This document shows positions 1 through 43,010 of a stretch of 43,010 bases of DNA, in pieces. Within the stretch, counting starts at the first letter, position 1; each line of letters opens with the position of its first letter. The stretch is taken from the IMG/VR virus record IMGVR_UViG_3300045988_038152, positions 1 to 43,010 of that record, one strand, 5' to 3'. The DNA is from a virus. Made by a program: the position numbers and the translations under genes. Under the pieces are notes generated by a model. It was not told the origin of the DNA, searched no databases, and saw only the letters and a program-made list of their open reading frames with translations.

Positions 1-72
1 TAAATCTTCCTTTAGCGAATCAGTTTCTGCATTTACTTTCTTAAAATTGTCCCCTACCACTTTAGCATCTGC
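1..72. repeat. Terminal direct repeat, left copy (identical to 42939-43010)
   Basis: taaatcttcctttagcgaatcagtttctgcatttactttcttaaaattgtcccctaccactttagcatctgc occurs at both ends, compared base by base. Confidence 0.95.
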
Positions 73-189
73 AAATGCACCCTCAGTATCAAGTTCTTTG
101 TTCGCTACAGGCGTTTTGAGAACGTTTTCATAAGGCAACTGCCGTTTCTTCCCATCTGCCGTGATTATTCCCTTAAATGTATCAGCCAT
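1..189 (-). CDS. N-terminal 63 codons of the SGNH/GDSL-hydrolase fibre-like protein; continues across the circular junction into 41877-43010
   Basis: ATG at 189 overlaps the upstream stop (ATGGCTGA). Frame is open to base 1 and continues through the repeat: MADTFKGIITADGKKRQLPYENVLKTPVANKELDTEGAFADAKVVGDNFKK. Confidence 0.75.
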   Translation of the reverse strand, partial: MADTFKGIITADGKKRQLPYENVLKTPVANKELDTEGAFADAKVVGDNFKKVNAETDSLKEDL

Positions 190-436
190 TGTTATCACTC
201 TCCTTTGCTTTTAAACTCACATAGCCATCTGCATCCATGTCAAGCCCAACGCCTTTGTCAGACAGATATGTCTGCACTGCTTCCGCTATGGCTTCTTTAC
301 TGGTTCCAATGCCGTCTATACATAACTTATACAGATACTTTTCTTTTCTCGTGATCGGCTTCGGGGGTTCGCCCGTATAATCGCCTGTCAGATATGCGAG
401 GTACTTTTCTTCTCTTGTTACTGGTTTATCTGCCAT
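182..436 (-). CDS. 84-aa protein of unknown function with two TR(E/K)EKYL repeats (fibre-associated?)
   Basis: ATG 5 nt after portal stop; repeats VTREEKYLAYLTG / ITRKEKYLYKLCI; translationally coupled to the SGNH gene. Confidence 0.6.
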   Translation of the reverse strand: MADKPVTREEKYLAYLTGDYTGEPPKPITRKEKYLYKLCIDGIGTSKEAIAEAVQTYLSDKGVGLDMDADGYVSLKAKESDNNG

Positions 437-440
437 CTTT

Positions 441-1886
441 TTACTCCTCTCCGAATAATGTTGGTTCCTTTGGCTCGGCTTCTTTGACCATTGCTTTTGC
501 TTCTTCTTCAGTCATTCCCTCGAACTTCACGAAATACAACCATGCCGGAACCTTGCCAGTAGTCACATACTGCCACCATCTTGCACGGTCGTTTTCTCTG
601 ACATAGAGGATGTCTCCGAAATCATAATTGACTTCATAAGCCCCAACCGGTGCAAGTCCGTACAGATCAGCGTAGACATTCAACGCGTAAATAACTTCAT
701 CCAGACAGGATTCCAGTTTGTCTCGAACGTCTTTAATGAACTGCACTGTCCTCTGCTGTTCCGCTTCTACTCCTGTAGCCGTCTGAATGCCGCTAGATTC
801 GTTAAAAACAAAGTATCCGTTAGAGAATCCAATCTTGTACCCTAACTGGCTTAAAATGGCGTTTATGCCGCTTATACGGGTATCTGTGTTGAGAATCGGA
901 TTGATTTCCTGATAGAACTCTTTCTCGTCCTGTCCGAATACATTTTTCACATAATCCGGCAAGCTCATTTCTTTGCATCTGTGCTCCATTGCCTGTGGTG
1001 TCATAGCGGAGACAGGTGAACCACTCGGCATCAACAATCTGTCATCTACCAGAACAGTTCGCTTAGAATCAAGAATTTCTTTTGCGTTCCTGCTATATGC
1101 AATGTCGAGATCTTTCAATTCTTCGATGGCTTCGGCAAATATTGGAAGTCCAAGTGGTGTACTGATATCTACATTGTTCGCCTGCGGTGTCCGCAACGCT
1201 CCGTACAGAGGTCCGTCCAGCTTCTCACCGTTTGCCTTGAGAATTGGCGGTGTATCTGCCATAAGGTCAGCCCACTTGGTCTGTTTAAGGTCAATTCTGT
1301 CACCGATTGACTGAGGGGATTTTGATACATAAGCTCTATTTGAAACATAGTACGGATAAGTTGTCATACCATCTATTGTAGTCTCAGCAAAACGATGATA
1401 TTCAAGCCGTGTGTAGTATTTCCGTCCAACAGTATAAGAATCCTTGAATATAATCCCCTTAATCTCCTGATTGTCGTAATCCACAATTATCACATCTGCC
1501 GGAGTAAATACATCAAGGCTCTCGCCGTTCGGCTTAATGAATACCGTTCCATAAGCACAGCCATATTCCACCCAGTGGCGAATCTGGAAATATACCTTGT
1601 CAATCTGTTCCTGAAGCCATGTAGCTCTTGCGGAACCGTCTACCTGAATGCCAATCGCCAATGTTGCGAGCCGAGCTGTCTCTGAGCAGACAGATTTAGC
1701 AAAATTGATCGTCTTGATGTTATTCTTGTCATCTAACCATTCCGGTACTCCCCTGTAAATGTTCGCGCACCGGTTAATCAGTGATTCCATTTCTGGAAAT
1801 TCTGCTGCTTGGATATTAAAATCCTCTTCGGCTTGTTTTTTGAAAATCATGTTAAACCACCTTTTTAGTGTTGTTATAAGTCCCAT
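441..1886 (-). CDS. Portal protein (SPP1 gp6-like by size and position)
   Basis: 481 aa; start overlaps terminase stop (TAATG); directly downstream of TerL. Confidence 0.75.
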   Translation of the reverse strand: MGLITTLKRWFNMIFKKQAEEDFNIQAAEFPEMESLINRCANIYRGVPEWLDDKNNIKTINFAKSVCSETARLATLAIGIQVDGSARATWLQEQIDKVYFQIRHWVEYGCAYGTVFIKPNGESLDVFTPADVIIVDYDNQEIKGIIFKDSYTVGRKYYTRLEYHRFAETTIDGMTTYPYYVSNRAYVSKSPQSIGDRIDLKQTKWADLMADTPPILKANGEKLDGPLYGALRTPQANNVDISTPLGLPIFAEAIEELKDLDIAYSRNAKEILDSKRTVLVDDRLLMPSGSPVSAMTPQAMEHRCKEMSLPDYVKNVFGQDEKEFYQEINPILNTDTRISGINAILSQLGYKIGFSNGYFVFNESSGIQTATGVEAEQQRTVQFIKDVRDKLESCLDEVIYALNVYADLYGLAPVGAYEVNYDFGDILYVRENDRARWWQYVTTGKVPAWLYFVKFEGMTEEEAKAMVKEAEPKEPTLFGEE

Positions 1887-3502
1887 TATGCATTGTTACT
1901 CCTTCTTCTCCACAATGATTCTGTTGCGTATCTGCAAGCATCGACTAAATGATTGTTTTCATCAGGATATCCGCTTATAACGTTTCCATCTTTATCTCTT
2001 TCATATTCGTACTCTGAAAACTCTTTATAAGCGTTAGGCGTTCTTTTAGGGTCAATAACAATAGTTCTTGTTTGAAGCCATTTCATGGAGTATTCTACAC
2101 TTCCAGGTCCTTTTATTGCGCCCCTTGCCGGAAGTCCAAAGTCTCTATAATCATTGATTGATTTAGGTTCAGCAGAATCACAAGTAATAGTATAATCATC
2201 ATATTTTCTTTTTAAAATCTCGTCTGCTGATTTCCTATTGCTCCATTTATTTTCGTAAATTTCATCAATGAGATATATCTTTTCAGTGTTATGATTGTAA
2301 TACAAACGAATAAAAGCATACGGATCAGGGAAAAATCCCCAGTCACACCCCTGAAATATTTTGTCCATGTGGCTGATTTCTTCATCTGTAATATCTCTAA
2401 TCTCCAGATATTCAAATACGTTTCCGCCGTTTCCGTTCGCAATTCCCATGTACTCATGTTCATAAGCGTTTGGATTGACTTCTTTCAGATGTTCCGCTTC
2501 GTCAATAAATGGCTGCCCCAGCCATCCTTTTGGCACGTCCAAGTAAGTTGATGAATGAACTATTCTGTTCTCTTTTGGCTCGATAACGTACTTATTAGCC
2601 CAGTTATTCATTGTTTTTGGTGGATTGAAACTCTTAAATATCCATGCAAGGTCGCCGCCACGAATCGCAGATTGCTCAATCTTACGAATTTCCTCAGGTC
2701 CCGCGAATTGGTCCAACTCCTCAAACCAGAGAATGCCAATATATCCGAACTCAGGGTTAATGGATTTAATCTTGTCAGGGTCATCAGCACCACGGAAGTA
2801 TATCTTTTGCCCGGTTGCTTTTAATGTAATCTCCATAGGAGAAAGTTTAGAATCGAATTCTTCTGTAAATTCCTGTTTTCCAATAGCCCATTTGATTTTG
2901 TTATACACAGAATCTTTAATGGTATTCCCGACTTTACGACAGACAACTGCATGAATATCATGGTTGTTCTTCATCAACTCTACTATAGTCATTCCAACAG
3001 TGGTTGATTTCGTGGAGCCACGTCCGCCCTTAAATACATACTCCAGATGTTCCTTATCTCGAATATCTCTAATAGCCTGGTGAAAACAATCAGGAATGTT
3101 ATACAGATCCATGTGATACGGTTTCGCATTTCTAGCAGCTTCCTCTGCCGCTTTCTTTTCTTCCTGCTCTTGCTTAATTTTTAATGTCTTTTCCAGATCA
3201 TTCATAGATTTCAGCTGATCGGAGAAGTCTGGGGCAAATCCGAATGAATCAGTCAGCTCACCCCTTGCGATCATGGATCGGCGTTGCTGAATTTCTGCCA
3301 GTGACATAATGTCAGTGCCTTTTTGCTTTTCGATGAGAGACTGTTTTTCGGCTATATATGCAGAAATATGAGGTTTCTTTAAGTTCTCGCATCCTTGTTC
3401 CGGGGCTTTTTTATACCCAGCTTTTCTTGCGGCGTCAGATGCATTCCCGCCATTCTTTATATATTCATCTGCAAACGCTTTCTGCTTAGGCGTTAAGTCC
3501 AT
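1886..3502 (-). CDS. terL: Terminase: N-terminal small-subunit-like HTH domain fused to a PBSX/XtmB-type large subunit
   Basis: 538 aa. N-terminus MDLTPKQKAFADEYIKNGGNASDAARKAGY resembles Terminase_2 small subunits; charged linker; Walker A-like KGGRGSTKST; nuclease-end motifs HLVDACRYA. Confidence 0.8.
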   Translation of the reverse strand: MDLTPKQKAFADEYIKNGGNASDAARKAGYKKAPEQGCENLKKPHISAYIAEKQSLIEKQKGTDIMSLAEIQQRRSMIARGELTDSFGFAPDFSDQLKSMNDLEKTLKIKQEQEEKKAAEEAARNAKPYHMDLYNIPDCFHQAIRDIRDKEHLEYVFKGGRGSTKSTTVGMTIVELMKNNHDIHAVVCRKVGNTIKDSVYNKIKWAIGKQEFTEEFDSKLSPMEITLKATGQKIYFRGADDPDKIKSINPEFGYIGILWFEELDQFAGPEEIRKIEQSAIRGGDLAWIFKSFNPPKTMNNWANKYVIEPKENRIVHSSTYLDVPKGWLGQPFIDEAEHLKEVNPNAYEHEYMGIANGNGGNVFEYLEIRDITDEEISHMDKIFQGCDWGFFPDPYAFIRLYYNHNTEKIYLIDEIYENKWSNRKSADEILKRKYDDYTITCDSAEPKSINDYRDFGLPARGAIKGPGSVEYSMKWLQTRTIVIDPKRTPNAYKEFSEYEYERDKDGNVISGYPDENNHLVDACRYATESLWRRRSNNA

Positions 3503-3522
3503 CTAATCACCTCTGTCTATCC

Positions 3523-3780
3523 TCATTTTCTGACCGCCTCCCATATTTCTTTTAGGCACATTACTACATCGTACTGGGATGCAGTTCGTAATATTTCATA
3601 ATCGCAATCTTTCCATTCGCCTCTTTTTGTGAGGTGAAGTGTGGGTGTTGATATAATTGTTACTGTTATCAATCGTTCTTGCTCATAACTGTAGAATTGT
3701 GATGTTCCGATTTTTATAATTAATCCGGTGGATAATATAGCTTTTTGGAGTTTTCTTGTAACTGCTTTTAAGTTCGCCAT
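3523..3780 (-). CDS. Hypothetical protein (85 aa) immediately upstream of terminase
   Basis: ORF with RBS gaggtgatgatATG; no recognisable motif. Confidence 0.5.
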   Translation of the reverse strand: MANLKAVTRKLQKAILSTGLIIKIGTSQFYSYEQERLITVTIISTPTLHLTKRGEWKDCDYEILRTASQYDVVMCLKEIWEAVRK

Positions 3781-3795
3781 ATCATCACCTCAATT

Positions 3796-3848
3796 CAAAA
3801 AAGTCCCCAGTATAGCAGTTATATACAAATATAATACCACACTGGGGA
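3796..3848 (-). terminator. Intrinsic terminator-like compound hairpin upstream of the packaging operon
   Basis: Outer stem 3804-3811 pairs with 3841-3848 (TCCCCAGT/ACTGGGGA); inner stem 3819-3824 pairs with 3829-3834; followed on the minus strand by TTTTTT. Confidence 0.55.
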
Positions 3849-3888
3849 GATTTAGCTCTCTACCACTTTTATAAATTTTTAAGTTTTT

Positions 3889-4185
3889 TTAAAGTCTGCC
3901 AATCAGCTTGGCTAGATGATAATATTCCGCCATGACCTTGCGCTTATAGCCATAGAAGTCATTTTCTGTTGCAGGAACTGTCCTGATCTTCTCCATTGTT
4001 CGATAGCCGATACTATTCACGATACTGTCATAGATTTGCGATTCGATGCCAGGTGCGTATTTGATAGATACCTGCAACAGATTGTATTTGTCGCTCTCAC
4101 TAAGATTCCGCAAGTGGCTTTGTAATGTCGGTATATCATCCGGCGGCACTCCGTAATCAGTTAGTGTTGCCTTTCTCAGCTTCAT
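3889..4185 (-). CDS. Small HTH-type regulator candidate, paralog 1 (putative late-gene regulator)
   Basis: 98 aa; shares L.DYG.P..DI..L ... DFYGY(K/R)RK pattern with ORF 6129-6452; last gene before terminator and packaging genes. Confidence 0.55.
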   Translation of the reverse strand: MKLRKATLTDYGVPPDDIPTLQSHLRNLSESDKYNLLQVSIKYAPGIESQIYDSIVNSIGYRTMEKIRTVPATENDFYGYKRKVMAEYYHLAKLIGRL

Positions 4186-4468
4186 TTATTTCACCTTCTT
4201 CACCCCAATCTAATTTCTGCCCGCACTTGTTACAATAAAAATCTGATTTATAAAGTCCCTCGCTGTTACAAACTGGGCAATTGCCTTTTGTCGTATAATA
4301 TCTGCCAGAAAAGTCAAAATTCAGAAAACGTTCAACCAACGGAATCTCTTTCTTTCCAATCCATTTAATCCATGCTCCACAATCTCCGCAGTACAATCCA
4401 GTGTTATTTCCGGATTTTCTGATAAAAAGATCTGTGCTGTTGCATTTCGGGCAACTATATTCTTTCAT
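4157..4468 (-). CDS. Zinc-ribbon protein (two CxxC...CxxC pairs)
   Basis: 103 aa; CPKC...CGDC and CPVC...CNKC. Confidence 0.55.
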   Translation of the reverse strand: MKEYSCPKCNSTDLFIRKSGNNTGLYCGDCGAWIKWIGKKEIPLVERFLNFDFSGRYYTTKGNCPVCNSEGLYKSDFYCNKCGQKLDWGEEGEINEAEKGNTN

Positions 4469-4920
4469 TTCTTCATCTCCTCCAACTTCTTCTCAGCTTC
4501 TTCACGGGTGAGAAACCATGTTTTTCCGTATTCTACGTCAACACAAATAACGTTTGGGGCATAAATACTGTCTTTATCGCACTGTACAAACCAACCACTT
4601 TGTGAAAATACAATGCTGTAAGCTTTTTGATGATACACTCTGTTATTTGCTTTATATCCATTCAGGACATTTAAATTATAATTTGCTTTGCTCGGAATCT
4701 TATAAATATCATCGCCAATTTTAACCGGCAATCTCACAAGCAAGCCCTGTTCTTCTAAGTCTTCGTAATCTGCAAGTTTTTCAATGGCTTTCTCTAATTC
4801 ACATTTGCTACAATTACATTCAATATCGTCACAAATATCTTTGCAAAGTTTATCCCCACATTCCCTGATTAAAACTATGTTCGCAATAGAATCTTTGTAT
4901 CTTTCTGTTAATCTCTCCAT
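4465..4920 (-). CDS. Hypothetical phage protein (151 aa, Cys-rich N-terminus)
   Basis: ORF with ATGA overlap to the next gene; no assignable function. Confidence 0.5.
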   Translation of the reverse strand: MERLTERYKDSIANIVLIRECGDKLCKDICDDIECNCSKCELEKAIEKLADYEDLEEQGLLVRLPVKIGDDIYKIPSKANYNLNVLNGYKANNRVYHQKAYSIVFSQSGWFVQCDKDSIYAPNVICVDVEYGKTWFLTREEAEKKLEEMKK

Positions 4921-5286
4921 CTACTTCACCTCTTCCATCTGGCTTTCTAAAGTATTTGTAAGTAATAACATTGATTCAATAACTTTATCTGTTAATGACA
5001 TTCTGTCTTTGTTATCCGCAAAATACTTAACGTGGGATATTGCTTCCTCGATTTTTTCTTCACATGCAACTATTTCATGCGCATCATACAATTTTTTATC
5101 GCCACTGTTATAAGTTGCTATTCTTTCATCATAAAAATTCAACATGTTTGGAAGTGGAATATCGATTACGTTTAAATGATTCGCTCCTGCCCACTTAAAG
5201 CCCTGTAATCTTGCTATTTTTAAAATTTTAGAATACTCTTCCTGTGTCTTTATGAACACGCTTTTTCCTGTTAAATCAATCATCAT
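4921..5286 (-). CDS. Hypothetical protein (121 aa)
   Basis: Tightly packed ORF in the early/middle operon. Confidence 0.5.
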   Translation of the reverse strand: MMIDLTGKSVFIKTQEEYSKILKIARLQGFKWAGANHLNVIDIPLPNMLNFYDERIATYNSGDKKLYDAHEIVACEEKIEEAISHVKYFADNKDRMSLTDKVIESMLLLTNTLESQMEEVK

Positions 5287-5289
5287 AAT

Positions 5290-5655
5290 TTACTCCTGTA
5301 ATAATTCTGGATTGTCGAAAATGTTGCCAACTACTTCAAAATGTTCCAGATCAAACTTATCAAGGTATTCTCTATCTGTGCTATTAGCTTCATGTGTTAC
5401 CCATCCCGCAACTCCCCATTCAACGGTTTCATATGTTGTGTCTTCCTGGTATGATTCGTCCAGATGTGCCATCAAAATATCATTTTCCCAAATCTTCTTC
5501 CCGTTCTTGTCTTTCAAGCCTGTACATTGGCAGATGGTGAATGGGTTCACTTCAAATCCTTGCAAGGAACCGTCTCCCATATGTTGATTGAATATAGTAG
5601 TTGCGTCAGTGTCATGAGATAAAACGGCTCCTTTCACCCATTCACCCGTTATCAA
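5290..5655 (-). CDS. YopX-family protein
   Basis: CTGLKDKNGKKIWENDIL ... VVGNIFDNPELL, typical of YopX. Confidence 0.7.
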   Translation of the reverse strand: MITGEWVKGAVLSHDTDATTIFNQHMGDGSLQGFEVNPFTICQCTGLKDKNGKKIWENDILMAHLDESYQEDTTYETVEWGVAGWVTHEANSTDREYLDKFDLEHFEVVGNIFDNPELLQE

Positions 5656-5682
5656 TCCGCTTTGCCTTGAAAAGAATTTCTC

Positions 5683-5979
5683 TCATTCAACTCCACCACC
5701 TTTTATAATTTCGATTGCGCAGTCTAATGCAAGCTTATCTGCCTTATCTCCACAGGAACAAGTACAGGAATATCTGCAATATCCACATTTTTGATCTGTG
5801 CAAGCTGCATATTTCTTATCTTTTACGTCTTTGATTTGTCTTACAACTTCATCTACATCAAAAGCTGTCGGCTGATTATTAACGCAATCAATAAACTCCT
5901 TCTGATCAGAGCTAATACTTGTTCCAATTTCCCAAATTTTGATGTATTTAATTAATTCGTCTGCATCTATTAACCGCAT
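5683..5979 (-). CDS. Hypothetical protein (98 aa, Cys-rich C-terminal half)
   Basis: MRLIDADELIKYI N-terminus common in Firmicutes phage early genes. Confidence 0.5.
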   Translation of the reverse strand: MRLIDADELIKYIKIWEIGTSISSDQKEFIDCVNNQPTAFDVDEVVRQIKDVKDKKYAACTDQKCGYCRYSCTCSCGDKADKLALDCAIEIIKGGGVE

Positions 5980-5995
5980 TTCTCATTTCTCCTTT

Positions 5996-6136
5996 TCAAT
6001 CGTTCATGAAATTGTAAAGACACAACGCGCATGCTATGACATTAATCACCAGAATATCTAGGTTCTGATTGATCATATTCACAACAATACATACAGCGTT
6101 TATAATGCCTAAAGTTAATGAAAAATATTTACTCAT
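5996..6136 (-). CDS. Small membrane protein (46 aa from internal ATG)
   Basis: RBS gggaggataaaaacaATG; two hydrophobic segments. The longer track ORF start overlaps the upstream gene. Confidence 0.4.
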   Translation of the reverse strand: MSKYFSLTLGIINAVCIVVNMINQNLDILVINVIACALCLYNFMND

Positions 6137-6452
6137 TGTTTTTATCCTCCCACACTCCCAACAACCGCATTCTCTCATACAGTACAGCGACGGTCTTGCG
6201 CCTGTACCCGTAAAAGTCTTTCGGGTTCATCGGGATATATCTTTCTTTGCTGATCTTCCTGTAACTTTTCCGGTGCAAGATATTCTCGATAACCATATCC
6301 GCTATCACCGTATTTTTCGGGCAAGCTGACAAGGCGGCACTGGAAAGCAGGTATCCATACTTTGTCGGGAAGTCTTTCAGCATCGTATTCAGTTTTTCAA
6401 TGTCTTCAGCCGGAATACCGTAGTCTTTCAGCTTCTTATTCCTTGTCAGCAT
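6129..6452 (-). CDS. Small HTH-type regulator candidate, paralog 2
   Basis: Start MLTRNKKLKDYGIP with RBS aaaggagaacggtATG; paralogous to 3889-4185. Confidence 0.55.
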   Translation of the reverse strand: MLTRNKKLKDYGIPAEDIEKLNTMLKDFPTKYGYLLSSAALSACPKNTVIADMVIENILHRKSYRKISKERYIPMNPKDFYGYRRKTVAVLYERMRLLGVWEDKNNE

Positions 6453-6465
6453 ACCGTTCTCCTTT

Positions 6466-6567
6466 CTATTTGTCTGGATGATGCTTGTCGTACATGATCG
6501 CCACACATACAAGACCAACCACTCCGAATATGGTTCCAAGGGTGAACCCTAATAAGAATGTAATCAT
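6466..6567 (-). CDS. 33-aa single-TM peptide (not in ORF track)
   Basis: ATGA overlap with upstream ORF; MITFLLGFTLGTIFGVVGLVCVAIMYDKHHPDK. Confidence 0.3.
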   Translation of the reverse strand: MITFLLGFTLGTIFGVVGLVCVAIMYDKHHPDK

Positions 6568-6737
6568 GGCTCGTCCTCCTCGTGCACCGTGAAAGCAAAA
6601 TAACAATCAAGTTTCAGATCGTCATCGTAAGATATAGTGCATTCAAGCTCGTAACCCCCTGCTTCTGCACATTTTTGAATTAACGTGTTCAGGGCATCTC
6701 CAATTTCTTTGACGTCTTTATCGGTATATTCAATCAT
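6564..6737 (-). CDS. 57-aa acidic protein (not in ORF track)
   Basis: RBS aaggaggattaaacATG; MIEYTDKDVKEIGDALNTLIQKCAEAGGYELE... Confidence 0.5.
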   Translation of the reverse strand: MIEYTDKDVKEIGDALNTLIQKCAEAGGYELECTISYDDDLKLDCYFAFTVHEEDEP

Positions 6738-6739
6738 GT

Positions 6740-6985
6740 TTAATCCTCCTTATATGGTTCCGGAAATATTTTCTTGCAATTCGATTGTTTGTTCTTATAT
6801 TGTTCACTCATTGGAATCCATCTGCAATTAGATGGCTCATAGATACCGTTAACATCTATACGGTCAATCGTAAGGTTATCGGAATATCCATTAGTTAAAG
6901 CCCATTGTATAAGTTTCTCTGAATATATCTGGTTTACACGGATAAAATTCACCGTGAACACCACGGATGATATAATCATCGTCAA
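6740..6985 (-). pseudogene. Possible remnant of an HNH/AP2-type homing endonuclease (C-terminal DNA-binding part only)
   Basis: LTIDRIDVNGIYEPSNCRWIPMSEQ matches the conserved end of HNH_3/AP2 phage endonucleases. No catalytic part; N-terminal 95 nt overlap the upstream gene. Confidence 0.4.
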
Positions 6986-7223
6986 CTTCTGGCGGTACTT
7001 TTAGAAAATATTCTTCTGGAAGTGGAAGATTATGTTCCTCGCAACAATTTGCAATCTCATTTCTGTATGAAAGAATATGATTTCTAGTTAGGTTCATATT
7101 GCATCCGTCCGTCCAGAATGGATCATTACAGCTGTTTTCGTTAATATGATTCCAGATATCGCGTTCATGTAACAGCTTTTCTCTCAGCAGATCTAATTCC
7201 TGTTCCGGTGTTTTCTGCTTCAT
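6891..7223 (-). CDS. Hypothetical protein (110 aa)
   Basis: RBS aaaggagaataagaATG at 7223; ends [20 protein letters not shown]. Confidence 0.5.
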
Positions 7224-7284
7224 TCTTATTCTCCTTTTCCCCATGTAAGTAACTGACACGCTATTGTGCAGTTAGTACATGATT

Positions 7285-8175
7285 TTAATACTCAATAAAA
7301 TCAGATAATTCCATCTGACCAACTATATTATTGTCTTGCATCCACCATAGATAAACTTCTTCTCCACAACTCCACTTCACATCTTTTCCGCGCCGCTTGC
7401 GTTCCTCAATCATTCTGTCAAAAGCACGTATATAGGCTTGCTTGTACTTTGGAAAATCATACATTTCCTTTTCCCTCTGCTTCTTTGATGCAAGTGGACA
7501 GCCTAGACAGCCTAACCTGTTATATCCGCATTGATACAGTTCACATACTTGAATGTTTTTCTCGCCAATGAACTGCCAAATATTCCGATCTGTCCAATCA
7601 ATTATTGGATTGACTACCGTCTTTGCTTTCATCTGGCAATTTTCAAATAATCTTCTAGTATTATCATTGTCGGTGATAAGCATTTTTTCATCAGAAACAC
7701 CGATACTTTTGCTTGCTGTCTGTCCTAGTACTTCAAATGGGCTTCTATTACTTCTCTTACTGCTTTCAGACCATCTAACGCCTGTTGCAATCATCCTGTT
7801 GGGATTACCGCCCTCTTTAAGTTCTGAACAGCAATACCGAACGATTCTGGTCGGTGGCATTAGCTTTCTAGGAATAAGATTCCACATTGTAAGACGGTTT
7901 CCATTTTCCTGTACATGATAATCAATCTCACATTTAATGCCTTTATCTGCCAATTCAGAAAACGTATTCTTGATATGTCTTACTGTCTGCGGTGCATCAA
8001 CTGTGGTATGCGAATTATGTACCTCGAACGGGATTCCAGACATTTCGAACAATCTCAGAAGTACATCCGAATCCTTTCCTCCGGAATATTCGCATACAAG
8101 TGGCTTTCCATAATATTTCAACGAAAGATCGGACGCAAGTCGAATTCTCTCAATTGCTTTTTGTTCTAAATCCAT
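7285..8175 (-). CDS. PAPS-reductase-family PP-loop enzyme with C-terminal Cys cluster
   Basis: PP-loop CEYSGGKDSDVLL; C-terminal CELYQCGYNRLGCLGCPLA. Confidence 0.75.
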   Translation of the reverse strand: MDLEQKAIERIRLASDLSLKYYGKPLVCEYSGGKDSDVLLRLFEMSGIPFEVHNSHTTVDAPQTVRHIKNTFSELADKGIKCEIDYHVQENGNRLTMWNLIPRKLMPPTRIVRYCCSELKEGGNPNRMIATGVRWSESSKRSNRSPFEVLGQTASKSIGVSDEKMLITDNDNTRRLFENCQMKAKTVVNPIIDWTDRNIWQFIGEKNIQVCELYQCGYNRLGCLGCPLASKKQREKEMYDFPKYKQAYIRAFDRMIEERKRRGKDVKWSCGEEVYLWWMQDNNIVGQMELSDFIEY

Positions 8176-8176
8176 C

Positions 8177-8425
8177 CTATACTCCCATCTTCTTGACCAG
8201 ATTCTTATTCATCTCGTCAAATCTCACATCTGTGTTCTCTTCAATGTCCTGTATCATGCTGAGGACGCTCATTTCGCCCCTGTTTGCCATTTTGACGTAT
8301 TCGTTGGCAGTCTGCATGACTGTGAGCAAACGCTTCGTAGAAAAGCCATATAAACGTCTCAGAGCCATCATCGTTGTAACGACTCGTATCACTTCAATCT
8401 TCTCCATCATTAAATCCATTCTCAT
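8177..8425 (-). CDS. Hypothetical protein (82 aa)
   Basis: ORF ending 1 nt before the PAPS-reductase start. Confidence 0.45.
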   Translation of the reverse strand: MRMDLMMEKIEVIRVVTTMMALRRLYGFSTKRLLTVMQTANEYVKMANRGEMSVLSMIQDIEENTDVRFDEMNKNLVKKMGV

Positions 8426-8547
8426 AAGCTTCCTTCTCCATACTTTTGATCTGGCTCTGACAGTTTACCATTGCTCGTCCAAACGCCTGAGCTGCCTGAT
8501 TGGGCTGAGCCAAAGGGAATCTCTGCTTTCGTGGTTTTACTTTGAGC

Positions 8548-8796
8548 TTATCGCTCACGCTTCACACACTTCCTAATCTGCCCTGTAACGGCTTCAAACT
8601 TAAGCAATAAATTGTCGTCATTCCGGTTTAAAGTCCGATCATGAGCCGGAGAGACGTCCCGCAAGCCATTTACGAGGACATCGCGTGCCACACTGTTAAG
8701 CAGTGCACTCCGATGTGCTCCTGTGATGCTTATGATCTCGTCAAGAGTGAACTCTCCGACATATTCAGTACCTTTGAACAACTCATACAGTTTCAT
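8548..8796 (-). CDS. Hypothetical protein (82 aa)
   Basis: ORF overlapping the upstream gene end by 14 nt. Confidence 0.45.
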   Translation of the reverse strand: MKLYELFKGTEYVGEFTLDEIISITGAHRSALLNSVARDVLVNGLRDVSPAHDRTLNRNDDNLLLKFEAVTGQIRKCVKRER

Positions 8797-9049
8797 GCTT
8801 CTTCCTCCTTGTCACGAACTCATATCCTGTCAACCGGAACGCTCTCGGTGTCTTCGGGTGATCCGTTTCGATCAATCCATCTGTTCGTAGCATATCCATG
8901 TGACGAATTACCGTGGCATTTGACACGCCGACGCCGTCAGCAATCTCTTTGTAAGACGGTGCGTACCGATGTTCCTTAATATACCGACAGATGTACAGAT
9001 ATATGTCTTTATGAATTTGCTGGCTCTCCTTGAATTTCTGTTTGTACAT
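8783..9049 (-). CDS. LexA-N-terminal-like winged-HTH DNA-binding protein (no peptidase domain)
   Basis: IYLYICRYIKEHRYAPSYKEIADGVGVSNATVIRHMDMLRTDGLIE. Confidence 0.6.
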   Translation of the reverse strand: MYKQKFKESQQIHKDIYLYICRYIKEHRYAPSYKEIADGVGVSNATVIRHMDMLRTDGLIETDHPKTPRAFRLTGYEFVTRRKKHETV

Positions 9050-9416
9050 CCTCTTTCATCTCCTCCTGGTCGAGATAGTTTCGTCCAAATACCTCCATGA
9101 ACTTTGCATGTCCATATCGTTTTTCAAATTCTCTTTGCGCTATTCGCTGCAATTCGTGGCGGATCTCTGCGTTGTTATGTACTGCTTCAGGGCCGTAGAT
9201 ATGGTGATTGTGGCACAAATATACTTTCAAGCCATATTCTTCAGAGTTCTTCCGGTTCGGCCCTCCAAACACGTGATGTTCGTCCAGGATCCTGTGCTCA
9301 TTCCAGTTGTCATGTAACATCATACAAAGATAACAGGCTCTACTGCCTTTGCTATGTAGAACACTGGCCGGATGGCGCATTCTCTTTTTCTTACTTTTCT
9401 GTTTCGGAAATAACAT
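9009..9416 (-). CDS. NinG/Rap-like HNH-motif zinc protein (tentative)
   Basis: CYLC ... EHHVFGGPNRKNSEEYGLKVYLCHNHH ... FGRNYL. Confidence 0.45.
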   Translation of the reverse strand: MLFPKQKSKKKRMRHPASVLHSKGSRACYLCMMLHDNWNEHRILDEHHVFGGPNRKNSEEYGLKVYLCHNHHIYGPEAVHNNAEIRHELQRIAQREFEKRYGHAKFMEVFGRNYLDQEEMKEDVQTEIQGEPANS

Positions 9417-9505
9417 TTCGCCCCTTTCCGGGGAGGTCAGGGCCTCCCCTCGTGTATTTGTGATATATTCGGATTTTCGATAACACCCATTTTCATGTGA
9501 GGATT

Positions 9506-9859
9506 TTATCCTCTGATCGTTTCATACAGTTTCTTCTTTTCATTGTATTTCATTGCTACCGGTTGCCCACAATCCAGGCAGTTCAGATCGAACATTCTTT
9601 CTGTTTCATTTGTGAAATACCGGATATGTTCCCCACATTCGCAGTGAAGGAATGCAAGTTTCAGATCTTTCAATTCTGTTCGCTCCCCGCATTCTGCGCA
9701 TTTATAAAAGCTTAGTCCTGCTTTCGTAAAGAAACTCTTTTCTGCTCCGCATTTACATCGGATATGCAGAAAGCCGGAATATTTTTTCTCTTCGTTATAC
9801 ATGCTCCTGTGCGGTTCCTCTACTTTTTTTTTCAGAGCCTTTCGCGATTGTTGGAACAC
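9506..9859 (-). CDS. Multi-zinc-ribbon protein (alternative start ATG at 9802)
   Basis: Three CxC/CxxC pairs: CKCG..CAECG, CECG..CLDCG. Confidence 0.5.
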   Translation of the reverse strand: MFQQSRKALKKKVEEPHRSMYNEEKKYSGFLHIRCKCGAEKSFFTKAGLSFYKCAECGERTELKDLKLAFLHCECGEHIRYFTNETERMFDLNCLDCGQPVAMKYNEKKKLYETIRG

Positions 9860-10061
9860 TCTGAACCATTTCCGTTACTTTCTCTTTGAAGTCGGGATCC
9901 TCGATTGCCGGTACGTCAATCAGGAAAAGGTACTTCTTCAAGGTCTCATTCAGCGATCGGAATGTATATCTCATAGCATTTTCCTTATTAACTGCTGCCA
10001 GCACCTGCTTTCCGGCTAACACCTTTTTCAGGGCCGTTTCTAAATTTGTTTCCTGTAACAT
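9795..10061 (-). CDS. Hypothetical protein (88 aa)
   Basis: ORF between the loader and the zinc-ribbon gene. Confidence 0.45.
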   Translation of the reverse strand: MLQETNLETALKKVLAGKQVLAAVNKENAMRYTFRSLNETLKKYLFLIDVPAIEDPDFKEKVTEMVQSVPTIAKGSEKKSRGTAQEHV

Positions 10062-10079
10062 CTTCTCCTCCTTATCCCA

Positions 10080-10835
10080 TCACGCTGGCAGGAATGCTTT
10101 CTGCTCCCTAGCAGCATTCTTTTTCCGGATACTTTCTTCCGGCATCTGAAGCTCTATGCTTGTCTTAATAATCCGGTCCCTAGTTCTAGCATCTACGTTC
10201 AGGCTATCTGTACTCATGTTTGAGGTATAGATTATGATGTTTCCGTCTTCCATGCGCTTATTAACCAGCCGGAAGATCTCCTGTCTATGCCAGTCCTTGT
10301 CTGCTTGCGCTCCGATATCGTCAAGAACCAGGATTCCGCACTCACGGTAGATTTGGCTCGGATCTTCCTCTCCGCGTTCCCGCTTGTAGCTATTTCCTAC
10401 AGCGTCTATGTAATCCGGAGCTGTGACAAATCTCATTGACAGGTTGTACTTCATCATCACCGACTTGGCCAGACAGCAGGCCAGGAAGGTCTTGCCGCTT
10501 CCAGGTGTCCTGCTCCACAGATACAGGCCTTTTCCCGCCATCTCCCATTTTTGAAAATGATTCAAGAAGTTGTTGCACAGATCCTGCATCTTCCCCATGT
10601 TGTGCGAGTATATGTTAAAGTCAAACTTTGTCAAATCTGCATCATGATATTCTTTCGGGGTTCCCGTCCTATCTTCGCCCCAGAACTGTCCTCTGCATTT
10701 TGGGCATCTCTGGGCAAATGTAATTTCCTCCGGAAGACCGTAGTCAGGAACCGTGGCTGTGTACAGTTCCCAGCCTGTCCCGTGGCATACCGGACACTCA
10801 CCAGAGACGGGCTGAGTTGGTTGGCTCTGGTTCAT
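10080..10835 (-). CDS. DnaC/IstB-like AAA+ helicase loader with N-terminal zinc finger
   Basis: CPVCHGTGW...CPKCRG; Walker A TPGSGKTF; Walker B LVLDDIG. Confidence 0.8.
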   Translation of the reverse strand: MNQSQPTQPVSGECPVCHGTGWELYTATVPDYGLPEEITFAQRCPKCRGQFWGEDRTGTPKEYHDADLTKFDFNIYSHNMGKMQDLCNNFLNHFQKWEMAGKGLYLWSRTPGSGKTFLACCLAKSVMMKYNLSMRFVTAPDYIDAVGNSYKRERGEEDPSQIYRECGILVLDDIGAQADKDWHRQEIFRLVNKRMEDGNIIIYTSNMSTDSLNVDARTRDRIIKTSIELQMPEESIRKKNAAREQKAFLPA

Positions 10836-11388
10836 TCAGCGTCACCTCTTTTCGACTTTGCCTAGACCAGTTGCGTACAGCTGCTCTCCAGTCCTTCATT
10901 TTGTTTTTGCCAACCATCCAGCCCTTGCTCTCATAAAAATCGATAAAGCGTTGCGCGTCCACGTTATACCCGTTCTCCCGGCAATATTCACTCACATTCT
11001 CCAGGGTGGGCGGCACGAAGTGCGCTTTTTTCTCTTTATTCTCTTTTTTTACATTAACATTATCATTTTCATTAACATTAACATTTACATTAGGTTTTTC
11101 GTTTGCACTACCATTGGTTTTCATTTCAGAAACCATAGGTTTCTTGTTTTCATAACCATTGGTTTTTACAGGTCTACCACCACCCGAACCATTAGTTTTC
11201 CGCTTTATGTTTGCATCAATCTGGGGCTTGGCCATGTCGAAGATCATCATGAAAAGTCCATCCTCTTCTGGTTCCTTTCCTTCCAGGCCATAGTCCAAAA
11301 GTGACCACAAAGCTTTTAATTGTTCGTCCGGCGGAAGTCTTTTGATTGCGCTTGAAAAACTACTGTAAAACACCATGCTGTCAGGCAT
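10798..11388 (-). CDS. Replisome organiser / replication initiator candidate (Phg_2220_C-type C-terminus)
   Basis: C-terminus FIDFYESKGWMVGKNKMKDWRAAVRNW; low-complexity linker NVNVNVNENDNVNV and KTNG repeats; sits upstream of the DnaC-like loader. Confidence 0.6.
   Translation of the reverse strand: MPDSMVFYSSFSSAIKRLPPDEQLKALWSLLDYGLEGKEPEEDGLFMMIFDMAKPQIDANIKRKTNGSGGGRPVKTNGYENKKPMVSEMKTNGSANEKPNVNVNVNENDNVNVKKENKEKKAHFVPPTLENVSEYCRENGYNVDAQRFIDFYESKGWMVGKNKMKDWRAAVRNWSRQSRKEVTLNEPEPTNSARLW
11051..11199. repeat. Iteron-like arrays inside the replisome-organiser gene (candidate ori)
   Basis: About seven ACATTA hexamers at 11051-11092. Four ACCAT(T/A)(G/A)GTTT(T/C) 12-mers start at 11110, 11132, 11155 and 11188. 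Confidence 0.5.
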
Positions 11389-11710
11389 CTCTTCCGCTCT
11401 CCCATTCCCTGTATAACTGCATCCAGTCCTCTAATGTCATAGTTACAAGCCATTCACAATGATTCTTGCGGTGGAACACAGCCGGAAGCTCCTCCGGCTT
11501 TCTATCTCTCTTAGCCTGGTCTATCGCGTCGTATATGTTAAGACGCTCTCTCCTCTTGACTTCGATATGTATTCCAGGAAGGCCGACTACATCTGCATCA
11601 CCGTTTGCTCCACTGTACTGCTGCCCCCTCCTGGCTTTTTTATATCCATAGCCCCGGAGGATGCTCGCGACTTCCCGTTCTCCGGTTGCTCCTTTACTTC
11701 TGCTGTTCAT
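11381..11710 (-). CDS. PD-(D/E)XK-type Holliday-junction resolvase-like nuclease
   Basis: KGATGEREVASIL ... DADVVGLPGIHIEVKRRE. Confidence 0.6.
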   Translation of the reverse strand: MNSRSKGATGEREVASILRGYGYKKARRGQQYSGANGDADVVGLPGIHIEVKRRERLNIYDAIDQAKRDRKPEELPAVFHRKNHCEWLVTMTLEDWMQLYREWESGRDA

Positions 11711-12278
11711 ACTTCGCTCCTATTCCGTATTGCTCATACAATTTCTGTTTCTCAAATGGCGTCATGATCTCACTGTCCGGGATTCCTGAGTACCTGCATT
11801 CTTCGATCAGCCCGCTGATCAGTCTGGCCATCTCTTCTGTGTTGTAGGTACTAGAGCCTCTCAGAAGGAGATACACACGCTTGGTTTCACCTTTCATGAA
11901 CGTGACCTTTGGAGACAATGCCAGGTGATACTCCATCTTGTTCAGGACTTCTCTTTCTGCCTGATCCGTGTCCGGAAGGGGAACAGCAATTAGCTGTCCC
12001 TCCACTTGTTCATACTGTCCGTAGTCCCGTAACATCCGGTTGTGAGCTTCTGCATTGCTCCAGCCATGAATTCTTGCCAGTTTGGTCAAAAGGCACCAGT
12101 AATAGGCGTTTGCATCCAGGGAACGCTTTTCTTTGTGCCGCTTCAGTTTCACGTCTATATCTTTACCAGAGAAGATTTGAACTGCTTCTGCAACATTTTG
12201 ATCCGTAGAAAATGTAAGATTCCATTTCCCGGTTACGATATCCCGGAACGCTGAAGAAATCTTTCCTTTAAATTCCAT
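11694..12278 (-). CDS. NinB/Orf-family recombination mediator
   Basis: KEKRSLDANAYYWCLLTKLA parallels lambda NinB ERNRSLDQNRKLWACLGDV. Confidence 0.6.
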   Translation of the reverse strand: MEFKGKISSAFRDIVTGKWNLTFSTDQNVAEAVQIFSGKDIDVKLKRHKEKRSLDANAYYWCLLTKLARIHGWSNAEAHNRMLRDYGQYEQVEGQLIAVPLPDTDQAEREVLNKMEYHLALSPKVTFMKGETKRVYLLLRGSSTYNTEEMARLISGLIEECRYSGIPDSEIMTPFEKQKLYEQYGIGAKYEQQK

Positions 12279-12901
12279 TAATCATCACCATACTTCTCTT
12301 TTAAAGCGTTCAGCATATTGCCTGCATCGGTTTCTGTAAGGTTCTCCCATGTTTTTCCATTAGACCGGATCCAGTAATCCAGATTGATCTTATGTTTCTG
12401 GCCAAGACTTTTTATAGTCTTAAGTTGCGCAGGCGTAGCAAGCGGATCCTCGCCCGGGATTTCACTGCTAAATGGTCTGTGTTCCTCCTTCAGCCAGAGG
12501 TTGAAACCCAGCCCTGTATGTATGGCCACGCACTTCACAAAGGAACGACACATACTGTTCCACACTCTCTGCTGACTCATGGAATTATCCTTTACAGGGT
12601 TTGTTCCATTCATTACCGGAGACTGCATGACATATTCTTTGTCATCGATCACAACCTTGATCCTGGTCTCATAAGCCCGGTTCGTTGCGCCATTCTTGTC
12701 CGTAAATGTAACGTCTGAATAGTAAAGGCTTCCCCCAGTACGTTCATTCGGGATTGGAACGAAATACACAGCCTCAGCTCCATTTTCATGCAGAAGGTCA
12801 ATACATTTTGCCCAGTTCAGATACAACATACCTTCTCGTTTTTCACAATACGGAAGCACGTCGACCTTTCTCATCTCATTAAAATTCTTTAACATATTCA
12901 C
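12278..12901 (-). CDS. Rad52-like single-strand annealing protein (Sak/DUF1071-type)
   Basis: LYLNWAKCIDLLHENGAEAVYF... pattern; adjacent to NinB and resolvase. Confidence 0.6.
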   Translation of the reverse strand: MNMLKNFNEMRKVDVLPYCEKREGMLYLNWAKCIDLLHENGAEAVYFVPIPNERTGGSLYYSDVTFTDKNGATNRAYETRIKVVIDDKEYVMQSPVMNGTNPVKDNSMSQQRVWNSMCRSFVKCVAIHTGLGFNLWLKEEHRPFSSEIPGEDPLATPAQLKTIKSLGQKHKINLDYWIRSNGKTWENLTETDAGNMLNALKEKYGDD

Positions 12902-13134
12902 ACCGCCTTAAAAAAGCAATACACATTGTCGGAACCATCTCCTCTCGCTGGATTCTGCTCGCCGCTTGGAAAGATTCCACCAGCGCAATGATACTCAAGA
13001 TGATTCAGATACATGTCCGGATTTTCCCAGTCAAGAATGTACGCTTTCCGCCTGTTCAGCTCCTCCAGAAGCTCGTTTACTGTCGCTGTCAGTTCCATTG
13101 TCGGAAGGAGCTTCAGCTCCGCCTGATTCATCAT
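12898..13134 (-). CDS. Hypothetical protein (78 aa)
   Basis: ATGA-type overlap with the SSAP gene. Confidence 0.45.
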   Translation of the reverse strand: MMNQAELKLLPTMELTATVNELLEELNRRKAYILDWENPDMYLNHLEYHCAGGIFPSGEQNPARGDGSDNVYCFFKAV

Positions 13135-13411
13135 TTAACGGACACCTCCCATCTATCAGAAGTTTCAGCAGGAAAGTTTTAATTATTTTAAGTTTCTCGC
13201 GAATTTCTTCTTTGGAAAGAAATTTAAAAGATATGGTCTGATACAAATCCCAATCGAATTCGCTTCCGAGAACTCCGATGATTTTCTTTCTTCTAACCCC
13301 TCTTACATTCAATCCGTATGATGAATATTCAAACGTAACACTTGCTGTCGGAACTTCATTCACGACTCTTTTGCAGAGTCCGTAAATCTCATCAATTTCT
13401 TTCTCAAACAC
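13031..13411 (-). CDS. Hypothetical protein (126 aa from GTG)
   Basis: RBS gagaaaggagaattggaGTG; GTG overlaps the upstream stop; 3' end overlaps the next ORF by 104 nt. Confidence 0.4.
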   Translation of the reverse strand: MFEKEIDEIYGLCKRVVNEVPTASVTFEYSSYGLNVRGVRRKKIIGVLGSEFDWDLYQTISFKFLSKEEIREKLKIIKTFLLKLLIDGRCPLNDESGGAEAPSDNGTDSDSKRASGGAEQAESVHS

Positions 13412-13586
13412 TCCAATTCTCCTTTCTCTCCGGCGTATCAATGTCCCAGAGGATTCCATATACGATTGCCGCTGTCATTACCGCCGAAAAAATCTGTCTG
13501 CCCGGTCCACCCCACTGCCAAAATGGAAGGAACGTGGAAAAACTCCCGATCAGTGCGGCACAGACGATGTTTTTCAGATTATTCAC
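13404..13586 (-). CDS. Small membrane protein (60 aa, GTG start)
   Basis: Two hydrophobic segments; start overlaps the upstream stop. Confidence 0.45.
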   Translation of the reverse strand: MNNLKNIVCAALIGSFSTFLPFWQWGGPGRQIFSAVMTAAIVYGILWDIDTPERKENWSV

Positions 13587-13758
13587 TGATACCTCCTATG
13601 ATCCATGCAAGGTTGCTCGCCACCAGTGCGGCGGCTGTCACAATCCATGCCGTGAACCATCTTTTTGACTTTTTCTTGCTTTCTTCGACAATTTCAGTCG
13701 CAAGTACTACTTCGATGTCAGCCCATGTGAGCTGACTTTTGTTTTTAATTTCGCTCAT
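13579..13758 (-). CDS. Small membrane protein (59 aa, not in ORF track)
   Basis: RBS aaggagaaattagcacgatATG; MSEIKNKSQLTWADIEVV...WFTAWIVTAAALVASNLAWIIGGISE. Confidence 0.5.
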   Translation of the reverse strand: MSEIKNKSQLTWADIEVVLATEIVEESKKKSKRWFTAWIVTAAALVASNLAWIIGGISE

Positions 13759-13894
13759 ATCGTGCTAATTTCTCCTTATTTGTTCTTATTTGTCTTTACA
13801 ATTAGCAGATAGAGAACTATAATGTATCTATCCACTAAGGCGTTTTAGTGGGTGCAAAGCTCCGGGGTGGAGGTGTCGGCTCCCTCCGGGGCAC

Positions 13895-14224
13895 TCACTT
13901 ATTAAGAGCAGCTTTGCCTTTCCAGACATGACCAGTTACTTCATAGACTTTCCTAGGGCTTATGATGTACGTGATTCGTCCACCGGAAAGACTTTTTGCT
14001 GGCTTGTTATTCTGGATTGCTGTCCCGATCGGCAACCATCCGTACACAATTCCTGCTCTAATTGATGTCACAGGAAGTCCGATCAGTTGACTCGCATCAG
14101 ATACGCTCATACTCTCTGATGAGAACTCTGGCATCTGTGGAATGCCCGATATGATTCTCGCAACCTCTGCGGCGAACTGATGGACTTCTGCGCTTTCTTT
14201 GATGTAAGTATCAACTTCGCTCAT
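13895..14224 (-). CDS. Excisionase-like HTH DNA-binding protein
   Basis: MSVSDASQLIGLPVTSIRAGIVYGWLPIG ... YIISPRKVYE resembles MerR/Xis-type HTH_17. Confidence 0.5.
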   Translation of the reverse strand: MSEVDTYIKESAEVHQFAAEVARIISGIPQMPEFSSESMSVSDASQLIGLPVTSIRAGIVYGWLPIGTAIQNNKPAKSLSGGRITYIISPRKVYEVTGHVWKGKAALNK

Positions 14225-14354
14225 TTTATACTCCTTTCATATTTGTTTTTATGTTTTTTTTACCTTTGATTTCTTCTTTCTCTTTTGAGTTTTGAATGGA
14301 GATTTCTTTCCGGTAAAATGTGTAAAATTATTTGCTCCCATTATTTATCACCTA

Positions 14355-14383
14355 TTGTATTTCTTTTCCCCTCTACCTATAAT
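14355..14383 (+). promoter_or_regulatory. Sigma-A-type promoter TTGTAT-17-TATAAT
   Basis: Hexamers at 14355-14360 and 14378-14383; about 45 nt upstream of plus-strand ORF 14430. Confidence 0.45.
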
Positions 14384-14429
14384 GCATTTACAGGCACCGA
14401 CATGCCGAGTACAACGAAAGGGGAATTAC

Positions 14430-14630
14430 ATGGTTGAAACAATTACACGGCTGTACCATTGCCACAAGATTCACAAGCATGTGACTGTTTATGAAGAGTA
14501 TGAGGTTTCTGATAGCGGTCGCCACCTACTGCGGTGCTCATGTCCATATTATCAATACACGGAAATGAAGCCGCGCTGTGATGGGTATAATGACCATGGT
14601 TTTCAATGTGGTTATGCAAAAAATCAATAA
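14430..14630 (+). CDS. 66-aa Cys/His-rich protein, plus strand, fully antisense to the 3' part of ORF 14443-14763
   Basis: RBS gaaaggggaattacATG; MVETITRLYHCHKIHKHVTVYEEYEV... Confidence 0.4.
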   Translation: MVETITRLYHCHKIHKHVTVYEEYEVSDSGRHLLRCSCPYYQYTEMKPRCDGYNDHGFQCGYAKNQ

Positions 14631-14763
14631 CCAGGCTCACTAACTCATCCGGTCGCTCACTTGGCGATAGGTAGCAGTAAAGCCGTAGGTCGCATTTGCA
14701 ACAGTCTCCGCCAGATTCTTTGCAGTGTTGGCTGACGGCTTTGTTAAATTGTAATGCGTCCAT
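14443..14763 (-). CDS. 106-aa Cys-rich protein (the C-terminal half may be a shadow extension)
   Basis: RBS ggaggtgaaaacaATG; MDALQFNKAVSQHCKESGGDCCKCDLRLYCYLSP resembles small Firmicutes MGE proteins. Confidence 0.45.
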   Translation of the reverse strand: MDALQFNKAVSQHCKESGGDCCKCDLRLYCYLSPSERPDELVSLVIDFLHNHIENHGHYTHHSAASFPCIDNMDMSTAVGGDRYQKPHTLHKQSHACESCGNGTAV

Positions 14764-14779
14764 TGTTTTCACCTCCATG

Positions 14780-14944
14780 TTAAGAACTTTCTTTCTGCGC
14801 CTTGCCGGAATCATCTGACTTATCAGGATTTTTATACTTGGCAATTGTCTCACCAACACCGAGAAAATATCCCTTGTCAAACTCTGACATATTTGGAACC
14901 GCCTTTGCGATTGACTCAAGAATATTTTTTTCTTTTTCAGACAT
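14780..14944 (-). CDS. 54-aa protein (not in ORF track)
   Basis: RBS aaaggagtgagtacATG; MSEKEKNILESIAKAVPNMSEFDKGYFLGVGETIAKYK... Confidence 0.5.
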   Translation of the reverse strand: MSEKEKNILESIAKAVPNMSEFDKGYFLGVGETIAKYKNPDKSDDSGKAQKESS

Positions 14945-14962
14945 GTACTCACTCCTTTCTTG

Positions 14963-14971
14963 TGATATACT
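14963..14971 (+). promoter_or_regulatory. Extended -10 promoter element TGATATACT
   Basis: TGnTATACT 22 nt upstream of the ATG at 14993. Confidence 0.35.
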
Positions 14972-14992
14972 CTCCTGTGAGAGGAGATTAAA

Positions 14993-15346
14993 ATGAAAAA
15001 TATTGACTTTTCCAACATTGAGTTATCCTTTAGTGAACGAATAACTCTCCGCTTGTTACCGATTATCAAATCTAATCACTTCTTTAGATACCAGACACTA
15101 GACTATCTCAACCGCCTAGGTCTGCTTGACCGAGATCACGGAGTTTATACCGTGAACCGAAATTGTAAAATGTATTTTCACATCAAACGTAAAGAACGAA
15201 TTAGATTTGTAATCCCAACAGCGATATCAATTGTTGCCCTATTTGCTGGATATGACGTATACAAGATTCCACTTCTGGACGAAGTATTATCAACAGTAAA
15301 GATACTATTGATACATGCAATGGAAAGTTTGGGAATTTTGCCATAA
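14993..15346 (+). CDS. 117-aa membrane-anchored protein, counter-oriented inside the early operon (moron; Sie/Abi candidate)
   Basis: RBS gagaggagattaaaATG; single TM FVIPTAISIVALFAGY after a ~75-aa soluble domain. Confidence 0.55.
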   Translation: MKNIDFSNIELSFSERITLRLLPIIKSNHFFRYQTLDYLNRLGLLDRDHGVYTVNRNCKMYFHIKRKERIRFVIPTAISIVALFAGYDVYKIPLLDEVLSTVKILLIHAMESLGILP

Positions 15347-15492
15347 ACCATTCCAGCAATGTTTTTCTTCGTGCGAAAAAATACCAGTGGAAAAACTTTT
15401 TTATTTGGCTCGTTGTTTTCACCTCCATCTGCCCTGCCATCGTCAGCACCGGTGGGGCGGTTCCGGTGGACGGTCATTTCTGACCGTTTCGG

Positions 15493-15771
15493 CTATTTAA
15501 GAAGTTCGCCTGTTATATCGAACAATTTGCAATATGGAGTAATGTTGATTTCTTCACCTGTGGCTTTTCGTTCTCTCAAAATCACGTCTGATACAGTCTG
15601 CTTATGGTCCGGTGTGACAAAGCCGTTTTCCTTTACATATTTTTGCATTTGTTTTAATGCTTCTTTTCTATTCTCATCGTAAAATATACAAATGTATTTA
15701 ACCTCTCCACAATGTCCAATGACTGGTTCGTAATCTTGCTGTTTTAACAGAACATCATAAATGACTGACAT
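15493..15771 (-). CDS. First early gene (92 aa), unknown function, no HTH recognised
   Basis: RBS agagaggaaaaaggatATG at 15771; immediately downstream of the early promoter. Confidence 0.5.
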   Translation of the reverse strand: MSVIYDVLLKQQDYEPVIGHCGEVKYICIFYDENRKEALKQMQKYVKENGFVTPDHKQTVSDVILRERKATGEEINITPYCKLFDITGELLK

Positions 15772-15818
15772 ATCCTTTTTCCTCTCTTCCTTGTGGTTTG
15801 TTTTTTGTTGATGAACAA

Positions 15819-15847
15819 ATAATATCACTCATTTTCTTGTTTGTCAA
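15819..15847 (-). promoter_or_regulatory. Early (lytic) promoter TTGACA-17-TATTAT
   Basis: -35 at 15847-15842 and -10 at 15824-15819, read on the minus strand. Confidence 0.65.
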
Positions 15848-15891
15848 CATGTTTTATAAAAATATTTATATATTTTCTTGTTGACCAACAA
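15832..15891. promoter_or_regulatory. Operator-like repeats overlapping both -35 boxes
   Basis: TTTTCTTGTTTGTCAACA (15832-15849) and TTTTCTTGTTGACCAACA (15873-15890); the second contains the inverted repeat TTGTTG-AC-CAACAA (15878-15891). Confidence 0.55.
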
Positions 15892-15909
15892 GCATAATGA
15901 TGGTATACT
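15881..15909 (+). promoter_or_regulatory. Repressor (maintenance) promoter TTGACC-17-TATACT
   Basis: Hexamers at 15881-15886 and 15904-15909; 22 nt upstream of the XRE start. Confidence 0.65.
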
Positions 15910-15931
15910 TCATATTAAGAAAGGAGGAACA

Positions 15932-16327
15932 ATGTTGGAAACGATAGGAGAAAGAATCCGATCTATCAGAGAAGAACATCACATGTCCCGAAGAAAGTTC
16001 GGGGAGGTTCTTGGCACTAGCGAAAACGCCATTGTCAATATAGAATATGATAGATTGAAACGCCCTGACCAGAAAGAGCCTATATATAAGCTGATTTGCA
16101 AAGAATTTGGAATTAATATGGAATGGCTTATGTACGGGACTGGTAATAAAGAATGTGATGATTTAAGAGATGCTCAAATTTCCGAGTTTGTTGGAAGAAC
16201 TTTTGAAAATGAATCTGAAACGTTCAAAAAAAGGTTTATTGCCATGCTTTCATCATTAGATGAATCTGATTGGGAAACACTTGAAAAAATTGCAAATTTA
16301 CTTCAAAACAAAAAAGAGCAGGAATAA
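15932..16327 (+). CDS. XRE-family (CI-like) repressor
   Basis: RBS aaaggaggaacaATG; HTH_3 pattern IRSIREEHHMSRRKFGEVLGTSENAIVNIEYD. Confidence 0.8.
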   Translation: MLETIGERIRSIREEHHMSRRKFGEVLGTSENAIVNIEYDRLKRPDQKEPIYKLICKEFGINMEWLMYGTGNKECDDLRDAQISEFVGRTFENESETFKKRFIAMLSSLDESDWETLEKIANLLQNKKEQE

Positions 16328-16344
16328 CACCTGCTCTCTTTTTA
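16315..16344. terminator. Bidirectional intrinsic terminator
   Basis: AGAGCAGG-aataaca-CCTGCTCT, flanked by an A-run and a T-run; the stem contains the repressor stop codon. Confidence 0.7.
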
Positions 16345-16434
16345 TAAGATACCACGAACAAAATGATAAATTATCTTTAATTTTCTGGAGTCCATCTTTT
16401 CTAAAAGTCTAATTATTTTTTCTTTATAATCCAT
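16342..16434 (-). CDS. 30-aa peptide candidate (not in ORF track)
   Basis: RBS taggaggtataatATG; MDYKEKIIRLLEKMDSRKLKIIYHFVRGIL. Confidence 0.3.
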   Translation of the reverse strand: MDYKEKIIRLLEKMDSRKLKIIYHFVRGIL

Positions 16435-16485
16435 ATTATACCTCCTACCGTACAAAAGACATTTTCCAAACATTTGTTCTTTTTA

Positions 16486-16860
16486 TTATACTTCATCATT
16501 AGTACGATAGACAGGACTTTTAGACAGATCACACCTCGCTAACTGCCAGTGATAGACCGGAACATGTGCGATCGCAAAGAAAATATTCGCAAAATCAAAC
16601 TTTAAGTGCACTATAAGCGGAATTATAGTAAGAAAAATTACACTCAAATAATTCTGCACAGGGGCTTTCTTCTTGACAGCAACCTTGGCAACGGAACGCA
16701 CGTGCAAGTGCTGATATGTGCTATTTGCGCCATGGCAGCTCTGCAATGCACTCTTACCGCTGTAGTTATCCTGAATCCTGCCCGATATTACGTGTTGTTG
16801 TATCAACAACAGCATAAAGACAAGTAGGAAAAGTGAAAATATGCGTTTAGTAACGCTCAT
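16486..16860 (-). CDS. 124-aa membrane/secreted protein with its own promoter (lysogeny-side moron)
   Basis: N-terminal signal/TM IFSLFLLVFMLLLI, second TM LSVIFLTIIPLIV; RBS taggagggattacATG. Confidence 0.5.
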   Translation of the reverse strand: MSVTKRIFSLFLLVFMLLLIQQHVISGRIQDNYSGKSALQSCHGANSTYQHLHVRSVAKVAVKKKAPVQNYLSVIFLTIIPLIVHLKFDFANIFFAIAHVPVYHWQLARCDLSKSPVYRTNDEV

Positions 16861-16881
16861 GTAATCCCTCCTAATGGGTCT

Positions 16882-16910
16882 ATTATACTCTTTGATAAGT
16901 AATTATACAA
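16882..16910 (-). promoter_or_regulatory. Sigma-A-type promoter TTGTAT-17-TATAAT
   Basis: -35 at 16910-16905 and -10 at 16887-16882 on the minus strand, upstream of ORF 16486-16860. Confidence 0.5.
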
Positions 16911-16977
16911 TTCTTAATATTGCACAAACATCGAGAAATTTACTACAATATTCGACAGAAATCGACTTTTTGTCTGT

Positions 16978-17727
16978 TTAATCGTCCCAGATTGACCGCT
17001 GGTTGTTCATCATGAAGATTTCATCCTGCAAGTATAATGGAGCGTCATACCGTGCAATCACATTCAAGGCTGATTCGCACTGATTTCGTCTGATGGACTT
17101 GTAGGAACGTACACGGAAGTTTGATTTCAAGTCTGCATAGATGCTGCTATACACGCGCTGTCTCATTGACCTGTCCTGATATGCGTTTGAAGCTTTGCCG
17201 CCTAGGATATCTACACCACGCTTGCGGACTGCTTCTGTAATCCGGTCGGCTTCGATCGGCAGGATTGGCAGGTCGAGTTTGAAATCTTCCAGCTCTTTCT
17301 TGACGGTATCGACTTTCTGCTCAACCTGTGTTACTCGCTTGTCCACTACGATTACAGCTTGTAATTCTTTGGAGATGCCAGAAAGGGCAAGTTCGTTTCT
17401 TTTCTGGAAGTACTCATCCACCAGAGTGTCATATACATCCCACGCCTTGTCAGTGTTTAATGATTTTGCGTGGAGAAACGCACCTTTCTGTGTCCAGAGG
17501 TAGAGAACAGAGGCAAATTTAAGGCTCTCGTCATTTTGACGATTAGCTTTAAACTCTTTCAATTCGTCTCCAGACAACTTGATATAGTGTTTTCTTTCGA
17601 CAAATCTATCTTTGTTTCTTTCGAAATTTTTTGACAGTACTTTAGTATCAGTTCCATAGGCTTCTGCAATCTGCTGCGTTGTGAGTACTAAAATTCCATT
17701 AAATTCTACTTTACATAATTCGTTCAT
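16978..17727 (-). CDS. ORF6N/ORF6C-type antirepressor-like protein
   Basis: N-terminus NGILVLTTQQIAEAYGTDTKVLSKNFERNKDRFVERKHYIKL. Confidence 0.65.
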   Translation of the reverse strand: MNELCKVEFNGILVLTTQQIAEAYGTDTKVLSKNFERNKDRFVERKHYIKLSGDELKEFKANRQNDESLKFASVLYLWTQKGAFLHAKSLNTDKAWDVYDTLVDEYFQKRNELALSGISKELQAVIVVDKRVTQVEQKVDTVKKELEDFKLDLPILPIEADRITEAVRKRGVDILGGKASNAYQDRSMRQRVYSSIYADLKSNFRVRSYKSIRRNQCESALNVIARYDAPLYLQDEIFMMNNQRSIWDD

Positions 17728-17738
17728 AATATTTTATC

Positions 17739-17854
17739 CTTTCTGTTCAAAAAAATATTGATTTCTTACAGAAAGTGTGTTATCATGTATGTGACATTAG
17801 GAATGACATATTTGTAATGACATAATAATGGCAATAATAACGTACTTTCTGTTC
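17739..17854. promoter_or_regulatory. Repeat-rich control region upstream of the antirepressor gene
   Basis: CTTTCTGTTC at 17739-17748 and 17845-17854; inverted ACAGAAAG at 17768-17775; three TGACAT boxes at 17792, 17804 and 17818. Confidence 0.45.
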
Positions 17855-17866
17855 GGCATATTGGTG

Positions 17867-18031
17867 CTATGCCTTATGGAATTTTGCCTGCGCGACGATT
17901 CCACGGCGCACAACTTCGGCTTTGGATATACCTAATTTGTGTGCTGTGGTAGCAAGCAAATCGTAAGTTTCCTGATCCATTCTGATCTGGAAATATGTGT
18001 TTTTGGTATTTTCTTTTTTGTGTCTACCCAT
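17867..18031 (-). CDS. Ribbon-helix-helix (CopG/Arc-like) protein, 54 aa
   Basis: RBS agaaaggagaactATG; MGRHKKENTKNTYFQIRMDQETYDLLATTAHKLGISKAEVVRRGI. Confidence 0.65.
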   Translation of the reverse strand: MGRHKKENTKNTYFQIRMDQETYDLLATTAHKLGISKAEVVRRGIVAQAKFHKA

Positions 18032-18056
18032 AGTTCTCCTTTCTGTCGTAACTTTC

Positions 18057-18085
18057 ATTTTATTGTAATGAAAGAAATTTGTCAA
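18057..18085 (-). promoter_or_regulatory. Promoter TTGACA-17-TAAAAT with an overlapping 8-bp inverted repeat
   Basis: -35 at 18085-18080, -10 at 18062-18057; inverted repeat CTTTCATT/AATGAAAG at 18052-18074. Confidence 0.6.
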
Positions 18086-18175
18086 CTGTGCTCCTGTAAA
18101 TATGTAGATATATTTGCATATTTTGCGGAGGTTCGGGTGTCTGTTTACTTTTCAGTAGGCAGGCACCCTTTTCAG

Positions 18176-18346
18176 TTATTCAGTAGACTTTAACTTTTTA
18201 ATCCCACGACTAATTGCTTCTGTCTTATTGACATTTTCCTTTTCACAATAGTTTTCAAGGATTTCCTTATCCTCGTCACTAATGCGAATACTAATCTTGT
18301 TTGGCCTGGGATTGTCTGTTGGCCTACCCATTTTCTTGCCGGACAT
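18176..18346 (-). CDS. Ribbon-helix-helix protein, 56 aa (paralog of 17867-18031)
   Basis: RBS gaggaggtgttaagATG; MSGKKMGRPTDNPRPNKISIRISDEDKEILENYCEKENVNKTEAISRGI. Confidence 0.65.
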   Translation of the reverse strand: MSGKKMGRPTDNPRPNKISIRISDEDKEILENYCEKENVNKTEAISRGIKKLKSTE

Positions 18347-18490
18347 CTTAACACCTCCTCTTTTGTCTGGCATAAGTTTATAATATACTTGTGTCTGGCA
18401 AAAGCCAACAACTTTTTTAAATTATTTTCACCTAAATCATTCTATTTCTTTCATATCTGTTGTATAATGTTCAAAAAAGGAGGGAAAAAG

Positions 18491-19369
18491 ATGAAAAAAG
18501 CCAAAAATGTCCTGATAGTACTATGGACAATTTTTTCCGTACTATCGCCCGCAATACTCGGCGAATATAACGCTGACAATATTTTATTTGCTGCTCTTAT
18601 GGAAATATTTGGAGTTTTAGTGATAGGTATTTTCTTCGGAATATTACAATTTATTTCAAAGAAAGTATCGCCATCTCAGCATACAGAAACAGCTGAAGAT
18701 ATTCCAGTAGAACAGCCCGTGCGGAAAATAACATTGCGCGTTGTATCTGGCGCAGAATCGTTTCGCCTTAATGAAAAGCGAGCAGTATTTACTGTAAAAC
18801 AATGGAAAGATGGATATGTTACTGTATCAAATGATCCTACAAAATTTGAAATGTTTGATTATGAATGGAACGGTCCTGAATATAAAAATATAAGCAAAAC
18901 AACCAGCACTTCAACCACTAAAGGAAAGAAGAAGGAAAAAACTGGACGTAAAGGTAGGCTTACAGGAGCTGTTGTTGGTACGGCTGCTACCGTTGCTACA
19001 CTCGGGAACCCTGTTATAGGAGCCGCTGTCGGAGCTGCTGTTGGGACAGGAAAGAAGACAAAAGGTAAAAATATTTCTACCACAACTGGAAACTCAACCA
19101 CCGTAAATTCAGACATGGAAATTGATTCTTTTGCATCTATTAAATTTCGTAACATTGAAACAAATCAGGTTAATACTGTTGGATTCTATTGCACCTCAAG
19201 GACGGACATTGAGCTTAAAAGTTTCAATATAGCAAATACTTCTGATTTCGATGCAGGTATTACTAGCCAGAAAAATTCTGTTGAGCTTTTGAAAGAATAT
19301 AAAAATCTGTTTGATGCTGGAGTTATTACGAAAGAAGAATTTGAACAAAAGAAGGCAGAATTATTATAA
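18491..19369 (+). CDS. Membrane protein with two N-terminal TMs, a central glycine-zipper segment and a C-terminal SHOCT domain
   Basis: RBS aaaaggagggaaaaagATG; GAVVGTAATVATLGNPVIGAAVGAAVGTG; C-terminus LLKEYKNLFDAGVITKEEFEQKKAELL. Confidence 0.7.
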   Translation: MKKAKNVLIVLWTIFSVLSPAILGEYNADNILFAALMEIFGVLVIGIFFGILQFISKKVSPSQHTETAEDIPVEQPVRKITLRVVSGAESFRLNEKRAVFTVKQWKDGYVTVSNDPTKFEMFDYEWNGPEYKNISKTTSTSTTKGKKKEKTGRKGRLTGAVVGTAATVATLGNPVIGAAVGAAVGTGKKTKGKNISTTTGNSTTVNSDMEIDSFASIKFRNIETNQVNTVGFYCTSRTDIELKSFNIANTSDFDAGITSQKNSVELLKEYKNLFDAGVITKEEFEQKKAELL

Positions 19370-19372
19370 TAT

Positions 19373-19402
19373 AGGCTCCTGCTTAACGGCAGGGGCTGTT
19401 TT
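19373..19402 (+). terminator. Intrinsic terminator between the SHOCT gene and the integrase gene
   Basis: GGCTCCTGC-ttaacg-GCAGGGGCT followed by a T-run, ending about 10 nt before the int RBS. Confidence 0.6.
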
Positions 19403-19416
19403 TATAAGGAGGAAAT

Positions 19417-20589
19417 ATGGCAAAAAGAAAGAAATACCCGAAACTACCGAACAGCTTCGGCAGCATCCGCTATCTTGGCAAGGGGCGAAGAAACTGCTAC
19501 GCTGTCCATCCACCTGCAACGATTGACGCAACTGGAAAAGCAGTCCGTCCGCCTGCGATCTGCTACGTTGACGACTATCTAAAAGGATTTGCTGTCCTGA
19601 CAGCGTACAAAGCCGGAACATACAAACCGGGCATGGAAAAGGAGCTTGAGATTGCCCCTACAGCGGACGCAGATGCCCTTATAAGCCGTATTCTGTCAGA
19701 CTACAATACATTTAAGGGCGCAGAAGAAAAGTACCCGGAAACGCACAAATTGACGTTCTCAGAGGTATATGAACAATTTATGGCATGGAAGTTCCCTGAG
19801 GGAACGAAACTATCATACAGCTCAAGGAACGCATACCGGAACGGATATTCAAACTGTACAATGCTCCACAACCGCGTATTCGAGGATTTAAAAGCCCCTG
19901 ACATGCAAGAGGTATTAGATGCTTGTCCGCTCAAAAGAGAAAGCGTAATGATGATGCTGACGCTGTTTAAACAGATGTATAAGTATGCCATGTATGCTGA
20001 GATTGTCACGGAAAACAAAGCTTTATATGTTCGGAACAACGCACCTCACGACACGGAGCATGGAACCCCGTTTTCAGATGAAGAGCTTCAAATCCTTTGG
20101 CAGAACACCGATGATCCGGAAGTGCAGCTTATCCTCATTATGTGCTACTCTGGATGGAGGATTGGCGAAGTATCAAAACTTGCAATCAATCTCGAAGAAA
20201 GATATTATCAGGGCGGTATTAAAACAAAAGCCGGAAAAGATAGGATCGTGCCTATCCATCCGGCTGTGTATGATTTTGTTCGATCAAAAATGGAATCACA
20301 AGGAAAGCTTCTGATGTATACACAGACACATCACAGGGACAAGCTCTTCTATCCTACGCTCGAGCGATTGAATATAACTGGAAACCCGAAGCACACTCCG
20401 CACGATTGCCGACACACCTTTTCTACACTGTGCGAAAAGTACGGTGTCCGGGAGAACGACAGGAAGAGGATGTTGGGGCACTCATTCGGAAACGATGTCA
20501 CCAATGCTGTGTACGGTCACAGAACTCTGGAAGAACTCCGGAAAGAAATAGAGAAAATAAAAGTCCCATTTGTGACTAACTGTGACTAA
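19417..20589 (+). CDS. int: Tyrosine recombinase (phage integrase)
   Basis: RBS aaggaggaaatATG; WRIGEV, HDCRHTFST, MLGHS, VYGH catalytic-type motifs. Confidence 0.9.
   Translation: MAKRKKYPKLPNSFGSIRYLGKGRRNCYAVHPPATIDATGKAVRPPAICYVDDYLKGFAVLTAYKAGTYKPGMEKELEIAPTADADALISRILSDYNTFKGAEEKYPETHKLTFSEVYEQFMAWKFPEGTKLSYSSRNAYRNGYSNCTMLHNRVFEDLKAPDMQEVLDACPLKRESVMMMLTLFKQMYKYAMYAEIVTENKALYVRNNAPHDTEHGTPFSDEELQILWQNTDDPEVQLILIMCYSGWRIGEVSKLAINLEERYYQGGIKTKAGKDRIVPIHPAVYDFVRSKMESQGKLLMYTQTHHRDKLFYPTLERLNITGNPKHTPHDCRHTFSTLCEKYGVRENDRKRMLGHSFGNDVTNAVYGHRTLEELRKEIEKIKVPFVTNCD
20569..20589 (+). repeat. Tandem TGTGACTAA pair (candidate integrase arm-type sites, P arm)
   Basis: tttgtgactaac-tgtgactaa overlapping the last int codons and the stop. 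Confidence 0.6.
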
Positions 20590-20678
20590 CCGTTCCAGTT
20601 TTTATCGCTTTTAAACCATCTTAATCGTTCTATCAAAAGCCTGCAAAGCCTTGATTTTACTGGGTTTTTCGCATTTTA

Positions 20679-20742
20679 CAAGGGATTCTGAAAAAGCATT
20701 TTCTTTAATCTAATTTTAATGAAACTTTTCAAGAATCCTTTG
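20679..20742. promoter_or_regulatory. Candidate attP core: imperfect 16-bp inverted repeat around an AT-rich spacer
   Basis: caagggattctgaaaa (20679-20694) versus ttttcaagaatcctttg (20726-20742). Confidence 0.4.
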
Positions 20743-20765
20743 TTTATGCGGGTTTTCACCCTTGG

Positions 20766-20787
20766 TTTGTGACTAATTTGTGACTAA
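20766..20787 (+). repeat. Perfect tandem TTTGTGACTAA x2 (candidate arm-type sites, P' arm)
   Basis: Same 9-mer core and same orientation as at 20569-20589, 197 bp away. Confidence 0.6.
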
Positions 20788-20829
20788 CCACGTGAATCTG
20801 TATCTAGTTAAATCGTTGTAATTTAGCGT

Positions 20830-20865
20830 AAAAAAAGAGAGTCGGGTTTTTATGCCCAACTCTTT
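20830..20865. terminator. Intrinsic terminator closing the late (lysis) operon, probably bidirectional
   Basis: Stem 20836-20846 pairs with 20855-20865 (one mismatch); A7 on the plus strand gives T7 on the minus strand after the hairpin. Confidence 0.6.
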
Positions 20866-21037
20866 CTTTGACTGTCCGCTCGTACCGCTGCTAACAGCTC
20901 CCATCAGGAACATACAGCTCTTTCATTCATGCACGGCAAAATCAGTCTGCACTCTCAACTTGTGCGCAGCCACACAGGGCACTTTACATCATAAGTCCAA
21001 TCCCTGTGCGACTACTGATAGTATACCTCATCCTGCA

Positions 21038-22426
21038 TCAAAGTGCAATCAAATCTTTCCAGACAGTTTCATCACAAATTCCGTCCTGCTTCATGCCCCT
21101 GGATTTCTTGTAAGCATTCAGAGCGTAAATGGTGTTTGTTCCGGCTGAACGGTCAAGCTCAAGCTCCTTACCGTCTTTTCCTTTAAACTTCCGCGCTACA
21201 AGAATCTCCTGCAAGAGAAGAACGGAAAGTCCTGTGCTGCCTGCTACTACTGTTTCTGTTGTGAACATATATTTCTTTCCTCCTGTGGTTGGTGCATTAG
21301 TTGATGTTCCGTTTACGAGTTTCCAATCCGGTGTACAGAATTTTGTTCCCGGCATCTGACTGTTAAGATAGCTTTTTGCACAAACACCACCGCCGTTCGC
21401 AATAATGCCAGATGCACCGGAAGTATTACCCTCGATAGTATAAAAACGATCGCCAACAACCGCCGTGACTAATCCGGTGTGGGTAAATGTGCCATTGTGC
21501 TTAAATATCACGATATCGCCAACTTTCGGGTTAGCGTTAAGCGTAAATAATCCGCTCATGGTCGGACAGTACACATAAGGCCAGTGCTTTAAAAGTTTCT
21601 TAGCCGTCTCAAGTCCGAATGCTTTCATGAAGCACCAGCTCACGAAACAAGCGCACCAAGGTTGCCCCTGATAAGATGGTTTCACATCACGCCAGTATTT
21701 TGTGTAGTTCGCACTTCCTGAGTTCGCAGTCTTGCTGTCGAGCTGGCTGTTACTTTTCTTCTCAAGATAACCAATTTCATTCTTTGCAACGAGAATAACT
21801 TTTTCAATGGCTTTGTCCATTACAGAAACCTCCTCTTTATAATTTTTATAGAACACATCCATATCAACGTTACCGCTGATTCCGGATACTTTTCCTTTGC
21901 TGGAATACTGCCAGCCTACACCCACAGATGGTTTAAGTCGTGTCTGGACGGTTCCGTTGTCGCTTGCCGGATAACGAGCAATCCAACAATCGTACTTCCT
22001 GAGTGCATCAGTCAGGACGTTGTTGTACCAATCCATGTTGCAGTATATACCGACTTTGTATCCGGCTTTTTTCATTCTTGTCAGAAATGCGCCTGCAATG
22101 TTTTCGACTGCCTGCTTGCCGAGCATCCGTTGATTAGGCCACTCAAGGTCATAGAACACCGGAAAGTCCAGTCCACGTCCGTTCAGTGCGGCAATCACAT
22201 CTTCCGCTTCGTCAATAGCCCGTGCCGGTGTCAGAGCATATGAATACTTATATCCACCGACAAGGATTCCGTTGCTCTTACATCCCTTGTAGTTGTACTC
22301 AAAGGAACTGTCAATGCCGGCCCTCTGGTGTACTCTCAGGATTGCGAATTTAATACCGGATTTAGCAACTTTCGCCCAGTCTGGTTTTCCCTGATTAGAT
22401 GATACGTCAATTCCCTTTAATTCCAT
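21038..22426 (-). CDS. Three-domain endolysin: GH25 muramidase, CHAP/NlpC-type peptidase, PG-binding domain
   Basis: GIDVSSNQGKPDWAKVAKSGIKFAILRV; GQPWCACFVSWCF...THTGLV; C-terminal LQEIL...DGICDETVWKDLI. Confidence 0.8.
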   Translation of the reverse strand: MELKGIDVSSNQGKPDWAKVAKSGIKFAILRVHQRAGIDSSFEYNYKGCKSNGILVGGYKYSYALTPARAIDEAEDVIAALNGRGLDFPVFYDLEWPNQRMLGKQAVENIAGAFLTRMKKAGYKVGIYCNMDWYNNVLTDALRKYDCWIARYPASDNGTVQTRLKPSVGVGWQYSSKGKVSGISGNVDMDVFYKNYKEEVSVMDKAIEKVILVAKNEIGYLEKKSNSQLDSKTANSGSANYTKYWRDVKPSYQGQPWCACFVSWCFMKAFGLETAKKLLKHWPYVYCPTMSGLFTLNANPKVGDIVIFKHNGTFTHTGLVTAVVGDRFYTIEGNTSGASGIIANGGGVCAKSYLNSQMPGTKFCTPDWKLVNGTSTNAPTTGGKKYMFTTETVVAGSTGLSVLLLQEILVARKFKGKDGKELELDRSAGTNTIYALNAYKKSRGMKQDGICDETVWKDLIAL

Positions 22427-25400
22427 CTAATTTTTCCTCCAATTCTCTAATCTTACAGCTCTGCTCTTTTATTGTAGCTGATAATTCCTGTATAGCTTTG
22501 ATGGCATAATTTAACAGGTAAGAGGTGTTAATTTGTTTAACGTCCATCTCGCCGTTTTCATCGTACCCACCGCCCAGAGCTAAGTTCGGGTCGATTTCTT
22601 CCAGTTCATCAGCCACAAAGCCGATGTTCTGATGTCCGCCTTTTTTCCAATCGAATTGACGAACCTGCATCTGATTGACTATCTCGAGGGCATTCACTTC
22701 GCTGTCAACGACGTTATCTTTTAAGCGGATGTCGGAAACACCTGTGTTCGTATAAACATAATCTGTGGCATAATAATTTTCAGTAGTGCTTCCCCACTGT
22801 CCCCGAACAGCCACTCTTCTATATTCTTTTCCACCGGTCGTTCCCGTGCCTGTTCCTATATAATCAATCCTCGAACCTGCATCGCTCGCTGATGTAACCG
22901 GCTTTCTACGTGTTTTTCCTTCCCAGCCATATACATATACATTGTTGTTGATATACGTTCTATTCGCCGTAAAATTGATGATTCCGGGAGTTATGGTTTC
23001 TACGCCATTCGCCCATTCAACAAAAGATATTCCGTCCTTGTTGAATAAAAAGCCTGTATAGTTGTCTTCATCTTTATATGTTTTGTAATACAGTGTTCCG
23101 TCATTATCTGACTTGCTAACACGTTTTCCGTTAGCATCGTACAGAATCTGTGTGCCGTCTCCATTGTTTTTGCCGCCGAGTATAAGTGTTCCGCCTTTTG
23201 CGGCATCAAAACTAATATACAAATGCCCGTCTAAATAACGAAGTCCTTTCCACGCCCCATTATCTGACAGAATATCAACGATATCCTCTTGCGTCAGCGC
23301 AGCTACATCGATTGCTACGGAAAAACTTTGCCTATCGCACAGGATAGTTTTATCCGCATCAGAGTACACGGAAACGCGGAGCATGTCGTGCGCTGCTAGT
23401 GACATAGTATTCACAGCAATATTTATTGCTTTTACAGCTGTCGTATAGGATATGCTAACCTCACTCCATGAGTTTCCACTGTCCGGGCTTCTCTCAAGCC
23501 TCCAGTACCCATGTAAGTTATTCTCTGTGTCCTGTCCATCCCGATAAAACGCGCTGACAGTCAGTGTAGCAGGGCTTATTTTTTTATCAGCCCCCATCAG
23601 GAGAAGTTCCGCATTAGCGCGCAAGAAGTAAGTGCGTCCCGGCGTTCCTGGCTCTCCCTGTGCTCCGGCATACTGTTTGACTACCGAAAATCTTTTCGTT
23701 ACTGCCAGATTATTCAGATATACCGCCCGGATATCAATCCATCCGCTGTCTGCGGTCAGCCCGGTAACAGTGTATGTCTTACTTTCCTTGTCCCAACTTC
23801 CCTGTATGTTCTGAGATGTCGTGATCGTATACGTACAGTTATCCGTGATATCCTGTGTACCGTACATAACAGTCGCTGTTGTGGTGCACTCTGGAAACTC
23901 CGTATAATTGCCATCACTGTCAACCGGAATTCCCTGGTAATCGTTGTCAAGCTGCATAGTCATATTCCTGGCCAGAGCTGCCGCATTTTCAACATCTTCA
24001 ATCTTTTCATCAAGTGGCTTACCGCCGATGGTCACACAACTTCCGTCGAGGGTGACTGATCCGGTATCCATATCTGCTTCAAATATCGCATTTTTGTTTT
24101 TATCCTTAACCAGGAGCGTTCCGGCGTTAATATAGTCAGCATTGATGCCCTCTGCATACAAAAGCCTTGTGATAGTCTCACCATCAACAGTAACACCGTA
24201 AGGATATGTTTTTCCGCCATCTGTACTGAATCCGATAGCATCGGAAGTTATCTTGATAACATTTAAAGATTCTCCAAGGGTCTTTTTATCATGAAGGTAT
24301 CTGATAGTGCTACCATCTGCCTGTTTAACATCCGTGGAAAACATACCGCTCGCATTATTGATTCTTTCATTGAGCCGCTTCATAGCTTCTTCCCTGGCAG
24401 AAGTTTCCTTTTTAACCATTTTTCGGGCGGCAACAATAGCTTTCGTGCTGTCACTATAATAGCTGCTGCTGCCACGAATCGGATCATCAGCCTGTGTCTT
24501 AACTGTAGTCAGGCCGCCCACATTACCTGATACATCCGTCAGAGGAGTAACGTATTTGTTGCCTAACCGGTCATAGGTATAAACCATATCGCCGAATTCT
24601 ACAGTTGGCTCATATATAAGATCTCCTTCAAGGTTTCGGAACCTTGCACCCACAAGTTGCTCGCCGATAATGCTCGCAACGGTTTCGAGCTGGTCAGAAT
24701 CAATCAGTTCGTTCTCGAGTTCAAGGACGTATCCTTCTTCTCCGTACATGCCGGAATAATCTGTGTCAGTATTATTGTCCGTTTCTCCGTTTTTTAACCG
24801 GACTCCGGTAATAACGATATCATCACTGGAAAGCGTAGGTGGGTTCGCGTAAGCCATCAACCTCTGAACGTCACTACCCGGGCCGGATGTGAGAGCCAGG
24901 AATCCCTCTGCGTTAATAATCCATCCTGGCAGAGAAATAAAGCTATCGATATCAATAGATGGGTTAGCATCACCGAAATGAATAAAACCATCTGCGTCCA
25001 CGGTCGCGGCATTGTCAGATTCCATTTTCCCGAAATCCCATTTTAAGAATCTGAGGTTTCCAGAATAATCAATCCGGGCATTCGCAGATTCTATCATAGC
25101 TGCATATCCGAACAGCTGGCGGAACGTCATACTGTCAGGAATGCTTCTTATTATAATATCGCCGTGCTCCATGGTCAGATTCATGCCGATTTTGAGCGTT
25201 TCACAGGCATCCCTAACAAGGTTGATAAGTGACTGAGGAAGTTTTAAGCCGCTTGTGTATGTTTTATTCGCCTTATACATATCATCCAGAGCCGTAAGCG
25301 TAATAATGTCCGAATACTGTTCCGGCTCCGTAATAGTATAAGTTCCCTTGTCAATCTTTTCTTCCAAGCCATTCACTTTTAAGTAAGCGTGAACTTTCGC

Positions 25401-25646
25401 ATTGTAGAAATTGTAATTTTTCCACTGCTCCCGATCGTTATTGATGCTTAATGTGAGCGTTTTACAGACTACCGCACCAATAGGGAAACTACTACTGTCT
25501 GCACAGTCAGAAAACCCGTTGTCGCCGTTCATGATATCCTCATTGATGGTCTTTTTTGTTCCATCAGGAAAGGTGATATCCACTATCATCCTGACTGGCT
25601 CGCCAGCTTCAAGCTTTTCTCTAAATGCGTTACTTATGTTAATCAC
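22407..25646 (-). CDS. Tail tip / receptor-binding fibre protein with C-terminal S74 intramolecular chaperone domain
   Basis: 1079 aa, GTG start overlapping the Dit stop; C-terminus GVSDIRLKDNV...ALEIVNQMQVRQFDWKK...IGFVADELEEIDP. Confidence 0.75.
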   Translation of the reverse strand: MINISNAFREKLEAGEPVRMIVDITFPDGTKKTINEDIMNGDNGFSDCADSSSFPIGAVVCKTLTLSINNDREQWKNYNFYNAKVHAYLKVNGLEEKIDKGTYTITEPEQYSDIITLTALDDMYKANKTYTSGLKLPQSLINLVRDACETLKIGMNLTMEHGDIIIRSIPDSMTFRQLFGYAAMIESANARIDYSGNLRFLKWDFGKMESDNAATVDADGFIHFGDANPSIDIDSFISLPGWIINAEGFLALTSGPGSDVQRLMAYANPPTLSSDDIVITGVRLKNGETDNNTDTDYSGMYGEEGYVLELENELIDSDQLETVASIIGEQLVGARFRNLEGDLIYEPTVEFGDMVYTYDRLGNKYVTPLTDVSGNVGGLTTVKTQADDPIRGSSSYYSDSTKAIVAARKMVKKETSAREEAMKRLNERINNASGMFSTDVKQADGSTIRYLHDKKTLGESLNVIKITSDAIGFSTDGGKTYPYGVTVDGETITRLLYAEGINADYINAGTLLVKDKNKNAIFEADMDTGSVTLDGSCVTIGGKPLDEKIEDVENAAALARNMTMQLDNDYQGIPVDSDGNYTEFPECTTTATVMYGTQDITDNCTYTITTSQNIQGSWDKESKTYTVTGLTADSGWIDIRAVYLNNLAVTKRFSVVKQYAGAQGEPGTPGRTYFLRANAELLLMGADKKISPATLTVSAFYRDGQDTENNLHGYWRLERSPDSGNSWSEVSISYTTAVKAINIAVNTMSLAAHDMLRVSVYSDADKTILCDRQSFSVAIDVAALTQEDIVDILSDNGAWKGLRYLDGHLYISFDAAKGGTLILGGKNNGDGTQILYDANGKRVSKSDNDGTLYYKTYKDEDNYTGFLFNKDGISFVEWANGVETITPGIINFTANRTYINNNVYVYGWEGKTRRKPVTSASDAGSRIDYIGTGTGTTGGKEYRRVAVRGQWGSTTENYYATDYVYTNTGVSDIRLKDNVVDSEVNALEIVNQMQVRQFDWKKGGHQNIGFVADELEEIDPNLALGGGYDENGEMDVKQINTSYLLNYAIKAIQELSATIKEQSCKIRELEEKLDGIKGN

Positions 25647-26017
25647 AGTGGATTCACCCCCGTCATGTTAAATTCTAATGATGACAAAAACTTTCTATCG
25701 TCCGACAACTCCCCGATAGCTATGTTTTGCGTCTGTCCTACATAGAACGGTGCATCACGCCAAACTCCGTAATACGGTGAGAAATAATGTAGCGTAAATT
25801 TATATCCTTTCGCTACCATCTGCAAAATTTTAGTTGCTTCTGTCATCGGGATATCACTGGTCTTATATGTATACTGTTCTACGGTAAACATCGGTGTAAA
25901 GTAGCCTACACCATATTGTGTCCTCTGGCTGGATTCCGTGTAAGTCGTGGCAAAGGAGAGCGCGAGGTCTTTATCCGGTTGCCAAATTATCGTTCCGTTG
26001 ATTTTGTACTTTTCCAT
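25643..26017 (-). CDS. Distal tail protein candidate (124 aa)
   Basis: RBS gaaaggagggcgttATG; lies between the tape measure and the tip protein. Confidence 0.55.
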   Translation of the reverse strand: MEKYKINGTIIWQPDKDLALSFATTYTESSQRTQYGVGYFTPMFTVEQYTYKTSDIPMTEATKILQMVAKGYKFTLHYFSPYYGVWRDAPFYVGQTQNIAIGELSDDRKFLSSLEFNMTGVNPL

Positions 26018-26030
26018 AACGCCCTCCTTT

Positions 26031-29000
26031 CTATGCCATCTCAAACGGATTTCTGCCGCTTGTATCTCGTCTCATCTGCGCTTCTTTCATCATCTCATCA
26101 AACAGTGTCCTGCGATTGATCTGTGCTGTAAATCGGTAGCTTCCACCGCCAGTCTGCCGCCCTGCTGTTTCTTCACGGACGATCTTTCTGAGTAAAGCTT
26201 CCGGTGTCTCGATGTTGTTGCCCTGTTTCTGGTCGCCTAAGACCGCAAGGAACTCACTCCGAGGGGGAATGACTGCGCCTTTAGCCAGATATGGGACTGT
26301 CGGTACTCTTGGAAAAGTAGCTTTAAACCCGATAGTCTTTGAACCGAATGGGGTCGGTACTTTCCATGGGCCGAAAGAGAATGCTGATTCAATCGCACTA
26401 ACAACTCCGTTTACTTTGCTGATAGCACCATTTACAACACTTATAATATTGTTCAGAACAGACCTAATAGCATCTCTCATTCCATCAAATACATTGACTA
26501 CAGTGTTTTTAGCGGATGTGAATTTATCAACAATAGCGTTCTTGATTCTTTCAGCAAAACCACTAACGGTAGACCATATAGCATTCCATTTCTGATGTGC
26601 GCTGGTCTTTATATTTCCCCAAATGGTCGTCATTTTGGTAGCTAGGCCTCTGAGCTTATTTCCAATATCCTCAACAAAGCGCCTTGTTTTATTAGAAATC
26701 CAATCCCATACCTTTCCAGCCGTTTCTTTGATTTTGTCCCAGTTCTTGTACAGTAAGACTCCGATTGCTATAGCGGCTCCAATCGCTATAACCACCAAAC
26801 CAAATGGACTTGTCAAAAATGCGACTGCTGCACTAAGAGCTTTCGTGGCGGCTGTTGCAATTACACAGACAGCATTCCATGCCGTTGTTGCCGCTGTCAT
26901 CGCTACCTGAGCAGCTGTGTTGGCAATCTTAACCGCAGTGTTTGCAACAAAAGCAGCCGCCTGTTTTCCAAGCGATACTACAGTTTGTGCAACACTTACA
27001 ACAAAATCTTTTGCATACAGAGCAGTCAGATACGCAGTCTCGGCTTTATCTACCAATTTTGCCGCAACATTTTCATATATTGCCGCTTTCATCAGATTCA
27101 GTACACCTACGACACCACCTGCTTGCTGAATGAACGAAAGAAGTTCTACCGTTTTCCAAGCCGCAAAAAAGGCTGCTATAACTCCGATATTGTCAGAAAA
27201 TGTTTTGACCACTGTCGTAAGCAAATTGATAGCTATCGGAAGTCCTGATTCGATAATCCACTTCAGCATTGGCAGAATTACATTTTTATAAATCCATTCA
27301 AGTACATTTCCAATGGATTCCAAAATTGGAGCAAAAGTCGCTGTCAGATTACTAATAGATTCCAACAGCGGATAGAAATCCAAGTTCGCCGCCCATGTTG
27401 CCGTATCCTCTGCGATTTTCTCAACAAACCGCATGACTACTACGAGAGCATCTGCAATGTTCTGTATAATCTGCGTTCCGACATTGTTCTTATTCCAAGC
27501 ATCTGCGAAACCGGATGCAATGTTTCCTATTGTTATAAGTACGTTCTGAGCAATCCGAAGCATGGTTTCTAACATCTTCGTACCGGTTCCATTTGTCCAG
27601 ACTTCCACAAGCGATTTACCTACGCTCTTAGCGAGCTTCGCAATTCCAGTTAAGGCAATCTGCGCCGCATTAATGGTGTTCTTGCCCTCTTTTTTCCAAG
27701 CGTCCTGAAATGGTTTCCAGAGTTTTTTTAAGAGTTTCGCAAGCTTTTCAGCTGATTTGCTGATTTTATCCAGAGCAGTTTCGCCCTCTGCTACTTTTCC
27801 ATAGTCCACGTTCCCGACAGCTCCAGCCAAACCGCCAGGACTTCCTCCCGACCCTGTTCCTGAGGACGGGACTTTGCTTGCTGTTGACGATGTATTCTGA
27901 GTTGAATACCGACTAATCTCATCAAGCGGACTAAGATATCCGTTTGCAGCCTTAGCCGCGTCTTTTGTTGCATCAGCTACATCTTCTGTAGAATCCGCAA
28001 GCTTGCTGGCGTTGTCTGCCGCCTGCCCGTAAGCATCTGCCGTATCCTGCACGCCACTTGCATCGCCTGTGAGACCTGCTCCACTTCCACTTGTCTGACC
28101 AGAGGATTTCTTGCCGGTAATTAATTCCGTAAAGGATTTAAAAGCATTAGCTAACGTTGCCAGCTTACCGAGCAGAACGTTAATAACTTTCAGAACGGGC
28201 GTGAAAATATTAATCAATCCCTGTCCGACTGTTGCCTTGAGAGATTGCAGTTGTAACTGCATTACTCTTACCTGGTTCGCCCAGCTGTCAGAAGTACGGA
28301 TGAAATCTCCAGATGCAGCTGATAACTGTTTCTGTACAAAAGCCAAGCGGAGGGCAACTTTCTCCTGTTCGGTCATTTCAGATGTGGTTTTGCCATAGCC
28401 ATTAGCCAGTGCATACTGGTCAAGTGCCGACTGGGTCATTACCACGCCAAGATCCTTGAGCGTTTCTGTTTCACCTGTAAACACTGATTTCAGCTTGATA
28501 TAAGCCAAGTCCTGACTGATGTTATAGAATGATGCCACATCGCCAGTCAGCTGCGTCAGAGCCGTTGACATGTCATAAGCCTGTGCTTCAGAGAAACCGA
28601 ACGACTTAGACATTGCTCCGAACGTACCAACATACCTTTTTGCCATTGTTTCAGATAGGCCAGCAGAGGTCATGGCGTTCTTCGCAAATTCATTAACCTT
28701 ATCAGACATGGTTGTAAATGTAACATCGACCACGTTCTGAACTTCTGCGAGGTCGGAACCAAGTTCTATAGACTCTTTACCAAACTGAATTAGCTTACCA
28801 ACAGCAAATGCAGAACCAACTAAAAAACCAATTCGCTTTACTATCGTTCCTAATCCTTCAAACTGACGGCCTAAAAGATTTACTTTTCGACTTGCACCGG
28901 AAATGTCCATTTTATTAAATGAGCTAGAAACCGTGGTGCCTGTTTTTTTTGCCGAATTCCCCATTTTGTCCATAGAGTTTTCGACTTTTTCTGATTTTTG

Positions 29001-29186
29001 CTGTAAAGATTGAAACGAATCTTCGAGTTTTTCAAATCCATCGTGAAATATGCTATTAATATTTGCATTTATTTCCTTGACCGAGCTTGCTAAATTTTTA
29101 AATGCCGCTTGTACTTCTTTGACGCCAGACGATATTCCGTCAGTATCTATCCTGGTATCAATGATAATTGAGCCATCAGCAGCCAT
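26031..29186 (-). CDS. Tape measure protein
   Basis: 1051 aa, helical and TM-rich, in the canonical position after the chaperone genes. Confidence 0.85.
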   Translation of the reverse strand: MAADGSIIIDTRIDTDGISSGVKEVQAAFKNLASSVKEINANINSIFHDGFEKLEDSFQSLQQKSEKVENSMDKMGNSAKKTGTTVSSSFNKMDISGASRKVNLLGRQFEGLGTIVKRIGFLVGSAFAVGKLIQFGKESIELGSDLAEVQNVVDVTFTTMSDKVNEFAKNAMTSAGLSETMAKRYVGTFGAMSKSFGFSEAQAYDMSTALTQLTGDVASFYNISQDLAYIKLKSVFTGETETLKDLGVVMTQSALDQYALANGYGKTTSEMTEQEKVALRLAFVQKQLSAASGDFIRTSDSWANQVRVMQLQLQSLKATVGQGLINIFTPVLKVINVLLGKLATLANAFKSFTELITGKKSSGQTSGSGAGLTGDASGVQDTADAYGQAADNASKLADSTEDVADATKDAAKAANGYLSPLDEISRYSTQNTSSTASKVPSSGTGSGGSPGGLAGAVGNVDYGKVAEGETALDKISKSAEKLAKLLKKLWKPFQDAWKKEGKNTINAAQIALTGIAKLAKSVGKSLVEVWTNGTGTKMLETMLRIAQNVLITIGNIASGFADAWNKNNVGTQIIQNIADALVVVMRFVEKIAEDTATWAANLDFYPLLESISNLTATFAPILESIGNVLEWIYKNVILPMLKWIIESGLPIAINLLTTVVKTFSDNIGVIAAFFAAWKTVELLSFIQQAGGVVGVLNLMKAAIYENVAAKLVDKAETAYLTALYAKDFVVSVAQTVVSLGKQAAAFVANTAVKIANTAAQVAMTAATTAWNAVCVIATAATKALSAAVAFLTSPFGLVVIAIGAAIAIGVLLYKNWDKIKETAGKVWDWISNKTRRFVEDIGNKLRGLATKMTTIWGNIKTSAHQKWNAIWSTVSGFAERIKNAIVDKFTSAKNTVVNVFDGMRDAIRSVLNNIISVVNGAISKVNGVVSAIESAFSFGPWKVPTPFGSKTIGFKATFPRVPTVPYLAKGAVIPPRSEFLAVLGDQKQGNNIETPEALLRKIVREETAGRQTGGGSYRFTAQINRRTLFDEMMKEAQMRRDTSGRNPFEMA

Positions 29187-29201
29187 ACATTCACCTCCTA
29201 A

Positions 29202-29774
29202 CTATTTGAGGTTCAATATCTCATTCAGCTTATCTTTATAAGCTTGCTCTTCATCGCTGAGACGTGTTTTTATATCAATAATGTTCTTGTTTTCTTGATA
29301 GAATTTTTTTTCCAATTTATCCAGGCGTTCACCTTTTGCTTTTTTTGATCGGATTCCAACTACGGTATTAAAAAGGCATTCACCAGATTCCATAAAGCAT
29401 CCAAAGAATGTCCGCCAGTGCATGTATGGAACGGCTCTGATTTCTTTACCAGCAACCTTGTTTACCGCTGGAACAATCATATCTCCGTCCTGTTCCCAGT
29501 CCATCAAACGGGGTTTAGGGTGGTTCGGATTATCGTCCGACTTTCCACAGTCAATGAAATCCGATGCTTTCCGACAAGCTTCGTCCAGACACTCAGGCGG
29601 TATACTCTGCCAGTCCTCAAACAGGATCTGCAACATAACAACTGCTTTTGCCTGTTCGTCCAGTTCCGGGTCGTTCATAGCAATGAGAATATCAATGATC
29701 GCTCGAAAATCCGTTCTAATAGAAAAATCCACCCCACTGATGTTGAGTGAGGTGGGAAGCTCATAGGCGGTCAT
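29202..29774 (-). CDS. Gp15-family tail-assembly protein (A118-type)
   Basis: LPTSLNISGVDFSIRTDFRAIIDILIAMNDPELDEQAK. Confidence 0.65.
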   Translation of the reverse strand: MTAYELPTSLNISGVDFSIRTDFRAIIDILIAMNDPELDEQAKAVVMLQILFEDWQSIPPECLDEACRKASDFIDCGKSDDNPNHPKPRLMDWEQDGDMIVPAVNKVAGKEIRAVPYMHWRTFFGCFMESGECLFNTVVGIRSKKAKGERLDKLEKKFYQENKNIIDIKTRLSDEEQAYKDKLNEILNLK

Positions 29775-30196
29775 TTTGTATACTTCTCCGTATACTTATT
29801 GACTGCTGCCTGCATTTTCTTTTTTCTCTTTTCGATTTCCGGTGCGATTGCTTCTGCGATCTTATTAAGTACGATATAGGCGAACACCTGACCATTGCCG
29901 AATACAGTGGTTGCTGTGATCGGCTCTTTGAACAGGCCTTTTGATGCTTCATATCCGAGCAGGTAGTTGATTTTGTCTTCAATCTGCTTGTTCAGCTCTG
30001 CCATTTTTTTGCCGGAATCGACCTTCTGAATAGAATCTTTAAGCTGCTCAAAGTACTCTGTCAGCTCTTCGGCACGTGCCGCTACATTGATATCAGTCGG
30101 GTTTAACTTAAAAGAGGAAAAAACTTCATCTTCGTTATTCGTGAATGTGAAAATGAGAATTCCATCATCAATTTTGGTGTTAATTATTTTTGCCAT
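29771..30196 (-). CDS. Tail assembly chaperone candidate
   Basis: 141 aa, acidic, between the major tail gene and Gp15; ATGA coupling to Gp15. Confidence 0.55.
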   Translation of the reverse strand: MAKIINTKIDDGILIFTFTNNEDEVFSSFKLNPTDINVAARAEELTEYFEQLKDSIQKVDSGKKMAELNKQIEDKINYLLGYEASKGLFKEPITATTVFGNGQVFAYIVLNKIAEAIAPEIEKRKKKMQAAVNKYTEKYTK

Positions 30197-30222
30197 TCGG
30201 CGTGCCCTCCTTGTATATGTGC

Positions 30223-30723
30223 TTATTCGCTGTCGGCTGTGAATGTGCCGGAACTGATATCAAACTTTCCTTTTACACGTTCGCCAGTATAATTGACGGT
30301 AAATGGAATCTGATAGCCGGATGTATCACCGCCATAGGAAGTCGGTACAACGTAACAGTCCTGCTGATATGCTTCATACTTGCCTGCTGTAGCTGCTGTC
30401 CAGAGATGAACTTCAACTGCTTTTGTCTTGAGGTTGTCGTCTTTGTATCTGTTGTCTACGATCTTCTGTAATGCTGTGAACAGATCGGATGTGGTATCCG
30501 CGTAGAACGGATCAGCGTCAGAAGAAACTTCGTAGCCGTTATGCTTGAATGTGGATTCTCCAAGAATGTTTTTAGATGTTTCAGTGTCTGGATTGAGTTC
30601 TACATTGTACTCTTCCAGATCTTTTCCAAGACGCTCATATTTCGGTGTCAGTCCTCCACAGAGGGAACCTGCATCAATGTAATGAGCCATATATTTACGG
30701 TCAATCTTGCCTGTAACTGCCAT
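30223..30723 (-). CDS. Major tail protein candidate (166 aa from ATG 30723)
   Basis: RBS agaaaggacatttctATG; position upstream of the chaperones. Confidence 0.6.
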   Translation of the reverse strand: MAVTGKIDRKYMAHYIDAGSLCGGLTPKYERLGKDLEEYNVELNPDTETSKNILGESTFKHNGYEVSSDADPFYADTTSDLFTALQKIVDNRYKDDNLKTKAVEVHLWTAATAGKYEAYQQDCYVVPTSYGGDTSGYQIPFTVNYTGERVKGKFDISSGTFTADSE

Positions 30724-30804
30724 AGAAATGTCCTTTCTGCCTATAACTTTTAAAAGGCCGTGTAGGTTAGCGACTATCTCCAACTGATAGCCGGTTGTTG
30801 CTTG

Positions 30805-31305
30805 TTATATTACTTCGTAAGTGTTTTCGTAGCGTACCGATAATGGCAATAGCCAGTCCTGTACGCCACTCTCCTGCGGTTCTAAACCATAGGAGTTATC
30901 ACGGGTGATACGTTTTATCACTCGCCCCTGTGAGAGCTCAGGAAACGCATTTAAACGTGTCTCAGAGCCATTTATGACAACTGGTTCCCGACATATCCAT
31001 TTACCGAGATTGTCAAGGAACTTTTGAACAGATAGTTTCTGTCTTTCCTTGTCGGATGCTGTGCGGTACACTACATAAAATGGGTACTGACAAATTTGGT
31101 GCATTATTCCGCAAACATCTTCTTTTTCTGAATAGATCAACGCCCCGTTGTCTGCTGAGAACGCAATTCCGGATTCTTTGCCAAGCTCCTCAAATTTGAT
31201 TGTTTCATTTTCGTATAGTCCCGGATACTGGTTCAGAAGTGCTTTCATGGCATCTGTCAGAATTTCGTATCCGGTTGCATCTTTTCCAATAGGTTTATCC
31301 GCCAT
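30805..31305 (-). CDS. Tail-completion / head-tail joining protein
   Basis: RBS ggaggtggcagacATG; position. Confidence 0.5.
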   Translation of the reverse strand: MADKPIGKDATGYEILTDAMKALLNQYPGLYENETIKFEELGKESGIAFSADNGALIYSEKEDVCGIMHQICQYPFYVVYRTASDKERQKLSVQKFLDNLGKWICREPVVINGSETRLNAFPELSQGRVIKRITRDNSYGLEPQESGVQDWLLPLSVRYENTYEVI

Positions 31306-31786
31306 GTCTGCCACCTCCTGCCTGTGCTTTTACCTTGCGAAGCCATGTGTCACCGTATTGTCGTTTTGCGGCATCAAACCATTCAGCTTGTACCTGAGTA
31401 TGCGGCGATTTTGTATATTGAAGATTTTCTTTTGCATTCGTTTTGCCGGAATACTGACTCACAAGAACCTTTTCCGCATCGTGTCTTGCCCATGTACTAC
31501 CTGTTGCGGGGTCGACCATGGTTTTTCCAAAATAAAGAAAACGTCCATATGGTTCTGCCGCCGCACATACAAATCCAGTCCCTTGCATTGATGTACTTTT
31601 GACTCTTGTTCGGTCAATAAAATCTCCCGAAATCATTGGCATAAACTCTATCATACTGTCCATAACCATTCCATCAAGGAGATATTGAGCTTCTTGATAC
31701 TGTCTGGAGAATCTGTCCATATTCAGCTTGATTTTCATATCTCCGTCAACTACGGAGAACCCTTTGAAATGATGAATTTTACTCAT
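31295..31786 (-). CDS. HK97 gp10-like head-tail joining protein
   Basis: AAEPYGRFLYFGK motif; position. Confidence 0.5.
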   Translation of the reverse strand: MSKIHHFKGFSVVDGDMKIKLNMDRFSRQYQEAQYLLDGMVMDSMIEFMPMISGDFIDRTRVKSTSMQGTGFVCAAAEPYGRFLYFGKTMVDPATGSTWARHDAEKVLVSQYSGKTNAKENLQYTKSPHTQVQAEWFDAAKRQYGDTWLRKVKAQAGGGRHGG

Positions 31787-31787
31787 A

Positions 31788-32249
31788 TTACTTACCCAGA
31801 ATCTCAAAGTGTGGAATCAGTGTATACGGACCGCCCACACTGGTAATCTTAAACACGTTATCCTTGTTCTCATTCATGTACTGATAGAATCCGCTCCGAT
31901 AATCACTGTCAGTTACCGTTCCACCATTCCACTCACCCTCCCAGAAAAATGACTCATCTGAGAATGTGATGGTGTCTTCCAGAGCGTTGTTAATCTGCCT
32001 TTTCCACTCTTTAGGCGGCACCCATGGGAGAATCTTACCGTCTCTATCAGCAATGGTTATATCACCGTTCTGGACAATATAACGGATGTGCAGCTGTGCA
32101 TTGTCGGTTGCGTCTGGTCCGTACTTTTTAATGATTGCTCCCTTGTCGGTAATGAGGTCAACGCCAGATAGCACATGAGGATACCAGTACGCATCTCTAG
32201 TTGTGGCACTTTCGTAATAGTTGAAAAGTGTAATTTTAGATGAATACAT
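31788..32249 (-). CDS. Head-closure / minor structural protein
   Basis: RBS aaggagagggtatcATG; position. Confidence 0.45.
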   Translation of the reverse strand: MYSSKITLFNYYESATTRDAYWYPHVLSGVDLITDKGAIIKKYGPDATDNAQLHIRYIVQNGDITIADRDGKILPWVPPKEWKRQINNALEDTITFSDESFFWEGEWNGGTVTDSDYRSGFYQYMNENKDNVFKITSVGGPYTLIPHFEILGK

Positions 32250-32265
32250 GATACCCTCTCCTTAA

Positions 32266-32535
32266 TTATTCTTTCTGTACTGTCTGCTTAATAACCTGAT
32301 TCACACCGGTCGCCGACAATCCATTGAACATACCGACTGCAACCGCCGTGATATAATCCGTTGCCGGAAAGTCCGGGATAATTCCCATTCCGACCGCTCC
32401 GAGAATCCCACCAATAATCGCCATGATTACCGGGATCCATTCATCAGAGACTCTTTTTGATGCTTTGCAGCCCATTCCTACGATGTAGCAGATCATAACG
32501 ATTGCGATACATGAGCCTAATGTTGAAATATTCAT
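32266..32535 (-). CDS. Holin (A118 Hol118 / phi-LC3-like, 3 TM), located inside the head-tail joining module
   Basis: 89 aa from ATG 32535; EWIPVIMAIIGGILGAVG ... AVAVGMFNGLSATGVNQVIKQ parallels Hol118 WLPTVSILIGAILGAL...GAGGTGLFEQ. Confidence 0.65.
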   Translation of the reverse strand: MNISTLGSCIAIVMICYIVGMGCKASKRVSDEWIPVIMAIIGGILGAVGMGIIPDFPATDYITAVAVGMFNGLSATGVNQVIKQTVQKE

Positions 32536-32539
32536 ATAA

Positions 32540-33181
32540 TCACACTCCTGCATATAAAATTGGTATTCCATCATCCGTCCTTACTCCCATCAGAAGCGAC
32601 AAAGCTGTCTTTAAGAGCAAGTCGTTCGTTTTCTGTACATCTCCGGCGGCGGCGTACACCGCACTCCATTCCTTTGCACTCGCCCCGATCTGCTGAGGCG
32701 TTGCGTAAGAGATGGATTCACTGCCGGAACTTATGGAAGTTACGATTCCGGTGTTTTTGTCGCCAGAATCTTCCTTGCTGTTTATCAACTGAACATTGCC
32801 ACTTGTGTCTGATACAAGTTGAGCATTTACCTTGCTGTTTTCTGCCGATGCCCCTCTTACTAACTGAATGTTTCCATCACCATCTGTTACTAAACCATAT
32901 TCACCAGGTCTGGTTGATACAGAAGATCCGTTCATGGTGGCGTAAGAAGTTGCATTTTTCTCGGCAAGTTCCAACTGGTACATTAATTCAGCCAGTGAAC
33001 AGACCGCCTTTTTGATACGCTTCCGAGAGTGTTCATTTGTTGGCAGTCCGTCCACAAGCCTGTCAAACGTTATTGTATCCACAAAATCACTGGCTCTTTC
33101 TGCCAGTCGTGGGAAGTCAGTCCCTGGCACGACTGAACCGAAATATGAAGTTGTGTAAAATTCATAATCTGCATAAGCCAT
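32540..33181 (-). CDS. gp6-like head-tail connector with a ~100-aa internal/C-terminal expansion
   Basis: N-terminus MAYADYEFYTTSYFGSVVPGTDFPRLAERASDFVD; internal repeats DGDGNIQLV / DTSGNVQLI. Confidence 0.6.
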   Translation of the reverse strand: MAYADYEFYTTSYFGSVVPGTDFPRLAERASDFVDTITFDRLVDGLPTNEHSRKRIKKAVCSLAELMYQLELAEKNATSYATMNGSSVSTRPGEYGLVTDGDGNIQLVRGASAENSKVNAQLVSDTSGNVQLINSKEDSGDKNTGIVTSISSGSESISYATPQQIGASAKEWSAVYAAAGDVQKTNDLLLKTALSLLMGVRTDDGIPILYAGV

Positions 33182-33199
33182 ACCAGTTACCTCCTACAT

Positions 33200-34369
33200 T
33201 TATGATTTTGCTGTTACGCTTGCACTTCCGGCATTCAGTGCTTTATATGTTCCATCACACTCAACCACTGTGATCTTCTGTCCGGTTGCTGCCTTAATGT
33301 CAGCTTTTCCGTCCCATGTAGTCCAGTTTCTGAGGTTCTGTCCATATCCAACAGTTACTGCACCTGCTGCAACTTTGTATTTATATACGTTGTTGGCATT
33401 TTCTTTAGCTGGATTTACAGTGATTTTTGTATCACCGCTTGCTGTTCCAGCCACGGAATTTACTGTCAGAGTGCCAAGGGTTGGTGTTTCGTCGATGGTG
33501 ATTACTGCGATTGCATCAATGTACTCCGCAAAAAGAGTAAGTCCCATTACTGCAAACGCTTCAGATACTGCGGTGAGGTAGTTGCCCTGGGTGTGGAATC
33601 CGATCAGGTTTGTCTCACCAGATACAGTATATACAAGTCCTGCCCTCGCAAAGTCAGATTCGTTCGGGTCAACATAGTAAAGCACGATGTTCTCAACAGG
33701 GGTAGCAATAACCTGTCCTCTTGGAATCTCGCTGTCAGATAACAGGAAGATAGTATTGAAGCCCATGAAATCTTTCATATACTGGAAGCCGAACTGGTTC
33801 TGAATAGTAATCTCAGCTGCTCCAAGGTATTCATATACGTCCAGAATATTGACAAATCCAACAACACCAGTCGCATTTCTGTGCATCTGCTTGAATTTAT
33901 TCTCAACACGGCCTTTAGCCATTGCCAGAGCCATCTGGAATGTGGTTTCTGTGGAAGTAAGTGTACCGGTTTTCAGATAGTCATAGAATCTGCCGGTAAC
34001 ATCAGTCTGAAGCTGGAAAAGGAACTCATCGTCAGTCATCTGAACAGCGTTCTCGTAACCGTGATCCTTGATTGCTTCGATAGATACAGCCTTTGCGTAC
34101 TTTTCGATAGTCATTTCCGCATACTTCTTTTCTTTTACAACGAATTTGCTGTAAGGGATTTCCTCACCCTCACCAACAAGTCCGCTCTGTAAAGTACCCT
34201 CTGCGTACTTAGAATTCAGTACAGCACCCGGCTGCTTTTTGATAGGTCTCATGATACCTAGAATGTCACGTAAGTGCTGCCAATTTCTTTCGAACCTGGT
34301 TACAAAGTCAATCTCACGTGCTGTGACCTGGATATCGTTAGTCATGATAAGATTAGTTTTTGCTGGCAT
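33200..34369 (-). CDS. Major capsid protein with C-terminal Ig-like domain
   Basis: 389 aa after the scaffold; C-terminal ~90 aa is beta-rich: TLTVNSVAGTASGDTKITV...KITVVECDGTYKALNAGSASVTAKS. Confidence 0.75.
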   Translation of the reverse strand: MPAKTNLIMTNDIQVTAREIDFVTRFERNWQHLRDILGIMRPIKKQPGAVLNSKYAEGTLQSGLVGEGEEIPYSKFVVKEKKYAEMTIEKYAKAVSIEAIKDHGYENAVQMTDDEFLFQLQTDVTGRFYDYLKTGTLTSTETTFQMALAMAKGRVENKFKQMHRNATGVVGFVNILDVYEYLGAAEITIQNQFGFQYMKDFMGFNTIFLLSDSEIPRGQVIATPVENIVLYYVDPNESDFARAGLVYTVSGETNLIGFHTQGNYLTAVSEAFAVMGLTLFAEYIDAIAVITIDETPTLGTLTVNSVAGTASGDTKITVNPAKENANNVYKYKVAAGAVTVGYGQNLRNWTTWDGKADIKAATGQKITVVECDGTYKALNAGSASVTAKS

Positions 34370-34446
34370 AAAAAATCCTTTCTACCCATAATTGTTAAGG
34401 TATTGGGTTAGTGGCTATACTCTGGCGTATAGTCGGTGTAAAAAAA

Positions 34447-35079
34447 TCACTGGAATAACTGGATATTCTGAGCAATTGCAGCCTGTCTCTCGGACGGGTC
34501 TTTGATTGCTTCAATATCTTTCTTCGTCATACTTCCCGGTGTCTGCTGCTGTCCAACGTGAGTGGTAAATCTTGCCTGATTCTGCTGAGCCTGCTGCTGA
34601 GATTCGTCCACAAAAGCGGATGCGTCAGACTGCTTCATCTGTTCAATCAGGTCATTTAATCCAAGGATTTTACCGTCTTTCAGCTTGAGACCCGCTTCCT
34701 TGATGTCTGCCATAACCGATTTCTTTGCAGCTTCACTGGAAAATTTAACATCATCGAGTGCTGCTTTCAGAGCATCTGAGAAATCACGGTCATAGATCTT
34801 CGCATTGAATTCTTTCTCTGCATCCTCAGCTTTTTTCTTCCATCCAGCAAGTTCTGTCTGAATGTTCGCCGGGTCGATGCCGTCAAAACCTTTCAGGGTT
34901 TCCTCTGCTGCCTCAGCACGTTCTTTCCAGTTGTCTCTCTCTCCCTCGACTTTCGACAGGGTTTTTGCTACTTCTTTAGCATTCTTATAATGCTCAGAGA
35001 GTGCCTTTTTAACATCTGCCTGTTTGTCCTCTGGGATTTCAATTCCAAATGATTTAAGTGTGTCAATAAGCTTCTGCAT
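34447..35079 (-). CDS. Scaffolding protein (start at internal ATG 35079)
   Basis: RBS caggaggatatatATG; helical, charged, 210 aa. The longer track ORF would run into the tRNA. Confidence 0.7.
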   Translation of the reverse strand: MQKLIDTLKSFGIEIPEDKQADVKKALSEHYKNAKEVAKTLSKVEGERDNWKERAEAAEETLKGFDGIDPANIQTELAGWKKKAEDAEKEFNAKIYDRDFSDALKAALDDVKFSSEAAKKSVMADIKEAGLKLKDGKILGLNDLIEQMKQSDASAFVDESQQQAQQNQARFTTHVGQQQTPGSMTKKDIEAIKDPSERQAAIAQNIQLFQ

Positions 35080-35157
35080 ATATATCCTCCTGGTCGTGTT
35101 TATTGACCTGCCGCCGCAGGTAAGTGGATTAAGCCAGTTAGACCACTGGCAAGGTAA

Positions 35158-35229
35158 TTGCAGGAGACGGATTTGAACCGCCGTTCTCAAGGGCATGAAC
35201 CTTGTGAGATTCCGCTTCTCTATCCTGCC
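35158..35229 (-). tRNA. tRNA with anticodon CAU (Met / Ile2 / initiator-like; identity unresolved)
   Basis: Cloverleaf GGCAGGA-TA-GAGA-AGCGGAA-TCTC-A-CAAGG-TTCATGC-CCTTG-AGAAC-GGCGG-TTCAAAT-CCGTC-TCCTGCA-A. U8, A14, G18G19, G15:C48, T54-A58 and G53:C61 are present; no encoded CCA. Confidence 0.8.
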
Positions 35230-35460
35230 CTTAACCCGGATTCCCGGGTTAGCAAGGTGTTTAACGTGTCATGCCTGCCACGAGTTGTTTCGGGCATCTG
35301 TCCGCCCATTTACCTTTTACAAGGAGGTGCGTACTGTCTATGCGATCATATAGACAGTAATGATACGTGTCGGAAATTGCATCCGCTTTTCAACCTCATG
35401 CGTCTTGTGTTAGCTAAACACTGCATTTTCTATTAAGGACACGTACCCGTGAAAGGAGGA
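35230..35460 (-). ncRNA. Candidate structured RNA / tRNA leader (class unknown)
   Basis: 10-bp long-range helix 35438-35447 with 35362-35371; perfect 10-bp hairpin 35332-35359; 7-bp hairpin 35233-35250; no credible ORF on the minus strand. Confidence 0.35.
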
Positions 35461-35570
35461 ATCAATGAAAAAAATGTCTATGTCAAGTGGCGTCAACCAC
35501 TTACGAATCTTCCCTATGAATATATTTTACCACAGACTCTCCAAAAAGTTGTGGTACATGTTTTGGCTAA

Positions 35571-36128
35571 TTAGAGCATATCACGAAGCTTTTCCACGTA
35601 TCTTTTAACAAGATCACGTTCCTCCCGGCACTCCGCATCCTTGGACATATCGCTCATTTCTGTTGTGAGTTCGTCAAGGTGTTCTTCCAGAGCGGCAAGC
35701 ATCTTTCTCTTACAATCCTCAGATTTGCCGGAACGATAACTCTGTTTCTGCATCATGTAGTCATCGTAAGCATCCCGTCCGTCAGAACGGCTGTAGTGTC
35801 CTCTAACATAATGCTCGCCGCGTCTGGCATAAGAACTGCCCCGGTCGTAATCTGGCATCATTCTGCCATCATTTGAGCTGTATCTCCCCATGCTATCGCG
35901 CTTTCTTCCGCGTTCACTGTAATCGTCATTATATTCACCGCCACGCATCTCATTAAGGACAGTGTTATAGTACTCCACTTTTTTGTCCCAGTAATACGTA
36001 TTCTTGATATCTTTGTACATATCAATCAGCTTGTATGTCATTTCCAGATTTCCAGTGGTCAGTCCACTGTCAGCAATTTTGGACAGTTCATCTTCGATTC
36101 TTGCACATAAGTCTTTAATATCTCTCAT
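35571..36128 (-). CDS. 185-aa protein with helical ends and an R/S/D/Y/G-rich disordered centre
   Basis: RBS ggaggtgtgattATG; GRKRDSMGRYSSNDGRMMPDYDRGSSYARRGEHYVRGHYSRSDGRDAYDDY. Confidence 0.6.
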   Translation of the reverse strand: MRDIKDLCARIEDELSKIADSGLTTGNLEMTYKLIDMYKDIKNTYYWDKKVEYYNTVLNEMRGGEYNDDYSERGRKRDSMGRYSSNDGRMMPDYDRGSSYARRGEHYVRGHYSRSDGRDAYDDYMMQKQSYRSGKSEDCKRKMLAALEEHLDELTTEMSDMSKDAECREERDLVKRYVEKLRDML

Positions 36129-36139
36129 AATCACACCTC

Positions 36140-36562
36140 CTACGCTTCTCTAGTCACGACAATGTTTGCGTTTGCAACAGAAACAGCCTGGTCGCTTGTG
36201 TTTTCCACTGCAATATTAACGCAACATCCACGAGGTACATCAATATAAATGCCAGAGGACACATTGTTGTACTGGTCTACTGCTGCCGGCGTGGAAATCA
36301 TCTGAGAAGAAAGAACCGGCTCGCCAGAGATTGCAATAGCTAGAGAAATAGCCCCGACAGTACCGCCTGTTGGAATCGCGATATTACCGGAAAAATCCAC
36401 GAAAAATCTCGCTTTACACTGGTTAGTAAGTCCTCTTAGCGTAATAATTCCGCTTCCCTCTCTGTGCTGAATACAGTTAGAACCTTTAACTGCTGTGTTT
36501 GAAAATGCTACGTTTCCATTTGCTGCTACAGTCTGAGCAGCTATACTTGTAAATTCTGCCAT
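36140..36562 (-). CDS. 140-aa beta-rich protein resembling the BclA C-terminal (C1q/TNF-like) domain, without a collagen region
   Basis: ANGNVAFSNTAVKGS..GSGIITLRG...ARFFVDFSGNIAIP...ISLAIAISGEPVLSS...NANIVVTRE pattern. Confidence 0.45.
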   Translation of the reverse strand: MAEFTSIAAQTVAANGNVAFSNTAVKGSNCIQHREGSGIITLRGLTNQCKARFFVDFSGNIAIPTGGTVGAISLAIAISGEPVLSSQMISTPAAVDQYNNVSSGIYIDVPRGCCVNIAVENTSDQAVSVANANIVVTREA

Positions 36563-36584
36563 AATTTTACTCCTTTCATATCAC

Positions 36585-36608
36585 AAAAGGACAGGTATCA
36601 GCCTGCCC
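36585..36608 (-). terminator. Terminator-like hairpin after the HNH gene
   Basis: On the minus strand, GGGCAGG-ctgata-CCTGTCC then TTTT. Confidence 0.45.
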
Positions 36609-36655
36609 CTCTGTGTAATACGGCATAAGCCGACATAATCATAAAGATTAAGATA

Positions 36656-37702
36656 CTACTTTATTTTCTTTTCTCTTATACTCTGCAAATTAGTATTGTA
36701 ATGGTCTTTTAAAAATTGATCGAATTGCTCTGGCGTATTGTCTTGTTTTCCGTATTCGGAATGAAATTGGTTGTGTATTTTCCTTAACATGGGGATACCT
36801 TCTTGACTATCATTAATTCTTTTTAATTCGTCTTTTAGAATATAAAAGTCATCTTGATTATCATAATCCGATAATTTTTCAAGTACAGGTATTCCTGTTT
36901 CCATGCTTGCCTTTTTAACCAATTTGTTGAACGAATACAAATGGTGGACAGACAACCTTTCAGCATTCTTTCCCGTAATAGCGCACACATTCCCATAGCT
37001 TTTCTTTATCTCTTTTTTCCATGGGTTAGACACATCTCTCAGTAAATCCGCAACATTACACCTTCCGTCTTTGTAATTCCAATTTCTTTTGTTTCTATTA
37101 TCAATAGCAGCGCATTTCGCACAACCAGATTCTTTTCTTAAAAAATAAAGAAATTTGATATTAACAAAGTGTCCTCTTTTACAAGTACATCTGAAAGGAG
37201 TCATGTTGTCTTTGTATTCTTTTTCGTCAAGAATCGAATATCCTTTTTTTGCAAGCTCTTTTTTTACAAAATCAATATCATATTTTGTTTTTTTTATTTT
37301 TAAACTTTTGTTTCCACATTTCGGACATCTGTCTTGCCCTGTACAGAATTTCGCATAGGATTTTTGAAAAATATTTCCGCATCTGCACTGTATCGTTAAT
37401 ACTGATTGATTGTTCTTATATTCTCCGGAGATATATTTGCATCCACTGGAATTTATATTTTGTATGACATCATCAAGATTATTTCTAAATTTTCTCGAAT
37501 TCCTTTCTCTTGAACAGTCAATGCACATAATTTCCCGTTCACGCAATTTATTGAAATTTCTCTCAAATGTCTTTCCGCAACCGCATCTTATTCGTAAAGG
37601 AGTTGAATTATTAACATACTTCTCGGAAAGTACTTCACATTTTCCATCGGTCTTGTTTTTAACAAACTCCTTTACGTATTCAATCGTCAATTTTTTTGGC
37701 AT
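36656..37702 (-). CDS. Free-standing HNH homing-endonuclease-like protein with three zinc-ribbon repeats
   Basis: RBS ggaggtgctttttATG; three (E/K)Y.(N/D)N...C.CG...C..C repeats; C-terminal CAITG..LSVHHLYSFN...IHNQFH. Confidence 0.7.
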   Translation of the reverse strand: MPKKLTIEYVKEFVKNKTDGKCEVLSEKYVNNSTPLRIRCGCGKTFERNFNKLREREIMCIDCSRERNSRKFRNNLDDVIQNINSSGCKYISGEYKNNQSVLTIQCRCGNIFQKSYAKFCTGQDRCPKCGNKSLKIKKTKYDIDFVKKELAKKGYSILDEKEYKDNMTPFRCTCKRGHFVNIKFLYFLRKESGCAKCAAIDNRNKRNWNYKDGRCNVADLLRDVSNPWKKEIKKSYGNVCAITGKNAERLSVHHLYSFNKLVKKASMETGIPVLEKLSDYDNQDDFYILKDELKRINDSQEGIPMLRKIHNQFHSEYGKQDNTPEQFDQFLKDHYNTNLQSIREKKIK

Positions 37703-37726
37703 AAAAAGCACCTCCTATTGTGCTTT

Positions 37727-37755
37727 ATTATACCTTATTTTAAGACCAAACTCAA
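37727..37755 (-). promoter_or_regulatory. Promoter TTGAGT-17-TATAAT dedicated to the HNH gene
   Basis: -35 at 37755-37750 and -10 at 37732-37727 on the minus strand. Confidence 0.5.
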
Positions 37756-37783
37756 TACTTTTTTATTGCGTGTTGCTATTTAA

Positions 37784-38560
37784 TTAGCAATTTCCGCAAT
37801 TACACCCATTACAGGTATACCCGTAAAGATTTGACGCAGGGAAAGACGGTACCGGTGTAGGTCTTATTGCGTCGATAATCTGCTGTGTCTGTGAAGCCAT
37901 TGCAGTTGTGAGAAGTGCACTCTGGCGATCCTGAGAAGCAGCACGTCTGAGATCATTGTTTTCAGCCTGCAGGTTGGAAATCTTTTCATTGCAAAGATAG
38001 TCTAAAACGGCTCTCGCGTTTGCATTCTGGTTATCAATGATATCTCTTGTATTGCTGTTCATGGTGTTCTGTAATGCACAGGTGTTCTGCGCCATATTGT
38101 AATTTACGCCCTGAATTGCTTCTCTAGTTTCACAGCAACAGTTCGCAAGCTGTGCCTGGAGCGCATTAGTGTTCTGCATATTCGCTACAGTATCGGCATT
38201 AATTGCCTGCTGGATTCCGAATCCGGTCTGCATGATGTTCGTGTTGATTCCGTTAAATCCGGTAAGCATACCGTTATTTACTGCATAGAATCCATCACAG
38301 AGACCGTTGTTGATTCCGTCAAGCTTGCTGATTACTGCGGAATTGTCAAATCCTCTCTGAATGTCTGCCTGAGTAGCTGCTGTGGCCGCATATCCACCAC
38401 CGTTGCCATTATTGCCCCAGCCGTTGTTTCCCCATCCAAAGAAAGCAAAAATGAATAAAACAATAATCCACCAGCTACCATCTCCGCCAAACATGCCATC
38501 GTTATTTCTACCGTTTCCAGTAGCAGCGGCAATATCTGCTAAGCTATAATTTCCATCCAT
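37784..38560 (-). CDS. 258-aa N/G/Q/C-rich membrane-anchored protein ending in CNGCNCGNC
   Basis: RBS aaaaggagattatattATG; GGDGSWWIIVLFIFAFFGWGNNGWGNNGNGGG (YjcZ-like); LANCCCETREA; C-terminus YGYTCNGCNCGNC. Confidence 0.6.
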   Translation of the reverse strand: MDGNYSLADIAAATGNGRNNDGMFGGDGSWWIIVLFIFAFFGWGNNGWGNNGNGGGYAATAATQADIQRGFDNSAVISKLDGINNGLCDGFYAVNNGMLTGFNGINTNIMQTGFGIQQAINADTVANMQNTNALQAQLANCCCETREAIQGVNYNMAQNTCALQNTMNSNTRDIIDNQNANARAVLDYLCNEKISNLQAENNDLRRAASQDRQSALLTTAMASQTQQIIDAIRPTPVPSFPASNLYGYTCNGCNCGNC

Positions 38561-38612
38561 AATATAATCTCCTTTTTGTATATTTACATCAATCTGGCCA
38601 GATTGTAATGTA

Positions 38613-38834
38613 CTATTTCATTCCTTTCAACATGTGTTGGAATTGTCCTGCCATCTGCTGAACCTGATTAAGTTGCTGTTGGGAAATCTTTCCAGACTGT
38701 AGCATTTTCTCAACTTCTGCTTTTGGGTCTCCCTTAAAATTCTGCTTAAACTGTATAAACTGCTGTATCATCTGCATTGGCCCGTTTCCCTGTGGCATCC
38801 CACCACCGAGGGTATTGAATAATGGATTACTCAT
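38613..38834 (-). CDS. 73-aa Q-rich protein
   Basis: ATG overlaps the upstream stop; GPMQMIQQFIQFKQNFKGDPKAEVEKMLQSGKISQQQLNQVQQMAGQFQHML. Confidence 0.55.
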   Translation of the reverse strand: MSNPLFNTLGGGMPQGNGPMQMIQQFIQFKQNFKGDPKAEVEKMLQSGKISQQQLNQVQQMAGQFQHMLKGMK

Positions 38835-39297
38835 CTGCGTTTCCTCCCTTGACTGCTGATTCCTGCACGGTATTAGCTCTAACAGGTTCAGAAAAAGAAT
38901 TTAATCGGTTTATGATAGCTTCGTATTTACCCTTTAAATCGTCGTATTCCTGTCTGGTGACGTATTTACTGTCCATGTTCTGAACGGGCTGTTTAGGCGG
39001 CATCTGAGAGCCTACCTCGTGATACTCAAACGTTCGCAATGGCTGTGGCATACCGGAAACGTCTGTGGATTTTATAAAGAATTTTTCTGATTCTGAATCC
39101 ATTAGTAAAACACTTGTCCCGGGTGCTACCAGATAGGATTTTGCGCCGACTTCACCGGATACCCACAGGATACCATTGCTATTCTGTTGGGGTTGCTGTA
39201 CTGGTTGAGCTGGTATCTGGACAGGTTGTTGCTGAAATTGGTTCATCTGTCCCGGAACACCAAAACTATATTGATAAGGATTGTTATATAATGCCAT
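38827..39297 (-). CDS. 156-aa protein with Q/P-rich N-terminus and a small beta domain
   Basis: RBS gaaaggtggtgtataagATG; QMNQFQQQPVQIPAQPVQQPQQ then GILWVSGEVGAKSYLVAPGTSVLLMDSESEKFFIKSTDVSGMP. Confidence 0.55.
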   Translation of the reverse strand: MALYNNPYQYSFGVPGQMNQFQQQPVQIPAQPVQQPQQNSNGILWVSGEVGAKSYLVAPGTSVLLMDSESEKFFIKSTDVSGMPQPLRTFEYHEVGSQMPPKQPVQNMDSKYVTRQEYDDLKGKYEAIINRLNSFSEPVRANTVQESAVKGGNADE

Positions 39298-39331
39298 CTT
39301 ATACACCACCTTTCTGGTTATATTCTAAAAT

Positions 39332-39361
39332 AAAAAAAGAGCCTTAGACAGTTCGTCTAAG
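39332..39361 (-). terminator. Intrinsic terminator inside the late region
   Basis: On the minus strand, CTTAGAC-gaact-GTCTAAG followed by gcTCTTTTTTT. Confidence 0.7.
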
Positions 39362-39385
39362 ACCCATATAAGTATCTGAAAAGTA

Positions 39386-39592
39386 TCAGCACACTTTGAT
39401 TATTTTATTATTTACCCGGCGGCTTAATCGTTTCGCCGTGGATATGCTCACATTCATCTGTTCAGCGCAGTATTCAAGAGTGCGTTCCTGACATCTCAGC
39501 CGAAACAGCTTTTCTTCGTCCGGTGTAAAATTACACTCTGTCAAGAACCTGTCTATATCTTTCTTAGTGAACACATATAACTTCATGAGCAT
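39386..39592 (-). CDS. Sigma-70 region-4-like stand-alone HTH protein (66-68 aa)
   Basis: FTPDEEKLFRLRCQERTLEYCAEQMNVSISTAKRLSRRVNNKI. Confidence 0.55.
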   Translation of the reverse strand: MLMKLYVFTKKDIDRFLTECNFTPDEEKLFRLRCQERTLEYCAEQMNVSISTAKRLSRRVNNKIIKVC

Positions 39593-39606
39593 ACCCCTTA
39601 CTAATG

Positions 39607-39912
39607 CTAACGTTGATTCTGCGCAAGATAATTTGTAAGCTTCTGTTTTGTTTTTTTTAATTCCTCAACATTATTTCCACTGATCTGACTATCCAGCATG
39701 GTTGATAGCACTTCCAGAATCAATGAATCACGTTCCGCAATCCTCTGAAGACTCTCGTAATCTCGTTTATCATGTTCTTCTAGTGTCTCAACTCGTTTGT
39801 TGAGTCGAAATGCCGGAGTAATCCACTTAAAAATTACGGCTGCCGCCCCTCCAACAATGGACACCCCTCCGCAGATAGAGAGGAAAATCTGTACAAATTC
39901 TGATATGCTCAT
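39607..39912 (-). CDS. N-terminally membrane-anchored coiled-coil protein (BhlA/holin-like or anti-sigma-like; unresolved)
   Basis: TM FVQIFLSICGGVSIVGGAAAVIF followed by a charged helical tail. Confidence 0.45.
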   Translation of the reverse strand: MSISEFVQIFLSICGGVSIVGGAAAVIFKWITPAFRLNKRVETLEEHDKRDYESLQRIAERDSLILEVLSTMLDSQISGNNVEELKKTKQKLTNYLAQNQR

Positions 39913-40298
39913 TTATTCTCCTTTTCCCAGTAATATACCGGGATCTCATTACCGCTATCCCATGTATCGAAATATTTGCCCTCTTGTACCGTCACCACAT
40001 GACCATCTATGCAGAGAATGTACGTGTCTGTCGGATGGTCTGTGCAAAAGTCGTTGACTGTATAGATATATCGTTCTGACTGTTCAATCAGTTTGCGTCT
40101 GTATCCATGCTTGTAGAGATACGCTCCCCAGACATAATTTGCACTTGGCATATCTGACAGAGAACACGCTTGTACCATTAGCCCGGCGAACACCGTTTCC
40201 CAGTCCTGCCCGGTTGCTTTGCATATTGCTCGGACAACGCAATCTCCTGTTCTCTTATCCTTAACAGGATTCGGATTGAAATATTCCCATCTATCCAT
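39909..40298 (-). CDS. Papain-like cysteine peptidase candidate (129 aa)
   Basis: Ordered Cys/His/Asp: TGDCVVRAI ... IDGHVVTV ... DTWDSG; translationally coupled (TGATG) to the head-morphogenesis gene. Confidence 0.45.
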   Translation of the reverse strand: MDRWEYFNPNPVKDKRTGDCVVRAICKATGQDWETVFAGLMVQACSLSDMPSANYVWGAYLYKHGYRRKLIEQSERYIYTVNDFCTDHPTDTYILCIDGHVVTVQEGKYFDTWDSGNEIPVYYWEKENK

Positions 40299-41566
40299 CA
40301 GTCAATCCCCTTTGCTGTTTTATACCGTTTTGCCGCTCCTCTGGCTTTTGCGGCATTCTGGCGGTTCCACTTAGCAATCATAAGGCGGTCTTGTAGTTCC
40401 CTCAGGTCGTTCTGCTTGCAGTAATCTTTATATGCAGCATTTTGCTTTTGGAGAAGATAAGACTTCCGGTCAAGGTCTTGTTGCAATGCGAATTTCGCCT
40501 TTTCGTTCGGTGCATTGTCAACTCCTGCTTGCAGTCCGAGAACTTCACGCTTCGTCTTGCGGATTCTCCGTTCGTAAGTACGTTGCCGCTGTTCTTTTTC
40601 GTACTGTTTGCCTTTGTTGGCTTTATCCTGCGCTGATAATTCTGCATAAGGATTTGGCATTCCTTCCACCCAAACTGAAAAATGATGTCTGCAATTTACT
40701 CCACATATTCCATCAGCTTCGCCATAATGACAATTTTCAATAAAATCTGGATATTGGCTTGCTTTTTGCCCCAACATTCTACGGTATTCTGGCGTATCTC
40801 GTTCCCGAAAAAACTCCGGCTTAATTTCTTTTAATTTTTCCCAGTCTATAGAAAATACCTGTCCTTGCCATACTTCGTGGCTTGGGCGGCTTCCTATATG
40901 TGCCGATGTCAACACTAAACCGTATCCCATTTCTTTCATTCTTGTCAACTGAATATCAGCACATGCCTGTGCCACACCGGTTCTAACAGAACGTGCTACC
41001 GCTGTTTCAATCGTGTCTTTTCTGCCAGATGGATATGTGACTGTCACGCCATCACTCAAAACGTTGTTAACTGCTTCTTTGATGGCTTGCGTATATCCAA
41101 CTGCCCCAGTCATCACATGGTTGTATGCAAGGTCACATTGCTCGATATAGAGCCTCTGAGCGGCACTTGCAGTTGTCCGTGTGAAGTTCTTCCACTCGCC
41201 CATGGTTGCAAGCATATTTCGTTCCATGAGCCTTATCATAGTTGGCGACTGTTCAAGCGGTACAGGGCTTAATCCTGCCGCCTTGTATACCTTATCATCG
41301 TAGTTCATTGCAGTGATTCCGGCATCCTCGAACGCTTCAAGAAGTTCCTGCTGTTCACGTTTCGTGTATCTGGATAATTCTGCCAGTATGTCCTCTAGCA
41401 GTTCGCCAGATTCCTGTAGTGTTCTGATTCTCCATGCGTCGGCATTGGTCAGAATATAGTCCTCACCTCTGCCGATTCTTGTCATCATCCGCGATACGAT
41501 CTCAGAGATGATATACTGATGCAATTCTTCTGCAATCTGCTCACTGCCCTCTGTGATTCGTCGCAA
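40298..41566 (-). CDS. Head-morphogenesis / minor capsid protein (SPP1 gp7 / Mu F-like)
   Basis: 422 aa; SAHIGSRPSHEVWQGQVFS, ICGVNCRHHF; TTG start with a distant RBS, so the start is uncertain. Confidence 0.65.
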   Translation of the reverse strand: MRRITEGSEQIAEELHQYIISEIVSRMMTRIGRGEDYILTNADAWRIRTLQESGELLEDILAELSRYTKREQQELLEAFEDAGITAMNYDDKVYKAAGLSPVPLEQSPTMIRLMERNMLATMGEWKNFTRTTASAAQRLYIEQCDLAYNHVMTGAVGYTQAIKEAVNNVLSDGVTVTYPSGRKDTIETAVARSVRTGVAQACADIQLTRMKEMGYGLVLTSAHIGSRPSHEVWQGQVFSIDWEKLKEIKPEFFRERDTPEYRRMLGQKASQYPDFIENCHYGEADGICGVNCRHHFSVWVEGMPNPYAELSAQDKANKGKQYEKEQRQRTYERRIRKTKREVLGLQAGVDNAPNEKAKFALQQDLDRKSYLLQKQNAAYKDYCKQNDLRELQDRLMIAKWNRQNAAKARGAAKRYKTAKGID

Positions 41567-41602
41567 ATATTCTGGACTAAGTATAGTATATCACCTCTTT
41601 TC

Positions 41603-41631
41603 TTGTTATTATTCTCCCTATCTGATACAAT
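41603..41631 (+). promoter_or_regulatory. Promoter TTGTTA-17-TACAAT for the counter-oriented RHH gene
   Basis: Hexamers at 41603-41608 and 41626-41631. Confidence 0.5.
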
Positions 41632-41659
41632 GTAACAATCAAATAAGGAGGATAACATC

Positions 41660-41833
41660 ATGTTTGGAAGAAACAAGCGTAAAAGCGACGTTTGCATTGA
41701 TATAAAAGCAAATATAACGCCAGTGCAATATGTTCGCTTACTGTCGCAATGTCAGAGGGAAGATAAGGACATCTCTGGCGTTGTCGGACAGGCTCTAAAT
41801 GAATATTTTGATAAAAGAGGAAAGGAGATCTGA
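41660..41833 (+). CDS. 57-aa ribbon-helix-helix-like protein on the plus strand (not in ORF track)
   Basis: RBS aaggaggataacatcATG; MFGRNKRKSDVCIDIKANITPVQYVRLLSQCQREDKDISGVVGQALNEYFDKRGKEI. Confidence 0.55.
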   Translation: MFGRNKRKSDVCIDIKANITPVQYVRLLSQCQREDKDISGVVGQALNEYFDKRGKEI

Positions 41834-41850
41834 ACCTCTCCTCTTTTTTT
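41813..41850. terminator. Intrinsic terminator (convergent genes)
   Basis: Stem 41817-41825 pairs with 41835-41843 (one mismatch); the loop contains the RHH stop; T7 follows. Confidence 0.6.
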
Positions 41851-41876
41851 ATGGTTAACTAAAGCAATTCTTTAGT

Positions 41877-43010
41877 TTAGTACACATGATAAATTCGTTT
41901 TATAAATGCTTCCACTTTAGGTGCTATGAAACACTTGTGTGCAGCATCCAAAGGATGAACTGTATTTGCAACGCCGTTCCCGTCATCATCTTTATAGTAT
42001 TTTTCCGCAAAAACATCGTCCCATGGACGTAAGTTACTATAATTGTATAAATCCAAAACGGGCAAATCATAATAATCAGCAATTTCCTTAAGAGCCTTGA
42101 TATATAAGTCACACTTTTTGCTTGCTTCGCTATCTTTCTGTGGCGATAAATACCCCCATTTAGTCGGCAAAATAACACCAGCCACAATATCGGGACAACG
42201 TGAAAATACTGAATCAAAAAAGGATTTCATACAACCATAAATAGTATCTGTGCTACTGTCACCGAATACACCTAACCTGCTTTCGATATATTCATAATCA
42301 TTAAATGATCCGAAAACAGTTAATAATTCTGTATCTTCTGGAATTGTTGAAACACGATTAACGAATCTATTTTCAGTTTTCATATATCCAGTGCCACCAA
42401 CTCCGCAATTAACAACTTTTAATCCTAATGATTCAGATACATAATCAACATAATTCTTAGTACCAGTTGTTTGACTAGCGAGCGTTGCGCTATCTGTCAA
42501 ACTATCACCATAAGCACACCATTTTACACCGAATAAATTAGCGTATTCCTTTGTCTTGATATCAAATATATCATAAGGAACATGTTTTTTCGGCAGTGTA
42601 TCACCTTTCACCAGCATTATATCCGTCATTCGTGCAGCTGGACCAAACAATGTCATATGATACCCGCCATCAGGTATAGTGAATGTTTTCGGTATACTAT
42701 CTATATATATATGTTGTATTCTTTTTATATCAGAATCATATATACCAATAGCGCCATACAGCCAATTAACTGTATAGGTTTCTCCAGTTTTGCATGGGAT
42801 AACATCATCAATAGCATTGAATCTATCTTGTGCAACTAGAGTTGGTGGATATCCAATGGAATTTGTATACCCGTATTCCTCTTTTACTTTAGAAATGTCA
42901 ATTAAATTCCAATATTTTAAGTTTTTTGTTTTATCTTCTAAATCTTCCTTTAGCGAATCAGTTTCTGCATTTACTTTCTTAAAATTGTCCCCTACCACTT
43001 TAGCATCTGC
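41877..43010 (-). CDS. SGNH/GDSL hydrolase fibre-like protein, C-terminal 377 codons (N-terminus at 189-73 across the junction; 416 aa in total)
   Basis: All four SGNH blocks: AYGDSLTDS, NCGVGGTGY, FGSFND, HPLDAAH; N-terminal ADAKVVGDNFKKV fibre-type motif. Confidence 0.8.
   Translation of the reverse strand, partial: ADAKVVGDNFKKVNAETDSLKEDLEDKTKNLKYWNLIDISKVKEEYGYTNSIGYPPTLVAQDRFNAIDDVIPCKTGETYTVNWLYGAIGIYDSDIKRIQHIYIDSIPKTFTIPDGGYHMTLFGPAARMTDIMLVKGDTLPKKHVPYDIFDIKTKEYANLFGVKWCAYGDSLTDSATLASQTTGTKNYVDYVSESLGLKVVNCGVGGTGYMKTENRFVNRVSTIPEDTELLTVFGSFNDYEYIESRLGVFGDSSTDTIYGCMKSFFDSVFSRCPDIVAGVILPTKWGYLSPQKDSEASKKCDLYIKALKEIADYYDLPVLDLYNYSNLRPWDDVFAEKYYKDDDGNGVANTVHPLDAAHKCFIAPKVEAFIKRIYHVY
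42939..43010. repeat. Terminal direct repeat, right copy (identical to 1-72)
   Basis: Same 72-mer as bases 1-72. Confidence 0.95.

What the first reader, a model, noticed from the sequence alone, without database searches (positions are those of the whole stretch)
35571..39361. Separately terminated and promoted cassette of low-complexity, coat-like proteins splits the head-morphogenesis module
The usual order portal, gp7-like protein, scaffold, capsid is interrupted between 40298 and 35079.
- A clean intrinsic terminator (39332-39361) is followed by six genes with no counterpart in standard virion modules.
- Three are low-complexity proteins: a 156-aa protein with a Q/P-rich N-terminus, a coupled 73-aa Q-rich protein, and a 258-aa N/G/C-rich membrane-anchored protein.
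- One is an independently promoted HNH endonuclease.
- The last two are a 140-aa BclA-C/C1q-like beta protein and a 185-aa protein with an RDSMGRYS / SYARRG type R/S/Y/D-rich core.
- The composition recalls Firmicutes spore coat and exosporium components: GerQ-type Q-rich N-termini, YjcZ-type G-rich hydrophobic segments, the BclA C-terminal domain, and Cys-rich tails.

I do not recognise this combination as a described phage system. Candidate roles are an extra capsid or cell-surface layer, spore-surface remodelling by a prophage, or Q/N-driven condensate or assembly formation.
Basis: partly seen in the sequence, partly recalled or inferred. Interest (0 to 1): 0.72.

Follow-up and report, generated by a model that had tools for sequence, protein, structure and literature searches.

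The report
Portable unknown-function phage gene module
The genes that interrupt this phage's head-assembly operon are a real, conserved, movable block of unknown function found in thousands of gut viruses, plus one recently inserted selfish endonuclease; the resemblance to spore coats is mostly compositional.

Summary

- **HNH gene:** it is a recent mobile insertion. It is absent from all 80 close relatives and has 31-34% GC against about 44% in the flanks.
- **The other five genes (A156, B73, C258, D140, E187):** they keep this order in diverse gut phages and prophages. The block moves as a unit. Only 8 of 45 well-flanked loci have it in the head module. Elsewhere it mostly follows the lysis genes at the prophage end.
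- **Two upstream genes that often travel with it:**
  - a 129-aa papain-like Cys-His-Asp peptidase candidate (39909-40298);
  - a small sigma-region-4-like HTH gene.
- **D140:**
- **C258:** a W/G-rich hydrophobic segment, one roughly 164-residue helix with an invariant CCC, and a Pro/Cys-rich tail. Homologues occur in crAss-like phages and in viruses attributed to Methanomassiliicoccales (archaea). That argues against a spore-specific role.

No profile or structure search assigns A, B, C or E to a known family. A separate promoter is not shown. The function is unresolved. My best guess is a peptidase-matured, membrane-anchored stalk-and-head assembly.

The parts
39909..40298 (-). g129: 129-aa candidate papain-like cysteine peptidase, a frequent sixth member of the module
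   Evidence: **Conserved residues.** D19, C20, R23, H100 and D111 are invariant in 32 diverse and in 83 database homologues.

**Structure.**
- AF2 model pLDDT 92.9. Cys sits at a helix N-terminus and His at a strand start.
- Best PDB fold match is Josephin-2, probability 0.75, TM 0.54, E 0.23.
- In BFVD, 18 phage proteins match at E<1e-3. One annotated 'Peptidase C39 domain' protein matches at E 1.5e-3.

**Position.** In the diverse loci it lies directly upstream of A or directly downstream of E. It also occurs alone in Bacillus and Geobacillus phages.
39607..39912 (-). g101: 101-aa protein with one N-terminal hydrophobic helix; lineage-restricted, membership in the module uncertain
   Evidence: KD19 maximum 2.21 at residues 9-27. 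No family hit. Found mainly in close relatives.
39386..39592 (-). g68: 68-aa sigma-70 region-4-like HTH protein, often found directly upstream of A in other phages
   Evidence: - Weak hits only: Sigma70_r4 E 0.006, TIGR02937 E 7e-5, phrog_1190 E 4e-6.
- A similar small ORF precedes A in many diverse loci.
- In some loci an HTH of this type is fused to an AgrB-like membrane domain.
39329..39365 (-). Conserved intrinsic terminator between g68 and A156
   Evidence: - 12-bp stem followed by a T-run.
- Conserved with compensatory changes and an invariant ACGAACTGT loop, in distant relatives too.
38827..39297 (-). A156: three parts in order, a P/Y/Q-rich disordered N-terminus, a roughly 50-aa beta domain, and a C-terminal coiled-coil helix with an acidic end
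   Evidence: - phrog_21718, E 8e-38.
- Family alignment A6.
- Profile searches return only coiled-coil noise and no GerQ match.
38613..38834 (-). B73: 73-aa M/Q/G-rich basic protein, overlapping A by 8 nt
   Evidence: - phrog_22984, E 6e-27.
- A counterpart of similar size and composition sits between A and C in Clostridium phage XP41-N3 and in most loci.
37784..38560 (-). C258: the most widespread component. It has a conserved N-terminal motif, a W/G-rich hydrophobic segment, a G/N-rich linker, one helix of about 164 residues with an invariant CCC, a PxPVPAY motif and a Cys-rich tail
   Evidence: - phrog_16490, E 3e-52.
- 2048 representative clusters at E<1e-3.
- AF2: helix 69-232, pLDDT >90 over about residues 140-240.
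- Nearly invariant residues: G22, G25, W30, C141-143, P238, P245.
- Only weak matches to influenza HA2, E 0.27. Foldseek against the PDB finds nothing.
- Clear homologues in crAss-like phages, a Bacteroides phage and viruses attributed to archaea.
36637..37783 (-). Mobile insertion carrying the HNH endonuclease gene (CDS 36656-37711); not part of the module
   Evidence: - PF13391 HNH_2 E 3.5e-6, above the curated cut-off; phrog_559 E 1e-26.
- Absent from all 80 close relatives, where C and D lie about 100 nt apart.
- GC 31-34% against 43-46% in the flanks.
- Other phages carry other endonucleases beside C.
36140..36562 (-). D140: BclA C-terminal-domain-like (C1q/TNF-like) beta protein without a collagen stalk
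   Evidence: - phrog_20016, E 6e-61.
- 11 of 35 family members hit PF18573 BclA_C, best E 5e-7.
- Profile against the PDB returns only four BclA chains, E 0.12-0.43.
- In other loci a Cys-rich beta protein (D') takes its place. No locus has both: 23 have D only, 11 have D' only.
35571..36134 (-). E187: helical N- and C-terminal parts flanking a variable R/S/Y/G/D-rich disordered core
   Evidence: phrog_28802, E 4e-63. Family alignment A8. No informative Pfam or PDB match.

Best explanation
**What it is.** The region is a conserved, portable accessory module of gut phages that has landed inside the head operon in this lineage.
- Core order: A (P/Y/Q-rich protein), B (M/Q-rich small protein), C (anchored coiled-coil, Cys-rich protein), D (BclA_C/C1q-like protein), E (R/S/Y-rich protein).
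- Usually present as well: a small peptidase (here g129, papain-like) and a small HTH gene upstream.
- The HNH gene between C and D is a separate homing-type insertion.

**Shown here.**
- The gene order is conserved.
- The block moves between genome positions.
- The HNH gene is absent from relatives.
- The terminator is real.
- The D family is homologous to BclA_C.
- g129 has a conserved catalytic-triad pattern and a papain-like fold.
- C has the long-helix architecture described above.

**Inferred mechanism (low confidence).**
- C is held in the cytoplasmic membrane by its W/G-rich segment. Its roughly 25-nm helix forms an oligomeric stalk.
- Its Pro/Cys-rich tip carries a D trimer, or a D' protein in other phages.
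- A, B and E, which are largely disordered, act as assembly or matrix partners.
- The peptidase processes one or more of these proteins.
- A, B, D and E show no strongly hydrophobic N-terminal segment. No signal-peptide predictor was run. On that basis assembly would take place in the cytoplasm, late in infection.
- The block usually follows the lysis genes. The C family spans monoderm, diderm and archaeal hosts. Both facts point to a process at the cell membrane, such as release, lysis control or exclusion, and not to capsid construction.
For: **The block is a unit.**
- The order A-B-C-D-E is kept in 80 close relatives.
- It is also kept in Dulem viruses 33, 35 and 39, Butyrivibrio phage Ceridwen, bajarodcaudo virus 5 and a Vescimonas prophage.
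- It is kept across 80 diverse genome loci.

**It is not tied to the head module.**
- Only 8 of 45 well-flanked loci have it near the minor capsid or scaffold genes.
- In the other loci, a large share of the nearest large upstream genes carry endolysin- or holin-type Pfam domains.

**Peptidase partner.**
- g129 is present in 22 of those 45 loci.
- A roughly 106-aa HExxH protein follows E in loci that lack g129. Five loci have it and none has both.
- HExxH-type genes also flank C in a crAss-like phage and a Bacteroides phage.

**Component architecture.**

**The C family is phage-specific and very broad.**
- 2048 representative clusters.
- One hit among 72,556 plasmid records, and that hit lies in a prophage.
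- Present in crAss-like phages, a Bacteroides phage and viruses attributed to archaea.

**HNH is a separate insertion.**
Against: **No functional data.** There is no evidence on expression, localisation or interaction. The stalk-and-head picture and the proteolysis step rest on predicted features only.

**The membrane anchor is uncertain.**
- The hydrophobic segment is short, about 14-18 residues, and has low model confidence.
- It could anchor to something other than a membrane.

**The peptidase link is loose.**
- g129 homologues occur without A-E in Bacillus and Geobacillus phages.
- 18 of the 45 well-flanked loci show neither peptidase.

**D140 evidence is indirect.** D140 itself gives no Pfam hit. 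The assignment is at family level, and its fold was not modelled.

**Counts are approximate.**
- They come from a crude ORF caller and home-made HMMs.
- The loci were selected for containing C. The counts are therefore conditional on C and are lower bounds.
- The HExxH model drifted onto an unrelated phage family on iteration.
Confidence: 0.5

Rival explanations
1. Virion fibre or decoration set. C would be a trimeric coiled-coil fibre fixed to the capsid by its N-terminus, as reovirus sigma-1 is. D would be its C1q-like distal knob. A, B and E would be assembly chaperones or linkers. The function would be adhesion in the gut.
For: - In this window and in 8 of 45 loci the block lies in the head module.
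- Depositors of crAss-like and Bacteroides phage genomes labelled C homologues 'outer capsid protein/viral fiber' or 'spike protein'.
- BclA_C/C1q-type domains typically cap extracellular fibres (established knowledge of BclA), and the D family is BclA_C-like.
- A, B, D and E lack strongly hydrophobic N-terminal segments, which would fit cytoplasmic assembly.
- All sources are gut or rumen samples.
Against: - The same block occurs in phage lineages whose major capsid and minor capsid proteins are not detectably related to those of this window, in crAss-like phages and in viruses attributed to archaea. Capsid-specific attachment is hard to reconcile with that.
- Most copies lie after the lysis genes at the prophage end, not among structural genes.
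- No match to any decoration, fibre or structural family in PHROGs or Pfam.
- The depositors' labels most likely reflect coiled-coil similarity only: the best HA2 match is E 0.27.
Confidence: 0.22
2. Packaged ejection or internal proteins. C and its partners would be loaded into the head and released with the DNA, with C inserting into the host membrane. The peptidase would process them during maturation or act in the newly infected cell.
For: - Here the block sits next to the gp7-like minor capsid protein.
- C has a fusion-peptide-like W/G-rich segment followed by a long helix.
- Small peptidases of the g129 type sit in early or anti-restriction regions of Bacillus phages.
- The cytoplasmic membrane is the one structure shared by all host groups.
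Against: - In long-tailed phages the tape-measure and tail-tip proteins are generally held to provide the membrane channel (established knowledge).
- The usual position after the lysis genes is atypical for head-internal proteins.
- A C1q-like trimer has no obvious role in ejection.
- There is no similarity to known ejection proteins.
Confidence: 0.1
3. Prophage-encoded remodelling of the spore coat or exosporium. Q-rich, Cys-rich, BclA-like and R/S/Y-rich proteins would be deposited on the host spore, under a GerE-like small regulator.
For: - The D family is homologous to the BclA C-terminal domain.
- The compositions resemble coat proteins.
- A small HTH gene lies upstream.
- Many hosts are Clostridia.
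- The block often lies at the prophage end, where conversion genes usually sit.
Against: - No profile match of A to GerQ, or of C to YjcZ or to any coat family.
- The whole block is present in Butyrivibrio phage Ceridwen, whose authors suggest it is virulent.
- C with all its motifs occurs in crAss-like and Bacteroides phages and in viruses attributed to Methanomassiliicoccales. Those hosts do not sporulate.
Confidence: 0.05
4. No functional unit. The genes would be unrelated hitch-hiking accessory genes that stay together only because of shared descent.
For: - All functions are unknown.
- The surrounding region is a hot spot for insertions: HNH genes, variable slots between g68 and A and between E and the scaffold gene, and AgrB-like genes.
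Against: - The order is kept down to 20-45% protein identity while the flanks change completely.
- D is replaced by D' at the same slot and the two never occur together.
- A and B overlap.
- The block sits in at least three different genome positions.
Confidence: 0.05

Closest known systems
BclA exosporium glycoprotein of Bacillus anthracis (C-terminal domain, Pfam PF18573)
   Same: The D140 family gives BclA_C hits in 11 of 35 members. BclA chains are the only PDB profile matches. D140 is about the size of that domain.
   Different: - No collagen-like repeats and no BclA N-terminal attachment region.
- D140 itself is below detection.
- It is encoded by phages, including phages of hosts that do not sporulate.
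- A separate alpha-helical protein (C) may supply the stalk. That is inference.
Phage spanins (Rz-type inner-membrane spanin, T1 gp11-type unimolecular spanin)
   Same: - N-terminal hydrophobic anchor, long coiled coil and a Pro- and Cys-containing C-terminus in C258.
- Frequent position just after holin and endolysin genes.
   Different: - Most hosts are monoderm Firmicutes and some are attributed to archaea.
- No lipobox partner was identified.
- No sequence or fold match.
- Four or five further conserved partner genes have no counterpart in spanin systems.
Class I viral fusion proteins (influenza HA2)
   Same: A W/G-rich hydrophobic peptide followed by a long helix. It gives weak profile matches to HA2, E 0.27 and above. 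The module includes a peptidase, and HA2-type proteins are activated by cleavage. The cleavage parallel is analogy only.
   Different: The matches are not significant. There is no C-terminal membrane anchor. No enveloped virion is expected for tailed phages.
Small papain-like peptidases (C39 bacteriocin-processing domain, Josephin deubiquitinases)
   Same: g129 has an invariant Cys-His-Asp pattern in the papain-like positions. Its best fold matches are Josephin-2 in the PDB and a C39-domain phage protein in BFVD.
   Different: - No Pfam or PDB sequence match.
- The PDB fold match is weak (E 0.23).
- Substrate and activity are untested.
Phage phi29 p16.7 (membrane anchor plus coiled coil, organises phage DNA at the membrane)
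   Same: An N-terminal membrane helix followed by a coiled coil in a phage-encoded protein. This comparison rests on my own knowledge of p16.7.
   Different: p16.7 is an early protein with a DNA-binding C-terminal domain. C258 has a Cys/Pro-rich tail and sits with late genes. No sequence similarity was found.

Membership tests
BclA_C / C1q-like domain (PF18573), for D140 | Significant match to the Pfam model | tested here: inconclusive
   D140 alone gives no hit at E<=1. 11 of 35 aligned family members do hit, best E 5e-7. Profile against the PDB returns only four BclA chains at E 0.12-0.43.
BclA_C / C1q-like domain (PF18573), for D140 | Trimeric jelly-roll fold | not tested
BclA exosporium protein (full architecture) | Collagen-like GXX repeat stalk and an N-terminal exosporium-attachment region | tested here: not met
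   D140 is 140 aa with no repeat region. The family lengths are 133-169 aa.
Papain-like cysteine peptidase (C39/Josephin-like), for g129 | Conserved catalytic Cys, His and Asp/Asn | tested here: met
   C20, H100 and D111 are invariant and D114 nearly so, in 32 and in 83 sequences.
Papain-like cysteine peptidase (C39/Josephin-like), for g129 | Papain-like fold with Cys at a helix N-terminus and His on a beta strand | tested here: inconclusive
   - Model pLDDT 92.9, with helix 20-29 and strand 100-105.
- PDB top hit Josephin-2: probability 0.75, TM 0.54, E 0.23.
- BFVD C39-domain protein at E 1.5e-3.
- No Pfam or PDB sequence hit.
HNH homing endonuclease, for the 351-aa ORF | HNH motif match and presence/absence polymorphism among close relatives | tested here: met
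   - PF13391 at 27.2 bits against a cut-off of 21.
- Absent from 80 of 80 relatives, with a clean junction at 36636.
- Low GC.
Spore coat GerQ / YjcZ families, for A156 and C258 | Profile match to the family models | tested here: not met
   No Pfam or NCBIfam hit for either protein. None of the 52 A-family members hits a GerQ model.
Head decoration or scaffolding proteins | Match to a structural family, and a fixed position in the head module | tested here: not met
   All PHROG matches are to families of unknown function. Only 8 of 45 loci are head-embedded.
Spanins, for C258 | N-terminal membrane anchor plus a periplasm-spanning coiled coil | tested here: inconclusive
   The predicted architecture fits. 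The topology is untested.
Spanins, for C258 | Outer-membrane lipoprotein partner or lipobox, and a diderm host | tested here: not met
   No lipobox is evident in the translated partner proteins. Most loci come from Lachnospiraceae, Oscillospiraceae and Bacilli.
Known anti-phage defence systems (PADLOC) | Match to any defence-system protein model | tested here: not met
   No family for any of nine proteins at E<=0.01.
Intrinsic (Rho-independent) terminator | GC-rich hairpin followed by a T-run, with the structure conserved | tested here: met
   Termination itself is not testable with these tools.

The most novel reading that the evidence does not exclude
The block would be a previously undescribed system of gut viruses, shared by phages of Firmicutes and Bacteroidota and by archaeal viruses. 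A dedicated small peptidase would mature a membrane-active protein (a W/G-rich peptide plus a 25-nm helix carrying a CCC motif). That protein, capped by a C1q-like trimer and embedded in low-complexity partners, would remodel or breach the host cytoplasmic membrane. This would be a lysis, release or exclusion device unrelated to holins and spanins.
Probability: 0.25. Interest if true: 0.8.

Novelty: categorically new. Interest (0 to 1): 0.62.

Why it matters
- **Scale.** The C258 family alone has more than 2000 representative clusters at 50% identity.
- **No curated family.** Pfam and NCBIfam have no model for A, B, C, E or g129.
- **What it would add.** A conserved multi-gene unit that moves between positions and morphotypes, and apparently between host domains, is probably an unrecognised step of phage biology in the gut. 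Defining it would annotate thousands of hypothetical genes.
- **Possible pay-off.** If the membrane reading is right, it could reveal a new route of release or exclusion in anaerobes, where lysis is poorly understood.
- **Practical points.**
  - The HNH gene should not be counted as part of the unit.
  - Spore-coat-like composition should not be read as homology.

Tried and rejected
- **Single-sequence family searches.** Pfam, NCBIfam and PADLOC gave nothing for A-E.
- **Profile searches against the PDB.**
  - A and E gave only coiled-coil or designed-helix noise.
  - C gave only weak HA2 and coiled-coil matches.
- **Foldseek of the C258 model against the PDB.** No match, as expected for one long helix.
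- **First two homologue searches.** They returned only relatives at 79% identity or more, which was too shallow. A search with a profile fixed this for g129.
- **Structure prediction with sequences taken from loci.** D140, A156 and E187 were therefore not modelled.
- **Genome scan with the 80-sequence alignment.** Failed. A 12-sequence alignment worked.
- **HExxH peptidase replacing g129.** Partly weakened. On iteration the model drifted onto an unrelated HExxH family near the connector genes. Only the 8 copies adjacent to the module count.
- **Double-glycine-like leader in C cleaved by g129.** Rejected. The N-terminal motif comes in at least two flavours that do not track the presence of g129 or the HExxH gene.
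- **AgrB hits upstream of A.** Rejected as evidence for quorum sensing. They are membrane domains fused to the HTH.
- **Literature searches.** Searches on BclA in phages, virion proteomics of Clostridium perfringens phages, the Bacteroides phage and RAGATH-21 found nothing relevant. The Ceridwen paper contains no mass-spectrometry data.

Full report
**1. What is in the window**

All genes in 33-43 kb are on the minus strand. In transcription order:

| Feature | Coordinates | Identification |
|---|---|---|
| 373-aa protein | 41877-42998 | PHROG matches of mixed annotation (virion structural, tail fiber, esterase/lipase) |
| Minor capsid protein 2 | 40298-41566 | PF06152, E 8e-77 |
| g129 | 39909-40298 | candidate peptidase (section 4) |
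| g101 | 39607-39912 | one hydrophobic helix |
| g68 | 39386-39592 | sigma-region-4-like HTH |
| Terminator | 39365-39339 | hairpin plus T-run |
| A156 | 38827-39297 | unknown function |
| B73 | 38613-38834 | unknown function |
| C258 | 37784-38560 | unknown function |
| HNH gene | 36656-37711 | homing-type endonuclease |
| D140 | 36140-36562 | BclA_C-like family |
| E187 | 35571-36134 | unknown function |
| Gap of about 490 nt | 35080-35570 | structured RNAs (section 8) |
| Scaffold gene | 34447-35079 | phrog_194 |
| Major capsid gene | 33200-34369 | named from its position and 82% identity to the gene annotated 'major capsid protein' in Dulem virus 35 |

- Portal and terminase lie at 441-3502. 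Endolysin and integrase lie at 19417-22426.
- The window therefore looks like a whole, circularly permuted temperate phage genome.

**2. The HNH gene is a separate, recent insertion**

- None of 80 close relatives from IMG/VR (C258 90-96% identical) has it. In them D follows C after about 100 nt.
- Homology resumes at window position 36636 in 79 relatives, 20 nt past the HNH stop. Nothing matches the HNH interior.
- Its GC content is 31-34% against 43-46% on both sides.
- Other phages carry other endonucleases in the same neighbourhood. Dulem virus 33 has one between B and C. Bacteroides phage C3_41T2LP has an I-HmuI-type gene just before its C homologue.

**3. The remaining five genes form a conserved unit that moves**

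Each gene has a PHROG family of unknown function. No Pfam or NCBIfam family matches any of them. The same order is found in several genome positions.

| Phage or prophage | Position of the block |
|---|---|
| Dulem virus 35 | same place as here |
| Dulem virus 33 | after the amidase, before the integrase |
| Butyrivibrio phage Ceridwen | after the endolysin |
| Bajarodcaudo virus 5 | after holin and endolysin, at the end of the operon |
| Dulem virus 39 | after an integrase gene |
| Vescimonas fastidiosa prophage | last block before host genes |

Clostridium phage XP41-N3 has A, B and C between an antirepressor and its recombination genes.

I then took 80 diverse genome loci found through the CCC motif of C. 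Most were labelled Lachnospiraceae, Oscillospiraceae, other Clostridia or Bacilli. I searched them with home-made iterative HMMs. Among the 45 loci with enough flanking sequence:

| Family | Loci of 45 |
|---|---|
| A | 41 |
| C | 39 |
| D | 23 |
| D' (a different Cys-rich beta protein in the same slot) | 11 |
| D and D' together | 0 |
| E | 26 |
| Minor capsid or scaffold gene nearby | 8 |

For 41 loci without a recognised minor capsid gene nearby, a large share of the nearest large upstream genes carry endolysin- or holin-type domains. These are Amidase_2, Amidase_3, GH25, M23, NlpC/P60, Glucosaminidase and peptidoglycan-binding domains.

These counts are lower bounds from a crude gene caller, and they are conditional on C being present.

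The proteins are not assigned to ordinary head families, and they are co-conserved as a block.

**4. Two upstream genes belong with the unit**

*g129*
- The family lies immediately before A or immediately after E in 22 of the 45 loci.
- D19, C20, R23, H100 and D111 are invariant.
- The AlphaFold model is confident (pLDDT 92.9). Cys sits at a helix start and His on a strand.
- The best PDB fold match is the papain-like deubiquitinase Josephin-2 (probability 0.75, TM 0.54, E 0.23).
- In the viral structure library it matches many uncharacterised phage proteins, plus one annotated C39-domain protein at E 1.5e-3.
- I read it as a small papain-like peptidase. Activity and substrate are unknown.
- It also occurs alone in early regions of Bacillus and Geobacillus phages, so the link to A-E is frequent but not obligatory.

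*HExxH alternative*
- In loci without g129, a roughly 106-aa HExxH protein often follows E. It gives weak SprT-like and M78 matches.
- HExxH-type genes also flank the C homologue in a crAss-like phage and a Bacteroides phage.
- This suggests, without proving, that a peptidase is a functional partner.

*Small HTH gene and terminator*
- An HTH gene like g68 precedes A in many loci.
- In some Bacilli-type loci it is fused to an AgrB-like membrane domain.
- Between g68 and A lies the terminator. Its stem varies with compensatory changes in 5 of 11 pairs. Its ACGAACTGT loop and an upstream GATACT motif are invariant even in distant relatives.
- Expression of A-E therefore needs read-through or some regulated event. 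No promoter is evident in the 30 nt before A.

**5. The proteins**

*C258.* This is the most widespread component: 2048 representative clusters at E<1e-3.
- The model shows a short N-terminal helix, a hydrophobic helix at 31-40, a disordered G/N-rich linker, then one helix from 69 to 232 with pLDDT above 90 over its second half.
- Nearly invariant positions: G22, G25, W30, C141-143, P238 and P245.
- Profile search of the PDB gives only weak matches to influenza HA2, covering its fusion peptide and first heptad region (E 0.27).
- That most likely explains the depositors' labels 'spike protein' and 'viral fiber'.

*A156.* It has a P/Y/Q-rich N-terminus, a small beta domain and a C-terminal coiled coil.

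*E187.* It has helical ends around a variable R/S/Y/G/D-rich core.

*A, B and E together.* None of the three matches GerQ, YjcZ or any other known family.

**6. Host range**

- The C homologue of crAss-like phage cr116_1 has every motif, down to a CNCGNSYNGCNC tail.
- Homologues occur in many crAss-like genomes, in cultured Bacteroides phage C3_41T2LP and in two viruses attributed to Methanomassiliicoccales.
- Among 72,556 plasmid records there is one hit, and it lies in a prophage.
- Ceridwen's authors suggest it is virulent.
- A spore-specific role is therefore unlikely.
- The function appears tied to the phage life cycle and to something common to monoderm, diderm and archaeal hosts.

**7. 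Interpretation**

*Firm*
- This is a portable accessory module.
- The HNH gene is not part of it.
- The terminator is real.
- The D family is BclA_C-like.
- g129 is a papain-fold candidate peptidase.

*Inferred, with low confidence.* The proteins form a membrane-anchored stalk (C) with a C1q-like head (D or D'). Disordered partners (A, B, E) and peptidase processing complete the assembly, which is built in the cytoplasm late in infection. It would act at the membrane in release, lysis control or exclusion.

*For a membrane role over a capsid role*
- The block moves between unrelated virion types and between genome positions.
- It usually follows the lysis genes.

*For the virion-fibre rival*
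- In this window the block lies in the head module.
- C1q-like heads typically cap fibres.
- A, B, D and E have no strongly hydrophobic N-terminal segment, and no signal-peptide predictor was run.

I cannot decide between these readings without proteomics.

**8. Seen in passing**

- The gap between E and the scaffold gene holds a RAGATH-21 RNA (35362-35447, 77.7 bits) and a tRNA-Met (35158-35229).
- A type II hammerhead ribozyme lies at 15428-15494.

Noticed in passing
window 35362-35447 (-): Rfam RAGATH-21 RNA, 77.7 bits against a gathering score of 70.3. It lies in the non-coding gap between E187 and the scaffold gene, just upstream of a tRNA.
   Followed up: no
window 35158-35229 (-): tRNA-Met (anticodon CAT), found by ARAGORN and by Rfam at 52.1 bits. 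It lies immediately upstream of the scaffold gene. The 249-aa ORF listed at 34447-35196 runs over it, so the real scaffold start is 35079.
   Followed up: partly
window 15428-15494 (-): Type II hammerhead ribozyme match, 39.1 bits against a gathering score of 37, in the early region.
   Followed up: no
window 39366-39385 (-) and the terminator loop near 39352: Two sequence elements are invariant from close relatives to distant ones (L104, L114, L120, L125), while the stem co-varies. They are a GATACT motif just upstream of the terminator hairpin and the hairpin loop ACGAACTGT. This may be a binding site or a regulated terminator, not a plain one.
   Followed up: partly
L136:8520-9092, L144:8550-9122, L122:8446-9021: In some Bacilli-type prophages the gene directly upstream of A encodes about 190 aa. 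It has an AgrB-like multi-pass membrane domain (PF04647, E 7e-6) fused to a sigma-region-4-like HTH. This looks like a membrane-tethered version of g68.
   Followed up: partly
Relatives L003-L082, between g68 and A and between E and the scaffold gene: Both slots vary in length and content among close relatives. They hold insertions of up to about 1.9 kb with different small ORFs. The borders of the module are therefore insertion hot spots.
   Followed up: partly
L083:5414-5761 and 7994-8389; L170:8770-9234: In a crAss-like phage and in Bacteroides phage C3_41T2LP the C homologue is flanked by small HExxH proteins, one annotated as a PolyVal metallopeptidase. It is followed by a Cys-containing beta protein and a protein with a beta domain plus coiled coil. 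These resemble D' and A.
   Followed up: partly
window 41877-42998 (-): A 373-aa protein lies between the portal gene (across the window ends) and the minor capsid gene. Its C-terminal 220 aa match PHROG families of mixed annotation: unknown function, virion structural protein, tail fiber protein and esterase/lipase. It is absent from the close relatives at this position.
   Followed up: no
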